Positions 1 to 64,000 of a DNA stretch of 64,000 nt are shown here, one piece after another. The stretch's first letter is position 1; every line of letters starts with the position of its first letter. The position numbers and the translations under genes are program-made. The DNA is from Syntrophorhabdaceae bacterium (GTDB taxonomy: Bacteria; Desulfobacterota; Syntrophorhabdia; Syntrophorhabdales; Syntrophorhabdaceae): positions 224,001-288,000 of the forward strand of contig CAXXUO010000009.1 in assembly GCA_963666485.2 (NCBI GenBank), written 5' to 3'. Under the pieces are notes generated by a model. The model searched no databases and was not told the DNA's origin. It saw only the letters and a program-made list of their open reading frames with translations.

Positions 1-1226
<1,226 letters not shown>

Positions 1227-1374
1227 TTAAATATCCAACACCCTTTACGTTATATGAGACAAAGCTAGGATATAAAACCCGATAAACACATCTTTTTCAA
1301 TCAGGTGCACCATGTTTCTATTATAGGGGGAAACCCTATTTATATTATAATGGAATCCCCGATAGCAGAAGACC

Positions 1375-1506
1375 GGCTATGGGCGATGGGCTATGGGCGA
1401 TGGGTAAGCGTACGGGGGGGTAATAACTTAAGTGGAGCATGGAGGTATTGAGCGCGGAAATTGGCCGGGCGATAACCCCTTACCTATCGCCTATCGCCTA
1501 TAGCCT
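1375..1506. repeat. Inverted heptamer-repeat element (ATGGGCG-type arm ... CGCCTAT-type arm)
   Basis: ggctatgggcgatgggctatgggcgatgggtaa (1375-1407) and the complementary ttacctatcgcctatcgcctatagcct (1480-1506). Confidence 0.85.
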
Positions 1507-1514
1507 GTTTTTGT

Positions 1515-2168
1515 TCAATGCCCGCTCTGCACCCACTGTATCGCGTATTTCAAAAGATCGGTCCCGTCGCTGAGCTTCAGCTTGTCCTTTATATGCGCAC
1601 GGTAGGATTCGACCGTCTTTATGCTCAGGTGGAGCCTCTCGGCGATCTGGCGGGTCTTTTGCCCCTGCCCTATAAGCCTGAACACGGTAAGCTCGCGGTT
1701 GCTGAGGAGGTCCATCGGGGACGTCGGCTGGCTTGCGCCTTCGACAGAAACAAATTTTTCGAGCATTTTTGTGGTTATCCGCTCACTGACGAATATCTCT
1801 CCCTCGAGCACCTTGCGGACGGCGACAAGGACCTTGTCGAGGGCCTCCTGCTTCATTATGTAGCCCCGGGCACCCGCACGGAGCGACCGCTCCGCGTACA
1901 GCGTCTCGTCGTGCATCGACACGACGAGGACCGGTATGTCCTTGTGGCGCAGTTTCAATTCCTTGATCAGCTCGATCCCGTCGATACCGGGGAGCGAGAT
2001 GTCGACGATAGCCATGTCGGGAATGTCCTTTTCGATCGATTCTAAGGCCATCTGGGCGTTCTCCGCCTCGGCCGCCACAACCAGGTCGGGTTCCTGGTTG
2101 ATAAGGAGTGCAAGGCCTTTTCGCAATATCGGATGGTCGTCGACGATAAGTATCTTCCTTTTTGTCAC
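1515..2168 (-). CDS. NarL/FixJ-family response regulator (REC + LuxR HTH)
   Basis: ILIVDDHP, DISLPGIDG, LSNRELTVFRLIGQG...SIKTVESYRAHIKDKL. GTG start at 2168 with GGAGG RBS overlaps the kinase stop (GTGA). Confidence 0.93.
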   Translation of the reverse strand: MTKRKILIVDDHPILRKGLALLINQEPDLVVAAEAENAQMALESIEKDIPDMAIVDISLPGIDGIELIKELKLRHKDIPVLVVSMHDETLYAERSLRAGARGYIMKQEALDKVLVAVRKVLEGEIFVSERITTKMLEKFVSVEGASQPTSPMDLLSNRELTVFRLIGQGQKTRQIAERLHLSIKTVESYRAHIKDKLKLSDGTDLLKYAIQWVQSGH

Positions 2169-3739
2169 AGGTATCCTCCATTTTGCACGGTTTTGGTCTG
2201 CCCGTCGGGCGCCCTGTTGGAGAAAACGCATCGCAGGATCGTGCCGCCCGTATCGTGTGTCCTGATGTCGAGGACGGCGCCTATCATTGAAGCGCGGTAC
2301 TGCATGATGCTCAATCCCATACCTTTCCCCTGGCTCTGGGTGCTGCCGATGCCCACCCCGTTGTCGTAGATGGTAAGGAGGCAGCTCTCGCCATCCTGTC
2401 TCAATGCGATCGTGATACTGTCCGCCTTGCCATGCTTGATCGCATTGTTGAGCGCCTCCTGTGCGATCCGGTATACGTGCGAAGCCACCGCATTGTCACC
2501 GAGCAGGACGGGTTTTTCGCATTCGAACCTGCAGGTCACCCCGAACAGTTTTTCGACATTCGATGCAAGCTCGATGAGTGCCATCATGAGCCCGTCCGCC
2601 TCGAGACGAACAGGGTTCAAGCCCCGCGCGAATCCCCTGGTCAGCGTTATCGCCTGATCGATAAGCTCGACGATCTCGAGGACATCCTCCGACCGGATCG
2701 GCTGCTGCGTCGCCGTCTTCCTTTCCAGGACCTTGCTCATGAATCCGATACCGGCGAGGTGCTGACAGAGACTGTCATGGAGGTCCTGCCCGATCCTTCG
2801 CTGCTCCCTGCCGCTTATCTCGAGCAGTTCCCTTTCCAGTTTTTTACGCCGGGTCGTATCCCGAACAATGCCGAGCGCTTTGTTGGGGCCCGACATAACG
2901 ATCCGGACCTCTATGTCGCTGACATCTCCGCCGAGCGATAAGTGCTGCTCATATACCTGGGGCCTGCCCGTGGACAATGACTGCCCGACATACGCCATGG
3001 CCTGGTCGAGGAGCCGGCGGGGCAGGAGCCTTTCCCGGTCGGATATTTCGAAAACGCTGCGCCCGACCAAGTCCCGGGCCAATTTCTTGAGCGAAGAAAA
3101 GCTTCCCACGTGAAGGCCGAGCAATATCCCCGAACTGTCTACCTGGAACATGAGATCGGGGATCGCCTCGAGCAGCGCCCTGTTCTGGGACTCGCTTTCT
3201 TTCAGCGCCTCTTCGCCGTACCTGACCTCGACCATCTGGCCCATCCGCTCGGCAATACCGTTTATCAATGTCCTCTCTTCCTTGAGAAACGGGCCTTCAT
3301 CGGCCTTCGGCCGCCTTTCGCGATAAAAGACCTCGAGGGAACCCGCCGGGCGCCCGTGAACGATTATGTCCTGCGATAGCCTCCATTTCGTCTTTTCGAA
3401 ATCGCGGCTCGTAAAGACACGGTCGTTCAGGATGATCCTGCTTGTTGTCACGTCAGGGTACTGCCAGGCATCGGGAATGATATCGACCGTCCTCTGCAGG
3501 ATCTCGTCGAGCGTGGCGCCTTTTGTCTCGATAATGGCTGAGATCTTATAGAGGCAATTCAATTCCTTTACGCGCTCTTTCAGCTCAAGTGTCCTTTTCT
3601 GGAGTTCTTTCTGAAAAAGCTTGTGCTGCCGGTCGAGCTCGGTCAACCGCTGTATCTTTTTTTCAGCCTTCTCGAGGGCAGCCAGGGCATTTTTTTCGTC
3701 CCTGCCGCGCAAAGGCCGTGTATTCTCCTCAATCGCCAT
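2165..3739 (-). CDS. Cytoplasmic PAS-domain sensor histidine kinase (HisKA_3 type)
   Basis: EQRRIGQDLHDSLCQHL H-box, QEALNNAIKH N-box, DNGVG and GMGLSIM G-boxes, PAS segment LLEAIPDLMFQVD; no transmembrane helix seen. Confidence 0.92.
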   Translation of the reverse strand: MAIEENTRPLRGRDEKNALAALEKAEKKIQRLTELDRQHKLFQKELQKRTLELKERVKELNCLYKISAIIETKGATLDEILQRTVDIIPDAWQYPDVTTSRIILNDRVFTSRDFEKTKWRLSQDIIVHGRPAGSLEVFYRERRPKADEGPFLKEERTLINGIAERMGQMVEVRYGEEALKESESQNRALLEAIPDLMFQVDSSGILLGLHVGSFSSLKKLARDLVGRSVFEISDRERLLPRRLLDQAMAYVGQSLSTGRPQVYEQHLSLGGDVSDIEVRIVMSGPNKALGIVRDTTRRKKLERELLEISGREQRRIGQDLHDSLCQHLAGIGFMSKVLERKTATQQPIRSEDVLEIVELIDQAITLTRGFARGLNPVRLEADGLMMALIELASNVEKLFGVTCRFECEKPVLLGDNAVASHVYRIAQEALNNAIKHGKADSITIALRQDGESCLLTIYDNGVGIGSTQSQGKGMGLSIMQYRASMIGAVLDIRTHDTGGTILRCVFSNRAPDGQTKTVQNGGYL

Positions 3740-3871
3740 AGTGCACGATTATATCACAAGGCAGGCGAAAAAAATCAAGCAGTGACCCCTTGACCTATTC
3801 ACGGCACACCCCCTTCATCAGCCTTGCATCCCCGCAGGCAGCCTGATATCATAGTGCCTGGGGATGCATAC

Positions 3872-4651
3872 ATGAAACCGGGATTACTATTTCGTTCACT
3901 GTTCAGTTTATTTTTCGTAACAGCACTGGCAACGGCGGTCCTCCTGCCTGCGATGGCAGGGCAGCAGGATGCCCCCGATCACTTCGTCGATGCGCGGCAG
4001 CACATACCATCCCTCAGGATGGATATCCGGTATTACACGGCACACAATTTCGTGGGGGAAAAAATAGACGGGTACAACGCCCCGAAGTGCATTCTCACGA
4101 TCGAGGCGGTGCAGGCCCTGGAAAAGGTCCAGGCGGACCTCGGGCCTTTCTCGATGTCCCTCAAGATATACGACTGCTACCGGCCCCAAAGGGCCGTGAA
4201 CCACTTCGTCAGGTGGGCAGAGGATATCCGGGATATCCGGACAAAAAAGGAATTTTACCCTACGGTCGATAAGTCACGGTTATTCGCAGACGGATACATT
4301 GCTGAAAGATCCGGGCATTCCCGCGGAAGCACCGTGGACCTCACGATCGTCCCGGTCCCCACTCCTCCTGAAGCCGAATACGTCCCCGGCCAGGAGCTTT
4401 TCCCCTGCTTTCTTCCGGCCGCGGAGCGCTTTCGTGACAGCTCTATCGACATGGGGACCGGCTTCGACTGTTTCCACAACCGCGCCCATACGGCCAACCC
4501 TGACATTCAAGGCCAACAGCGGACCAACAGGCTCCTTCTGAAGTCATTGATGGAGAAGCACGGCTTCGTGAACTACGACCTTGAATGGTGGCACTTCACA
4601 CTCAAGAACGAGCCCTTTCCCAAAACGTATTTCGATTTTCCGATAGAATAG
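3872..4651 (+). CDS. ddpX: Secreted D-alanyl-D-alanine dipeptidase (peptidase M15D, VanX/DdpX family)
   Basis: Signal-peptide-like N-terminus; YDCYRP, SGHSRGSTVDLT, DMGTGFD and EWWHF motifs. Confidence 0.9.
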   Translation: MKPGLLFRSLFSLFFVTALATAVLLPAMAGQQDAPDHFVDARQHIPSLRMDIRYYTAHNFVGEKIDGYNAPKCILTIEAVQALEKVQADLGPFSMSLKIYDCYRPQRAVNHFVRWAEDIRDIRTKKEFYPTVDKSRLFADGYIAERSGHSRGSTVDLTIVPVPTPPEAEYVPGQELFPCFLPAAERFRDSSIDMGTGFDCFHNRAHTANPDIQGQQRTNRLLLKSLMEKHGFVNYDLEWWHFTLKNEPFPKTYFDFPIE

Positions 4652-4657
4652 AAAAAA

Positions 4658-4774
4658 ATAGGCGATAGGCTATGGGCGATGAGTTGCACGGATACCTATC
4701 GCCTATCGCCTATCGCCTATCGCCTATTGCCTATCGCCTATCGCCTATTGCCTATCGCCTATTGCCTATCGCCT
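4658..4774. repeat. Inverted heptamer-repeat element with expanded (CCTATCG/CCTATTG)n arm
   Basis: ataggcgataggctatgggcgatg, then about 11 tandem cctatcg/cctattg units at 4695-4774. Confidence 0.9.
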
Positions 4775-4911
4775 GTTTTATTTGGAAAGCATGGCGCATC
4801 CTGTAAGCGACCGGCCTCACGAAAGACCTCTTCGGGGTATGTTGGGGGGTTACAAGGGCCGATCATGACGCGCCATGCCTGTGGGGCATATTAAAGTACC
4901 GGGCAGCATGT

Positions 4912-5301
4912 TCATGACATTCCCTCCCGGCTTTCTACAATATCGGACAGAATGGGTACCAGGTCATCGTACAGCCGCCGCTTGTTTATAAACGCGGTCG
5001 CCCCGGCCTTCATCGCCGCTTCTTTGTAAAGGCCGTTCTCATGAACGGTAAGTATGACAACCTTGGCGTCCGGTAATATCGATTTGACCCGGGACGTTGC
5101 ATCTATTCCATTGATGCCCGGCATGTCTATGTCCATTATGATCACGTGCGGCGATTCCTGACGACAATACGTCAGGGCCTCGTTCGCGGTCCGCATTTCG
5201 ACGAACGCGCAGCCGGGAAGCTCGTCGCTCAGCCATTCATGGAGGAGCCTCCTCAAATTCACATGATCGTCAACGATCATTATCGTAGCTTTCTTTTCCA
5301 C
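4912..5301 (-). CDS. Single-domain response regulator (REC only)
   Basis: IMIVDDH...IIMDIDMPGINGIDA...VILTVH...AFINK; no output domain; start uncertain (GTG 5301 chosen). Confidence 0.85.
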   Translation of the reverse strand: MEKKATIMIVDDHVNLRRLLHEWLSDELPGCAFVEMRTANEALTYCRQESPHVIIMDIDMPGINGIDATSRVKSILPDAKVVILTVHENGLYKEAAMKAGATAFINKRRLYDDLVPILSDIVESREGMS

Positions 5302-5385
5302 GATCAATACGGATACTATAATCACTATTTCGTGAAATTGTCTGTCGGGAGAACATGACAAAAGGAAGGGGAAGGTTTGAAAAAA

Positions 5386-5522
5386 GATGGGCGATGCGTG
5401 ATGGGTGATGGGCGATGGGCGATGGGAAAAGCGGGGGAACTTTTGAGAAATACAGTGAGGGTTGTTGAGATATGGGGTACTGAGTTTTTTGCCTATTGCC
5501 TATTGCCTATTACCCCTTACCC
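5386..5522. repeat. Inverted heptamer-repeat element
   Basis: gatgggcgatgcgtgatgggtgatgggcgatgggcgatggg ... tgcctattgcctattgcctattaccccttaccc. Confidence 0.85.
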
Positions 5523-5526
5523 GTTT

Positions 5527-6156
5527 TTACGTTATCCCATGCGTCAGCGCATAATGGATAAGACCCTCCGTCCCTTTGACTCCGATCTTTTCCATGATGT
5601 GCATCCGGTATGTCCGTATGGAATTTATGCTCAGTTTCAGCTCCCGGGCGATGTCTTTGACGCTCTTCCCGGCGCCAAGCATCCTAATGACCTGGAATTC
5701 GGTATTGGTCAATCTCTCATGCGCGGGTTTTTCGGCATATGATTCAAAGTTCGAGACCATTTTACCGGCAAACTCCGGGTTTATATATTTCTTCCCGGAC
5801 AGTACCATGCGTATCGCGTCGATCAGTTCATCGGGCTCACACTGCTTCGTGATATACCCGTTCGCCCCGGTCCTGATCGCCCGGATCGCGTAAAGATCCT
5901 CGGGATACATGCTCACAACGAGTACCGGAAGGCGGGGCCGCCTTTTGCGCACGTCCTTCAGCGCATCGAGTCCGTTCATGTCCGGCAGAGAGATATCGAG
6001 AAGGACAATATCATGATCGTGCTCACTGACGCTTTCCATGAATTCCACGCCGGTGCGGACCGCTTCGATCCTGGTATCCTTGAAATTCTCCCGGAGAAAA
6101 TCGGAAAATCCCTTCTGGACGACCGGGTGGTCCTCGACGATCAGGACGCGCAGCAT
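5527..6156 (-). CDS. NarL/UvrY-family response regulator
   Basis: VLIVEDHP, LLDISLPDMNG, HERLTNTEFQVIRML...SIRTYRMHIMEKIG. Confidence 0.92.
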   Translation of the reverse strand: MLRVLIVEDHPVVQKGFSDFLRENFKDTRIEAVRTGVEFMESVSEHDHDIVLLDISLPDMNGLDALKDVRKRRPRLPVLVVSMYPEDLYAIRAIRTGANGYITKQCEPDELIDAIRMVLSGKKYINPEFAGKMVSNFESYAEKPAHERLTNTEFQVIRMLGAGKSVKDIARELKLSINSIRTYRMHIMEKIGVKGTEGLIHYALTHGIT

Positions 6157-6176
6157 GCGACACCCTTAGAGACGGC

Positions 6177-6416
6177 TCCAGGTTCCGGGTTCCAGGTTCC
6201 AGGATAAAAAAGACGGGCTAATACGGTTCCAGGTTCCACGTTCCACGTTCCACGATAAAAGAAATAGGTTGGTAATGAAGTGAATATTCTGATCATGTCA
6301 GCATAAGCCCTCAACACATAATCCGGCGTTGTAAATGTTCCGACGTGCGGGAAATAGAAGGCAATCGAACTCTGGGAGGTTTTTGCGTGGAACGTGGAAC
6401 CTGGAACGTGGAACCT
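6177..6416. repeat. Second heptamer family (GTTCCAG/GTTCCAC) with inverted arm
   Basis: Tandem ttccagg/ttccacg at 6177-6203 and 6225-6254; complementary cgtggaa/cctggaa at 6386-6416. Confidence 0.85.
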
Positions 6417-6422
6417 CCTTGT

Positions 6423-7169
6423 TCACTCCGGCGTGCTTTTCGTCGGCACCGGCTGGGGGGCTGCCGGCTGGCCGGTTCTTGGCCTTGAGGCTCCCCCGGC
6501 GGGCACGGGGGCGGGTGACGGGGTATTCGGCCCGACTGCCGGCTTCGGCGGCGTTTGCGGCAACTGGGGGGAACGCGCCGGGACGCCCGGCTTTGGTGCC
6601 GGGGCCTGGGGTGGCGGGGCCTGGGGCTCCGCGGGCTGGGCGGTATCCCCTCCCCTGCGTTTTGGCTCGGAGAGCATAACTGTGATGCGGTCATCTCCCC
6701 GTGCCAAGGTTATCCTGTCGCTCATGATGTCGGTCACGGTGTACCCGCTGACAACTTCACCCTTCTTTACGACCCTCTGGCGCGCTCCCCTGCCCGGGGT
6801 CGTAACAGGGTTCCTTCTGTCTTCGATGAACGCGAGACGGTCGGTATCCACCAATGTCCCGTAGAGGACTATTTCCGGTCTCGGGACCTCGGCCTTCTTT
6901 TCGACCGGTATCGTCCTGTCCGGATGAAAGAGGTTCGCCTCCCCTATAAGCGCATAATCGGAGGGCATCTTCGGGGAAGATTCGGCCGGCTGGGCGGCGG
7001 CCGCGGCGGCGCCTTTTGTCTTGACCTTCGGAACAGCGTAGTAATGCCTCATGCGGAATGCCGACACCGCTATGCTGGCAGCGAACGCGAGAATTATGAG
7101 TGTAAGCAGCACATTGAGGACATTCGCGCTCTCTATGATATCCCGGAGCCATCTCATTCTATTTTCCAC
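6423..7169 (-). CDS. T2SS GspC/N-like protein with long Pro-rich C-terminal tail
   Basis: N-terminal TM helix, NLFHPDR, LYGTLV...VKKGEVVSGYTVTDIMSDRITL beta domain; last gene of the gsp operon. Confidence 0.65.
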   Translation of the reverse strand: MENRMRWLRDIIESANVLNVLLTLIILAFAASIAVSAFRMRHYYAVPKVKTKGAAAAAAQPAESSPKMPSDYALIGEANLFHPDRTIPVEKKAEVPRPEIVLYGTLVDTDRLAFIEDRRNPVTTPGRGARQRVVKKGEVVSGYTVTDIMSDRITLARGDDRITVMLSEPKRRGGDTAQPAEPQAPPPQAPAPKPGVPARSPQLPQTPPKPAVGPNTPSPAPVPAGGASRPRTGQPAAPQPVPTKSTPE

Positions 7170-7713
7170 CTGTCAGTGCAGAAATGCGCAGCTTGACCAT
7201 CAATTCCCGGGGGTCCCTGAAGTTTCGCACCCTGGAATCGACCTCCTTTATCACGAGATACGGCGTATGCGTCTCCAGCGTGAACAGGACGTCGCTCAAG
7301 GCGCGCGTATCGGGCACAACGGCGTCCACGCTTACGTTTATAACCTTCAATTTGCCGAGGTCGTCCGCTTTCTCCACGCGCTCGCTCGCTATCGACCCGC
7401 CCCGTGCGGTTATCGAGGTCTTCACGATATTCTGGAGGGCCGCCGCCGCAATGTTGAGGGTCGGGGCGTCGATTATCTTGGCCATCTCCGACGTCCTGCC
7501 TTCCTTCAATATTTCCAGCCTTTTCTCGATCGCAGGCCGCTCCGCAATGAGATTTACATACCGCTCGAGCGTTCCTAAGCGGACAGACTCCTGGTCCCTG
7601 ATCGCGGTCAATTCCGCCTTCACCGCGATATACCCGTACTGGTAGGCAACGATAACAGCGAGGATGACGATGACCGGAAGAGCGACGTGAAAGAGGCGGC
7701 TATTTCTTTTCAT
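7159..7713 (-). CDS. gspM: T2SS GspM (PilO-like)
   Basis: TM helix, coiled coil, AAAALQNIVK...LSDVLFTLET.TPYL; position directly after gspL. Confidence 0.75.
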   Translation of the reverse strand: MKRNSRLFHVALPVIVILAVIVAYQYGYIAVKAELTAIRDQESVRLGTLERYVNLIAERPAIEKRLEILKEGRTSEMAKIIDAPTLNIAAAALQNIVKTSITARGGSIASERVEKADDLGKLKVINVSVDAVVPDTRALSDVLFTLETHTPYLVIKEVDSRVRNFRDPRELMVKLRISALTGGK

Positions 7714-9232
7714 TTTTTGCACCCGGCGCGGGTTTCTTTTCAAACCCCTCGATCTCCATCTTGATCACAAAGCGGTCGGCGTTCAGACGTGTGTCACGTA
7801 TCGTCGGAGAAGAAAATTCCACCTTTTTGAAAAGCGGCGATTGTTCGAGGCGCGGCAGCACTTCGGTCGCAGACGCGGCATAACCCTCGATCTCGACCGT
7901 CTCACCGGTGATCCTCAGGCGCGTCAGCCATACAGTCTTCGGCAGGATGGTGGTCAGTTCTTTCATGATATCGAGCGTCATCGGGGAAGATTCCTTGAAA
8001 CTCCGTATCGCTGACACATCGGCATCTATCGTTGATGCCTCCTGCCGTATCGCCTCTATCGCTCGTACCTCGCTCCTTCGCGACGCTATCTCCTGTCCTA
8101 TTCTGCCAAGCCGCGCCTTTTCCATGTAAAGCGGAACAATCAGGTTCAGGGCCATGGCAACGACTACAATGCCGAGGAGAATGAATGTTACGCCCCCTAC
8201 CGGGCTTTTTTTCGACTTCTCGCTTCGGCTGCCCGCAAGGTTGAGGCCCTTCTCGCCCGGCCATATCTCTTCGACAAGCCCGCCGAGCGGCCCCGTAAGG
8301 CTACCGCTTACCCCGATGCCGAATGTTTGCCGTAAATCATCGTCGGTCACCGGGCGGGCGGGCAGGCCAATGTCATCCGCGATCTTCGTGTACCCTGCGT
8401 CCGTCTTTATAAGGACAACAGGAGGGGCCTCTTCGTTCTCGAACCCCGGAAGCATTGGGGCGATCCCTTCTTTTATCAGCCGGACATTGTCCTCCTCGTT
8501 ACCCGTCAGCCCTTCAGACACCACTGCATGAAGGACCCCGTCGCGTATCGCACAGCCGTCATATGCCCCGGGGCGGACATCGAGACATATCGTCGCCTTT
8601 GACCCATTCCCGAGCACCCGGCAAACAGTGCCAAGGCCGGTGATGCCGGTGGTCACCCTGCGCGGATGAAGATCGTTCACGTCGAGGGCCTCGATATAAG
8701 GGCGCAGCGTCCGGGCCCTCATGGCGACAACAAGCAGTTTGAGCCTGGAATCCTCTTCGGAAATGATCGAGAAATCATACATGGCCTCGGCCGGGCCAAG
8801 CGGGGTCAGCCGGTCGATCTCGTACCCGATCACCGACGCGAGGTTTTCCCTGACAACGGCAGGAAGTTCCGCCGTCCGGACTATGAGCCACGAGCGGGGC
8901 ATGGAAAGGACGATCGACGCCCCCCGGGCGCCAAAGCTCCCGAGCACCTCCTTCACAGCGAGGACCGTTTCATCGGGGGTGGGATAGCGGCCCCCGGTAT
9001 AACTGAATCGCCTGAACCCCTTTACCTCCGGCTTCATGAATACCCTCGATCCGTACGCTATCGAGACCGCGCCTTCTTCGATAGCGGCGCATAGGCATTT
9101 CTTCGGTATGATCATCCCTTCGAGAATGTTGAACGTCAGGATATTTTCAAATCTCGAGATGCCGAAGAGGACGCGTTCCCGGGCCTTGCCGGTATATTCT
9201 TCCAGTTTGCCTGACAGTTGGTCAAGATTCAT
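7700..9232 (-). CDS. gspL: T2SS GspL (PilM/PilN-like)
   Basis: Cytoplasmic actin-like region, TM helix, PilN segment ELTTILPKTVWLTRL...IEGYAASA...LEQSPLF. Confidence 0.8.
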   Translation of the reverse strand: MNLDQLSGKLEEYTGKARERVLFGISRFENILTFNILEGMIIPKKCLCAAIEEGAVSIAYGSRVFMKPEVKGFRRFSYTGGRYPTPDETVLAVKEVLGSFGARGASIVLSMPRSWLIVRTAELPAVVRENLASVIGYEIDRLTPLGPAEAMYDFSIISEEDSRLKLLVVAMRARTLRPYIEALDVNDLHPRRVTTGITGLGTVCRVLGNGSKATICLDVRPGAYDGCAIRDGVLHAVVSEGLTGNEEDNVRLIKEGIAPMLPGFENEEAPPVVLIKTDAGYTKIADDIGLPARPVTDDDLRQTFGIGVSGSLTGPLGGLVEEIWPGEKGLNLAGSRSEKSKKSPVGGVTFILLGIVVVAMALNLIVPLYMEKARLGRIGQEIASRRSEVRAIEAIRQEASTIDADVSAIRSFKESSPMTLDIMKELTTILPKTVWLTRLRITGETVEIEGYAASATEVLPRLEQSPLFKKVEFSSPTIRDTRLNADRFVIKMEIEGFEKKPAPGAKNEKK

Positions 9233-10185
9233 CGCTGCGTTTCCGAGGGCGTTTTGTAATAGAAAAAACGCGGTATTGTCGTCTCGGCCGAGACGACGGC
9301 CCTGATGCCGTATCCCTGCTTTTGCCCGCCGAGAAAGCCGGTCGATTCGATCGAATAGACATTCGTTTCCGCCATGTCGATATACTGGCCAAAGGTAGAT
9401 AGATTGAGGCCGGATACTGCCTGAATATCCTGAACAGATTTGAATTCCACCCTTTCCCTCTGGTCGATCATCCTCTGGACGGCCTCGGGGGTGATCCCGG
9501 GAAGCGCCGCGAGCACCTCCCGCGGAGCCGCGTTTATATTGATCTTCGAGGACGTCCCGTATATCGTGAGATAGTATATGATCCCTTTTTGCTCACTGTT
9601 CCCGAAGAGGATGGCGGGGGTTACACCCTTTACGAGAAGGAGCTCCTCGAGGGTGTCGAGCGGGGCGTTCCTGGCCCTGTACGGGACCGGCAGAGAGAGG
9701 TAGTATTCATCCTCAGCCCCGTTCAAACGGCGCAGGTTGTCCGTGTCGATCCAATCCAGGATGGAGTCGACGATTATGTCCGCCGTCTCCTGGGGCACCT
9801 TGAAATTGAGCAGCAGGTTCTTGAGGACCATACCGGTGAGATCGGTCATCTTGTTGACATCGATCTTTCCCGATTCGGACAAGAGCCTGAAGGTGTAGGT
9901 CCCCGGCCCCAGGCTGCCGGTATAGGGCCGGCCATCGATGCGCACCACTTCATTGCCCTCCAGCGTTACCGTCTGCTCGCGATATGTCTGTCGATGGTAT
10001 ATCTCCAGGATGGCCCGTTCGAGCCCTCCTTCCGCGATGAGTTTCTTCTGGATCCCCTCTTTGAAGAATATCGTCGAATAGGCATCCGTGCGTATCAGGA
10101 ACGAGAACGAGATGACAAGCGTGACCAGTATCGTGATGACCCACAACACCATTATGATCGCAATACCTTTTTCCGACCGCATCAT
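9229..10185 (-). CDS. gspK: T2SS minor pseudopilin GspK
   Basis: KGIAIIMVLW, ESGKIDVN, ILDWIDTD, GAEDEYY, EELLLVKG, ININAAP. Confidence 0.92.
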   Translation of the reverse strand: MMRSEKGIAIIMVLWVITILVTLVISFSFLIRTDAYSTIFFKEGIQKKLIAEGGLERAILEIYHRQTYREQTVTLEGNEVVRIDGRPYTGSLGPGTYTFRLLSESGKIDVNKMTDLTGMVLKNLLLNFKVPQETADIIVDSILDWIDTDNLRRLNGAEDEYYLSLPVPYRARNAPLDTLEELLLVKGVTPAILFGNSEQKGIIYYLTIYGTSSKININAAPREVLAALPGITPEAVQRMIDQRERVEFKSVQDIQAVSGLNLSTFGQYIDMAETNVYSIESTGFLGGQKQGYGIRAVVSAETTIPRFFYYKTPSETQR

Positions 10186-10781
10186 GTTTTCACCTTGCCG
10201 GACCGGACGGGGACGGTAAAGGCTATTTTCCGGTCCGGGAAGGTCAGGGTGACCCGTATCTTCCGGGGGAAGAGCAGGTCATCCGTCCAGGTCGCGACCC
10301 ACTCCCCCGCCGTGCCTTCGAATTCATTTTCTTTGCGGAAATACTCGAAACGTACGGCGCTCAAGCCCTCGAGGAGCCGGACCTGCCTCTGGTTGTCGAC
10401 GCCCACCGTGTTCTCTTCAATATCGAATGCGGTCGTGCCGTTGTCGGCGGGCCTCGCGGCGTATGTCACGATGACGTACCCGTTCTTTCCCCCGATCAGC
10501 GAGTAATTCGACGCGAACCTGACCCGGTCTGCGGACCCTTCGAAGAAAAGGCGCCCCTGTTCATCATCCTGCCGCGTGAGAGGTATCGCCGACTGAATCT
10601 GCTCATCTACCAGGGAAAAGGCCGCCCTCAATCGCTCGAGGTAGGTCATCTTCGCTTCTCCCTTGTTAACGGAACTGTACGAGAGGCGCATCGCCCCGGC
10701 CATTATGACCAGGATAAGGCTGAGAAGGGCAATGGATATCATGACCTCGAGCAGGGTGAACCCTGCCGTCCGTTTCTTCAT
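10182..10781 (-). CDS. gspJ: T2SS minor pseudopilin GspJ
   Basis: MKKRTAG|FTLLEVMISI prepilin motif; C-terminal W...PRKIRVTL; ATG overlaps the gspI stop. Confidence 0.85.
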   Translation of the reverse strand: MKKRTAGFTLLEVMISIALLSLILVIMAGAMRLSYSSVNKGEAKMTYLERLRAAFSLVDEQIQSAIPLTRQDDEQGRLFFEGSADRVRFASNYSLIGGKNGYVIVTYAARPADNGTTAFDIEENTVGVDNQRQVRLLEGLSAVRFEYFRKENEFEGTAGEWVATWTDDLLFPRKIRVTLTFPDRKIAFTVPVRSGKVKT

Positions 10782-11203
10782 ATCCGGCCCGCCTGTTCCT
10801 TTTTCACCATCTTCATGGTCCTCAATGTCGTCGACCTCTGGGTCATGCCGCCCTGCCATGTGAGCTTCACGGTTATTTCGAGCAGATCGAGCGGCAGTTC
10901 GCGTGTCCTTTTCTCAAGTGCGCGGGTTATGACAGTCTCGACAACGAACCCTCCGGGGTCCGTTTCTATTCGTGTACCCTCCTTAAGGTCATCGCGGTCA
11001 AGGACCTCTCTCGTGACCGCCAGTGCCCGCGCGCTCATCCACACGTGGTCTTCCGACCGGGCGACAAGGCTGAGATCGGACGAGAACAGCTGGAAGATGA
11101 CCGTGACCGTCGATGCGAGAAGAACAAATGCTATGAGCACCTCGAGTAGCGTAAAACCTTCGTTCCTTTTCAGCGTCGTCCGTACCGGGCGTATCCTGTT
11201 CAT
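10778..11203 (-). CDS. gspI: T2SS minor pseudopilin GspI
   Basis: NEG|FTLLEVLIAF prepilin motif; start uncertain (11203 or 11230). Confidence 0.82.
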   Translation of the reverse strand: MNRIRPVRTTLKRNEGFTLLEVLIAFVLLASTVTVIFQLFSSDLSLVARSEDHVWMSARALAVTREVLDRDDLKEGTRIETDPGGFVVETVITRALEKRTRELPLDLLEITVKLTWQGGMTQRSTTLRTMKMVKKEQAGRI

Positions 11204-11219
11204 TTCCCGTACCGCCTCA

Positions 11220-11678
11220 TCATTTTGCAACGGCCGCTCCCAGGACCGGGTCGATGTCTATCCGTATCGCTTTTCGGCCCCCCGTGAGCGTGATCCTGCC
11301 CCAGTTCGACCCGCCCGACCCGTTGAAAACAACGGTATATTCACCTCGCATCATGTCCCCTTCCAGCGGGTCCGTTATCCTGACAGCCACATCACCGGGT
11401 ATCCTGCGCGTCTGAACCCCGGGGATGCCGTATCGCCCGGTGTCGAGGTTGATAAAGACCGACCGCGGTTCTCCGCTGTTCCTCGCGAGCAGACGCGCGA
11501 ACCGCAGCATTGCCGACATCTCGCGCCCTGTCGCCGTCAAGTTCTCGGACGGCAACCGGTTTGCGAAAAAGACCGTCGAAACCCCCAGGATGATAACGAT
11601 AAGCACCATGACCATCATTATTTCGATGAGGGTGAAACCCGCGCTTCCCCGATGTTTTCTAAAAGAACGTGTGTGCAT
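11220..11678 (-). CDS. gspH: T2SS minor pseudopilin GspH/FimT-like
   Basis: SAG|FTLIEIMMVM, LRFARLLA, VFNGSGGS. Confidence 0.82.
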   Translation of the reverse strand: MHTRSFRKHRGSAGFTLIEIMMVMVLIVIILGVSTVFFANRLPSENLTATGREMSAMLRFARLLARNSGEPRSVFINLDTGRYGIPGVQTRRIPGDVAVRITDPLEGDMMRGEYTVVFNGSGGSNWGRITLTGGRKAIRIDIDPVLGAAVAK

Positions 11679-11687
11679 AGTACCCTC

Positions 11688-12881
11688 TCAGAACGGAAGC
11701 TCCAGGATGCTGAAGACCGCCATCAGCATCGATACAACGATAAATGCGATGATAATGCCCATTGCCAGGATGATGGCCGGTTCAAGGAGGCTCATAAATC
11801 TTTTGACAGCGTCCCTGAGCCCTTTTTCGTATGCGGCCGCGACCTTGAGGAGCATGACATCGAGCTGCCCCGTCTCCTCCCCCACCTTGATCATGGAAAG
11901 GGCAAGCCGGGGAAAGATGCCTGCATCCATGAGGGGCGCCGCGATGCCCTTGCCTTCCCGGACGTTCCTGACTATGGCGTCGATCGAGCCGGCGACGATC
12001 CTGTTCCCTATCACGTCCTTGGAATTGTTGAGCGCCTGCAGGAAAGGCACCCCGCTCTTGAGAAGGGTCCCTAAGGTCCTGCAAAAACGGGCTGTCTCCA
12101 GTTTCATCACGACGTCGCGAAAAAGTTTGAGCTTCATCTCGTCCCATTTGTAGGCGCCGCGTTCGGTCCTTGAATAGAACCGGGCAAGGAGGAGCACCCC
12201 GGCAATGACCGGGAAGATTATCCACCAGTAGGAACGGAGCAGCGTGCTGACACCGAGGATAAAACGCGTCGACAGGGGAAGTGTGCCGCCTATCTCGCTG
12301 AATATCGCGGAAAACCGGGGGAGAACAAAGGTAAGGAGGATGATTATGGAAATGCCGCCGGTCACGGTGAGGATAAGCGGGTAGACCATTGCGGACACGA
12401 CATTGTCCTTAAGTTCCTTCGCTGTTTCCAGGAATTCGTTGAGCTTGTCGAGAACGATGTCGAGGACCCCTCCCGTTTCCCCGGCGCGCACCATGCTCAC
12501 GTAGAGCTTCGGGAAAATATCGGGATATTTCTTCAGGGCGTCCGAGAAGGAATTTCCCTCCCTGATCCCGGTAAGCACCGAATTTATGACCTCCTTCATC
12601 CGCGCTCCCTCCGATATGTCGGAAAGGATATTGAGGCTGCGGTCGATCGGAAGGCCCGCCCCGAGAAGGGCCGACAGTTCGGTTGTGAAGGTGAGCAGGT
12701 CTCCCCGCGACGACCGCAGGGAAAGCCGCCGTCCCGCAACGGCTTCGGGCACGGATATCCGGATGGGTATGATGCCCGTGTTCCGTATCTTCTCGGCCGC
12801 GGACTGTTCATTGGGCGCATCGACAACCCCTTCGATAATATTTCCCTCGAACGTTGTGGCAGTATAGGAATACATTGCCAC
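11688..12881 (-). CDS. gspF: T2SS inner-membrane platform protein GspF
   Basis: LLGAGLPI, MVRAGETGG, SAMVYP, LLKSGVP, GEETGQLD, LLEPAII. Confidence 0.95.
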   Translation of the reverse strand: MAMYSYTATTFEGNIIEGVVDAPNEQSAAEKIRNTGIIPIRISVPEAVAGRRLSLRSSRGDLLTFTTELSALLGAGLPIDRSLNILSDISEGARMKEVINSVLTGIREGNSFSDALKKYPDIFPKLYVSMVRAGETGGVLDIVLDKLNEFLETAKELKDNVVSAMVYPLILTVTGGISIIILLTFVLPRFSAIFSEIGGTLPLSTRFILGVSTLLRSYWWIIFPVIAGVLLLARFYSRTERGAYKWDEMKLKLFRDVVMKLETARFCRTLGTLLKSGVPFLQALNNSKDVIGNRIVAGSIDAIVRNVREGKGIAAPLMDAGIFPRLALSMIKVGEETGQLDVMLLKVAAAYEKGLRDAVKRFMSLLEPAIILAMGIIIAFIVVSMLMAVFSILELPF

Positions 12882-14423
12882 TTAATCCTCCCGTGTGACC
12901 CTGAACACCTCTCTCAAGGTTGTCGATCCTGCTTCAATCTTTGCAATGCCGTCCTCGAGCAGTGTTCTCATGCCTTCCTTGCGCGCAGCCTCGCGGATCT
13001 GCCCTTCGTCCGCGTTCTTCAAGATCAGCCTGCGTATGGCGTCGTCGACGATAAGGAATTCGAAAAGGCCCATGCGCCCCCGGAAACCTGTATAGGAACA
13101 GGCCTCGCACCCCTTCCCGCGGAAGACGGGGGCGTCTTCGGCGAAACCGAGCGCGATGAGCTCCTGCAATTGCTGTGATGATGTGTCTTCAGTCCTGCAT
13201 TCTGCGCAGATGACCCGGACCAGCCTCTGGGCCAGGATGCCGCGTATCGTCGAGGACAGCAGGAATGCCTCGACCCCCATGTCAAGGAGTCGTGTAATGG
13301 CGCTCGGTGCATCGTTCGTGTGCAGGGTAGAAAAGACAAGATGCCCCGTAAGGGCGGCTTGAATGGCGATTTCGGCGGTTTCGAGGTCCCTGATCTCCCC
13401 GATCATGATCACATCGGGGTCCTGGCGGACGATATGCCGCAGCGTGCTCGCGAAACTCAAGCCTATGTTCGGGCGCACCTGTATCTGGTTTACCCCTTTA
13501 AGCTGATATTCGATCGGGTCTTCGACGGTGATGATCTTTTTATCCGGTGAATTTATCTTGTCGAGGGCCCCGTACAGTGTCGTTGTCTTCCCGCTTCCCG
13601 TCGGCCCCGTGACGAGTATGATGCCGTTCGGCCTCTGGATGAGCTGGTCGAAATCCTTCAGCATGCCCGGCATGAACCCGAGGACGTCAAGATCGATGAC
13701 GATGCTTTCCTTGTCGAGGATCCTCATGACGATGCTTTCCCCGTGCAGGATGGGTATGGTTGAAACGCGGAGGTCGATCTCCCTGTCGCCGACGAGGAGC
13801 CGTATGCGGCCATCCTGCGGCAGCCTGCGTTCCGCTATGTTCAGCTTCGCCATGATCTTGATCCGGGAGACGATGGCGGCCTGCAGCCTTTTCGGCGCGG
13901 ACTCGACATCGCTGAGAACGCCGTCGATCCGATAGCGCACCTTGACCTCGTCTGCGAAGGGCTCGATATGGATATCGCTCGCCCTGCTCTCGACCGCCCG
14001 CGTTATCAGGAGATTGACAAGCTTTATGATCGGCGCTTCCGAGGCGAGGTCCTTGAGATGGCCTATGTCCTCCTCGTCGATCCCGTTCGCGAGGCCCTGC
14101 CCCTCCTCGTCGATGCCTTCTATGATCCGGTTGATGTTCTGATCTTCCTGGCTGTAGAACTTCGACAGGAGTTCGTCGATCGTTTCCCTATCGCCTGTGT
14201 ACACTTCTACATCCCCTGCCGTCGCCACGCGAAGCGCGTCTATGAGGTCACGGTCCGCGGGATCGGCCATGATGACCTTGAGAACTTCATTTTTCAGTTC
14301 AAAAGGTATCACCCTGTTCTCCCGGATAAAGCGGGTCGATATGCCCTCGATGACGAGCGGGACCTTCGGAAACTCTTCAGGGCTCAAAAAGGTTACCTTC
14401 TTCTCTGCCATGGCAGTTGTCAT
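12882..14423 (-). CDS. gspE: T2SS ATPase GspE
   Basis: ASDIHIEP, RLPQDGR, GPTGSGKTTT, TVEDPIEY, RQDPDVIMIGEIRD, HTND, two CxxC motifs. Confidence 0.96.
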   Translation of the reverse strand: MTTAMAEKKVTFLSPEEFPKVPLVIEGISTRFIRENRVIPFELKNEVLKVIMADPADRDLIDALRVATAGDVEVYTGDRETIDELLSKFYSQEDQNINRIIEGIDEEGQGLANGIDEEDIGHLKDLASEAPIIKLVNLLITRAVESRASDIHIEPFADEVKVRYRIDGVLSDVESAPKRLQAAIVSRIKIMAKLNIAERRLPQDGRIRLLVGDREIDLRVSTIPILHGESIVMRILDKESIVIDLDVLGFMPGMLKDFDQLIQRPNGIILVTGPTGSGKTTTLYGALDKINSPDKKIITVEDPIEYQLKGVNQIQVRPNIGLSFASTLRHIVRQDPDVIMIGEIRDLETAEIAIQAALTGHLVFSTLHTNDAPSAITRLLDMGVEAFLLSSTIRGILAQRLVRVICAECRTEDTSSQQLQELIALGFAEDAPVFRGKGCEACSYTGFRGRMGLFEFLIVDDAIRRLILKNADEGQIREAARKEGMRTLLEDGIAKIEAGSTTLREVFRVTRED

Positions 14424-16777
14424 TCGATACCGGGCGGTACGGGGCCTGGCGCAGCGGGGCCGGGCGGTTTGTTTGCGGGTGCCGGGGTTGCCGGGGAGGG
14501 TTTGGAAGGCACCCCGCTGCCCGTACCCGGCGCGGCCTGGGGTATCGGCTGGTTGAGAAGCTCCTGCCTCTTGATATCGGTCTCGCTCTTCGGGATGCCG
14601 CCTTTGTCGCTCATGGGCGCGGGCGGGATCGTCACCGGCTTCTGTTTTATCAGGTCTTCCCTCTTGATCTTGCCTTTTCCCGTTTTTGTCACGCTGTCGA
14701 CATAATCAGACGTGACGTTGGCAGCGTCGATATGATTCCGTATTACCCGCGGAGTGAGCAGGATGATGAGCTCGGTGCGCTCGGTATTGTCGTCGGTGGT
14801 CCCGAAGAGCCATCCCAGGATCGGTATCTTGCTGAGGAAAGGTATCCCTGAACGCGACCGCGATATATCGTCGCGGATCAGCCCGCCGATGATTATCGTA
14901 TTGCCGTCCTGGCAGACGAGGCTGGTCGTTGTTTCCGTCTTGTTAAGCACAATGTAGTCTTCGTTGTCGAAAAGCTTGATGGTGGTATAGTTCGAGACCT
15001 CCTGCGCAAGGTCGAGCGTAACGAGGCCCCCCTCGTTGATGCGCGGTTTCACCTTGAGGATGATGCCGATGTCCTTGTACTGGACGGTACGCTGGGGGGC
15101 GATCGTCCCCGAGCCAAAGGTTTCCGATGAGACGACCGGTACCTGCTGGCCGACCTGGATCCGCGCCTCCTTGTTGTCCGACACAAGGATATGCGGCACC
15201 GCGAGCAGCTTCGCCCGGTTGTCGATGGCGAGCATGTCGATAACTGTCTTGAAATCTCCTCCGACGTTCCCCGCGAACGTGAACGTGCCCAGGCCCGTTG
15301 CGGCATTGGGGGTCGAACCGGGGACATTGAAACCGACCACGCCCTCGACCGCGCCCAGGACACCGTTCATCCCATCCTTATTGATCTGAAGGGCCCACGA
15401 GATGCCGAGCTTCAGTTCGTCCTTCAGTGTGACCTGCGCCACCACTCCCTCGAGGAGGACCTGTCGGGGTATAACGTCAATGCGCGCAACCGCGGTCTTA
15501 ATGAATTCGTAATCTTCCGGCGTAGACAAGATAATGAGGGCATTCAGGTTTTCGTCCGCGATGATCTTCGTGATGGGGGACACGAGAAGTTCACCGGTTG
15601 GCTGGCCGCCTGTCGATTGCATGGACGGCCTTGGCGGCTGCTGGGCAGCAGCCGGTTGCGCTGCAGGTCCCCCCGGGGTCGCCGGTCCGGCGGATGTTGT
15701 CACAGGCTGTGCGGGCGGCCTCTGGGAAAGAAGTACCTGCTGCAGAATAGCGGCGACGTCCTTCGCCTTGCCGTTTTGAACGTTATAGACCGACACCTGC
15801 GGTTTCTTGAGCTTGGTCTGCTCGCCGTCAAAGAAATTGATAAGGGTCAACAGCCTTTTGACGTTGGAATCGGTATCGACGATCATAATGTGGTTGATAT
15901 TGGGCAGTTCGATAACGACAGCCGTCTGCGTGAGAAAAGGCGTTATCAGCTTGACCGTCTCCGAGGAATGGACGTGCACGAGAGGCACGACCTGTATTAT
16001 CGATTTACCCTGGACAGGGATGGCTCCCGGGTCCCGGCCGAACTTGATCTGGGCAGGTTCTTTTGCCACCTCGCTGATGGGAACGATCCTGTACAGGCCG
16101 CTCTCTTCGACAACACCTATACCGTTGATCCTGAGGATCGTCTCCATGACAGGAAGGACCTGGTCGAGCGACACGGGCGCCACTGACCGGAACGTCACGC
16201 GCCCCTTGACCCGTTGATCGACAATGTAATTTACCTTGAGGATCTCCCCGAATATTGTCTGTATAACGGAATAGACATCGGCATCGTCGAAATTCAGGCT
16301 GATGCGGCCCGCACCCGGCCGCGCAGGGCTCACGGGCCTCGGGGGTTGGCCGGGCTGAACAGAGGGTGATAACGGCTGCCTGCGCAAGGCGGCCGGATGA
16401 GTTTCTCCCGGCGTGCCAAACTGTGCAGGCGGAGATTTAGATGCCTCAGGCCCCGCTGGTGGAGGCGGAACCTGAGGCTGCGGAGACTGCGATATCCCCG
16501 GCGTCGAGGTGGGTTGTGCCGGAGATTCGCCAGGAGGCAAGATGGACTTACCGGGGGGCTCTGCCTCACGCTGCGGGGCGCCAACGGGCACAGCCTGTGC
16601 GATGCCGGGTTGTGCCGGTGTGCTCCGGGTGATGCCCTCCTTCACCTGGCTGGCCTTTCCGAGGATGGTCATGGAAGACTCGGCCCCCGCGAAAACAGGC
16701 AGACAGGTGAAAAGAATGCCGATTATGCCCTTCCCGATAAAGTGTATAAAAAAAGACCGGAGTGTCATATTATGCAT
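14420..16777 (-). CDS. gspD: T2SS secretin GspD
   Basis: SLNFDDAD N0 domain, IDVIPRQVLLEG, DNKEARIQVG, GIILKVKP, IIGGLI, GIPFLSKIPILGWLF, ELIILLTPRVI. Confidence 0.95.
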   Translation of the reverse strand: MHNMTLRSFFIHFIGKGIIGILFTCLPVFAGAESSMTILGKASQVKEGITRSTPAQPGIAQAVPVGAPQREAEPPGKSILPPGESPAQPTSTPGISQSPQPQVPPPPAGPEASKSPPAQFGTPGETHPAALRRQPLSPSVQPGQPPRPVSPARPGAGRISLNFDDADVYSVIQTIFGEILKVNYIVDQRVKGRVTFRSVAPVSLDQVLPVMETILRINGIGVVEESGLYRIVPISEVAKEPAQIKFGRDPGAIPVQGKSIIQVVPLVHVHSSETVKLITPFLTQTAVVIELPNINHIMIVDTDSNVKRLLTLINFFDGEQTKLKKPQVSVYNVQNGKAKDVAAILQQVLLSQRPPAQPVTTSAGPATPGGPAAQPAAAQQPPRPSMQSTGGQPTGELLVSPITKIIADENLNALIILSTPEDYEFIKTAVARIDVIPRQVLLEGVVAQVTLKDELKLGISWALQINKDGMNGVLGAVEGVVGFNVPGSTPNAATGLGTFTFAGNVGGDFKTVIDMLAIDNRAKLLAVPHILVSDNKEARIQVGQQVPVVSSETFGSGTIAPQRTVQYKDIGIILKVKPRINEGGLVTLDLAQEVSNYTTIKLFDNEDYIVLNKTETTTSLVCQDGNTIIIGGLIRDDISRSRSGIPFLSKIPILGWLFGTTDDNTERTELIILLTPRVIRNHIDAANVTSDYVDSVTKTGKGKIKREDLIKQKPVTIPPAPMSDKGGIPKSETDIKRQELLNQPIPQAAPGTGSGVPSKPSPATPAPANKPPGPAAPGPVPPGIE

Positions 16778-16780
16778 GAT

Positions 16781-17206
16781 CTATTGCCAGCTCATTATAT
16801 CGGCGTCTTCTCCCTCGCCGCCGGGCGAGCCGTCCCTCCCGAGTGAATAGAGGTCATATTCGCCGTGGCTTCCCGGGCACTGGTACACGTACGACCTTCC
16901 CCAGGGATCGTTTGGCAGCGCCTTCTTGAGGTACGGGCCCTCCCAGTTGGGAACGCCGGGATTTGTGACCAGCGCACTCAAGCCTTCCTGGGTCGCAGGG
17001 TACCGTCCCACATCGAGCCTGAATTGATCGAGCGCCTGGCCTAAGAGTTCTATCTGGGCCTTTGCCGCGGCCTGCTTTCCCTTGCCCAGCTTCGGAAAAA
17101 GCTTGGGTGCGACCAGGGCCGCCAAGAGCCCTACGATGACCATGACGACGAGCAGTTCTATAAGTGTGAAACCCTTATTATCCCGCCTGATAAAGATCTT
17201 TTTCAT
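16781..17206 (-). CDS. gspG: T2SS major pseudopilin GspG
   Basis: KG|FTLIELLVV, ALDQFRLDVGRYP, WEGPYL, DPWG, SLGRDG..GGEGEDADI. Confidence 0.96.
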   Translation of the reverse strand: MKKIFIRRDNKGFTLIELLVVMVIVGLLAALVAPKLFPKLGKGKQAAAKAQIELLGQALDQFRLDVGRYPATQEGLSALVTNPGVPNWEGPYLKKALPNDPWGRSYVYQCPGSHGEYDLYSLGRDGSPGGEGEDADIMSWQ

Positions 17207-17413
17207 CCCTGAACCCCCGGCTGACCCGCTTACGGTGCGGAACGCCCCGTTTTTGAAATGTCCTGTGTATTGCTCAAGAAGTCCCTATCTGAAGAATACG
17301 AAAATTCCCCCGGGGTGTATGTCGTTGAAACAACAATAATCTTGTCATACTTCCGAAAATGGGCCTGTCACCAGAAGCGAGGATAACGAGGGGAGAAAAC
17401 CCCGGGGATGGGC

Positions 17414-18787
17414 TCAGGCTGATTCGCGTTTCTTGAAATCGTCCGGGCTCAGTTTGTGTTTCTTGAGAAGGTCATACAGGTCTGCACGGTATTTCCCGGC
17501 ATACCTGGCAACCTCGGAAATGTTGCCCCTGCACGTCTCGAGGAGGTAGATGAGATAACTTTTTTCGAACGCATCCTTTGCCTGTTTCAGGGGGCGGACC
17601 GGGTCCTGGGACACAACGCCTTTTGTCTGGAGGACCAGGTCGTCCGTTATATACTCCCTGTCGGTCATTGCAGCCGCGTACTCTATGACATTTTCAAGTT
17701 CCCGGATATTCCCCGGCCAGTCATAGAGCATGAGCTTTTGCATTGCCTGCGGCGTCACGCCTTTGATATTTTTTTTCATGAGCGATGCCGCTTTCTCCAC
17801 GAAGAAATCGACGAGCGGAGGAACGTCCTCCTTGCGCTCCCGCAGGGCCGGCAGGTATATAGGGATAACATGGATCCTGTAGTAGAGGTCCTCGCGGAAA
17901 AGCTCCAGCCGGACAAGTTCCTCGAGGTTCTTGTTCGTCGCCGTGATTATCCTGACATCCACGTCAATGATCTTTTCGCTGCCCACGGGACGGACCTGCT
18001 TTTCCTGGATGACCCTGAGCATTTTCGCCTGGATGGAGAGCGGCATATCCGCTATCTCATCGAGGAATATCGTTCCTCCATGGGCCTGGAGGAACAGGCC
18101 CCTTGCCTCCTTGATCGCCCCGCTGAAGGCCCCTTTCTCATGCCCGAAAAGATTGCTTTCAAGCAGGGGTTCGGGCAGGGCGGCGCAGTTGATGGCAACG
18201 AACGCCCGGTCCTTCCGGTTGCTGGCCACGTGAATTGCCTTTGCGATGAGGTCCTTGCCGGTACCGCTCTCCCCGAGAAGGACAATCGTGGAATCCGTCT
18301 TTGCGATCCTCGAAATGGTCTCGAGGACCTCCTGCATTTTCTTGCTCTTCGCTATGATGTTGGCAAAGCTGTACCGTGATTCGAGAAGTTCCTTCAGCCT
18401 TTCGATCTCTGTGGACATGCGCCTGTTATCCATTATTTTTCGTATCTCGAACAGAAGGACCTCGGAATCGAAGGGTTTAGTGAGGTAGCTATACGCCCCG
18501 CGCTTCATGGCATCGACGGCATTGGCTATGCTGCCGTACCCGGTCAGGATGATGACAGGGATCTGCGGGTTGACTGCATGGATCCTTTCCATGAGGGTTA
18601 TACCGTCTATCCCGACAAGCTGAAGATCAAGCAGGGCGAGGTCAATGGCTTCTTCTCTTACGTATATCATGGCCTCTGATGCGTTGGTTGCTGCCGCCAC
18701 ATCGTACCCGGCCGCCTCGAGGCCGAGCGCGATCAATTCGAGGAGATTTCTTTCATCATCAACAACAAGGATCTTTCCCAGCGGCAT
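17414..18787 (-). CDS. Sigma-54-dependent response regulator (NtrC/GlrR-like)
   Basis: REC domain, GESGTGKD, FGHEKGAFSGA, FLDEI, FREDLYYRI, WPGNIRELEN, Fis HTH. Confidence 0.93.
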   Translation of the reverse strand: MPLGKILVVDDERNLLELIALGLEAAGYDVAAATNASEAMIYVREEAIDLALLDLQLVGIDGITLMERIHAVNPQIPVIILTGYGSIANAVDAMKRGAYSYLTKPFDSEVLLFEIRKIMDNRRMSTEIERLKELLESRYSFANIIAKSKKMQEVLETISRIAKTDSTIVLLGESGTGKDLIAKAIHVASNRKDRAFVAINCAALPEPLLESNLFGHEKGAFSGAIKEARGLFLQAHGGTIFLDEIADMPLSIQAKMLRVIQEKQVRPVGSEKIIDVDVRIITATNKNLEELVRLELFREDLYYRIHVIPIYLPALRERKEDVPPLVDFFVEKAASLMKKNIKGVTPQAMQKLMLYDWPGNIRELENVIEYAAAMTDREYITDDLVLQTKGVVSQDPVRPLKQAKDAFEKSYLIYLLETCRGNISEVARYAGKYRADLYDLLKKHKLSPDDFKKRESA

Positions 18788-18806
18788 AGCGACCCCCTTC
18801 ACCAGA

Positions 18807-20252
18807 TCATATCGGCAGAGTGAAAATAAACGTGGCGCCTTTTCCCGGCTCGCTCTTGGCCCACACGGAACCCCCGTGTGCCGTAATGATATGCTTGACA
18901 AAAGCGAGACCAAGCCCGGTTCCCTTTATCGGGCCGGAAGACCTTACAGGCGATTGGTGGAATTTCTCGAAGATCGTTTCGAGGCTTTCCTCGGGAATAC
19001 CCGGGCCGGTATCGTGTATCGAAAATTCCAGGCTGCCGTTATGCCGGTACACGTCTATGGATATCAGGCCATTCTCCGGGGCAAACTTGACCGCATTCCC
19101 GACCAGGTTGCGGATCGCCTGGAGGATCCTCTCCCTGTCGAGCCGTACGGGGGGCAGCGTATCTTCCTGCCCGCCGAACTGCATGGTGACCCGGACCTTC
19201 TTCGCCTCGATGAGGGGCGTCATCTCGTCGACGACCCTGCGTACAAGCGCGGGAAGATCGTCATAGCGCAAAGCGAAGGGCATCATTCCCGCCTCCATTT
19301 TGGAGAGCTCAAGTATGGTATTGACGATCTCGATGAGCCTGTTCGTTTCTTCGGACAATATGGTAAAGATCCTCTTCTGCTTGTCCGGCATCGGACCCGC
19401 AATACGGTCGCGCAAGAGGCTTATGCCCTGTTTTATCGAAGCGAGCGGGGTCCGCAACTCATGCGACATCGCTGCGATAAAGCCCGATTTCATCGAATCG
19501 ACCTCTTTGAGCTTCTCGCACATCCTGTTCAGCTCTCCGGCAAGTTCCGACACCTCACGGGGTGATGCAATGGAGAGGTCTCCCTCGAAGACCCCCCGTG
19601 ATATCTCCCGCGTCTTTTCCCTGAGAAGATGAAGCGGTTTCGTGATGCCGCGGGCATTGAGGAACAGGCCGATCGCCATGAAGGCCGCGGCTGTCGCGAA
19701 CAGGATAATGGATATCTTCTGGGACCTTGCGGCGGTCTGCTGAAGCATCGCCATCCTCAAACCGGTATCCCTTTCGTACATGCCCTTAAGGGCCTTCAGG
19801 TCATCTGAAATATCCCCGGCAATCCTGTCCGGCTTTTTGAGGTCGCCCGGACCGCTGTCGGTCCTTATTCCCTCTATCTGCGTATTGATGAGGGTCCGGT
19901 AATTGTCATAGCCCGATATTATCCGGGCAAGGGCATCTTTCTTCTCCGGTGTATCGACGGAGGACGACATCCTGGCGAGATATGCTTCAAATTCCTTCTG
20001 CCCGTCGATGATCGGGCGAAGGAATGCCACATCGCGGGCAACAATGAACCTGCGCATGGATAATCTCTGGGACTCGAGCGAATGCGCCAATCGCTCGTTG
20101 AGATCGAGACCGTTCCGGTCCTGTTGAAAGATCACATTCACCTCGACGTTCAGGCGATGTAGCGCCCACACCGAGTATGCATTGATCATCCCAAGAAAAA
20201 TGATCACAGCAAAATAACTGAAAAGAAGGCGTGAAAAAATATTCAAACGCAT
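18807..20252 (-). CDS. Membrane HAMP sensor histidine kinase (GlrK-like)
   Basis: Two TM helices flanking a periplasmic helical domain, HAMP, SHELRTPL, NLVGNAVKF, DTGPGI, GTGLGL. Confidence 0.93.
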   Translation of the reverse strand: MRLNIFSRLLFSYFAVIIFLGMINAYSVWALHRLNVEVNVIFQQDRNGLDLNERLAHSLESQRLSMRRFIVARDVAFLRPIIDGQKEFEAYLARMSSSVDTPEKKDALARIISGYDNYRTLINTQIEGIRTDSGPGDLKKPDRIAGDISDDLKALKGMYERDTGLRMAMLQQTAARSQKISIILFATAAAFMAIGLFLNARGITKPLHLLREKTREISRGVFEGDLSIASPREVSELAGELNRMCEKLKEVDSMKSGFIAAMSHELRTPLASIKQGISLLRDRIAGPMPDKQKRIFTILSEETNRLIEIVNTILELSKMEAGMMPFALRYDDLPALVRRVVDEMTPLIEAKKVRVTMQFGGQEDTLPPVRLDRERILQAIRNLVGNAVKFAPENGLISIDVYRHNGSLEFSIHDTGPGIPEESLETIFEKFHQSPVRSSGPIKGTGLGLAFVKHIITAHGGSVWAKSEPGKGATFIFTLPI

Positions 20253-20477
20253 CGAGCACCTAATATCGAATCGTTTCGCCGGCTTTGTTCTGAAACGGGG
20301 GACGGGTTACATCATACTTGTTTTCTTTTGCATTCCGGTTAACATGGATGTGCAGGAAAAACCCTGCGCTGTATGAAATGACCTGGGGGAAAAACCCTTC
20401 ATTTGAAACCGTACAGATAAATTGCCCGAAACTCATAAATCGTTTAACTCCGGTAGTATAGCACAATTTTTTCTCCG

Positions 20478-20493
20478 AGGCACGTCATTTGCT
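20478..20493 (+). promoter_or_regulatory. Sigma-54 (-24/-12) promoter
   Basis: AGGCACGTCATTTGCT: GG-N10-GC, matching GGCAC-N5-TTGC, 70 bp upstream of the ATG at 20563. Confidence 0.75.
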
Positions 20494-20562
20494 CTTTCTA
20501 TCGCACCAATCCAAATGGATACCGTTCAATGGCTTGGTAATTTTGACTGTGGGGAGGCCTTA

Positions 20563-21390
20563 ATGAATCACAGGGCAAACGTAAGTTCCGGAGTGTCGAT
20601 CTTTGCGATATGGCTTATCGCCGGCGCACTTCTTCTGGGACTTTTCGCGGGAAGCGCATCGGCAGCAAGCGTCGCGCTCGCCTGGAACGCAGCGGCAGGC
20701 GTGTCCGGGTACAAGATCTATTATGGAACGGCAAGCGGCACCTACACGGCCAGCGTCAAGGCGGGGAACGTGACGGCCTATACCGTTGCAAATCTTGCCG
20801 ACGCCACGAAGTATTATTTCACCGTCACCGCCTATGATTCATCAGGCATTGAAAGCGACCATTCAAACGAGGTAACTGCGGGCGGCGGCACCTCGTGCAC
20901 GTACGCTATCTCCCCGTCGAGCGCTTCTTTCACGTCAAGCGGCGGCACCGGAAGCATATCCGTTACAGCCGGCAGCGGCTGTTCGTGGAGCACGTCGACC
21001 GGCGTCTCCTGGATAACGATCTCATCCGGGTCAACAGGCACCGGGAGCGGCACGATATCATACAAGGTAGCCGCCAACACCGGCTCCGCGCGCACAGCAT
21101 CGTTCACCGTGGCCGGAAAGACCTTCACGGTGTCCCAGTCGGCGGCGTCATCGGGCACAACGACGAAATATACCATAACGATCAGATATGCCGGGACCGG
21201 CTCCGGTACGGTCACTGCAAGTCCCGCGGGCCCGTATGCATACGGCACATACGTCAAGCTCACCGCCGTACCGAACACCGGTTCGGTCTTCGCCGGCTGG
21301 TCAGGATTATGCTCCGGCAGCACAAATACGACATGTTCGGGATATGTGTACAACAACTATACCGCCACGGCCACTTTCAACAGGAAGTAA
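20563..21390 (+). CDS. Secreted Ser/Thr/Gly-rich protein: FN3 + BACON-like + InlB-B-repeat-like domains
   Basis: GGAGG RBS; signal peptide ending ASA; LAWN...GYKIYYG...YYFTVTAYD..G.ES..SNE (FN3); CSWS...SWITI...AANTG..R (BACON-like); LTAVP..GSVFAGWSG.C. Confidence 0.85.
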   Translation: MNHRANVSSGVSIFAIWLIAGALLLGLFAGSASAASVALAWNAAAGVSGYKIYYGTASGTYTASVKAGNVTAYTVANLADATKYYFTVTAYDSSGIESDHSNEVTAGGGTSCTYAISPSSASFTSSGGTGSISVTAGSGCSWSTSTGVSWITISSGSTGTGSGTISYKVAANTGSARTASFTVAGKTFTVSQSAASSGTTTKYTITIRYAGTGSGTVTASPAGPYAYGTYVKLTAVPNTGSVFAGWSGLCSGSTNTTCSGYVYNNYTATATFNRK

Positions 21391-21457
21391 CCGGAAGGGG
21401 CGAGGCACTGCACGTGAACATGACATGTGTTAAAGTAGTACATAAAGGAGGCGTTTC

Positions 21458-22294
21458 GTGAAAAAGATATTATCGGCGATGGCGGTTTTAGCACTGCTTA
21501 TCGTATGTCAAACAGGTCATTCAACGGTCATCTGGCAGGAAAATTTCGACGGGTTTACGCGCGACTACAGTTGCTCTCTTGCGGACTGTTCGCTCAATCC
21601 CGGTCTCCCGGCGGGATACGTCGGCTTCGGTTCGAACACCCTTTGCAAGAACTACGGCCAGCCCAACGCCCAGATCGTGGCCGCCGCCGAGCGGTCGAAC
21701 CCGGGCCAGACGAACAAGCGCGGTTTTCGCATAAACCTGGAGGAACAATGCTGGCCCACCGGGGAGAACATACTGAAAAAAGACCTGGGCAAGAATTATA
21801 CCCTTCTCTACCTTCGCTGGTACCAGAGGGACTCCGCAAAGTCTTTCTCCAATTTTCAGAAGCTCTTCCGCCTGAAACAGTCGAACGGCCAGATCATCAT
21901 CCCTGAGTTTCAGGTCAACGGCAGCAACGTCCAGATGAATCTCTGGGACGCACAGACCAACAGCAACCACTTTTTCACGGGATACAGCCTCAACACCCAG
22001 TACACCGTCAATACATGGGTCTGCTACGAGATCAAGATCGACCTCGTCAACAAACAGGCGGAGTTCTGGGTCAACGGTGTTTCGAAGGGAACACTGAACG
22101 CCACCTGGTGGCCGTCGGGATGGTACGTACGGTATATCGAGATCGGCGGCAACCAGTACGGACAATCGTGGGTATACCCGGTGGAGCAGACGCGCGACTA
22201 TGATGACATCGTCGTCGCCGACTCATATGTCGGGCCCATGGGCCCTCCTGCTTCAGCAGTTCCGGTACCGCAGAACCTCAGGGTCGTGCCTTAA
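21458..22294 (+). CDS. Secreted beta-jelly-roll protein (polysaccharide lyase/LamG-like, uncertain)
   Basis: AAGGAGG RBS with GTG start; signal peptide; LYLRWY, QKLFR, WVCYEIKI, EFWVNG, YDDIVVAD pattern. Confidence 0.7.
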   Translation: MKKILSAMAVLALLIVCQTGHSTVIWQENFDGFTRDYSCSLADCSLNPGLPAGYVGFGSNTLCKNYGQPNAQIVAAAERSNPGQTNKRGFRINLEEQCWPTGENILKKDLGKNYTLLYLRWYQRDSAKSFSNFQKLFRLKQSNGQIIIPEFQVNGSNVQMNLWDAQTNSNHFFTGYSLNTQYTVNTWVCYEIKIDLVNKQAEFWVNGVSKGTLNATWWPSGWYVRYIEIGGNQYGQSWVYPVEQTRDYDDIVVADSYVGPMGPPASAVPVPQNLRVVP

Positions 22295-22315
22295 CCTGAT
22301 CGCAGTCAATACCGG

Positions 22316-22354
22316 CCGGGACCGCGGGCGATGCCGCTGTCCCGGTCTTTTTTT
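22316..22354 (+). terminator. Rho-independent terminator between convergent genes
   Basis: ccgggaccgcgg...ccgctgtcccgg hairpin followed by a T7 run. Confidence 0.8.
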
Positions 22355-22374
22355 GCGTGACCCTCCGCGGATAC

Positions 22375-23169
22375 CTATTTCCGGACCTTGATAAGGAGGC
22401 CGTGCGAAAAACGCCTGAAGAACGGACTGTTCCTTTTTTCAAACATCATCTTTCCGATGCCGACCGATAATTTCGGAAGCAAGATATCGACGAACGGGAC
22501 TCTGAAATCATAGTGTTCCAGGGAGAGGATATCGAGCCTGCTCAAGGCAACATCCTTCAGGAATTTTTTCCGTGATGAAAAATTGAATTGAAAATTTATG
22601 TCATCGTACCTCTTGCCAAAGACTATCGATTTCAGCCGGTGATAAAGCGGCACGAACATCCGGTACATGGCAGGCCAGCGGATATTGTTTATCTGGATGA
22701 TGGCATGGCCTCCCGGTTTGAGCACCCGGTATATCTCGTTGAGGACCTGTTTATGATCGCTGACGTAACACATGAGGCCTATCGAGAGGACCATATCCAT
22801 ACAATTACTTGCAAAAGGGATCTCCGAGGCGTTGCTCACAACGAAATGGGACGATGCGGCCATTCGGCCGGGCCCGGCGGCCTCGCGGGCTTTTTCTATC
22901 ATTTCCCGCGACAGGTCTGCGCTGAATACGGTATGTCCCCTGTCTATCAAGCCGCGTGTCAGGATGCCGGGCCCGCAACCGACGTCAAGGATGCGGGACG
23001 GCAGGATCGAGGCCATGCCCAGGATTATCTCCTTGCGCGTCAGGTAGGCGAGTCCCTCACATGTATTGGAATGGTAGCGTTCCCTCTGGTATTTCGCCGC
23101 GTCGCGGTCGTGAAAATTTCTGACATTCCTGAGATGCTCCTCGATCTTTACAGTGTGCTGTCGCATCAT
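22375..23169 (-). CDS. Class I SAM-dependent methyltransferase
   Basis: ILDVGCGPG, DLSREMI, EIYRVLKPGG; start taken at MMRQ. Confidence 0.88.
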   Translation of the reverse strand: MMRQHTVKIEEHLRNVRNFHDRDAAKYQRERYHSNTCEGLAYLTRKEIILGMASILPSRILDVGCGPGILTRGLIDRGHTVFSADLSREMIEKAREAAGPGRMAASSHFVVSNASEIPFASNCMDMVLSIGLMCYVSDHKQVLNEIYRVLKPGGHAIIQINNIRWPAMYRMFVPLYHRLKSIVFGKRYDDINFQFNFSSRKKFLKDVALSRLDILSLEHYDFRVPFVDILLPKLSVGIGKMMFEKRNSPFFRRFSHGLLIKVRK

Positions 23170-23219
23170 GTGACCATCCCCGGGTATTAAATGACCCCTC
23201 AGCTTATTTTCCCCTGAAC

Positions 23220-24410
23220 CTATGCCCTTCCCGAACGGCCCCACTGTTTCGCGCGCATACCCGACAACCCGAGAATGTCGATGCACCCTTTCCACAGGAG
23301 AAAGAAGGGCGCAAAACCAAGGGCTCTGAGGAAGGAGAACACGGGCATTCTTGCGAGGTGCATGCCGCTCGCAAAATACCCGAGCTCAAGCAATATCAGC
23401 ACGAAAAGCCAGGCGATCACACCGGGTACCGGGTGGAATATATGGATCAAGAGCGCGGCGGCAAAAAGGGCAACGCTCAGGTTGACCATGAGGGAAAGGT
23501 TCGGCAGCAAAAGGGGGAAGGATGCATCGATGATCCTCACATCCCGTGCCTTGAGCCCCTGCGCGAGAAGCCTGATCCCGAATCTCCGTGCGACCTCGAA
23601 GCGCCCCGAAGACCAGCGCAGCCGCTGGCGTGACGCATGCTGCAGGTCTTTCGATTCCTGGTGATATAACCGGGAATTCACAGCGAACCCGACCGGCTCC
23701 CCATGGCCGGCAAGGATGGCGTAATATTCATAATCCTCGGCCATGGTCCCTGTTGCCCATGGGTGACGTTCAAGAAGGCTGGTCCTAAAGCACATGCCGT
23801 TTCCCATGAGGTACGATGACAGGCCGATCCTGTATTTGGCCTCATGGTACAGCAGGTTGTTTATGGTCCGCGAAAGATGGATCACGCGGGTAAAAGCCGT
23901 CTCCGACGAATTGGCGAGGCAGTTGTTGCACTGCACAGCATTGCTCCCGGCGTTGAGCGCCTCATCCAGGCCATGGAAAAATCCGGGATCGATAATGTTG
24001 TCTGCATCGGCAATGACGACGGCATCGAATGGCGCGAGGTCGAGGACCTTGAGCGCCCACTCGATCGCGAAGCCTTTTCCTCTTTTGGCTTCATCATACC
24101 TCGCGAGGACCTTTGCGCCGCACCGCCGGGCCACGAGGGCGGTATGATCGGTACAGTTGTCCGCTATGACGCAGGTATCGAATTTCGCCCGATCGTAATC
24201 GATGCTCCTTAAGCTCATCAGGATGCGCTCTATTATACCCTCTTCGTTATAGGCGGGCACGAGAAGAAGGTACCGGTGTTCGCGCTGTCCGGCCGGGGAT
24301 ATCTCCCTGCCCTTCACAAGGAAATAGGCCGCGGCCAGGGAAACATAGTAAAGAACGCTGAACGACAGGTAGATGAGCGGCACTGCGAGCGCGAAGCCAA
24401 CGATAGACAC
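23220..24410 (-). CDS. Membrane glycosyltransferase family 2
   Basis: LVPAYNEE, ADNCTD, GKGFA, ADAD, AED, QRLRW, plus TM helices. Confidence 0.92.
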   Translation of the reverse strand: MSIVGFALAVPLIYLSFSVLYYVSLAAAYFLVKGREISPAGQREHRYLLLVPAYNEEGIIERILMSLRSIDYDRAKFDTCVIADNCTDHTALVARRCGAKVLARYDEAKRGKGFAIEWALKVLDLAPFDAVVIADADNIIDPGFFHGLDEALNAGSNAVQCNNCLANSSETAFTRVIHLSRTINNLLYHEAKYRIGLSSYLMGNGMCFRTSLLERHPWATGTMAEDYEYYAILAGHGEPVGFAVNSRLYHQESKDLQHASRQRLRWSSGRFEVARRFGIRLLAQGLKARDVRIIDASFPLLLPNLSLMVNLSVALFAAALLIHIFHPVPGVIAWLFVLILLELGYFASGMHLARMPVFSFLRALGFAPFFLLWKGCIDILGLSGMRAKQWGRSGRA

Positions 24411-24428
24411 TTAAGGCACTCTCCTTGT

Positions 24429-26543
24429 TCAGGTATTCTGTTTAAACCAGCGAAACGTCCGGCTGAGTCCCACATTGAGCGGCACTTTCGGGGACCATGA
24501 AATCGCCTTCTTGATCTTCTCATTGCTGAAATCGATCTCGGCTGATGCGGAGTCCAGGCGGTAACGGGTCAATACCGGGTTTTTCTTCAACATTGAAAAG
24601 GCTATCTCCTGGAAATGGACGAGCGATTTAACCAGCCAGTAAGGCAGCGCAACCGAGCGGGATGACGGGAACAACTCCTTCGCAAGTTTGTGCACGTAGT
24701 CCCGCTTTGTAATGACCTCGTCGTCGATGACGTTGAACGTATGCCCGGCGGACCTTTCATTTTCGATGCACAGGATAATGGCATCGACAAGGTTATCGAT
24801 GTATACCAGCGGGAGCTTCATTTTCTTTTTCCCGAGTATCATAAAGATCTTGTTGAAAAGCGAGATCCCGATAAGCGGGGTGAAGACGGGGCCGCGCGGC
24901 CCGTAGATCGTCGCGGGCCTCAATATGACCGTGGGGACCCTGCCGTTCCCGTTCACCGCCATGAGGCCTCGTGCGGCGTTCTCCGCCAGGAGTTTCGAGT
25001 AGGTATAAAAACCCCGCGCGGAAGGGTCCTTCTCGAGCCTGCCATCCTCGGCGACAAGTGAGCCCTTCTTGAGGCCGGCCATCTGGTACACGCTCATCGA
25101 GCTGATATAGATCACCCTGCGCACCTTGAGTTGGTGCGATAACCGCATCACCCTCTCCGTTCCCTGCACCGTCGTGGCGTCAAAGGCGTCCCAGTCGCCC
25201 TCCTGGGCGGCGGCGGCGTGCACGACGTAATCCATCCCGTCAATCGCCTCGGCTACGGCGAGTTCATCACGCAGGTCCCCGTAATGCACCTCCACGCCAA
25301 GCTGTCTGAACACATCGATGCTTGTCAGTTTCCGGACAAGGACCCGTACGGAATATCCTTTTTCGACGAGCACTTCGGTCAGCCTTTGGCCAAGAAAACC
25401 GCCCGCACCGGTTACAAGGACCCGTTCCCTGCCCGGTACCGCCGTTTCACGCGTTGAAGCAATGACATCATCGAAAACAGGGTGCAGGCGTCCCGCATCT
25501 TTCCATACCGAATCCATGACCTCGAGCACTTGAAGGGCGCTCTTGCGGCTCACGGGCGGTTCGGAGGAATGCAGAATGGAATCGTAAAAGCCGTGTATGC
25601 AGTTTCTCATCCCGGAATACGGCTTCAACGCGCCTGTCACGAACCGGTACACATTGGACACGGTCTGGGTCGTCAATCCTTTCGCCGCTCCGATATTGGA
25701 CACTATTTTTGTGACGGCCCCCGGTAATCCCGCATGGCGATTGGCGATCATGGTCATATTGTTGAAGTCGACGTTGATGATCGCCTTTTTATGATAGATC
25801 TTCAGGAAATGCTGGTACGGACGGGAATTGAAAGAGACCGTGAGCTTGCCGACGGCATTTTCTCCGTTGACCATGATATGGAGCTCGTCCGACAGTCCCT
25901 GGATCAGCGTTCCGCACGAGCGGGACATGGTTTGGACGTTTAGGGGCCTTCCAATATATTCGAGCAACAGGTACAGGGGGTGCGTGAGAAAATCATGGAA
26001 AAGGCCCCCGGGCAGGGAATATATCCAGGATATCTCGTTAGGTTTCCTGTAGCCCATGATCTCGGGGATATGGGGATTGATCCCGTAATAGCTTTCCACG
26101 TATGAAATGTCTTCGAACCTAAGGCCTTTCAGGACATCTTTTGCCTTGAGCATCCACGGATCGAACAGGTGGTTGTGATCGACGCACAGTCTGACCCCGT
26201 TTTTTTCGGCAATATCGAACAGCCTCTGCGCCGTTGCAAGATCGAGTGCCACCGGTTTCTCGACAAAGACATGATTCCCGAGTTCCATGGCAGCAGCCGC
26301 AAGGGACGCATGCGTCTGCGGCGGTGTCGCTATGTGAATGACGTTTGTCGATTCTTTCCGGATCATCTCCCCGATATCCGTATAGCAATGCTCTACACCG
26401 TACACCGTGCGCGCTTTTTCAAGGGCCTTTTCGTCCCTGTCAGCTACGGCACACAATAACGCATTCGGATAGGACCCGACGAACGCGTGATGAAAATGAA
26501 ATATTGTTCCACATCCGGCAATCCCTACTCTCAGCTTATCCAT
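24429..26543 (-). CDS. Fused Gfo/Idh/MocA oxidoreductase and NAD-dependent epimerase/dehydratase (extended SDR)
   Basis: N-half GIAGCG, TPPQTH, VEKP; C-half TGAGGFLG, YTYSK, LRPATIYGP. Confidence 0.88.
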   Translation of the reverse strand: MDKLRVGIAGCGTIFHFHHAFVGSYPNALLCAVADRDEKALEKARTVYGVEHCYTDIGEMIRKESTNVIHIATPPQTHASLAAAAMELGNHVFVEKPVALDLATAQRLFDIAEKNGVRLCVDHNHLFDPWMLKAKDVLKGLRFEDISYVESYYGINPHIPEIMGYRKPNEISWIYSLPGGLFHDFLTHPLYLLLEYIGRPLNVQTMSRSCGTLIQGLSDELHIMVNGENAVGKLTVSFNSRPYQHFLKIYHKKAIINVDFNNMTMIANRHAGLPGAVTKIVSNIGAAKGLTTQTVSNVYRFVTGALKPYSGMRNCIHGFYDSILHSSEPPVSRKSALQVLEVMDSVWKDAGRLHPVFDDVIASTRETAVPGRERVLVTGAGGFLGQRLTEVLVEKGYSVRVLVRKLTSIDVFRQLGVEVHYGDLRDELAVAEAIDGMDYVVHAAAAQEGDWDAFDATTVQGTERVMRLSHQLKVRRVIYISSMSVYQMAGLKKGSLVAEDGRLEKDPSARGFYTYSKLLAENAARGLMAVNGNGRVPTVILRPATIYGPRGPVFTPLIGISLFNKIFMILGKKKMKLPLVYIDNLVDAIILCIENERSAGHTFNVIDDEVITKRDYVHKLAKELFPSSRSVALPYWLVKSLVHFQEIAFSMLKKNPVLTRYRLDSASAEIDFSNEKIKKAISWSPKVPLNVGLSRTFRWFKQNT

Positions 26544-27669
26544 CAATATCTTCCCCCTTGTGTCCCAGCACGGACATGTAGCAGTCCTGTATCTTTTGTA
26601 TCCATGACGAGCGATTGAAATCGCGCCGGACAACGTCCCGGGCATTGCGCGATATTGCCAGGTATTTTTCCCTGTTGACGACGAGTGACTCCACCGCCTT
26701 GCCGAGGGCTGCCATGTCCCCGGCATCGACGATGAGCCCGTTGACCCCGTCTTTAATTATCTCGGGCATGCCGCCCACGCGTGTCGAGACGACGGGGATG
26801 CCGTGCCGCATAGCTTCAAGCGCGGTAAGCGGTATACCTTCCATGGTCGACGAGATGACGAGAATGTCGAGCGACCTGTATATGCTTTCCATCTCATCGA
26901 CAAAACCGGTGAACCGTACTTTTCCGTCGAGCTTCAACCTGACGGTGAGGCCCTCGAGGCACTCCCGCTCGGGGCCGTCACCGACGACGACAAATTTGAG
27001 GTGGTTATACCTGCCCGCGAGGCAACGCGCTACGTCGAGAAATCCGGGGATGTTCTTTTCCGGACTCAACCGCCCGACGATCCCGATGAGGAAGTCACCT
27101 TCCGGTTCTGTCACGGCAACATGCCTCTGCCCGGTATCGATGAGATCGACAGCGTTCCGTACGGTCGCCATCTTTTCCCCGGCAATCCCGCTTTTGAGCA
27201 GTTCCTCGCCGATATGGTCCGACACGGGCAGGATGCGGTCGAAATAACGAAGCGCGATCAGGTCGGCATGGCCATAGAGGCGCAGCCGCGAGTTTATCGG
27301 GACAAACCCGTGGATGGTTGCAACAATGGGCCGTGACGATATCCGTGCGGCGAAAAGCCCGATAATGTCCGACCGGTATCCATGCGTATGGATAATATCC
27401 ACGTCCCGGGTGCGGATAAGTTTGATGACCCGCGGTATGTTGTCGACATCGATGGTCCGTTTCAACCAGAAAATTGTGCAGGGTATCTGTCTTTCCCGCA
27501 GCCGTGCCACGAACTCATTCTGAGGAAAGTGTGTATTTACGAAAGCGCCGACGATTATGTTGAACCGTGTCCGGTCTATAGACTCGGCCAGGTTGAGGAC
27601 GACCCGTTCGGCGCCCCCGAAATGCGTCGGGGCGATAAGGTGAAGCACCGTCAAAGCGTCAGGGTGCAA
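26536..27669 (-). CDS. Glycosyltransferase family 4
   Basis: Own TTG start behind TAAGGA; GGAERV, HTHGYRS, VGRLSPEKN, EGIPLTALEAM. The ORF track shows it fused to the upstream acyltransferase. Confidence 0.88.
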   Translation of the reverse strand: MHPDALTVLHLIAPTHFGGAERVVLNLAESIDRTRFNIIVGAFVNTHFPQNEFVARLRERQIPCTIFWLKRTIDVDNIPRVIKLIRTRDVDIIHTHGYRSDIIGLFAARISSRPIVATIHGFVPINSRLRLYGHADLIALRYFDRILPVSDHIGEELLKSGIAGEKMATVRNAVDLIDTGQRHVAVTEPEGDFLIGIVGRLSPEKNIPGFLDVARCLAGRYNHLKFVVVGDGPERECLEGLTVRLKLDGKVRFTGFVDEMESIYRSLDILVISSTMEGIPLTALEAMRHGIPVVSTRVGGMPEIIKDGVNGLIVDAGDMAALGKAVESLVVNREKYLAISRNARDVVRRDFNRSSWIQKIQDCYMSVLGHKGEDIDG

Positions 27670-27674
27670 TGTCC

Positions 27675-28290
27675 TTAGAGTGTCGCCGCCGATATGTTGA
27701 GGTTCGGCCTGCCAGTTTGCCATCCTTCCACCTTCCTGATGATTCGTGCAGGGTTGCCTGCAGCGAGCGTGTTTGCCGGGATATCCTTTGTCACAACCGA
27801 GCCCGCGGCCACAACGGCCCCCCTTCCCGATAGTGACGCCTTTGAGTATTATGGTCCTGCACCCGATCCAGGCCCCGCTACCGATAACGACCGGCTTTAC
27901 GTCCTCCGGTTCTCTCCCGGTAGAATGGTAATCGCGGTCCATGATGACGCAATCCCATGCTATGATCGTTCCGTCCCCTATATCAACGAGCCTCCCCGCA
28001 TGGATCTCTGTCCGGTCCCCGATGGAACAGTGTTTCCCGATCCTTATCGAAGCCTTCCCGCCGCCCGTGCCCTGACACGACAGCTTGACGCCGGGCCAGA
28101 GATCGGTCAATTCACCGACCGAAACCGTTCCATTTGTCACGAGGACCTTGAGCCTGCCCCGCACGGATATCAGGGCGGTCTTTTCGAAACGCAGGGAGTT
28201 CAGGTACCCCCATGCGAAACGCATGCTGTCCGCAATCAAAGTCCTGAATGGTCTTGTCTTCAATTTCTTGACCAGGCGGTGAGGGTCCAT
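27675..28290 (-). pseudogene. Hexapeptide-repeat O-acetyltransferase interrupted by a +1 G (or a sequencing error)
   Basis: IGKHCSIG...DRDYH...IGSGAWIG...GVTIGKG. The expected [28 protein letters not shown] tail lies in the shifted frame after G6 at 27818-27823; span 616 nt = 3n+1. Confidence 0.85.
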
Positions 28291-28291
28291 G

Positions 28292-29485
28292 CTATTCCCA
28301 GATGCCCTCGAGCGAATCATGCGATGCCGGGTGAAGGGTCCTCTGCCCTATGATCTTTGCGAGAAAGTCTATCCCGAACGTGAAAAAAGGGAGAGGGTCG
28401 CGCAGGCAGAGGTCATCGAAGACTCTGCTTTTCCCGAACATGCGAATATATTCCTTCAGGAAAGCGATCTTGTCGCGTGCGGATCTGAATGCATCGGGAA
28501 ATGTTCGCAAATCTCCCCACACCCAGCGCGTTACCACTCCCTTTTCGTAATCTTCGACCGCGTCCGTGTCGCCATCCAGCGCTATCCTGTATAAAAGGTG
28601 CGGGAAGTCGACACCGCTCGCGATGCCCTGGACGAGCGACCCCCAGAACCGCGGATTGATATCGATAAGATAGGGGGTCCCTGTGCCCTCTTCGACGATG
28701 AAATCCGCCTGGCATATCCCGTGCCAGGCTAGTTTCTCGAGCAACCTTCCGAAATGGCCCGCCGCGGCGGGACTGTCGATGCTCACCCTTAGGGTTGCCT
28801 GTCCCCCGGTGAAGGGAAGATCTCGTAACTGCCGGTAAACAACGTGGCCCTTCCGACGGCCGTGATTGAAAAGCATCCCGACACAGTGGACGGGCCCGCG
28901 TATTCTTTCCTGCACACAAAACCTCTCCCAGGGACGGTTCAAATAGGTGTCACGCGAAAGAAAAGCATCAAGCTGAGCGGGCGTTTCTACGTGAGAGATC
29001 CCCCATGCACCACCACCCTGGTACGGTTTGATGAGGAGCGGAAAATGAAGCCTTGAGCGGTCGAACCCGTTACCTCTCAACGTCTTTATGGAAATGGTCC
29101 GCGGCACCGGTATACCAAGCGACTCAGCGAGTGGCATCCACCGGTCCTTGTTGTGCGCAGTAAGCACCTGGTCGTAGTCGGGGATCGCCATTGCCACATG
29201 GGCGGACACGATATCCCTGCATTTTGAAAGCAGGAAGGTCTCCTCAAAGACCGGCATCAGGACCCGGGCTTTGAAACGGCGAACGTTCTCGATGATACAG
29301 TCGATGAAGGACCTCTGTTCGCTAAACGGAGAGGGGTAAATAAAATGCCCTTTCGAGAACCGGGAGGCGAAGGACATGGACATGGGCACAAAATCGGCCG
29401 TGTAGACATCGATGCCCTTCTGGCCGAGGCTCCTGACGATGGTATAGGCGATCCTGTTCTTCGCGTTCGTCACTATGACACTCAT
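28292..29485 (-). CDS. ATP-grasp domain protein (carboxylate-amine ligase-like)
   Basis: FPLLIKPYQGGGAWG, VQERI, WHGICQADF, IDINPRFWGS; start may be GTG 29503. Confidence 0.88.
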   Translation of the reverse strand: MSVIVTNAKNRIAYTIVRSLGQKGIDVYTADFVPMSMSFASRFSKGHFIYPSPFSEQRSFIDCIIENVRRFKARVLMPVFEETFLLSKCRDIVSAHVAMAIPDYDQVLTAHNKDRWMPLAESLGIPVPRTISIKTLRGNGFDRSRLHFPLLIKPYQGGGAWGISHVETPAQLDAFLSRDTYLNRPWERFCVQERIRGPVHCVGMLFNHGRRKGHVVYRQLRDLPFTGGQATLRVSIDSPAAAGHFGRLLEKLAWHGICQADFIVEEGTGTPYLIDINPRFWGSLVQGIASGVDFPHLLYRIALDGDTDAVEDYEKGVVTRWVWGDLRTFPDAFRSARDKIAFLKEYIRMFGKSRVFDDLCLRDPLPFFTFGIDFLAKIIGQRTLHPASHDSLEGIWE

Positions 29486-29489
29486 CTTC

Positions 29490-30683
29490 TCACTTCGAGG
29501 CACAGAGCTTTCTCTTGAGCATGTTGCCTATATGCTCCTTCCACTGATAATAGAAAGGACGCACGTCCCTGCGGTCGAATATCGCGAAGTATTTTCGGCC
29601 TATGTACGGGCGCACATAATCCCACAGGGAGAGGGTTTCCAAACTGTGATTGAGGGCCGTGTGCAGGACGTCCTTGTATTCATGTATCCAGTAGACGTTT
29701 TCCCTGAACGAGTCGGCCCTGATCTTTTCGTTCCTGACGAGGTCCGCATATTGGATGTAGGGAAAATTGATACCGCAGGCCGTGCAGAGCCCTATCCAGA
29801 ATATGTACCTGGGGTTGATCTCGATGAGCTTGTAAACGCCTTCGCGGGGGTCGTACTTCCACTCTATCTCGGAGAACCCGTAGTAACCGAGGCCGGTGAG
29901 GAGTTTGCGGCTTTGCCCGTCGAGACCGGGGATCCTTTCGCTCTTCGCGATCCTTCCCTGACCGTATCGCGGCGGGTCCTGCCGCACCTTCCTCGATGTC
30001 ATAGAGGCGAGCATTTCTCCCGACTGGTCGATGTAAGATACATATTGAACCATCTGCCGGCTGTCGGGCCCGGGGATGATCTCGCATATCATGAGATTGA
30101 ACTCATCCGAGGTAAACTCGCCGGTAAGCTTCCTGTAGTTTCGTACGAGATCGTCGAAGGAATTCACCTCTACCATCTTGAAATCGAATTTCCTGAAAAA
30201 AAGGTGGCCCAGGCCGGGCTTTACCAAGCAGGGAAAGGTGATCTTTCCCTCAAGCGCCTCGAGTTCCCCGGGGGACCTCGGGGCAAAGATATTGGGAACG
30301 GCAATACCCAATCCCGACGCTGTGGCGTACAGGTTCTTCTTGTTGACGACCCGGTCTATGACGTCCCGGTCGGGTGTGGGCACCAGGTAATGCTGTTTCA
30401 GGACGTCCTTGTGCTGCGCAAGGAATTCGACGCCGTAATCCTTGGTAGGAATGATGAGGGTCCCCGACCACTCGCCGGCCTTTTCGAGGAGCAGATCGAG
30501 AAGCAGCCCTGGTTTCTCTATAAAATCCGGAATCTTGACGGAGTCAATGACATATTTCGAATGCCTGCCGATCTCCGCATGTTCTCTGTCATAGATGACA
30601 ATACTGTGGACACCGTGTCTGGCCAGTGCCTTGATGACCTGGTAGCCCAGTTCGGTTGCGTTGATCAGGATCACTTTATCCAT
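29490..30683 (-). CDS. ATP-grasp carboxylate-amine ligase (D-aspartate ligase-like)
   Basis: FPCLVKP, CEIIPGPD, KVRQDP, GFSEIEWKYDPREG.YKLIEINPR. Confidence 0.88.
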   Translation of the reverse strand: MDKVILINATELGYQVIKALARHGVHSIVIYDREHAEIGRHSKYVIDSVKIPDFIEKPGLLLDLLLEKAGEWSGTLIIPTKDYGVEFLAQHKDVLKQHYLVPTPDRDVIDRVVNKKNLYATASGLGIAVPNIFAPRSPGELEALEGKITFPCLVKPGLGHLFFRKFDFKMVEVNSFDDLVRNYRKLTGEFTSDEFNLMICEIIPGPDSRQMVQYVSYIDQSGEMLASMTSRKVRQDPPRYGQGRIAKSERIPGLDGQSRKLLTGLGYYGFSEIEWKYDPREGVYKLIEINPRYIFWIGLCTACGINFPYIQYADLVRNEKIRADSFRENVYWIHEYKDVLHTALNHSLETLSLWDYVRPYIGRKYFAIFDRRDVRPFYYQWKEHIGNMLKRKLCASK

Positions 30684-31756
30684 CGTCCGACGATCCCCGC
30701 CTGGCTGATAAATCTGGATGTTTTTTCGATGCTGGCCTTCTTGAAGAGGACGGGCCAGTAAATGGGATGTTTCAGGATGAACGGCAGTGTATACCGGGCA
30801 AGTATCTTTCTCCTTTCTGATTCATTCCATTCATAGATCGATTGCCTCACCTGATCATTCATGCGCTTCATCAAACCATCGAAAAAGAACTGGAACTCTC
30901 GCGGAAGCGCCGCGGGCAGCGTGACGGCCCGGTACACCGGCCATATATCCGCAATGCTGTAACCTGCGCTGTCAAAGATCGCCCTCACGCAGAGGCCGAT
31001 CTTGCATTCGGCACGCTGGAAAAGAACATTTTCCCTGCTGTCCTCGTAGCGCACGTCATAGGGCAGGCCCTGATACTGCTCCCGCGGCGTGAAGATAAAG
31101 TTCCCCAAGGAGTAAAATATATACTTGCCTCTATACTCCTCATACCCCTGGGGCACGTGAGGATGGTGGCCGATAATGAGATCGACACCCTGGTCGATGA
31201 GCCTTCTTGCCGCCTCCTGCTGGTCACTGTTGACGAAGACATTGTGATCGTCACCCCAATGGAGGAACATAATGAGGAAATCGCATTCCTTCTTGAGGGA
31301 ATCCACGTCAAGCCGGTCAAGGTCCTTGAAGAGATGGCCGCTGAACCTGGACTCGACCCAATTGACCGCCGCCATACCCAGGGCCACCCCGTGCCTGACC
31401 GTCCTGCAATACTGTGAGATCCCCTCGTAGTCGATGCCGAAACCTTGAATCCCGCTGTCATCAAGAACTTCCGTTGTCTCATCGAGGCCCGGCTCAAAGA
31501 GGTCGAAGATATGGTTGTTGTTGAGACCCACATGGGTGAAACCAAAGTCGTTAAGTATTCCTACGTTCTGCGCGTTCGACCAGAGCGGGATCTTCCTCAA
31601 GTCCATCACTTTCGGCGGGGCAAGGACAATGGGGCACTCCAGGTTGCCCACAACCAGGTCCGCCTGCCTTAACTTCGCCTTAAGGCTTGGATCGGGCGTC
31701 TCTTCTATCACGCTCGCCCCCGGCATTATGTCACCTGTGAAGATACAGTCGATCAT
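30671..31756 (-). CDS. CapA/PgsA-family metallophosphoesterase
   Basis: GDIM, NLECP, NNNHIFD, HWG, IGHHPHV, YSLGNF. Confidence 0.88.
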   Translation of the reverse strand: MIDCIFTGDIMPGASVIEETPDPSLKAKLRQADLVVGNLECPIVLAPPKVMDLRKIPLWSNAQNVGILNDFGFTHVGLNNNHIFDLFEPGLDETTEVLDDSGIQGFGIDYEGISQYCRTVRHGVALGMAAVNWVESRFSGHLFKDLDRLDVDSLKKECDFLIMFLHWGDDHNVFVNSDQQEAARRLIDQGVDLIIGHHPHVPQGYEEYRGKYIFYSLGNFIFTPREQYQGLPYDVRYEDSRENVLFQRAECKIGLCVRAIFDSAGYSIADIWPVYRAVTLPAALPREFQFFFDGLMKRMNDQVRQSIYEWNESERRKILARYTLPFILKHPIYWPVLFKKASIEKTSRFISQAGIVGRWIK

Positions 31757-31758
31757 GG

Positions 31759-32511
31759 TCACGCGAACCGTATGCCCGAGGCGCCCCGCGATAGACTCCC
31801 GGAAAGCTTCCCGAAAAGCCTCTTGTATAATTCGAAAGGACCGGCGTTCCTCTCGAGGGAGATGCTCCGGCACGTACTGGTCATGTACCTGAGGGTAAGA
31901 AAATATCCGACGGTCACACGCCCTACCTCCGAAAAGGCCGCCCTGTGAAGGATCGCCCGGCTCGTCCTGTTCCATGCAATCGCAGACGCCACTCCGTTTG
32001 TGAAACCCCTGGGATAAAGAGCGCGCGCACCCGTTATCAGGAGGTTCCTGAAGACGTTCCTCCCTCTGTATCTTCTCGCAACATATGCGTTATACGCGTA
32101 AACCTGCCGCCTTTTAAGCCTGATGGTTGACTCGATCTCCGTTATGTATTTCTCGCCGGCGGCAAACCACGTGTATCCCACTATGCTGCCCTTATCCTCG
32201 CAGACAAAACAATGGCCGCCGCTTCGCAACCTTTCGTACGCTTCTCGTGCGTTGAACACGGGCTGAAAAACGGTTTCTGCGGCCCTCTGTGTGGCCAGAA
32301 CGCCCTCAATACCCTGCCACTCCTCTGGCCGGAGTTCTCTAAAGACGAGACCATTCGCGGGTTCCAGGCGCGATGATGCAAGTCCATGCATGGAGTATTT
32401 ATACATGATGAGGGTCTTTCTCGAATAAATGCTGTGTAAAACCTTCGACCAGAGATCGTCCATATATCGACCGTACTCTCTTTTCAGCCTGGTTTCTGCC
32501 GTGGTGGTCAT
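31759..32511 (-). CDS. GNAT-like N-acyltransferase
   Basis: CFVCEDKGSIVGYTWF, YNAYVARRYRGRNV, WNRTS. Confidence 0.7.
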   Translation of the reverse strand: MTTTAETRLKREYGRYMDDLWSKVLHSIYSRKTLIMYKYSMHGLASSRLEPANGLVFRELRPEEWQGIEGVLATQRAAETVFQPVFNAREAYERLRSGGHCFVCEDKGSIVGYTWFAAGEKYITEIESTIRLKRRQVYAYNAYVARRYRGRNVFRNLLITGARALYPRGFTNGVASAIAWNRTSRAILHRAAFSEVGRVTVGYFLTLRYMTSTCRSISLERNAGPFELYKRLFGKLSGSLSRGASGIRFA

Positions 32512-33239
32512 TTCATCGTATCCCCGGGAAACACACGATGATCTCCGGGCATAAGCAGCCTGAGCCTGCCGAACATCTTCCGGTAAAATCCGAAGGTACC
32601 TGTTTCATTACGGAAGGCAATGTCCCTGCACGTATTTATGAGGTACCTGAAGGTAAGCAAATAACCGGTGGTCACAATCCCGGAAACCACGAAATTCAGC
32701 TTCCTGACGGCCTCTCTCGAGGCCTTATTCCAGTCCATGGTGGCGGTGATCTCCCGGGCGAAGCCCTGAGGAACAAGGTGCTTTCGGGCCGCGCTGAGAT
32801 TTCCGCCAAGTACGTTCCGATGCCTGTGGTCCTTCAACCTGTAGGAATTATAGAGATAGAGGTCCTTTTGCCCGAGGAGGATTGTCGACTCGATCTCGGG
32901 AATGTACTTGTCCTTTTTTGTGAACCAGGAATAGCCGATGAACTCTCCCTCGTCCTCGCAAACATAGCAGAGTTCACCCTTCTCAAGCCGTAGGGCGGCC
33001 TCCTGTATGTCGATAGGTTTGAATACGGGCTCGCAATCGCGCTGAACGTCTAACAGTTCCGACAGTTTGTCAAGGTCGGATGGCTCAAGCGCCCTGAAAA
33101 CAGGCCCGTCCTGCGGGGCTTGCCAGGGGTCCCGGCCGTTGTATGGATACTCGTAAAAAACCATTCTCGTCGTTGAAAAGAGATAACGAATTATCCTTTT
33201 CAGCATCCTCGGCTTGAGCATTTGTGCCTCGTCTGTCAT
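32508..33239 (-). CDS. GNAT-like N-acyltransferase, paralog of the neighbouring gene
   Basis: CYVCEDEGEFIGYSWF, KYIPEIESTI, YNSY...HRHRNV, WNKAS; ATGA overlap with the upstream gene. Confidence 0.68.
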   Translation of the reverse strand: MTDEAQMLKPRMLKRIIRYLFSTTRMVFYEYPYNGRDPWQAPQDGPVFRALEPSDLDKLSELLDVQRDCEPVFKPIDIQEAALRLEKGELCYVCEDEGEFIGYSWFTKKDKYIPEIESTILLGQKDLYLYNSYRLKDHRHRNVLGGNLSAARKHLVPQGFAREITATMDWNKASREAVRKLNFVVSGIVTTGYLLTFRYLINTCRDIAFRNETGTFGFYRKMFGRLRLLMPGDHRVFPGDTMK

Positions 33240-34360
33240 CTTTCGCCTCGTTGACCTGGAAATGTCAGGCCGTACTGTGCGAACAGGGCGCGGTTTTGAG
33301 CCGTCAGGAGGCCTCCGTTCGTTGCCTGGATCCCGGCTGTCCCCCATTCTATATTCCCTTCTATTATCACCGGGCCGTCCGGGGTAACAGCAAGGTCCCA
33401 TCCTATGGCCTTGAGCTCTCTGAAAGCTCTTTGCGCTTTTGCAACCGCGCTCTTCACCTCACTCCAGAACGGTACCGTAAAATTGTCAAGAGGCGTACTT
33501 GTGAGCGGGTGGTCCATGACCCTCACGATCGCCCGCCCTTTCATGAACCCGGGAGCTTTGAGCCTGCCTGTTTCCCTGTCGATCTTGACCACGATGCCGC
33601 CCGCCGAGAAATTATCGATCGGGACCTTTCCCGAACTCGTCCGCAGCATGGAGGCCAGGATCTTCACGTCGTCGTCCCGCGTAAGAAGCGTGATCACTCT
33701 GATACTGTTCAGGCAACAGGGATTGATGAGATCGAGCGCCGGATGCTGAGTGATGACCTCCTGCACGATAAACTCGCCTTCCGGCCCGTTTGAGGTGCCG
33801 ACGCCTGCAGGGGGAGATACGGGTTCGACACGAATTCCGGCGCCCTCTCTGACGGCGAAATATATTCCTTTGCCCTGCAAGCCGCGCAGCGGTTTCAGAA
33901 TGACCCTGTCCCGTCCTTCTCTCTCCATCACCTGCATGAGACTGCTTCCGTCTGCCTTGAGGGATCCCTGTGCATAGATGCCGTAGGCATTGGGAACAGG
34001 GATCCCGTGGAACCGGCAGAGACAGTGAAAGATATACTTGTCGTTCACGAGAGAGGAATAACTGTCGTTCCACAGGGCATCGTACAGCCTGGCCTTGAGG
34101 AGCGGGGCCACGGGTTCGTCCATGTATTCCCTGAACTCTGCCCGTTTCTTCTCATCGAGGCCGAAGAGAAAGTAATTGCGCGGCACGATCCCGAGGACAA
34201 AAAAGAGGTAGAGCCGATCTACGAATGCCGTAAACCGGGACTTCCCTGACGTGGGCCTGCCGTTTGGGGCATTCGGGACGATCTCCTTGAAAAGCTCCGG
34301 GAACTCGGCGTAGTGCGACAGGTGGTGATGGACCGATCTCAGTATTTGCAGGGTATTCAT
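33236..34360 (-). CDS. Sugar-transfer-associated ATP-grasp protein
   Basis: DKYIF, LKPLRGLQGKG, VQEVITQH, LNSIRVIT, DNFSAGG, HPLT, IGWDLAVT.DGPVIIEGN. Confidence 0.88.
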   Translation of the reverse strand: MNTLQILRSVHHHLSHYAEFPELFKEIVPNAPNGRPTSGKSRFTAFVDRLYLFFVLGIVPRNYFLFGLDEKKRAEFREYMDEPVAPLLKARLYDALWNDSYSSLVNDKYIFHCLCRFHGIPVPNAYGIYAQGSLKADGSSLMQVMEREGRDRVILKPLRGLQGKGIYFAVREGAGIRVEPVSPPAGVGTSNGPEGEFIVQEVITQHPALDLINPCCLNSIRVITLLTRDDDVKILASMLRTSSGKVPIDNFSAGGIVVKIDRETGRLKAPGFMKGRAIVRVMDHPLTSTPLDNFTVPFWSEVKSAVAKAQRAFRELKAIGWDLAVTPDGPVIIEGNIEWGTAGIQATNGGLLTAQNRALFAQYGLTFPGQRGER

Positions 34361-34366
34361 GGGTGC

Positions 34367-37300
34367 CTATCGAAGCGAGGGAGGCTTCAGGTTGAAATTG
34401 ATCACCTCGTGGATGTCCTGGTACGTGTTCAGGTGCAGGCGTATCGCATCGTCGCTCATCCCGCTGATGTAATCCTTGATATAGTCGAGCCCTGTATACA
34501 TGTCCGAATCGCTCGTCGTGCAGAACAGGACACCGCGATGGAAGTTCCCGGCAAAGTAGTTGCACGAATTGCACGAGGAATAGAACATGCGCGAGTACTT
34601 GAGCTCGCTTTCGGTGATCCCCGTGTTGCCGTACAGGATCGTCTTGCCGTAGGAACCCGAACTGTCGAAGAAGTGCGGTTTGTTATGGTACGCGTTGTCG
34701 GCGATACTCGTGTAGGCAGATTTGACGCTCTGGACATAACCGGTGTTCGTCATCGTGTCGGTGTTCGAAGACGATCGCACCGTAAGCGAGACTGTGTACG
34801 TCCCGGCAGTCCTGAACCTGTGGGCAGGGTTCTGTTCGGTGCTCGTCGTCCCGTCGCCAAAATCCCACAACCACGATGTAACGCTGCCCGAACTCATGTC
34901 CGTGAACTGGACCGATGTCCGCGTGGTGACGTTGCGGGCGTCGGCCGTGAACAATGCCCGCAGGGCGCCGGTCGAACCGACACGTATGACGCCCGTCTTT
35001 ACCTCCGTATCCTGGGCCCCTAAGCCGCTCGTGACAGTCAGGGCAACCGTATAGATGCCGGCCTGCGAATAGACATGCGCGGGGCTTCGCGACGTGCTCG
35101 TCTTACCGTCGCCGAAATCCCAGAACCAGCCGGTGATAATGTCACCTGTCGGGGAAGATATCTCGCTCACGTCTTTAAATGCCACGGTGAGGGGGGGCGA
35201 GCCGGTGACGACACTGGCGGAGAACTCTGCCTGCAGCCTGTTCGCGAGATCGCCGATGGAACTCAAGCGTATAGAATCGGCGACCACCCTTCCATCGGCC
35301 TTGTCGGTAAGAGAGACCTTGTAACTGCCGGGACTGAAGTAAAAGGTACCGAGCAGATATCCTGCTGTCTTGGCCCTCTGGTCCGCCTCGACCGTCGTCG
35401 TCCCGCCATCATGCTCGATCGTATAGCTGGCGTTTGAAGCGTTCGTGCTTGCCGACTGCCAGGTGGCGGTAACCTGATAGTAGCCGGGGTAGCGTACGAC
35501 GAGGGTCCACGTTGCCGTATTCGTGCCGGTGCCCGCGGCGTGGTACTGATAATTGTATGCGTTGTATTCCTTCACGTCATCCGCTTCCTTCCCAAGCGCC
35601 CAGGTCCCGGTAAAGTCGCAGCGGTTGTAATCGGGATCGTTGTTGACAATGAAGTACTCGGGATTCCGGCCGGGGCTTGGCGCGAGCCCGGACGGCGAGA
35701 ACCAGGCGGGGACCCCGGAGTCCGGGAAACGTTCGAGATAACTGCCATCGATGAGTTCGATCTTGTACAGGGTCGGATCTCCGGAGACTTTATATGTCAG
35801 ATAATAATTATAGGGCGGGACACCCTCCGCGAAAGTGTAGGGCATTATCCCGTTCGTTCCATTCTTGAATTTGGGAAGCCAGTTGGGATATGCCTGGCCG
35901 TACTGGACACCGTCTATCTTGACCGACACCATGGGGGTGGAGACGTGGGTGAAGCGGTCATCATCTATGTAACGAATGTCATCGATCTCCTGCACGTAGA
36001 CCTCGTCCCCCTGGGCGAATGAACCTCCGAGCCCGAAGTTTGAGTGACCGTTCCAGATGATATGCGCACCTTCCTGCCTGAGGGCGTTCATGAAGCCGTC
36101 CGGCGTGTTTACGAAGTGAAAGATGAACGTCTTTCCCAGGGACGTGTTGCGGTAGACCCAGGTATCATTGACCTGCGTTGCCCCCAGGTCTTTAAGGATT
36201 ATCTTCACGTTGGGCACAAAGACACCGTCCTTCGCATACCCGTCGCCGATGTAGATGTGTTCCACGCTTCCGCTTACCGCATGAACGTACTGCGCGGCCG
36301 TCTTCGTATTGGAGCCTGCCGTGTTGGAGACCGTAAGCGACACCGTATAATACCCGTCCGCGGAGTAGGTGTGTGTCGGGTTCTTTGCCGTGCTCGTCGT
36401 TCCGTCGCCGAAATCCCAGAGCCACGACGTCACGGTGCCGGTGCTGAGATCGGTAAACGTGACCGCAAGAGGGACGCTCCCCTCGACCGCGCTGGCACTA
36501 AAGTCTGCTGCGGGAGGCTCGGCCGCCACGGCCGCAAATCTGACCGCATCGGCACACGTACTCGTGGGAGCCGCCTGGGATGTTATTGTGATGTTGTATG
36601 TCGTCCCAGCGAGAAAACTGAATGTCCCCAGAGGATTCCATGTGCCCGCGTTTACAAGCTGGTTGATGGTGACTGTCTGCGAACCCCCGGCATGGTTGAT
36701 CACAACGGGTATGGCCGAACTTCGCGTCGACGTCGTGGTCCACCACATCGATACATTGTAGTTGCCCGTCTGGGACGGGGTGAACTTCCAGGTGAACGCG
36801 GCCCCGTCACGGCTCCACACCGAGCCCGTGCCATAATAACCGGAAGCGGCCGATGCCGCCCACGTGCCCGTGCGTGCCGTACGGGTATCCGTGTTGTCGA
36901 TGATGGTATCTGTGGGCGCGGCACCGACCACGAGGGACTCGGCTGCTGCAACGGACATAACACCTTCAGTGCTTCTGACCCTGAATGTGATCGTGTGTGT
37001 GCCGGCGCTCAATTTGGAGGTGGAAAAAGAGGCTTCCGTCCCGATGGCACCGTCAATTGAGGAATTCCACTCGTAGGCGGCGATAGAGGCCCCGCTGCCG
37101 TGACCGGTAAATGTGACCGCCTGTCCTGCCCAGGCGGGATTGGGCGTTATAGAATCGATCTGGGCGACCGGAACTTCGCTTGTCAGGGTGAACCTGACCG
37201 CATCGGCACACGTACTCGTGGGGCCTGCCTGGGAAACAATTGTTATGTTATAGGTGACCCCTGCGGCAAAGGCGAAAGTGCCGAGAGAATTCCACTGCCC

Positions 37301-38311
37301 CTCGTTCTGAAGCTGGTTTATCGTGACGGTTTGCAAGCCATTCGCATTATTGATCTGAACAGGTATCGAAGGGCTTCGCGACGACGTCGTGGTCCACCAC
37401 ATCGATACATTGTAGTTGCCCGTCTGGGACGGGGTGAACTTCCAGGTGAACGCGGCCCCGTCACGGCTCCATACCGAGCCCGTGCCATAATAACCGGAAG
37501 CGGCCGATGCCGCCCACGTGCCCGTGCGTGCCGTACGGGTATCCGTGTTGTCGATTATCACTTCTTCCGACGCGCCTCCCACGACAAGCGTCGTCGTGGC
37601 CCCGCCCGATGTCAGGCCGCTGTTGTCGGTTACGACGAATGTAATGATATGTGCACCGGTACTCAGGCTTGACGTTGAAAAGCCCGGTTCCGTACTCAAG
37701 GCACCATCAAGAGACGAGGTCCATTTGTAACCTGTTATTGTCCCGTCGCTGTCCATTCCGTGTCCGGTAAAAGTCACTGTTTGGCCGGGATTTGCCGGCG
37801 ACGGACTGATGGAGTCTATCGTTGCAACAGGAAGCGCAGCACTCGAGACATATTTGAACTGCACGGCGTCGGCGCAGGTGCTCAGCGTATCGCCGGCGGC
37901 CGCCGTGATCGTCACCGACCCGCTCCCATTGAAATAAAACGTTCCGAGGCTGTTCCACTGGCCGGAGTTCTTAAGCTGGTTGACAGTCAGGTTCTGGGTC
38001 CCGCCGGTGAAATTTACCGCCACCGGAACGCCGGAGGGCCTGCTCGAATACCCGGACCACCACATGAACACTTCATACATTCCCGCCTGCTGGCCGTTCA
38101 TTGAGAACGTGTAGGTCGCGCCGTTGCGCGACCACAGGCTTGAGGCGCCATAGGGGGTTGTTCCGCCGGAAAGCGACCATGAGCCTGTATAAGACGTCCC
38201 CGTGCCGCCGTTATCGACTATGACATCAGCCCGGAGCGGCCCCGCACGGAAAAGAGCAATCAGGAAAATCAGGAAAACGAACACACCGGCGAGGACGTGC
38301 TTCGACTTCAT
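34367..38311 (-). CDS. Large secreted protein (1314 aa) with golvesin/CBM-like and PKD repeats and an uncharacterised core
   Basis: Signal peptide; repeats IIDN...G.W...Y.V.MWW...NQ..N.G.WN.LGTF...CADAVRF; PKD WLWDFGDG...NP.H.Y...G.YTVSLTV. Confidence 0.9.
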   Translation of the reverse strand: MKSKHVLAGVFVFLIFLIALFRAGPLRADVIVDNGGTGTSYTGSWSLSGGTTPYGASSLWSRNGATYTFSMNGQQAGMYEVFMWWSGYSSRPSGVPVAVNFTGGTQNLTVNQLKNSGQWNSLGTFYFNGSGSVTITAAAGDTLSTCADAVQFKYVSSAALPVATIDSISPSPANPGQTVTFTGHGMDSDGTITGYKWTSSLDGALSTEPGFSTSSLSTGAHIITFVVTDNSGLTSGGATTTLVVGGASEEVIIDNTDTRTARTGTWAASAASGYYGTGSVWSRDGAAFTWKFTPSQTGNYNVSMWWTTTSSRSPSIPVQINNANGLQTVTINQLQNEGQWNSLGTFAFAAGVTYNITIVSQAGPTSTCADAVRFTLTSEVPVAQIDSITPNPAWAGQAVTFTGHGSGASIAAYEWNSSIDGAIGTEASFSTSKLSAGTHTITFRVRSTEGVMSVAAAESLVVGAAPTDTIIDNTDTRTARTGTWAASAASGYYGTGSVWSRDGAAFTWKFTPSQTGNYNVSMWWTTTSTRSSAIPVVINHAGGSQTVTINQLVNAGTWNPLGTFSFLAGTTYNITITSQAAPTSTCADAVRFAAVAAEPPAADFSASAVEGSVPLAVTFTDLSTGTVTSWLWDFGDGTTSTAKNPTHTYSADGYYTVSLTVSNTAGSNTKTAAQYVHAVSGSVEHIYIGDGYAKDGVFVPNVKIILKDLGATQVNDTWVYRNTSLGKTFIFHFVNTPDGFMNALRQEGAHIIWNGHSNFGLGGSFAQGDEVYVQEIDDIRYIDDDRFTHVSTPMVSVKIDGVQYGQAYPNWLPKFKNGTNGIMPYTFAEGVPPYNYYLTYKVSGDPTLYKIELIDGSYLERFPDSGVPAWFSPSGLAPSPGRNPEYFIVNNDPDYNRCDFTGTWALGKEADDVKEYNAYNYQYHAAGTGTNTATWTLVVRYPGYYQVTATWQSASTNASNASYTIEHDGGTTTVEADQRAKTAGYLLGTFYFSPGSYKVSLTDKADGRVVADSIRLSSIGDLANRLQAEFSASVVTGSPPLTVAFKDVSEISSPTGDIITGWFWDFGDGKTSTSRSPAHVYSQAGIYTVALTVTSGLGAQDTEVKTGVIRVGSTGALRALFTADARNVTTRTSVQFTDMSSGSVTSWLWDFGDGTTSTEQNPAHRFRTAGTYTVSLTVRSSSNTDTMTNTGYVQSVKSAYTSIADNAYHNKPHFFDSSGSYGKTILYGNTGITESELKYSRMFYSSCNSCNYFAGNFHRGVLFCTTSDSDMYTGLDYIKDYISGMSDDAIRLHLNTYQDIHEVINFNLKPPSLR
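36728..37555. repeat. Near-identical intragenic direct repeat of about 170 bp (36728-36901 and 37382-37555)
   Basis: Visual alignment shows one mismatch (cacac vs catac). Confidence 0.85.
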
Positions 38312-38345
38312 AGGCGCTCCTTTGGTCTGTGATGAAAAATGGCTG

Positions 38346-38389
38346 CGGGAGGCGGCCCGCTGCGTCTTTACCGGCAGCGGGCCCTCCCG
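38346..38389 (-). terminator. GC-rich hairpin between the two giant genes (weak terminator or mRNA stabiliser)
   Basis: cgggaggcggcccgctgc...gcagcgggccctcccg; short U-run a few nt downstream on the minus strand. Confidence 0.55.
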
Positions 38390-38413
38390 GATCAGGTCTA
38401 CGGGGTGACGACT

Positions 38414-41400
38414 CTAGCGCATTGAGGGAGGTTTGCGAGTAAAATCCAGTATGTGGTGTATGGGCTGTACTGAATTCACAACGGAAAGTATCTGGTCATC
38501 CGTATACCCCTTGAGGTAATACTCGAGATAATTGAGCGCGGTATATGAATCGCTGTCTCCTGTCGTGCAGTAGAAGATGCCCCTCTGGAATGTCCCTCCA
38601 TAGTATGAACAGGAATTGCATGATCCGTAGAACATGCGGGAGTATTTCATGTCCTCGTCCGGTATTTTCACCGGCCTGGCATCGAGTATGACCTTGCCGA
38701 ACGTGATCGGGCTTCCCGTTATGCGCGAATAGAAATGCGGTCTGTGATGGGCTGTGTTGTCCGCGTAAATGAGACCAATTATGTTATTGACAAAATCAGT
38801 CTCCGTTTCCGTACTGCTGCCTCCCGGCCCGGTCACGGTCAGGCTCACCGTGTATGTCCCGGGTACCGTATAGGTATGCGTGGGGTTTTGTTCCGTGCTC
38901 GTCGCGCCGTCGCCAAAATCCCAGAGCCAGTTCGTTATGCTCCCCGAACTCTGATCGGCAAACGTTACGACCGTTCTGTCGGAGCCCATGCGGCTTGAAG
39001 ACGTGAAATTCGCTCGCAAGGGCGCACTCTGGCCGACTGCTATGAGTCCCGTCTTGGTTTCCGTGTCCGTAGCGCCCGTTGAATCCGTGACGGTCAGGCT
39101 GACAGTGTATACCCCGGGGCTCGAATATGTATGAACGGGGTGTTGGGTCGTACTCGTCCCTCCATCCCCGAAATTCCAGCGCCACTGCGTTATACTTGCC
39201 GTGGTATCGGCCATGTTGTAATACCCGCTGTAGTCGGTGAATTGAACGGCAAGAGGAGAAGCGCCCGCAAGGACATCGGCGTCGAACTCTGCCTGGAAGA
39301 TCTTCTGAGGGTTATCGACAGCGCTTAAGACAACGGCATCCGCTATCACGCGTCCGTTTGCGTTGTCACTTAACCTGATGGTGTACACGCCTGGATTGAA
39401 ATAATAGACACCGAGCGTATTCACGAAGTTGGACACCCTCTGGTCCACCTCTACGACTGCCGAGCCGGCTGCATGGTTGACCGTATATTTGGCATTGCTT
39501 GCATTCGCTGCATTGGCCTTCCAGGAAGCGAGGGTGGCATAGAGGCCCGGATAGGTGACGACAAGCGTCCAGGTGGCCGTGTTTGTGCCTGTGCCGGCGG
39601 CATGATACTGGTAGTTGTATCCAAGATACCCGTCTGCTCCCATATATCCCCCGTTGGGGACCGATTCGAACGGCCAGGTACCTACAAAATCACACCTGTT
39701 GTAATCGGCGTCATTGTTGACGATAAAGTACTCGGGATTGAGCGCCGGGTCCGGCTTCGCACCGGTGGTAGAGAACCATGCCGGTGTCGCGGAGTCGGGA
39801 AACCGCTGGATAGTTTTCCCGTCCTCAAGTTCTATCTTGTAGATGGTCGGATCTCCCGAGACCTTGTATGTCAGGTAATAGTTGTACGGCGGCAGACCCT
39901 GCGAGAAAGTGTACGGCATAATACCGCTCGTCCCGTCCTTGTATACGGGCAGCCAGTTGGGATACGCCTGGCCATACTGAACCCCGTCGATCTTGACCGA
40001 GACCATGTCTGATGAAAAATTCGTAAAACGGTCGTCGTTGATGTAACGGATGGCCGTGATCTCCTGTGTGTAGACCTCGTCGCCGGTTGCGAACGTCGCG
40101 CCAAGCCCGAAATTCGAGTGACCGTTAAAAATGACATGGGCACCTTCGGTCTTGATCGCGGCGGTCATTGCGGCAGCGTCCTTCACCGTGTGCAGGTAGA
40201 AGGTTTTGCCTGTGGTTGCATTCGTGTATGTCCAGACGTCACCCGATACATTTCCTCCCATGCCCTTAAGCAGCGTTTTGGCATTGGGAATAAAGAGCGC
40301 ATCGCTGGCGTACCCGTCGCAGAGATAGATATGTTCACCGGTCGTGTCGACGTGAACGTAATCTGTCCGCGTCTTTGTGTTTTGTCCCGCGTCATTGGAC
40401 ACGGTGAGAGATACCGTGTAGATCCCGGGCGATGTATATGTGTGTGATGGGTTCTGATCCGTGCTTGTCCCGCCGTCGCCGAAATTCCACGCCCACGCTT
40501 TTATAACACCGAGGCTCTGGTCCGTGAATTGAATGGTAATCGGTTTCGTGCCCCACGTGACGGCGGCTGAAAAATCAGCGGTCGGAGCGCTCAAGACAGC
40601 GGGGGAGAACTTGACCGCGTCTGCGCACGTGCTTGTGGGGTTTGCCTGGGACGTAATGGTAACATTATACGTCGTCCCGGCAATGAACTCATACGTGCCG
40701 AGACTGTTCCACCTGCCGCCATTCTGAAGCTGATTTATCGTTGCAGTCTGGGTTCCGCCGGAATGTGCGATGGATACCGGAATTGCAGAGCTTCGCGTCG
40801 AAGTCGTGGTCCACCACATGAATACTTCGTAAAACCCTGTTGCCGCCGGCGTGAATCTCCAGGTAAACGTCGCCCCGTCGCGGCTCCATAGCGAGTTTGT
40901 CCCGTAATACCCGGAAGCGGCGGACGTTGACCATGATCCCGTACGCGATGTCCGGGTGTCCGTGTTGTCGATAATGGCCTCGGACGGCATCACGTTCCCG
41001 ATAGTGAGGGACGACGTTACCGCGGCAGACCAGGCGTCGCCGTTATCCATAACACTGAACGTTATTGTGTGGGTGCCCGCGCTCAGTGCGGTGGACGAAA
41101 AAGATGCTGTAGTACCGATTATGCCGTCTATAGATGACGACCACTGATAGGCAGCGATGCTCCCGTCTGCATCCGTACCGTGGCCCGTGAATGTCACGGT
41201 CTGACCCGTGACGGCCGGGTTGGGTGTGATGGAATCTATGGCTGCCGTTGGCGGCGTGTTGGGGCCCTGCTCGACAACAAGGGATGACGTCACCGGTGTC
41301 GACCAGAGACCCAGGTTGTCCTTGACCCTGAACGATATTGTGTGGGTGCCCGCGCTCAACGTGGATATCGCGAACGTGGCCGCAGTTCCTATGGCCCCAT

Positions 41401-42940
41401 CCCGCGATGATGTCCATTCATATGCGGCGATCGAACCATCGGGATCCGTACCGTGGCCCGTGAATGTCACGTTCTGGCCCGTGACGGCCGGGTTTGGCGT
41501 GATGGAGTCTATGACTGCCTGAGGGGCCTGATTGGCCCCCTGCTCGACGACAAGGGATGACGTCACCGGTGTCGACCAGAGACCCAGGTTGTCCTTGACC
41601 CTGAACGATATTGTGTGGGTGCCCGCGCTCAATGTCGATATTGTGAACGTGACGGCAGTTCCTATGGTCCCGTCGATCGACGATGTCCATTCGTAAGCAG
41701 CGATCGAACCATCGGGATCCGTACCGTGGCCCGTGAATGTCACGTTCTGGCCCGTGACGGCCGGGTTTGGCGTGATGGAGTCTATGACTGCCTGAGGGGA
41801 CTGATTGGTCGATACCAGGGTAAACTTTACCGCGTCGGCGCAGGTGCTTATCGTATCGCCGTTTGCCGCGGTAATGGTCACGGAACCCGCACCGTTGAAA
41901 TAGAATGTCCCGAGACTGTTCCACTGCCCCGAATTCTGTTTCTGATTGACCGTCGTAGTGCTCGTTCCCCCCGTGTAATTGATCGCGACAGGGGCGCTGG
42001 AGGGCCGGCTGGAATACCCGGACCACCACATGAACACCTCATATGAGCCGGCAGGTTGGCCGTTCATTGCAAACGTGTACGTTGCACCGTTTCGCGACCA
42101 GAGGCTTGTCGAGCCATACGGGCTGGTGCCCCCGGACGCAGCCCAGGACCCGGTATACGATGTCCCGGTTTGACCGTTGTCGATGATAACCTCTACGGAC
42201 GGTGTCCCGACGACAAGCTGCATTGTCGCCGGGGGAGACCACATATCGGAGTTGTCTTTGACCCTGAAAGAGATAGTGTGTGTTCCGGAGCTCAGTGCCG
42301 CTGTCGAAAATGTGTCCGTGGTGCCGATCGTGCCGTTGATGGATGAGGTCCATTCGTACGCGGTCACGGTCCCGTCGGAGTCCGTGCCATGCCCGGCAAA
42401 TGTGACGTTCTCACCGACATCCGCGGGCGACGGCGTGATGGAATCTATGGCTGCCTGAGGGGCCTGATTGGTCGATACCAGGGTAAACTTCACCGCGTCC
42501 GCGCACGTGCTGATCGTGTCGCCGTTCGGTGCGGTGATGGTCACGGAGCCCGTGCCGTTGAAGTAGAATGTCCCGAGGCTGTTCCACTTTCCCGCATTCT
42601 GTTTCTGGTTGACCGTCGTATTGCTCGTCCCCCCCGTGTAATTGATCGCGACAGGGGCGCTGGAGGGCCGGCTGGAATACCCGGACCACCACATGAACAC
42701 CTCATACGTGCCGGCTGGCTGGCCGCTCATTGCAAACGTGTACGTTGCACCGTTTCTCGACCAGAGGCTTGTCGAGCCATACGGGCTGGTGCCCCCGGAC
42801 AACGCCCAAGAGCCCGTGTAACTCGTTCCGGAACCCCCATTGTCAATTATGACGTCGGCCGCTGAGACCGGTGCCGCAATGAACAGTGTAAAGAGAAAAA
42901 AGATAAACAACAGACCGTACTTCTTCGACACATTGATCAT
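38414..42940 (-). CDS. Large secreted protein (1508 aa), paralog of 34367-38311
   Basis: GAGGTG RBS; signal peptide ending VSA; same golvesin-like/PKD repeats and the same core (GHSNFGLG, DGVQYGQAYPNWLP, YSRMFY.SCNSC). Confidence 0.9.
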   Translation of the reverse strand: MINVSKKYGLLFIFFLFTLFIAAPVSAADVIIDNGGSGTSYTGSWALSGGTSPYGSTSLWSRNGATYTFAMSGQPAGTYEVFMWWSGYSSRPSSAPVAINYTGGTSNTTVNQKQNAGKWNSLGTFYFNGTGSVTITAPNGDTISTCADAVKFTLVSTNQAPQAAIDSITPSPADVGENVTFAGHGTDSDGTVTAYEWTSSINGTIGTTDTFSTAALSSGTHTISFRVKDNSDMWSPPATMQLVVGTPSVEVIIDNGQTGTSYTGSWAASGGTSPYGSTSLWSRNGATYTFAMNGQPAGSYEVFMWWSGYSSRPSSAPVAINYTGGTSTTTVNQKQNSGQWNSLGTFYFNGAGSVTITAANGDTISTCADAVKFTLVSTNQSPQAVIDSITPNPAVTGQNVTFTGHGTDPDGSIAAYEWTSSIDGTIGTAVTFTISTLSAGTHTISFRVKDNLGLWSTPVTSSLVVEQGANQAPQAVIDSITPNPAVTGQNVTFTGHGTDPDGSIAAYEWTSSRDGAIGTAATFAISTLSAGTHTISFRVKDNLGLWSTPVTSSLVVEQGPNTPPTAAIDSITPNPAVTGQTVTFTGHGTDADGSIAAYQWSSSIDGIIGTTASFSSTALSAGTHTITFSVMDNGDAWSAAVTSSLTIGNVMPSEAIIDNTDTRTSRTGSWSTSAASGYYGTNSLWSRDGATFTWRFTPAATGFYEVFMWWTTTSTRSSAIPVSIAHSGGTQTATINQLQNGGRWNSLGTYEFIAGTTYNVTITSQANPTSTCADAVKFSPAVLSAPTADFSAAVTWGTKPITIQFTDQSLGVIKAWAWNFGDGGTSTDQNPSHTYTSPGIYTVSLTVSNDAGQNTKTRTDYVHVDTTGEHIYLCDGYASDALFIPNAKTLLKGMGGNVSGDVWTYTNATTGKTFYLHTVKDAAAMTAAIKTEGAHVIFNGHSNFGLGATFATGDEVYTQEITAIRYINDDRFTNFSSDMVSVKIDGVQYGQAYPNWLPVYKDGTSGIMPYTFSQGLPPYNYYLTYKVSGDPTIYKIELEDGKTIQRFPDSATPAWFSTTGAKPDPALNPEYFIVNNDADYNRCDFVGTWPFESVPNGGYMGADGYLGYNYQYHAAGTGTNTATWTLVVTYPGLYATLASWKANAANASNAKYTVNHAAGSAVVEVDQRVSNFVNTLGVYYFNPGVYTIRLSDNANGRVIADAVVLSAVDNPQKIFQAEFDADVLAGASPLAVQFTDYSGYYNMADTTASITQWRWNFGDGGTSTTQHPVHTYSSPGVYTVSLTVTDSTGATDTETKTGLIAVGQSAPLRANFTSSSRMGSDRTVVTFADQSSGSITNWLWDFGDGATSTEQNPTHTYTVPGTYTVSLTVTGPGGSSTETETDFVNNIIGLIYADNTAHHRPHFYSRITGSPITFGKVILDARPVKIPDEDMKYSRMFYGSCNSCSYYGGTFQRGIFYCTTGDSDSYTALNYLEYYLKGYTDDQILSVVNSVQPIHHILDFTRKPPSMR
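41277..42797. repeat. Several near-identical intragenic repeats (domain duplications)
   Basis: Approximately 41277-41359 matches 41550-41632; 41427-41525 matches 41700-41798; 41947-42137 matches 42607-42797 (bounds approximate). Confidence 0.8.
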
Positions 42941-43060
42941 GGATTCACCTCTTTTTTGACGCGATCAGTCAGGTAACCTTTATCTGCCCGAACGGGCATG
43001 TGCAGTACATATCTTTCAGGCAGCAACTGCCTTTCCCAACCGTGTTCAACTCCCTATTTT

Positions 43061-44362
43061 TCACGAAAAATACCGATTTTCGTACTGGTGTAATGCCCGC
43101 GACATTATCGACCTGTGCTTGCCGGTCGATCCTCTGTCGAGGGCCTCAACTTCGATAACATCGACATGAATGGAACCGTTGACGACCCTTTTGATCTTCG
43201 CATCTATCTCATCCTTTAACTTCCGGAAATCGACCGCCCCCTCGGGCACGATGCTTATCATGAGATCTTTATTATCTTTCTGAACAACCCTGAACTCTTT
43301 TACCTCCGGTATGGTTTCTATCTGAAAGACTATCGTCTGGGGGTCCATAAGCTTGCCGGAGGGCATGACAAGAAAATCGTCGCACCTTCCAACAATAGCC
43401 TTGAGCACAGGGAAATGCCTTCCGCACGGACATTTTTCTGCTGACAGGGTCCCGACATCGCCTATCTCGTAACGGATATAGGGCATTGAATAATTGTTGA
43501 GGGAGGTCACGATGATCCTGCCGGGCTCTCCCGCGGGAAGCCTCCTGCCGTCCTGGTCAACTATCTCGAGGACGACATTGTCAGCCGCGACATGAAGGTT
43601 CTGCATCCTGCATTCGAAGGCGATGGCCGAGAACTCGAGGCACGAGTAATCGTCGTACACCTTGCATTGAAATATATCCTCGATGTATGCCCGTGCATAT
43701 GCGGTCAGCAGTTCGGAATTGGACATGAGAAACTTCAGGTTCAAGGCCCTGCCACGCTCGCTCCCCAGGGTTTTTGCCAGGAGGTAAAGCACCGACGGGT
43801 AGGCGTTGATGATCCGGGGCCTTATCTTGTCTATCTCCGATACCTGGCGCTCCGGTCCCCATTCGAGGGGAATAAAGGAGCGCCTGAACAGATTGACCTT
43901 CTGCAATGCAATACGGGTGACCGGGGGAGAGTAACGAACGTAGGCCATCTTGTCCCAGGGTTTGTAACCGATGTCGATGAGCTGCCTGAACTGCATGAGA
44001 CGGTAGAGCGCGGCCACATCATTATCAAGGACCACTTCGAGTTTCTTGCCCGACGACCCGGACGTCATCCGTGGTGAGCACCGGGCAGGATCGACCCCGC
44101 ACATGAGGATACCATCCGGGTAATTCGCAAGGACAATATCCTTGGTGAGGATGGGAACTCCCTCGAGATCGTCAAAAGACGAGATGCTGTCCGGGCGTAT
44201 TCCCGCCGAGTCGAAGAGCCTGCGGTAATACGGGACCCGCGCAAAGGCATGGGCGATGAGCTTTCTCAACGCCCTCTCCTGCATGGCGGTAACTTGATCG
44301 GATGCCTTCCACTGGTTGCGGTACACTGTCGGCCACTGCAAGAGGTGGTAGAGATAGCGCAT
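43061..44362 (-). CDS. Phenylacetate-CoA ligase family / CapK-like adenylate-forming enzyme
   Basis: VPYYRRLF, TSGSSG, AYPS, YSCLEF, MPYIRYEIGDVG, CPCGR, GRCDD. Confidence 0.9.
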   Translation of the reverse strand: MRYLYHLLQWPTVYRNQWKASDQVTAMQERALRKLIAHAFARVPYYRRLFDSAGIRPDSISSFDDLEGVPILTKDIVLANYPDGILMCGVDPARCSPRMTSGSSGKKLEVVLDNDVAALYRLMQFRQLIDIGYKPWDKMAYVRYSPPVTRIALQKVNLFRRSFIPLEWGPERQVSEIDKIRPRIINAYPSVLYLLAKTLGSERGRALNLKFLMSNSELLTAYARAYIEDIFQCKVYDDYSCLEFSAIAFECRMQNLHVAADNVVLEIVDQDGRRLPAGEPGRIIVTSLNNYSMPYIRYEIGDVGTLSAEKCPCGRHFPVLKAIVGRCDDFLVMPSGKLMDPQTIVFQIETIPEVKEFRVVQKDNKDLMISIVPEGAVDFRKLKDEIDAKIKRVVNGSIHVDVIEVEALDRGSTGKHRSIMSRALHQYENRYFS

Positions 44363-44366
44363 CCCT

Positions 44367-45098
44367 TCAAACCTTCCTGCAGATCGCCGAGAACCTGAAA
44401 TCCACCACTCCAAGACAACCCTTGATTACCTTCTTGAGTTCGCCCGACCGGCAGTATTTCCTCTTCTGGACCCTGTAATCTTCCGCCTGGGACCATGTTA
44501 CCCTGAACCCGCTCTTATCAAGCAACGACAGGACCGGGGACCGGGAGAAATTGAAAGGATGCCCCCTGTCTATCTCCATGCATTCCATGAGGTCCCTGAC
44601 GGCGGCCCCGAACCTGGTGTATATGTTGAGGCTCAAGAACATGACGCCTCCCGCCTCGAGGCTCCTGTGTATGCCGGAGAGGACGCCGCCGGGGTCCTTC
44701 ATGTGGTCGAGCACGTTGTCGAGAATGACGAGCGAAAATGTCCTCTCGAGGGAAAGGACGTCCTCACCCCTGCCGGTATGGCGCCTGACCGCCTCGTCCC
44801 TGACGCTCACAAAGTCAGCCTGAGAAGCGTAGTAGTCCTCGAGCGGGTCAAGGGCATAGCGTTCATCGGCATCGATATAGTTGACAAGGCCGACAGGCCC
44901 CGGCCCTATTTCAAGGACACTGACCGGGTCGTGTCCGTTGAGGAGCGGCCTGACCTGCATCCAGAGTCGACGGGCCCTGTCCTCGTACCACGCGAACTGC
45001 GGTCGCTCTCCCGCCTGTCCCGCTACCTGCCGCGACCAGAAACTCCTCTCGTATACCTGCGCCTTTTCCCATCTCATATCAGAAATGCTGCGCTGCAT
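44367..45098 (-). CDS. Class I SAM-dependent methyltransferase
   Basis: VLEIGPGP, LDPL, NVLDHMKDP. Confidence 0.85.
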   Translation of the reverse strand: MQRSISDMRWEKAQVYERSFWSRQVAGQAGERPQFAWYEDRARRLWMQVRPLLNGHDPVSVLEIGPGPVGLVNYIDADERYALDPLEDYYASQADFVSVRDEAVRRHTGRGEDVLSLERTFSLVILDNVLDHMKDPGGVLSGIHRSLEAGGVMFLSLNIYTRFGAAVRDLMECMEIDRGHPFNFSRSPVLSLLDKSGFRVTWSQAEDYRVQKRKYCRSGELKKVIKGCLGVVDFRFSAICRKV

Positions 45099-45109
45099 GT
45101 CTCCCTCTC

Positions 45110-46345
45110 TTACGCGCCTTCAACAGGCTGACCGGTTTCGGCGGACTGTTCGTACAAATACCGTATGGAAGCTGCGATGCCCAGCAGGAGATAGAGATTG
45201 ACGGAGTGCCCGTGGCTGAGCAGCAAGCCCCCGACCCAGAACCCGTAAAAGGACAATTCCACGAAGAAGGCAAGGCCGGACAGAGGGTTGCCCCGGTCCC
45301 TGCGTATTCTTCTCAGATGGACGATCGTGAAAATATTGAGGGCGAGGAAAACGATCAGGCCCGGAATGCCGGTTTCGACGGCGACCTGCAGGACAGAGGA
45401 ATGCGAGGTCAGCCATTTCTGCGTACCGCCTTCACCGGCACGAAACTGGCCGAGGGCTATTGTCGAACATCCTGCTCCCGCGCCCAGGACGGGATGTTCG
45501 GCAATGATCGACAGGTTCTGCTTCCAGATATTGATCCGACCGTTCGGATCGGTCAGGTTATAGTCCTGGCCGATGTTTTGAAACCGTCCTTCGACAGAGG
45601 AAAAGAAGTTGAGGAAAATAAATGCCAGCACGATGACAACAGCTATCTTCGCCCCTGACCGGACCCTGGGCGCACTTCTCATGAAAAAGGCAGCGATAAC
45701 GACGATCAGCGCCAGCACCCCTCCCCTGGACCGGCTCATCATGATCCCCGCCGCGGCAATACAGGCGGCAATGATTGCGAGGAGCCTCGCTTTCGCGCCG
45801 TGTCCGGCAAGCAGCACGTAAAGGCATACGGGGATGAAGGCGGCAAATACCATGGCTATGTCGTTCGGGTCATACATTGCGCTCGCATCAGCCCGGAAGC
45901 CCTGATATGCGACTGCTTCCACGATATAAAGAGAAGCCGAGAAAAGCACGCTGAGGACTATCACCGCCGCGGTTATATGAAACCTCCTCATAGACCGCAA
46001 CTGGATCATACAGACAAGGAAGTAGGCAATGGTTGCGGGCATGGTGGTGGCAAGAAACTTGAATGCCACGCCCCTGTGGACCGCAAACGGCATCCCCGCC
46101 AGCATGATGAGATACAAAAGAAGGACCAGGCGCACCTCGGGACGCCTGAACATCCCGCCCGGGACCTCGACCCTTTCAAAAAACATGACGATCAGGGTGA
46201 GAATACAGATCGACAGCACCGGCCTGAGTGCGGAAAGAGGGATCAGGTAATCCTGGGGCCTCGAAATGATGATAAACGTCCATATCAGGAAACAGATGAA
46301 GGACGGGCCGAGCCGTTCGGCCGGTCTATATGATTGCGTATCCAT
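45110..46345 (-). CDS. O-antigen ligase / Wzy-like polymerase
   Basis: Many TM helices; DPNDIA, SRSRGG, GRINIW, HPVLGAG, HSSVLQVAVETGIPG. Confidence 0.85.
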   Translation of the reverse strand: MDTQSYRPAERLGPSFICFLIWTFIIISRPQDYLIPLSALRPVLSICILTLIVMFFERVEVPGGMFRRPEVRLVLLLYLIMLAGMPFAVHRGVAFKFLATTMPATIAYFLVCMIQLRSMRRFHITAAVIVLSVLFSASLYIVEAVAYQGFRADASAMYDPNDIAMVFAAFIPVCLYVLLAGHGAKARLLAIIAACIAAAGIMMSRSRGGVLALIVVIAAFFMRSAPRVRSGAKIAVVIVLAFIFLNFFSSVEGRFQNIGQDYNLTDPNGRINIWKQNLSIIAEHPVLGAGAGCSTIALGQFRAGEGGTQKWLTSHSSVLQVAVETGIPGLIVFLALNIFTIVHLRRIRRDRGNPLSGLAFFVELSFYGFWVGGLLLSHGHSVNLYLLLGIAASIRYLYEQSAETGQPVEGA

Positions 46346-46371
46346 ATACAGATCTCCTTCCCAATCCCGTC

Positions 46372-47958
46372 TCAATCAGTTGAAGGCGTGGTTTTTTCAG
46401 AGCGTGAACGAGCAGAAACCGCTATCGTCTGGACAACCCCGGTCACTGATCGCACCGCTGATGTGACATCGTTCCATCTTTCGGTCCGTTCCTGTCGTGA
46501 AAGGCATATTTTCCATGAGCAGCAGGAATAGCAGATAAGGCTCACTGCCAGGACCACGATGAATTCTATCCAGCTGTCTATTTTGACTATTAGCGAACCA
46601 ACGTAAAGAAGCAGACCGAAAACCGTTGCCGGCGCCAGGGGAAGGAGGACACCTTTCGCGAAGAACCGGGCAAGAGACAATTTGAGCTGCCTGCACGCAT
46701 ACCAGGGTATAAATACCAGGTTCGCGCACACCATAGGTATAAGCATACCTATTGCAACGCCTGTTATTCCGTAACGTTTCACGAGAAATACGCTGATGGC
46801 GAGGTTCGCGGCGGCCTCAGCGACGGCAATATACGCCAGACTGCCATGCTTCGCAATTCCCTGCAGGGTCTGGGTCGATGCGTACTGTGTGACGTTGGCG
46901 GTTACAGCGATCGTCAGAATGATCAGTATGTGGTATCCGGCGGCGGCATACCGGGAGCCGACCCAGAGGCCCATGAATATGTCCCCGATAACCACGTAGG
47001 CAGCCGCTATGGGGAGTACCACCATCATGGAATATTTCGTCCCGTCGACCAGCACCCTCTTTACGGTCACCTCCCTGCCCTGGGCATTGAGATGGCTCAC
47101 GGCGGGCTGAAACACACCGGTCGACATGATCACAACGCGCAACTCGTCGACAAGGCGGAGCGGGATAGCGTAGATCGTGACAAAGGCAGCTGCAAGATAA
47201 TATCCGATGACCAGGTTGCCGATCGAGAAAATGAACTGTGTCGCGAGATGGTAAACGAAGAGAAGAATGCTGTACCGGCCCACACGTGCCAGCGCGTCAC
47301 GGCTGATGAGCGTGGCTTTGAGCCTGAGCCGCTGGTTGCCGCTGAACACATACGCGGCACGTATCGCTCCGGCGGCCAGCGTCGAGAACACGTGCGTGAC
47401 GGCGATAGCCACAAGCCTGTAACCCATTAAAACGAGCACCACTATGACAACGGTGCGTACGAAGAGGATCGCAAGTGATATCCCGGCAACGTGATCGTAA
47501 CGCTGCATCCCCCTCATGAATCCCGTAAAGAACCCGAAAGGAAGGGACAGACCGATCTGCAGGCCGATAATAGCCGTCACCCAGCGGGCTGACGTGAGCT
47601 CTTCCGCAGGTATCTTGAAATAGTGGACAAAATAAAGGGCCAACACGATGGCAATAAGGAATACGGCGCATCCGGCGGCCACATACACGTAAAAGGCACT
47701 GCTGCATATCCGGTTGAGCTCTTCGTTATCGCCTTTTGCCTTGAACTCGGCGACATATTTTACCACTGAGCCGCTGACCCCGAAATCAAAAAGCCCCAGG
47801 AACCCTGTGAAGCTCATGATAAGGACCCAGATACCATACTGGGTGTCCCCGAGATGCCTTATCAGGAAAGGCATCATCATGAACTGGACGATCGTGCCCA
47901 GGGCAAAAGCCCCCCAATTTGAAAGGATATTCCGCAAGATCTGGACCGACATACCCAT
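46372..47958 (-). CDS. wzx: Wzx-type oligosaccharide flippase
   Basis: PFLIRHLGDTQYGIW...LFDFG; polytopic MOP-family pattern. Confidence 0.88.
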   Translation of the reverse strand: MGMSVQILRNILSNWGAFALGTIVQFMMMPFLIRHLGDTQYGIWVLIMSFTGFLGLFDFGVSGSVVKYVAEFKAKGDNEELNRICSSAFYVYVAAGCAVFLIAIVLALYFVHYFKIPAEELTSARWVTAIIGLQIGLSLPFGFFTGFMRGMQRYDHVAGISLAILFVRTVVIVVLVLMGYRLVAIAVTHVFSTLAAGAIRAAYVFSGNQRLRLKATLISRDALARVGRYSILLFVYHLATQFIFSIGNLVIGYYLAAAFVTIYAIPLRLVDELRVVIMSTGVFQPAVSHLNAQGREVTVKRVLVDGTKYSMMVVLPIAAAYVVIGDIFMGLWVGSRYAAAGYHILIILTIAVTANVTQYASTQTLQGIAKHGSLAYIAVAEAAANLAISVFLVKRYGITGVAIGMLIPMVCANLVFIPWYACRQLKLSLARFFAKGVLLPLAPATVFGLLLYVGSLIVKIDSWIEFIVVLAVSLICYSCCSWKICLSRQERTERWNDVTSAVRSVTGVVQTIAVSARSRSEKTTPSTD

Positions 47959-47959
47959 C

Positions 47960-49099
47960 TTAATTGATCGGTGCACGGATTGCCGTTTTCGACCCGTTCA
48001 CGGAGAACAGGGACTCATACCGCGCAATCCATGTATCGAACCCGTGCTCCTTTATGACATATTCCCGGCCCCTGAGGGCAAGGTCCCGCGCAAGTTCCTC
48101 ATCGCCGATCATTCTCAGAAGAGCTTCCGACAGTTTTCCCGGGTCGTCGGAGGGAACGAGAAGACCGGTCTTACCGTGCTCCACGACCTCCTGTATGCCC
48201 GGCACATCCGTCCCGACCACAGGAAGCCCGGCAGACATGGCTTCAAGCAATGACAGCGGAAGGCCCTCGAAGAAGGAGCTTAGACAGTACATATCCATGA
48301 CCTTCATTATTTCGGGGACATCACTGCGGGCGCCGAGAAGGCAGGCGCTGTCCTGAAGGCCAAGGTCGTCGATGAGCGCTTTGAGCTCATGACCTCTCTT
48401 GCCTTCACCGACAATTATGAGTTTTGCGGCCGGTATGCGTGCGTGGACCATTTTAAAAGCGTTGATGAGATTCGGGTAGTTTTTCTGTTTACGCAGGTTC
48501 CCGACACACCCTATCACAAAGTCATCGCCGTCGAGCCCGATCTCTTTGCGTTTGGCCTCTTTGTCTACCGCCGTTGCAAATTTCCTGTGATTTACCGCAT
48601 TCGTGAGGGTCAAGACCTTGCTGCCCCCCACACCGAATTGATCTTTTATTGCATCCCCGATATCCGGTGAGATCCCGATGGCAGCACCCGAGAGGCGGAT
48701 CATCGCACCCCCCAGGAAAGACCAGAACCTGTTTATCGCAACTATCTCAGTCCTGGTGTGGGCAGTGTAAAACAATTTACAGCGGTGACGTCGTGCGCCG
48801 TAGAAACTGTAAAAGAACGGGGTGAAATGATGTGCGTTGACCACATGGATATTGTTGCGCCCGATGAGACCGGAGACCGTCCTCATTGTGCGCAGCGCAT
48901 CCTGTTTCGCTGACCGGATGGGTATCACGGTGGCAGGCACTCCCATTTCTTCGAATTCCCGGTGAAGAGCGCCATCGATAAAGGCAGCGACAGAACAGTT
49001 GAACTTATCCGGGTCGAGGTGCCCGCAAAGGTCCATAACAAGCCGCTCCGACCCGCCGGTACGCAGGGTCTGCAGAAAAAATAAAACATTGGTTTTCAT
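47960..49099 (-). CDS. Glycosyltransferase family 4
   Basis: GGSERL, VGNLRKQKN, EGLPLSLLEAM. Confidence 0.92.
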   Translation of the reverse strand: MKTNVLFFLQTLRTGGSERLVMDLCGHLDPDKFNCSVAAFIDGALHREFEEMGVPATVIPIRSAKQDALRTMRTVSGLIGRNNIHVVNAHHFTPFFYSFYGARRHRCKLFYTAHTRTEIVAINRFWSFLGGAMIRLSGAAIGISPDIGDAIKDQFGVGGSKVLTLTNAVNHRKFATAVDKEAKRKEIGLDGDDFVIGCVGNLRKQKNYPNLINAFKMVHARIPAAKLIIVGEGKRGHELKALIDDLGLQDSACLLGARSDVPEIMKVMDMYCLSSFFEGLPLSLLEAMSAGLPVVGTDVPGIQEVVEHGKTGLLVPSDDPGKLSEALLRMIGDEELARDLALRGREYVIKEHGFDTWIARYESLFSVNGSKTAIRAPIN

Positions 49100-49107
49100 A
49101 ATGAAGA

Positions 49108-49170
49108 GGGGTTATGGGTGATTGGTGATGAAGACATTTTCCCATTACCAATCACCTATTACCCATTACC
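49108..49170. repeat. Short inverted heptamer-repeat element inside the EPS operon
   Basis: gggttatgggtgattggtgatg ... cccattaccaatcacctattacccattacc. Confidence 0.7.
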
Positions 49171-49174
49171 TCCT

Positions 49175-50323
49175 TTATCTATTTGTTGCCCATGTCGTGA
49201 ATTTTTCTCCGCGAAAGAATTTGATCCAACCGACAAAAATAGCGAGATTCACCGAGAAGAACGTCTCGACGACCCGGGCGGGCCGGGCGATGATAGACAG
49301 GGGAACACCGAAAATGCCTGCGAGCCACACGCACAGGATGAAGGCCTGAGCACACAGGAAGGAAATGTAAAAGACGTCGGGTTCGACGGATGCGATATAA
49401 ACACTCGTGACGAAAAGGATGCCCAGGGCAAACGGTGCAACGAATTTCATAAGTTTATGGGAGACAAGTTGGAGCGAAAAGACCGGGTACCTGAAGGGGT
49501 TGAGAAGGTCACGGTGCGTGAATATTGCCCGCAATGTCCGCGCCGTGATCCGTACGTGGCGCCTGAACTCACCCCCGGCGCTCCCCGACGTTTCTTCAAT
49601 GCAGAATGCCTTATTTGCCAGGATGCCGCGATAGCCCTGCTGTATTATTTTCACGGGGATCACGAAGTCATTTATGTCGTAGTCCTTGAGCGGCCGGTAA
49701 AGTGTTTTGCGGATCGCGAAGATGGCGCCATCGGCCCCGACACAGGAACCTATTTTTCCTTCCAGGATCTTTGTCAGCCGCTCGATGCGTGTATAAATAC
49801 CGGCTGACGATATCTTTCCTTCACCTGACGCAGACACATATTCGGTCCGTCCGGTGACCCACCCGATCGCGCTGTCGGCAAATTTTTCCACGAGGAACCT
49901 GACGGCTTTCCGGTCATACTGTGAATTGGCGTCCGAAAAAACGATGATATCACCCGCCGCCTCGGGCACCGCCCTGTTGAGGCAGGCCGTTTTCCCGATG
50001 TGGCCTTCGTACCGTTTCAAGACAACGTTCTCACGGCTGAAGCCTTCAACAATACTGTCCGTCATATCGGTAGACCCGTCAGAAATGACAATGATTTCAA
50101 TGAGTCCCCGCGGATAATCGAGGGCAAGCGAGTTTTCTATTTTTTCAGCTATGACAGCCTCCTCGTTATATGCCGAGATAAGCAGGCTGACGCGGGGGAA
50201 CCGGCGCAACCTTCTTCTTTCGTGCAGGTTTCCGCTAAACAGTCCCAATGCCGCGAGCATGAGGGGATACCCGGCATACGCATACACAAGGGAAGCGAGC
50301 GCTATCCAGAAAAGGACTTTCAT
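49175..50323 (-). CDS. Glycosyltransferase family 2
   Basis: YAGYP, SAYNEE, SDGSTD, GKTACLN, FSDAN, GADGAIFAIR, SHKLMK. Confidence 0.92.
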   Translation of the reverse strand: MKVLFWIALASLVYAYAGYPLMLAALGLFSGNLHERRRLRRFPRVSLLISAYNEEAVIAEKIENSLALDYPRGLIEIIVISDGSTDMTDSIVEGFSRENVVLKRYEGHIGKTACLNRAVPEAAGDIIVFSDANSQYDRKAVRFLVEKFADSAIGWVTGRTEYVSASGEGKISSAGIYTRIERLTKILEGKIGSCVGADGAIFAIRKTLYRPLKDYDINDFVIPVKIIQQGYRGILANKAFCIEETSGSAGGEFRRHVRITARTLRAIFTHRDLLNPFRYPVFSLQLVSHKLMKFVAPFALGILFVTSVYIASVEPDVFYISFLCAQAFILCVWLAGIFGVPLSIIARPARVVETFFSVNLAIFVGWIKFFRGEKFTTWATNR

Positions 50324-51588
50324 TTTCGTGCCCCTGCCGCGGCCCCTTCGCACCCTGCCGGAAGCACGCCGCGGGACGGTATCATGTCCGGGCGGTGCTC
50401 CTTCAAGGCCGGGACGACAAGCCTTACCATCTTCTCACGGTCTTTGGCATTGACAAAAGCGTGGAGCGGCATAGATATCAGCCTGTCAGCAACCAGGCGC
50501 GCGCGGGGGAAGCTCAAGCCCGCGAAACGGTGCGCGATCTGCGGGATCTCGTTCGCAGGCGACGGGTACATGTGCGTTATGCCCAGTCCCATCCTCGCGG
50601 ACGCGGCGCATATCCTTTTCTTCTCTTCGCGGTTCTTCACGATTACAGGCAATCGCAGGTACGAAACCGGGCCTGACTGCCCCGGCTGACCGCAGGCCTT
50701 TATTTCCCTGCTGAGGCAGGCAGCCTGTTCCTTTCGCGTCGCGATCGCTTTTTCGAGCCTCTCCCGCCACGTGACGCATAGTCCTGCCTGCATGGACGAA
50801 AACCGTTCTACAGGAAAATGTGCATCAAAAAATGTCTGGCCCAACTTAAGGAAGGGCATCGCCGCCGGGATCCAGTATAAACAAGGACGGATAAAAAAGG
50901 TCATTAACGCCGTTCTTGCAAAATCTCTTATGACCCGCCCTTTTGCCGGACAGCCTATCCGGTCATACTGATTCTGAATTGAGGCAGCCAGGCTGTCCGA
51001 GTCGGTCACGATTATACCTCCCGACCCGCACGTTACCGCCTTTCCCCTGCCGAGGCTGAAAAACCCGGCGTCGCCGATAGTCCCCAGGTATCTGTTCCCT
51101 GACTTTCCTCCCATGGCCTGGGCAGCGTCCTCGAGAACGAATATGTTCTTTTGGCTGCACATCTCTGCAATATCATCCATTTTCGAGGGTATGCCGAAAA
51201 GATGGTTGGGGATGACGCACAGGGTTTTTTCGTTGAGTGTTAGATCCAATTCAACCAGATCGAGATCGAGTGACGAGGCATCGATGTCGCACAGTGCGAC
51301 GGCAAGGCCTGCCCGGACTATAGCAGAGGGTACCGAAAAACAGGTATACGCCGGTATCAGGACCTCCGTTCGCTCGGGCCTTAAGGACCTCATTGCCATG
51401 AGGATGACATAGAGCGAAGCCTTGCCGGATGAAGTGAAGAACACGTGCTTAACCCCGAAGTATTCCCGGACCTCGTCTCTCAATTTTTCATTGTATGGTG
51501 TGCCCGCCAGGAAACCCTTGACCCCGTTCCAAAGGTCAGAAAAGCCGAGCGGCGCGGCGGTTGGGGGTAGGGTTCGCCGGACTCTCAT
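50320..51588 (-). CDS. DegT/DnrJ/EryC1/StrS-family PLP aminotransferase
   Basis: SSGKASL, PAYTC, HLFG, EDAAQA, FSLGRGK. Confidence 0.88.
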   Translation of the reverse strand: MRVRRTLPPTAAPLGFSDLWNGVKGFLAGTPYNEKLRDEVREYFGVKHVFFTSSGKASLYVILMAMRSLRPERTEVLIPAYTCFSVPSAIVRAGLAVALCDIDASSLDLDLVELDLTLNEKTLCVIPNHLFGIPSKMDDIAEMCSQKNIFVLEDAAQAMGGKSGNRYLGTIGDAGFFSLGRGKAVTCGSGGIIVTDSDSLAASIQNQYDRIGCPAKGRVIRDFARTALMTFFIRPCLYWIPAAMPFLKLGQTFFDAHFPVERFSSMQAGLCVTWRERLEKAIATRKEQAACLSREIKACGQPGQSGPVSYLRLPVIVKNREEKKRICAASARMGLGITHMYPSPANEIPQIAHRFAGLSFPRARLVADRLISMPLHAFVNAKDREKMVRLVVPALKEHRPDMIPSRGVLPAGCEGAAAGARK

Positions 51589-51637
51589 GCTATTGACCTC
51601 GCTGATCTGAAATAGGCATAACGGGATTTCGGGTTTC

Positions 51638-52678
51638 CTAGGGCAGGTTTTTTACCACGGACGGCCCGACCAGTTTCGTCAACGGCACCGGCAGGTGCTG
51701 CCAGATCTTTATGGCCAGGCTGTATTTCGGGTTATGGGGATTTATCTCGGGAAGAGGCTCGCCGTTCTCCATCCAGTAGTGCCAGTACAGCTGCCTGGGT
51801 TTGGCGCCCCATTGCTCCTTGAACTTATACGTTCCTTCGCCCGGGGTCGACCGGCCGAAATCGAAGACCTTAATGCCCTGCCGGCAGGCAAGCTGCAGCA
51901 CGCTGGAATACAGGAGCATGTTCGTCCCGAACCTGTTGAACTTCTTAAGTGACGATGCCCAGGGGATCTCCATAGTGTCTTTGAAGCTTATGAGGAAACC
52001 CGATGCCGCCGGGACGCCCTCTTTCGTATAAACAGTGCAGATGCGGGTCCTTTCGGGGAACGTCGTGAGGATATTCCGGAAGAACTTCAGGGAATAAACG
52101 GGCGTCCCGAGGTCCCGCATATTGCGTGAAAAGACGTCATAAAAGCTGCGCAGTTCCCCGCGGCCGCCGAAATGCACTGTCATGCCCTCCTTGACGGCGC
52201 GCCGTATCTGGCTTCGCAGCTTTGACCCGAAAGATGCCTCGAGAGTGTCGAATCTTTCCGGAAGATCGAGGAGCATGGTCACCTTGGAGATTTTTACCGG
52301 CATCTGAGGCAGAACATTGTCGCAATGCCTTAATTCGATATGCTTCATGCCTGCGACGCCCGCAATGACCGCTGCCTCGCGCACAAGGTTTGCACGCACC
52401 TCGCCATCGTCATTGTCCGTGCATATGCCGCCGTAATTCAAGAACGGCATCGATATCCCGAAGCTTCCGAAGAGCATGCTTTTCAGATGGACAACAGGGA
52501 GGATGCCATTTATGGATCCCGCGTTATCATGGGAGAGCAGATACCACGTCCTGTGACCGAACGTTCTTTCTATGATCTCCTTCCAGCCTGAAAGGTGGCA
52601 ACAGGTGGCATTTTCGCTGTTCATGACGTAATCGTCCCAGGCGTCGCGGTAACTCGGGTCGTAAAGATGGACCTTCAT
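51638..52678 (-). CDS. FemAB-family (XrtA/PEP-CTERM-associated) aminoacyl/acyl transferase
   Basis: SMPFLNYGG, KLRSQIRR, NMRDLGTPV, EIPWASS, FDFGRST, FKEQWGA. Confidence 0.9.
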   Translation of the reverse strand: MKVHLYDPSYRDAWDDYVMNSENATCCHLSGWKEIIERTFGHRTWYLLSHDNAGSINGILPVVHLKSMLFGSFGISMPFLNYGGICTDNDDGEVRANLVREAAVIAGVAGMKHIELRHCDNVLPQMPVKISKVTMLLDLPERFDTLEASFGSKLRSQIRRAVKEGMTVHFGGRGELRSFYDVFSRNMRDLGTPVYSLKFFRNILTTFPERTRICTVYTKEGVPAASGFLISFKDTMEIPWASSLKKFNRFGTNMLLYSSVLQLACRQGIKVFDFGRSTPGEGTYKFKEQWGAKPRQLYWHYWMENGEPLPEINPHNPKYSLAIKIWQHLPVPLTKLVGPSVVKNLP

Positions 52679-53586
52679 GACCGTATCTCTTCGCCGGGTC
52701 CCCCGGCAGGAAGCGCTGCGTCTTCCAGATCGAGGAAGTGCGAACACGGCACAAAATTGCTTTTCCTGAACGTCATAAAAAAATGTTCCAGCCTCTTCAG
52801 GGTTTTATCGAGGTTGAGATAATGCCGGATGCGGGCCAGTGAACCGATCCCGAGGGATTGCCTCGGTTGGGCAGGGTCTATTTCCCAGGGGTGGCAGTAA
52901 AATACGTAGTGGCCCTGGTCCTGCAATATCCTCGAGACACCCAGCTCAAAAAGATGCGTCGGCCAGAACCTGAAATAACCCCCGCCTGCCCACGGTATCG
53001 TCTTCCCGGCTACATTAAGGTTGCTTACCGGCAATTCTTTCACGCCATTTATGAATGCGAGATGGCCCTGTGATGTCACCTCGAGGCCATATACCCTCCC
53101 GTGGCGCTTATCGAGGGCAAAGTTGTTGTAGCTTGAATCATAGGCAAAGCCAAGTTCCCGAAGGATGCCTACGAGGTCGCCGGTGATAGAAAAATTGGGC
53201 GCCCGGTATCCGAGCGGGGCCCGGCCGGTGATCTCGCCAAGGACCTCCCTGCTCATCTCAAGGTCTTTGCGCAGTTCCGATACGGAAAGATCGCTGCATA
53301 ACCTGTGATAATAGCCGTGCGACGCGACCTCGTGGCCCATGGCCGCTATTTTCTTTACAAGGTCTTTACGCCGCTTCGCCACCCAGCCAAGGATGAAAAA
53401 TGTCGCCCGGACCCCGTAAAGGTCAAAGAGTTCGAGAAGCTTATAAGCGTTCCCCTCGATACGCGACTCACAAAGCTCCCATTTTTCATGGGGAAAGCAG
53501 GCCCTCAGGTTCTCAACCTGGAACCAGTCTTCGAAGTCGACTGTAACGATCAGTGAACCCGGTACGCCGGGCTTACGGGCACCCAT
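52675..53586 (-). CDS. XrtA-system-type polysaccharide deacetylase (DUF3473)
   Basis: TVDFEDWFQ, ATFFILGW, HEVASHG, GYRAPNFS, GGGYFR, YCHPWEIDP.QPR. Confidence 0.9.
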   Translation of the reverse strand: MGARKPGVPGSLIVTVDFEDWFQVENLRACFPHEKWELCESRIEGNAYKLLELFDLYGVRATFFILGWVAKRRKDLVKKIAAMGHEVASHGYYHRLCSDLSVSELRKDLEMSREVLGEITGRAPLGYRAPNFSITGDLVGILRELGFAYDSSYNNFALDKRHGRVYGLEVTSQGHLAFINGVKELPVSNLNVAGKTIPWAGGGYFRFWPTHLFELGVSRILQDQGHYVFYCHPWEIDPAQPRQSLGIGSLARIRHYLNLDKTLKRLEHFFMTFRKSNFVPCSHFLDLEDAALPAGGPGEEIRS

Positions 53587-53591
53587 CGTCC

Positions 53592-55103
53592 TTAGCGTGC
53601 CCCGTCCTTGAGAAGGACCACGCCCACAGTCCTGAGGATTATCTTCAGATCGAGGAAAAGAGACATGTTCTTGACATAATAGAGATCATATTCGAGTTTG
53701 GTCCGGGCATCTTCCACCGATGCCCCGTACCGGTAATTTATCTGCGCCCACCCGGTAAGTCCCGGTTTTATCGTGTGCCGGACAAAATAATACGGTACCT
53801 GCTTCTCGAGGATATCGACAAATTCCGGCCTCTCGGGACGGGGGCCGACGAGGCTCATGTCGCCCTTGAATATGTTCCAGATCTGGGGGAGTTCATCAAC
53901 GTGCGTCAGGCGCAGGACCCTGCCGACGCGGGTGACACGGGGATCTTTCTCTTTCGCCCATTGCGCCCCGCCCTCCTCGGCCCGGTATTGCATCGAGCGG
54001 AATTTATAGATCGTGAACGCCTCACGGTCCTTACCCACTCTTCGCTGCGTGTAAAAGATCGGCCCCGGGGAATCGAGCTTGATGGCAAGAACGGCAAAAC
54101 CGAGTACCGGGCTCATCGCGAGAAGAATAAGGCCGGACGCGATAAAATCCATCAGGCGCTTGAATTTCTGCACATAGTCCGCCCGAAGCAGGTAAAAACC
54201 CTGGGCGAAGAGGAGCCACTGGTCGCCGATGCTCCCGACCGGGATCCTGCCGGTCAATGCCTCGTACACGTCAGCCATATCGAGAACGTTGATACCCTTC
54301 AGCCGTGCCTCCAGGACGTTCCTGACCAGGTGTTCGGAGCGATTCCTGGGTATCGCCAGAATGGTCGTATCGACGCTCGCCCTGCCGGCAATTTCGACTA
54401 TCCGGTCGGTCCCTCCGATAACGGCCGGGCCCGACGGATCACTGAACAATGAAGGATCGTCATCAATAAACCCTTTGATCTCATAGGGCGACAGGGGAGA
54501 CTTGAGGAGCTTATAGATGGTCTTCCCGCATGCACCTGCGCCGAGGATCAGGACCGGCTTGCGCTGACCCGATTTCTGGAACATTATTCCATAGCCGAAC
54601 CGCCACAGGTTCAGGAAATACCAGGAGAGTACCGCCTCGAGGAGCATGACGCCCCGTCCGTAGGGCCAAAGCGGTGCTATATAGAAGATGGATACGACAA
54701 TGATGGTTCCGAGACCGACGGCGATCGCGCTGCGAAATGCCGTTTCCCATGAGCGGAAGACCCGCTGGACATTGTAGAGGTCAAAAATATACAGGGCTAC
54801 CGGATAAAGGGCGAGGGTGAAGGACGGCTCGACTGCATACGCGGTGACCGTATCCCAGCTGAAACGTATTCTGAGGCCGATGCTGAGAATGACGGCGCAC
54901 AGGATCAATACGACGTCTCCGAGCAGGAGAAGCCAGCGGTGCCGGGGAAATCCGAGGGTCACATATGAATCCGCCTTCAGGCCATGACCTATGTCCCTTA
55001 CGGGCGATGCATCGGCGTCAACCGCTGTCGCATCGGGGAAGAACAGGTGTCCGGAGGAATCTTTGAAACCCCATGTGTTCGCATCCTTTATCGCCTTGTG
55101 CAT
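53592..55103 (-). CDS. Priming polyprenyl glycosylphosphotransferase (WcaJ/EpsB-like sugar transferase)
   Basis: FKRLMD, YKFRSM, DPRVTRVG, DELPQIWN, SLVGPRPERP, KPGLTGWAQI, KLEYDLYY; start uncertain. Confidence 0.93.
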   Translation of the reverse strand: MHKAIKDANTWGFKDSSGHLFFPDATAVDADASPVRDIGHGLKADSYVTLGFPRHRWLLLLGDVVLILCAVILSIGLRIRFSWDTVTAYAVEPSFTLALYPVALYIFDLYNVQRVFRSWETAFRSAIAVGLGTIIVVSIFYIAPLWPYGRGVMLLEAVLSWYFLNLWRFGYGIMFQKSGQRKPVLILGAGACGKTIYKLLKSPLSPYEIKGFIDDDPSLFSDPSGPAVIGGTDRIVEIAGRASVDTTILAIPRNRSEHLVRNVLEARLKGINVLDMADVYEALTGRIPVGSIGDQWLLFAQGFYLLRADYVQKFKRLMDFIASGLILLAMSPVLGFAVLAIKLDSPGPIFYTQRRVGKDREAFTIYKFRSMQYRAEEGGAQWAKEKDPRVTRVGRVLRLTHVDELPQIWNIFKGDMSLVGPRPERPEFVDILEKQVPYYFVRHTIKPGLTGWAQINYRYGASVEDARTKLEYDLYYVKNMSLFLDLKIILRTVGVVLLKDGAR

Positions 55104-55130
55104 GTCTCTTTCCCGGGAGCCTTTCGTTCG

Positions 55131-55862
55131 CTAGAGCCGGTCGTAAATGAACTGCGGGATGTAGTGCCGGCGTTTATTGAAAACCACACCGAGAACGTTT
55201 CCTCCTTCCGAGACTATCTTTTCCTTGAGGCCCAGTGCAGCCTGCCAGCGTGTCTTTTCGGCCTCGACGACGATTATCACCCCGTCTACCATGGACATCA
55301 TCGACGGTCCGTTCGCAAACAACTCCTGGGGATAATCAATGATCGTAAGGTCAAATTGCTGATTCAGGGCATTCCAGAAACCACTCCCGTTCTCGTTGAG
55401 AGAGATCTGAACGCGAGGCGAATCGGCCCAGAGGAAAAAAGGAAGGACAGACATGCCGCCCCCATTCACGGGATAGATAGCCCCGTCGAGGGGGGCCTTT
55501 CTTTCCAGAATATCCTCCAGGCTGACAGACGGGTCTATTGCCCGACACGTGAATCCATCGCAGCCTCCCTGGCAGTCGACGAGAAGGGCCTTCTTATCGA
55601 GCCGGGATGTAACGGTCTTTGCAAGTTCCCGGGCAATGGTGGATACCCCTTCTTTCGAACGTGGCCCCACGAAAAGGATACTGCGGTGATCCCGGTCCGG
55701 AAGGGTTGTGGCGATCGTATAGTAGAGCGAACTCATTTCGGCATCTATTCCGTACACCTCAATATCAGGGGATATGTTCCCGGATAATGTCGGGGACGAA
55801 ACAGTTTTCGCATCTGTGACGCCCAGATCGCGTCTCTCAAGTGCATCATAAATTTTGCTCAT
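55131..55862 (-). CDS. CpsD/CapB-family tyrosine kinase-like protein with degenerate Walker A
   Basis: MSKIYDALE, EGVST, LLVD, IIDYP, DGVIIVVEAEKT, LGVVFN, YIP..IY..L. Confidence 0.8.
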   Translation of the reverse strand: MSKIYDALERRDLGVTDAKTVSSPTLSGNISPDIEVYGIDAEMSSLYYTIATTLPDRDHRSILFVGPRSKEGVSTIARELAKTVTSRLDKKALLVDCQGGCDGFTCRAIDPSVSLEDILERKAPLDGAIYPVNGGGMSVLPFFLWADSPRVQISLNENGSGFWNALNQQFDLTIIDYPQELFANGPSMMSMVDGVIIVVEAEKTRWQAALGLKEKIVSEGGNVLGVVFNKRRHYIPQFIYDRL

Positions 55863-55921
55863 TTTGCCTCCTCAAGCGGGAATCGGATACCCCGAGGCCC
55901 CGCATTGTTCGTGTCGGTCTA

Positions 55922-57148
55922 TCAGTGGACCGTCCCCTGGCCATCCTTTAATTCCGGAAAGCTCAATACGCTGCCCACGTGAATAACATTAGGGTTAACG
56001 ACATGAGGGTTGTTTTCGGCGATCGTTTTCATTGTCCGGGAATCGACCTTGCCATAGATCTGTCGGGACAACTTGTACAGGGTATCGCCGGGGGCAACGG
56101 ATTTCTTTGTGACGGACCTTTTCTCAACGAGCGCTGACTGCTCTTCTTCTGCCGGTTTATTTTCGGCAACCGGGATGACCGCTTTCATCGCGGCATCGGG
56201 TTTCTTTTGCTGGCTTACCGTGACTGGCTTCAACCTGCTGCGCACAACATCGTGATTTGGTATGATCCATGCCATGGCTATGAGGAAAATGGTCAACGCG
56301 GATAAAGCCGGAAACCACCACCTGCCGCCCGAAGGCCATTTGACGCCATCGAAGTCATGTATTATCTCCCTGACTATCCCGCGCGTGACCTGCCGTTTGC
56401 GATAACCGAAACCGGTGATCAGCGCATTATCGCAAAGAATATTTATGGTGCGCGGTATCCCTTTTGCTTTTCTGATTATGGCAGGGAGCGCGTACCGTGT
56501 AAAAATGGAGGATGCCGCTGCCCCTGCTTTCTGCAATCTGTACCGGATGTATTCAAGGCTCTCTTTCTCGGTCAGCGGCAGGATCGTGGATTTTATTGCC
56601 AGGCGCTGCTTAAGTTGCCGCAACCGGTGCTCCTTGAGCTGCTCCTCAAATTCCGGCTGCCCGATCAGCACGATCTGTATCAGCTTTTCGCGGGATGTTT
56701 CGAGGTTTGAGAGCATCCGCAGGTCTTCCAGTGTATCGATGGGCATGTTCTGCGCCTCGTCAATGACAAGGACGACGGTATTCCCCTGGTTGTATTCCTC
56801 GATAAGGAATTCATAAAGCCGGTTGGTCATTTCGACAACATCCTGTGTATCGATCTCGAGATCGAGGTCCCTGTATATTGTCCTCAAAAGCCCTTCGTAA
56901 GAAAGCCTCGCATTGAAGACGTAAATAATTTTGAGATGCGTCCTGTCTGCCCTTTCGAGGTACGACCGGAGGATAGTCGTCTTCCCTACCCCCACTGCGC
57001 CGACTATCCCCACAAAACCCTTCTTTTTCTCGATGCCGTATATGATCGCAGCAAGCGCTTCTTTATGGCTCGGGCTCAGGTACAGGAACTCGGGGTCCGG
57101 CGTTATATGAAACGGTTGTTTCTTGAGATTGTAAAAATTAAGGTACAT
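55922..57148 (-). CDS. ExeA/GspA-family AAA ATPase with TM helix and C-terminal LysM-like domain
   Basis: PFHITPDP, GAVGVGKTT, IDEAQN, LRMLSNLE, IGQPE, GIPRTINILCD; VAPGDTLYKL...NP...IHVG. Confidence 0.9.
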   Translation of the reverse strand: MYLNFYNLKKQPFHITPDPEFLYLSPSHKEALAAIIYGIEKKKGFVGIVGAVGVGKTTILRSYLERADRTHLKIIYVFNARLSYEGLLRTIYRDLDLEIDTQDVVEMTNRLYEFLIEEYNQGNTVVLVIDEAQNMPIDTLEDLRMLSNLETSREKLIQIVLIGQPEFEEQLKEHRLRQLKQRLAIKSTILPLTEKESLEYIRYRLQKAGAAASSIFTRYALPAIIRKAKGIPRTINILCDNALITGFGYRKRQVTRGIVREIIHDFDGVKWPSGGRWWFPALSALTIFLIAMAWIIPNHDVVRSRLKPVTVSQQKKPDAAMKAVIPVAENKPAEEEQSALVEKRSVTKKSVAPGDTLYKLSRQIYGKVDSRTMKTIAENNPHVVNPNVIHVGSVLSFPELKDGQGTVH

Positions 57149-57180
57149 AGTTCACCATCCCGTTATCTCGTCCGGATGCT

Positions 57181-58557
57181 TCAGTCTCTTCTCATGACCG
57201 ATACGAGAACTGGAACACCCAGCGTTTTCTGTGCACTTGCCGGGGTCGGCATGCCCGGGGTCATAAGCTCAAGGGCAATTGCAAAGGCCACTCCCGCCGC
57301 AATACCGCCGAAAAAGCCCCCGGCTACCATCGCACCCTTCGTTATCTTTTGCTTCTTGGGGAAAGCGGGGACGGTGGCTTTCTGGACAATGCTCACTGCG
57401 ACCATCTTTTGCCGGTCCATGTCGTCCATGATCAGTGATTCCTCGAGCTTCCGCGCATATATCTGGTGGTTCTGTTCCAGTTGGGCCGCCTCGCGTCTTA
57501 ACGTCTGAAACTGGCGCCCGTTATTGTCAAGTGTGTTCAATTCATTTTCCACATCGCGTATCTGGGCCTTTATGCTCCCGAGCCGGGCACGGGCAACAAC
57601 GAGCTGCCCTTCCGTCTTTCCGATCTCAACCTGCCGCGCCTCCTCGTTGCTTTTCCTGATCGATTGTTTCAATGAGGCAAGGTCCTGCTGGACGGCAAGC
57701 ACAGCCCGTGATGTCTCGGTATATTTCTGAAGGAGGGCCTGCTCTTTCTGCTGGAGGCTTATCGATTGATTGCGCACCTCCGGGGGCATTTCGACTGTCC
57801 ATTTCGGGCTCCGGACGAAAGCGAGCTTCTGCTCGAGTTCGGTCGTTTCGTTCTGGGCGACTTTCAATTTGCTGTCAAGCATGCCGCGAAGGTTGATCAG
57901 GTTGGTCTTCTGTTCCTCGAACGAAAATACCTTGTTCTTGATCCTGAAGTCCGACAGGTTATTCTCGGAATCCCGCAGGCGCTGCTGGAACGCTTTTTCC
58001 TGGCGCTCGAGAAAGGCCGTTGTCTTGCCTCCGAACACATCAAGGTGCTTGTCCTTGAAATCATCGACCAGCGTGTTGACCACCTTTGCCGCCGTTTCCG
58101 GGTCGCGATGGGCGAACGCTACCTGGATAAGCCCCGAATTGGGAGCGTTCGAGACATTCAGGTCTTCTTCAAACGTCGATATTGCGGCCTGTTTCGATCT
58201 TTCATCCTTCGCTTTAAAATCTGGATAGATAGTCTTCAGGCCGACCTTATCGATAACGCGCATGATCAGGTCCCTGCTCGTCAATATGCTCAGCTCGCTC
58301 TTCATGATAGTTTCGGGCTGAATAAGAAGACCCGGCGCCGTGTTTGTCCCGTCGGACGATCTCATGAATTCCCTGCCGAGCTTGACGAGAAGAATGCTTT
58401 TCGCCTCAAAGACACGGGGCGCAAGAAGGGCATAGAGTGACAGAGACCCGAAGATCACGAGGAAGACCACGAGGATCGTGTATTTCCTCTTGAAAATAAC
58501 CGAGAGAATATCCCGTATATTTGAAAAATCTATGGGTTGATATTTTTTTTCGTCCAT
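57181..58557 (-). CDS. GumC/Wzc-like polysaccharide chain-length determinant (co-polymerase)
   Basis: Two TM helices flanking a long coiled coil; ELSILTS; LGVPVL at the C-terminus. Confidence 0.88.
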   Translation of the reverse strand: MDEKKYQPIDFSNIRDILSVIFKRKYTILVVFLVIFGSLSLYALLAPRVFEAKSILLVKLGREFMRSSDGTNTAPGLLIQPETIMKSELSILTSRDLIMRVIDKVGLKTIYPDFKAKDERSKQAAISTFEEDLNVSNAPNSGLIQVAFAHRDPETAAKVVNTLVDDFKDKHLDVFGGKTTAFLERQEKAFQQRLRDSENNLSDFRIKNKVFSFEEQKTNLINLRGMLDSKLKVAQNETTELEQKLAFVRSPKWTVEMPPEVRNQSISLQQKEQALLQKYTETSRAVLAVQQDLASLKQSIRKSNEEARQVEIGKTEGQLVVARARLGSIKAQIRDVENELNTLDNNGRQFQTLRREAAQLEQNHQIYARKLEESLIMDDMDRQKMVAVSIVQKATVPAFPKKQKITKGAMVAGGFFGGIAAGVAFAIALELMTPGMPTPASAQKTLGVPVLVSVMRRD

Positions 58558-58581
58558 TGTTTGTCGACCTCCTTCCGGTGG

Positions 58582-59364
58582 CTACGGTGTGATCACAGTG
58601 GTGGTGTAGCGGTCGGGGTAGACATTCGTAAAACCGCCAAGGGAGTATCTATACGGATTTGCAAATGTCTGCCAGCCGGGGAATCCTCCGGGGACGACCC
58701 TGTTGATATACTCGTCCACGAATTTATCGAGCCTCGCTATGTTGGATTTGGGTACGTAAACTATATCGTAGGGCATAAGATGTATGTCCTGCGCCAAGTC
58801 CGTCCCGTTTATCACCTTCGTGAGATCGATATTGGCCGCCATGGGACTCCCTTCGAAATCCTTGCGGAGGACTATGACATTGCTGATTCGCGCCGTTTCG
58901 CGTAACCCGCGCGCCTGCGCTATCGCCCTCATAACAGTGGTCGGGCCTTTGAGCTCAATGAGTCCGGGAAGGACGACCTCACCATCGACAAATATCCTCT
59001 GGTCCGAAAAATTACGTACGACAATGGTCACGTCCGGTTTTCTCACCTCTGTCAAGTATTTCTGGGTGACCTGTTCCTTCAACTGATTTGGTGTCAATCC
59101 GGCCGCTTTTATCTCCGAAGCCAGCTGGAGGGATATTCTCCCGTCCGGCCTTACGGGGACGGCCATCTCATTCAGTTCCGGGTTATTTGTGAATTTAACG
59201 TCGAGTACATCCCCCGGGGCGATAGTATATTCCTTTCCTGGATATGCTTTTGATTGCTGGTCCATCTGGCTTATTGAAGCCGGGTTCCTGACCGCGTTCG
59301 GAGCACATGAAACCAGAAGGACCAAACCCAAAAAAGCTGATAAAATTGCCGTTCCCGATCTCAT
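58582..59364 (-). CDS. wza: Polysaccharide export lipoprotein (Wza/OPX family)
   Basis: Lipobox LVSC; YTIAPGDVL, VRPDGRISL, AAGLT, LMPYDIVYVP. Confidence 0.9.
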   Translation of the reverse strand: MRSGTAILSAFLGLVLLVSCAPNAVRNPASISQMDQQSKAYPGKEYTIAPGDVLDVKFTNNPELNEMAVPVRPDGRISLQLASEIKAAGLTPNQLKEQVTQKYLTEVRKPDVTIVVRNFSDQRIFVDGEVVLPGLIELKGPTTVMRAIAQARGLRETARISNVIVLRKDFEGSPMAANIDLTKVINGTDLAQDIHLMPYDIVYVPKSNIARLDKFVDEYINRVVPGGFPGWQTFANPYRYSLGGFTNVYPDRYTTTVITP

Positions 59365-59374
59365 ATTCTTCTCC

Positions 59375-59629
59375 TTATTTCTGTCTATCCGGCCGTTGTT
59401 TCGGCGAACTCGTTTCGATATCCGGGGCTTCGACGCTGTCTCCTACCTTGTAAAGGTCCGCTTTGCCGCGAAGTTCGATAAAGCGGGTCTGTCCCCCATC
59501 GCAGTTCACAAGGGCCCTGCTTCCCTGTTTTTCGAGAATGACGCATCGTGCAGGCTGGCTGTAACCCAAGCCTGCGCATGCCAAAAATGCAAGAATGATC
59601 AGGAGCCCCCTCATACCGTGCCTTGCCAT
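59375..59629 (-). CDS. Small exported hypothetical protein
   Basis: GGAGG RBS, signal-peptide-like N-terminus, stop 10 nt before wza. Confidence 0.7.
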   Translation of the reverse strand: MARHGMRGLLIILAFLACAGLGYSQPARCVILEKQGSRALVNCDGGQTRFIELRGKADLYKVGDSVEAPDIETSSPKQRPDRQK

Positions 59630-59824
59630 GTCTGCCTCCCTTTATGTCTCCCCGTGCGCGGGCAGGCTACCGCCATCCGGCTTCCTGCCGGTCTTGTTTC
59701 TTGTCCCTTGAAGTGCCGGGGACTGGGGTCGACCAAATACATTCATCTCGTCTATGACACGGCCGGTGAAACGCCGTGCCGGTTGCTTCGTTCTGATGCG
59801 CCGCGATCAGGTCCGCAGCGCCCG

Positions 59825-60256
59825 TCATTTCCCGTGTATGACCGGGTGCGCGCCAACTGTTGCGGCCGTGTTCTTGCCGGCATGCCCGGCCATTTTCCGC
59901 ACCACCGACAATAATTCGCGGAAGTCGGAATCCTTGTACGTCATGAACCTCGGCCTCAAACTATGGCCAAGGGCGATAATATCCTTTTTTCTATTCGGCA
60001 GAATGAGCACCACCTGGACGTCACAGAAAAAGTATTTCATCGATATGATGTCCAGCAGATCTTCCTTATCTGTAGCGAAAATGATCGCGATGACCCTTCG
60101 CTCGGAGGGGAGACAGAAACGCTGCTTGAGGCTCGCAAGGCTCCTGAAGATCTCGATCCGCTCATCGAACAGAAGGGGTTCCAGGATTTCCCGCAGTTTT
60201 CGTGGAATATCTTCTTGATTTTTCGCATAGAACACCAGGTCGTTTTTCAGTTCCAT
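59825..60256 (-). CDS. Hypothetical protein, possibly a degenerate receiver-like fold
   Basis: AAGGAG RBS; alternating beta/alpha pattern (IAIIF, VVLILP, LRPRFM); first gene after the candidate promoter. Confidence 0.65.
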   Translation of the reverse strand: MELKNDLVFYAKNQEDIPRKLREILEPLLFDERIEIFRSLASLKQRFCLPSERRVIAIIFATDKEDLLDIISMKYFFCDVQVVLILPNRKKDIIALGHSLRPRFMTYKDSDFRELLSVVRKMAGHAGKNTAATVGAHPVIHGK

Positions 60257-60345
60257 TTTGGTTGTGCGCTCCTTGACCACCCTCGTTCGACTACCAAAGT
60301 CAAGCCTGTCTTATGCGTCGCAGGGACCATGATCCGAAGACAAAT

Positions 60346-60361
60346 ATCAATAATCGTGCCA
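60346..60361 (-). promoter_or_regulatory. Candidate sigma-54 promoter of the EPS operon
   Basis: Minus strand TGGCACGATTATTGAT: perfect -24 TGGCACG and correctly spaced TTGA in place of TTGC. Confidence 0.55.
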
Positions 60362-60584
60362 GAGAAACTGGCTCCTCTGGTGCGGCTATTATCAAGGGAG
60401 TACAGCGTGAGCCACTTCGATCCGCGTCTTTCCGGTACTGGCAAATGTTCACTTTTTAGGGACAAAAGTCCAATAAAAGGGGATTTACCTTTGCAATTGC
60501 GTACCCGCAAAAACCCGTAGACGGTGTCGGCCGTTTTCCGTAAGAGGTCCGCGATCCGTATAAAAGGTTGTTTGATGCTCGAGG

Positions 60585-62006
60585 TCAGACCTGGTTCCTG
60601 ATATTGTATTTCTTAAGGAGGCCATACAGCCTGGTCCGTGAGAGCTTGGAAAGCACGCAGGCTTCCTTGATATCACCGGACGATGACAGGAGGTTCCTGA
60701 GGTACATCTCCTCGAGATCGGAGTATGCGTTCCTGCGGAAACTCTTCAGGCTGAGAATTGGCGTTCGCGTCGCGTCACTATTCCCGTTATTATTTTTGGG
60801 CCCGGTGGGCCTGTCCTGTTCGAACATTGATTTCGTGATATGGATCCTCAGTTCCTGCGGAAGGTGCACCGGGAAAAGGGTCTCCTCGTAAAGGCCGGTG
60901 GCACAGGCATGCTCGACAACATGGAAAAGTTCCCTGACATTTCCCGGCCAGTCATAATACATCAGGTACTTCAGGAGTTCGTCGGAGACGTTCTTCCTTG
61001 GTATCCCAAAGCGATGGCAGACCTTTCCAACATAAAAAGCACAGAGGTCCGCGACATCATCCCGGTGCCTGCGCAAAGGGGGAAGGTGAAGGGTCATTGC
61101 CCTTAAGCGGTAGAGGAGGTCTTCCCTGAACTTCCCTTCTTCCACCATCTTTTCGAGGTTTTTGTTGGTTGCCGATATCAGGCGAAAATCGCTCTCAACC
61201 TCTTTTTCACTTCCGAGCGGCCTGAATCGATGCTCCTGCAGCACCCTCAGGAAGGTCTTCTGCAGAGGAAGGGGCAATTCCCCCATTTCATCAAGAAAAA
61301 GCGTCCCCTTATGGGCCTGCCGGATAAGTCCTTCCTGCGATTTGTCGGCCCCGGTAAAAGCGCCTTTTGAGTGGCCGAAAAGTATGCTTTCAACAAGCGT
61401 CTCGGGTAGCGCCGTACAGTCTACAACGACAAAGTTCTCGTGTGCCCGGCGGGAATTATTGTGGATGGACAATGCGAAAAGCTCCTTGCCCGTTCCGGTC
61501 TCGCCGGTGATCATGACGTTGAGATCGGATTCCGCGGCCTGTTTGACGAGGTCCATCGATGCCCGCATCGCCGGGCTGTTGCCGACGATGCCGTTGCGCT
61601 TGATCTCATTGTTCCCGCTCCTGTGCGTGACCTGGCCCCGGTACTGGATGGCCCGAGATAACCGTGAGACCGTTTCCTTCAGGCCGGCCGGTTTGTTGAT
61701 GTAATCCCAGGCCCCCTTCCGGATCGCCCTTTCGGCGCTCTCGGGATCTCCGCATGTTGTCATGACAATAACGGTTGGCTGTGACGCCGATCCCTGTAAT
61801 TGGTCGAGGCAGTCGATGGAATTGCCGTCAGGAAGGACGGAGTCGATGAATATTATATCGGGACCGCTGTTGTGATTATTGCCTACGGCTTCCAGGCAAT
61901 CGCTTAAGGTATGCAGAAATGAAAGTTCGCACCCCAGGCGGACGGCCGCTTGTGTGAACAGGGTACAACTGGGAAATTCCCCGTCGATGACCAGGATCTT
62001 CAACAT
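60585..62006 (-). CDS. Sigma-54-dependent response regulator (NtrC family)
   Basis: REC domain (DSVLPDG), GETGTGKE, FGHSKGAFTGA, FLDEMGE, WPGNVREL, HTH. Confidence 0.93.
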   Translation of the reverse strand: MLKILVIDGEFPSCTLFTQAAVRLGCELSFLHTLSDCLEAVGNNHNSGPDIIFIDSVLPDGNSIDCLDQLQGSASQPTVIVMTTCGDPESAERAIRKGAWDYINKPAGLKETVSRLSRAIQYRGQVTHRSGNNEIKRNGIVGNSPAMRASMDLVKQAAESDLNVMITGETGTGKELFALSIHNNSRRAHENFVVVDCTALPETLVESILFGHSKGAFTGADKSQEGLIRQAHKGTLFLDEMGELPLPLQKTFLRVLQEHRFRPLGSEKEVESDFRLISATNKNLEKMVEEGKFREDLLYRLRAMTLHLPPLRRHRDDVADLCAFYVGKVCHRFGIPRKNVSDELLKYLMYYDWPGNVRELFHVVEHACATGLYEETLFPVHLPQELRIHITKSMFEQDRPTGPKNNNGNSDATRTPILSLKSFRRNAYSDLEEMYLRNLLSSSGDIKEACVLSKLSRTRLYGLLKKYNIRNQV

Positions 62007-62239
62007 GACCCGATATTCCCTGGAGCCGGTTCGAGACCAGTCTGTGCGTGTTGTCCTTGAAGTTCGCGCATAGGATTACCCCCGTAAACATTGCCCGCTG
62101 CATGTGTCATGTCCCCGGTATTTCCGGGGTACATTCGAGGTCCGGACGGGACCATCTGTTATAGGCTACAACAGAAAAAATCGGGCATCTGTCGCGCAAT
62201 CGACATTAATTTTGTCGTATTTCCGAAACCCGAGTGTCA

Positions 62240-62485
62240 TCATCTTTTACGACCTGTTCCCTGGCCCGAACCGCCTGCCTTACCCAAACCATTCGCGGCA
62301 AGAGCTTTCTCTGCACAAACGGGACAGATCCCGTGTGTCAGGGTTAACCGCGGGGTCTCGCGGGCCGGGGCCGCGGGCATTTCCCAGGTTCCGTCAGTCT
62401 TCTGTACCTTGCCGCACCACGCGCATACCCGGAGCATCCGCCTGTTTTTCTGGCTATATATGTTGCTGAAGTTGGCCGGTTTCAC
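62240..62485 (-). CDS. Small putative metal-binding protein (CAWC...THGICxxC)
   Basis: VCAWCGKV...W...THGICPVC; GTG start overlaps the upstream stop, with AGGAG RBS. Confidence 0.65.
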   Translation of the reverse strand: MKPANFSNIYSQKNRRMLRVCAWCGKVQKTDGTWEMPAAPARETPRLTLTHGICPVCAEKALAANGLGKAGGSGQGTGRKR

Positions 62486-62901
62486 GTGGTGTCTCCTGAT
62501 TTCTTATGAGTATCGCCGGATGAGGCCAGCATCTCGATCGCTATCCGGAGCCCCAACCGGGCGGCCGCGCGAAGGTCCTCGGCCCACCCGCTTCGATCCC
62601 CCGCATTGCCGCAGGCTATTGCCCGGTGGTAATACGCCCAGGCAAGCTGCGGGTCGAGGCGGATGGCCTTGTCATAATCCCGTATGGCGAGCGCGTGCTC
62701 CCCCCGTTCTTCATGGGAGAGACCTTTGAGATAATATGTCCGGGCATCATATTTTTTGCCGGGCCGCTTTATGCCTGGGTCTTGCACATGAAAAAGTCCG
62801 AATGAAAAAGGGTCATCATGCCCTGGATGCGCTCCATTCAGTTGCCTTTCGCCTGTCCTGCCTTTCCGGTGCCTCGGCATATCTCCCCTTATAGTCTGCA
62901 C
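62482..62901 (-). CDS. Tetratricopeptide-repeat protein
   Basis: YYLKG...AIRDYDKAIRLDP..A.AYYHRA...DLRAAARLG; start uncertain. Confidence 0.7.
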   Translation of the reverse strand: MQTIRGDMPRHRKGRTGERQLNGAHPGHDDPFSFGLFHVQDPGIKRPGKKYDARTYYLKGLSHEERGEHALAIRDYDKAIRLDPQLAWAYYHRAIACGNAGDRSGWAEDLRAAARLGLRIAIEMLASSGDTHKKSGDTT

Positions 62902-63060
62902 GATATTTGCGGCAGTTTACGTGCCCGGGCATCAACCCGTCTGCTATTCACCGCTTGTTATCATGATAGAGGAAAGAAACGGAAACTTCTGTCGCCCGGC
63001 CAACAATTGTGATGTCATATATAAATAGACGTCGGATATGAAATGGGGATTACAAAGAAA

Positions 63061-63192
63061 ATAGGCGAAGGGCTATAGGCAATGGGTAATGGGCAGGTTT
63101 GAACAATTCCCCCGTTCTTCCTATTGCCTATTGCCTATCGCCTATTGCCTATTGCCTATCGCCTATTGCCTATCGCCTATTGCCTATTGCCT
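63061..63192. repeat. Inverted heptamer-repeat element with expanded arm
   Basis: ataggcgaagggctataggcaatgggtaatgggca, then about 10 cctattg/cctatcg units at 63120-63192. Confidence 0.9.
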
Positions 63193-63843
63193 TTATTCTA
63201 TCGTTGTCAGCCCGTACCGGATGGCAATCTTTACGAGGGATGGCATGTCCTTCACGCCGAGCTTGTGCATCAGGCGGCTCCGGTATGTTTCAATAGTTTT
63301 CGGCGACAGGAACATGATGCCTGCTATCTCGGCGCTCGATCTTCCTTCGGTCACCAATTGCAGTACCTCGCGTTCACGTTGCGTCAGGCGTTCGACGGGA
63401 TTGCCGGTCTTTGGCTCCCGGGCGGTGAGATATTCGTCGACAATGCGGTCTGAGATCTTCTGGCTCAGGTATCGCGTTCCCCTGTATACTGCCCTCACGG
63501 CCGCAACGACTTCCGTTCCGGCAGATTCTTTCAGAAGATAACCCCGGGCGCCGGCTTTTAATGAACGATATATATGCTCAACTGTTGAATGCATGGAAAG
63601 AATAATAACCCGGACGGACGGGCACTCCTCGATTATCCGGCCGGCTGCCTCAATACCATTCAATTCGGGCATTGAGATGTCCATGATGACTATATCGGGG
63701 CTGAACTTTTTTGCCTGTTTTATGGCATCCCGCCCGTTGCGTGCCTCTCCTTTCACGATAATATCGGGCTGAGATTCCAGGAGCAATTTGAGCCCGTCCC
63801 GGACGATCGCGTGATCGTCGGCGATCACAACGCTGATGCTCAT
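63193..63843 (-). CDS. NarL/FixJ-family response regulator
   Basis: [28 protein letters not shown]...[24 protein letters not shown]. Confidence 0.93.
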
Positions 63844-64000
63844 ATGCGGACCTCCACGCGTATTCGGGTCCCTTTTCCCGGCTCGCTTTCGATCGTGCAG
63901 GTCCCTCCGATCGACAGGGCCCTTTCGGTTATATTGGTAAGGCCCCACCGCCCTTTTTTCTTTGACCTTAAGACCTCATCCCGGTCGAAACCTTTACCAT

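Follow-up and report, generated by a model that had tools for sequence, protein, structure and literature searches.

An unnamed family with a predicted caspase-type (clan CD) fold, in which a removable multi-domain cassette separates the predicted catalytic residues, is represented by two neighbouring genes, P0001 and P0002, on the minus strand of the window (the whole stretch of 64,000 nucleotides that was analysed). Clan CD itself is already known. In predicted models the family has the fold features that define the clan, yet it belongs to none of the named families tested.

Domain organization of the gene pair

P0001 (1314 aa; 34367..38311, minus strand) starts with a Sec-type signal peptide, read from the sequence as residues 1–28 with last letters PLRA (38228..38311, minus), and continues with three CBM35/golvesin-like and three PKD repeats, after which comes the split domain. 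The first half of the predicted core (about residues 684–760; 36032..36262, minus; boundaries approximate) contains strands b1–b3, with His756 (codon 36044-36046, minus) right after b3. It is followed by a family-specific subdomain of about residues 761–890 with the motifs QAYPNW, PPYNYY and ERFPDS (35642..36031, minus), an inserted CBM35-like module, Pfam Golvesin_C, at about 891–1020 (35252..35641, minus), and two inserted PKD domains at about 1021–1200 (34712..35251, minus). The second half of the core (about 1201–1314; 34370..34711, minus) holds His1213, a second conserved His, then b4 with Cys1247 (codon 34571-34573, minus), b5, two helices and b6.

P0002 (1508 aa; 38414..42940, minus) has a signal peptide, three CBM35-like and five PKD-type repeats and then the same split domain: a core first half with His941 (40106..40336; codon 40118-40120, both minus), the family subdomain (39716-40105, minus), an inserted CBM35-like module (39311-39715, minus), two inserted PKD domains (38771-39310, minus) and a core second half with Cys1441 (38417..38770; codon 38618-38620, both minus). 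Its core structure is taken from the 66% identity to P0001 in the central block (136/207 positions); identity is 55% in the inserted golvesin-like domain, 52% in the two inserted PKD domains and 49% in the C-terminal block. In both sequences a hydrophobic stretch resembling a signal peptide can be read at the N-terminus and KPPS[LM]R at the very end; P0001 has neither a membrane anchor nor a PEP-CTERM tail at its C-terminus, and P0002 has no anchor either. The open reading frames, the GHSNFG and SCNSC motifs and the His and Cys codons described in an earlier note were all recovered exactly on the minus strand. That note had also expected annotation as PKD-domain proteins, and indeed Pfam saw just Golvesin_C, four times per protein, and repeats of PKD type, while NCBIfam gave no model above cut-off for P0001.

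The CBM35-like module has the beta-sandwich fold of CBM35 and of the xanthan lyase CBM. Xanthan lyase carries its CBM at the C-terminus, whereas here such a domain is repeated N-terminally and also inserted inside the peptidase core. P0001 and P0002 are the only two copies of the family in the window's genome. Contigs X1 and X3, from two runs of one sample, matched the window genes with zero letter differences and zero indels, an agreement that is not independent because the sample is possibly the window's own source; a third run yielded no such contig. In a scan for promoters and terminators, neither signal was more frequent than expected by chance (6 vs. 7.1 and 4 vs. 8.9).

Conservation of the predicted catalytic residues

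A word-index search with query residues 680–900 returned 81 homologues of 722–2300 aa, and a HMMER profile built on the core alone, with the repeat modules left out, returned 419 representatives at E ≤ 0.001 among 1.84 billion, the best 150 of which were examined and pooled with the word-index homologues. The His was present in 81/81 and the Cys in 74/75 of the word-index homologues, and in 111/112 and 125/128, respectively, of the HMMER representatives covering the column among the best 150 of 419. In the pooled set (word-index homologues plus the best 150 of 419) this amounts to 192/193 for His and 199/203 for Cys over covered columns, so that the two residues, whose conservation had been set as a test, are near-invariant among the matches listed. 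Glu replaces the His in P0119, and Arg stands in the catalytic Cys column in P0025; the other exceptions are P0180, P0204 and a stretch of P0131 that had been mis-assigned. An Asn follows two residues past the His in 191 members of the pooled set, and the second His is found in 191/202 of the matches listed.

Among the same matches, the residue before the Cys is S, G, A or T in 199/203, which fits the clan CD motif of a small residue followed by Cys. The residue before the His is Gly in 185/193, and the residue after it is S in 127, A in 62 and G in 4 of 193. Ser or Ala in 189/193 departs from the His-Gly motif attributed to clan CD in the available part of a review (PMC12445089), which allows Gly on either side of the His. 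The earlier note had named a structural disulfide within CNSC as a possible refutation. We rejected this reading because the second Cys is variable, occurring in only 35/203 of the pooled set (best 150 of 419 plus word-index homologues), while the His and the first Cys are near-invariant.

Fold prediction and relation to known peptidases

Structures were predicted for natural contiguous proteins in place of a joined-block construct. The models show an alpha/beta core with a mostly parallel central sheet (b1–b4 plus helices), and they place the His and then the Cys at the C-terminal ends of the neighbouring strands b3 and b4 (in model numbering, His76 after strand 70–74 and Cys249 after strand 243–247), the arrangement given for clan CD in the available part of PMC4357240. 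The covariation register pairs I751 with M1242. Predicted models, conservation and contiguous forms together support the proposal that the two blocks form one caspase-type His/Cys domain with modules looped out; the fold assignment is almost certain, and the predicted His/Cys site is very probably catalytic. The stretch of about 140 aa described earlier as unknown is indeed conserved, but it is not a loose insert: in the models it folds with the core as the family-specific subdomain, and it is retained in contiguous forms and shortened yet present in the smallest members.

Sequence libraries did not place the family. Neither three contiguous cores, searched up to E 10, nor 13 short members had a Pfam family, NCBIfam returned none for four cores, and no Pfam or NCBIfam model for C11, C13, C14, C25, C50, C80 or DUF6345 matched the cores. 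PDB sequence searches gave nothing below E 0.098, Foldseek against the PDB gave weak matches to GTPases and nucleosidases and nothing else (best E 0.0087), and a language-model atlas search with the core gave nothing at or above 0.9. The caspase-like DUF6345 (PF19872) appeared in the language-model search at rank 7 with a score of 0.86, as a lead only; membership found no support, with no Pfam match up to E 10 and PF19872 empty in the genome and 100 relatives.

Among the closest known systems are the CHAT/separase-type peptidases, represented by SAVED-CHAT (8tl0), separases (5fc2, 5u1t, 9hvy) and DdvA (8rot). They show no profile similarity to the present family, which has GH[SA]N instead of HG, is exported with CBM and PKD repeats, and has a His–Cys spacing of 126–1078 rather than tens of residues. 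HHalign against the CHAT alignment gave probabilities of 0.04 and 0.17%. CHAT (PF12770) membership likewise found no support: there was no profile match, and the eight PF12770 places in the genome avoid the P0001 and P0002 genes. These eight CHAT-domain matches lie outside the window, and at least one occurs in 17/19 other genomes of the genus. The gingipains (C25), the clostripain family (C11), and legumain/AEP and GPI transamidase (C13) have no sequence match to the family. The available part of PMC4357240 gives a His–Cys spacing of 46 in PmC11 and 42 in caspase-7 and describes no whole domains between the two residues, whereas such domains are present in the window family. Full-text literature searches outside the subscription journals found no link of C25, C11 or C13 to exopolysaccharide clusters and no description of the present family, which a large domain survey may nevertheless mention.

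Gain and loss of the cassette

The His and the Cys are 491 residues apart in P0001 and 500 apart in P0002. Among the matches listed, 169 proteins have both residues, and their spacing rises stepwise from 126 to 1078. Spacing is below 160 in 12 of these 169, which are short proteins, mostly with a lipoprotein-like N-terminus and with no Pfam domain. The blocks are contiguous in the 14 at 160–200, so that the homologues with contiguous blocks that the earlier note had asked for do exist. Another 22 fall at 201–350, where the two inspected, P0005 and P0072, have a CBM only; 110 have the window arrangement (351–520) and 11 are larger. Contiguous genes were seen directly in DNA at three loci (L025, L060, L064). 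One of P0006 and P0026 is a contiguous form.

In a FastTree tree of 173 cores, cassette presence switches 11 times; the tree is arbitrarily rooted, and support for its deep branches is weak. Three contiguous forms sit within the 14-tip clade that holds P0001 (support 1.0), and the cassette would thus have been lost cleanly in close relatives. By these sequence comparisons, the cassette of one CBM35-like and two PKD domains appears to have been gained or lost repeatedly between the catalytic residues.

Genomic context and distribution

The gene pair is enclosed by, and co-oriented with, a Wzy-dependent exopolysaccharide gene cluster of the XrtA/PEP-CTERM type (22375..59364, minus). The cluster encodes an export protein, chain-length regulator, ATPase, priming transferase, deacetylase, FemAB-like protein, glycosyltransferases (GTs), flippase, O-antigen ligase-like protein, ATP-grasp ligases and GNATs; TIGR03019 and TIGR03013 scored above cut-off and TIGR03006, 03015, 03007, 03027 and 03097 below. 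A gap of 7 bases separates the pair from the ATP-grasp gene downstream of it, and more ATP-grasp genes occur nearby together with FemAB-like and GNAT genes. A CapA/PGA_cap-family metallophosphoesterase-like gene (30671-31975, minus) lies among the ATP-grasp and GNAT genes, which suggests that the polymer is decorated with peptides. Genes for type II secretion (secretin, ATPase, F, G, J, K and M-like; 6423-17206, minus) form a further cluster in the window, a candidate export route.

The search of the window's genome, which is 99% complete, for an exosortase (PF09721) gave no match, owing to either a loss or an assembly gap, although XrtA/PEP-CTERM-type polysaccharide genes are present at 51638-59364. 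This absence had suggested the family as an exosortase replacement, a candidate ruled out by the exosortase in 7/10 other family-bearing genomes of the genus; a strong match occurs in 1/9 family-lacking genomes. Since most family-bearing relatives possess one, the family accompanies the exosortase and does not replace it.

The family was found in 11/100 relatives and in 10/19 within the genus. Its closest named relatives are Syntrophorhabdus and other deltaproteobacterial records, with 73–82% identity in the central block. A species-genome scan gave 42 loci, in Syntrophorhabdus, Desulfobacterales, Phycisphaerae, Nitrospirae, Verrucomicrobiota and others, and 30/42 had a surface-polysaccharide-family gene, a count by clustering and Pfam on cluster representatives that leaves out most singletons and includes non-independent kin. 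One locus (L033) has three family copies, each broken by frameshifts or stops, possibly through assembly errors.

A secreted HEAT-like protein (about 230 aa, motif PLRxCDxAYNQLV) is the next gene in 10/42 loci, directly downstream at L055–L057 and L060–L066, and its domain is fused C-terminally in 24/207 proteins bearing the C-block (L048, L050, P0068–P0071, P0147, P0198, P0210 and others). It has no Pfam or NCBIfam match, was not found in the window's genome, and is a candidate regulator or adaptor.

Proposed function and alternatives

Our preferred reading, at a probability of roughly 55%, is a cysteine peptidase that is exported, stays attached to the exopolysaccharide of its own cell and cuts coat or matrix proteins, perhaps itself. 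The exopolysaccharide-bound role is suggested by the position of the genes inside the polysaccharide cluster, and the substrate is likewise assigned from context. The protein would be exported by Sec, possibly followed by the type II system encoded in the window. The central block would supply b1–b3, with the His after b3, and the C-terminal block b4–b6, with the Cys after b4. Loop L3, about 40 residues from His to Cys in caspase-7, would here be the family subdomain of about 130 residues, with the removable cassette of one CBM35-like and two PKD domains plugged into its end. The CBM35-like repeats would attach to the polysaccharide that the surrounding cluster produces, with the PKD domains as spacers and the inserted CBM keeping the active site against the polymer. 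His756 would activate Cys1247, and coat or matrix proteins, possibly along with the enzyme's own chain, would be cleaved at a specific peptide bond.

With the same fold and dyad, the protein might instead be a sortase-like transpeptidase that cuts a surface protein, or itself, and passes the acyl-enzyme to an amine on amino-acid-decorated exopolysaccharide. This is doubtful, given that the exosortase is retained in most family-bearing relatives, is a near upstream neighbour of the family in L036, L037 and L040, and that family forms without a CBM exist. Alternatively, the enzyme might be an amidase or acyltransferase whose targets are peptide or amide side groups on the polysaccharide, with proteins left untouched, which would suit its setting amid genes for polymer modification. 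At L060:13895-17848 a polysaccharide deacetylase is borne on the same golvesin/Ig scaffold, and two family members carry extra hydrolase domains, SGNH in P0042 and M14 carboxypeptidase in P0074. The His-Ser/Ala motif and the second conserved His (191/202 of the matches listed) are also unlike clan CD endopeptidases. We nonetheless consider it improbable, as stand-alone lipoprotein-like members lack a sugar-binding module and clan CD members are site-specific endopeptidases in the available part of PMC12445089.

A catalytically dead, structural domain in a matrix adhesin, with His and Cys binding metal or forming a disulfide, is very improbable. In its favour, the His-Gly motif is not retained, and the structural matches include Raptor and c-FLIP, clan CD folds without activity. 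Yet His and Cys persist across members just 20–30% identical, the would-be disulfide partner is variable, and the short members consist of little beyond this domain.

With 419 clusters at 50% identity, the unnamed family adds to clan CD several hundred members that sequence libraries and Foldseek miss. In the predicted models the caspase fold accommodates about 85 to about 1000 extra residues between its catalytic residues, whole folded domains included, and the natural contiguous forms of 300 residues make the chemistry directly testable. Through the family, an enzyme with the caspase fold becomes connected with the exopolysaccharide clusters of bacteria from anaerobic digesters and sediments, in which the fixing of proteins to the matrix and their release are poorly known. 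Should its members, against our expectation, be coat-building transpeptidases that covalently join proteins to amino-acid-decorated exopolysaccharide, they would constitute a third route of protein attachment to surface glycans, in anaerobic syntrophs and Planctomycetes.
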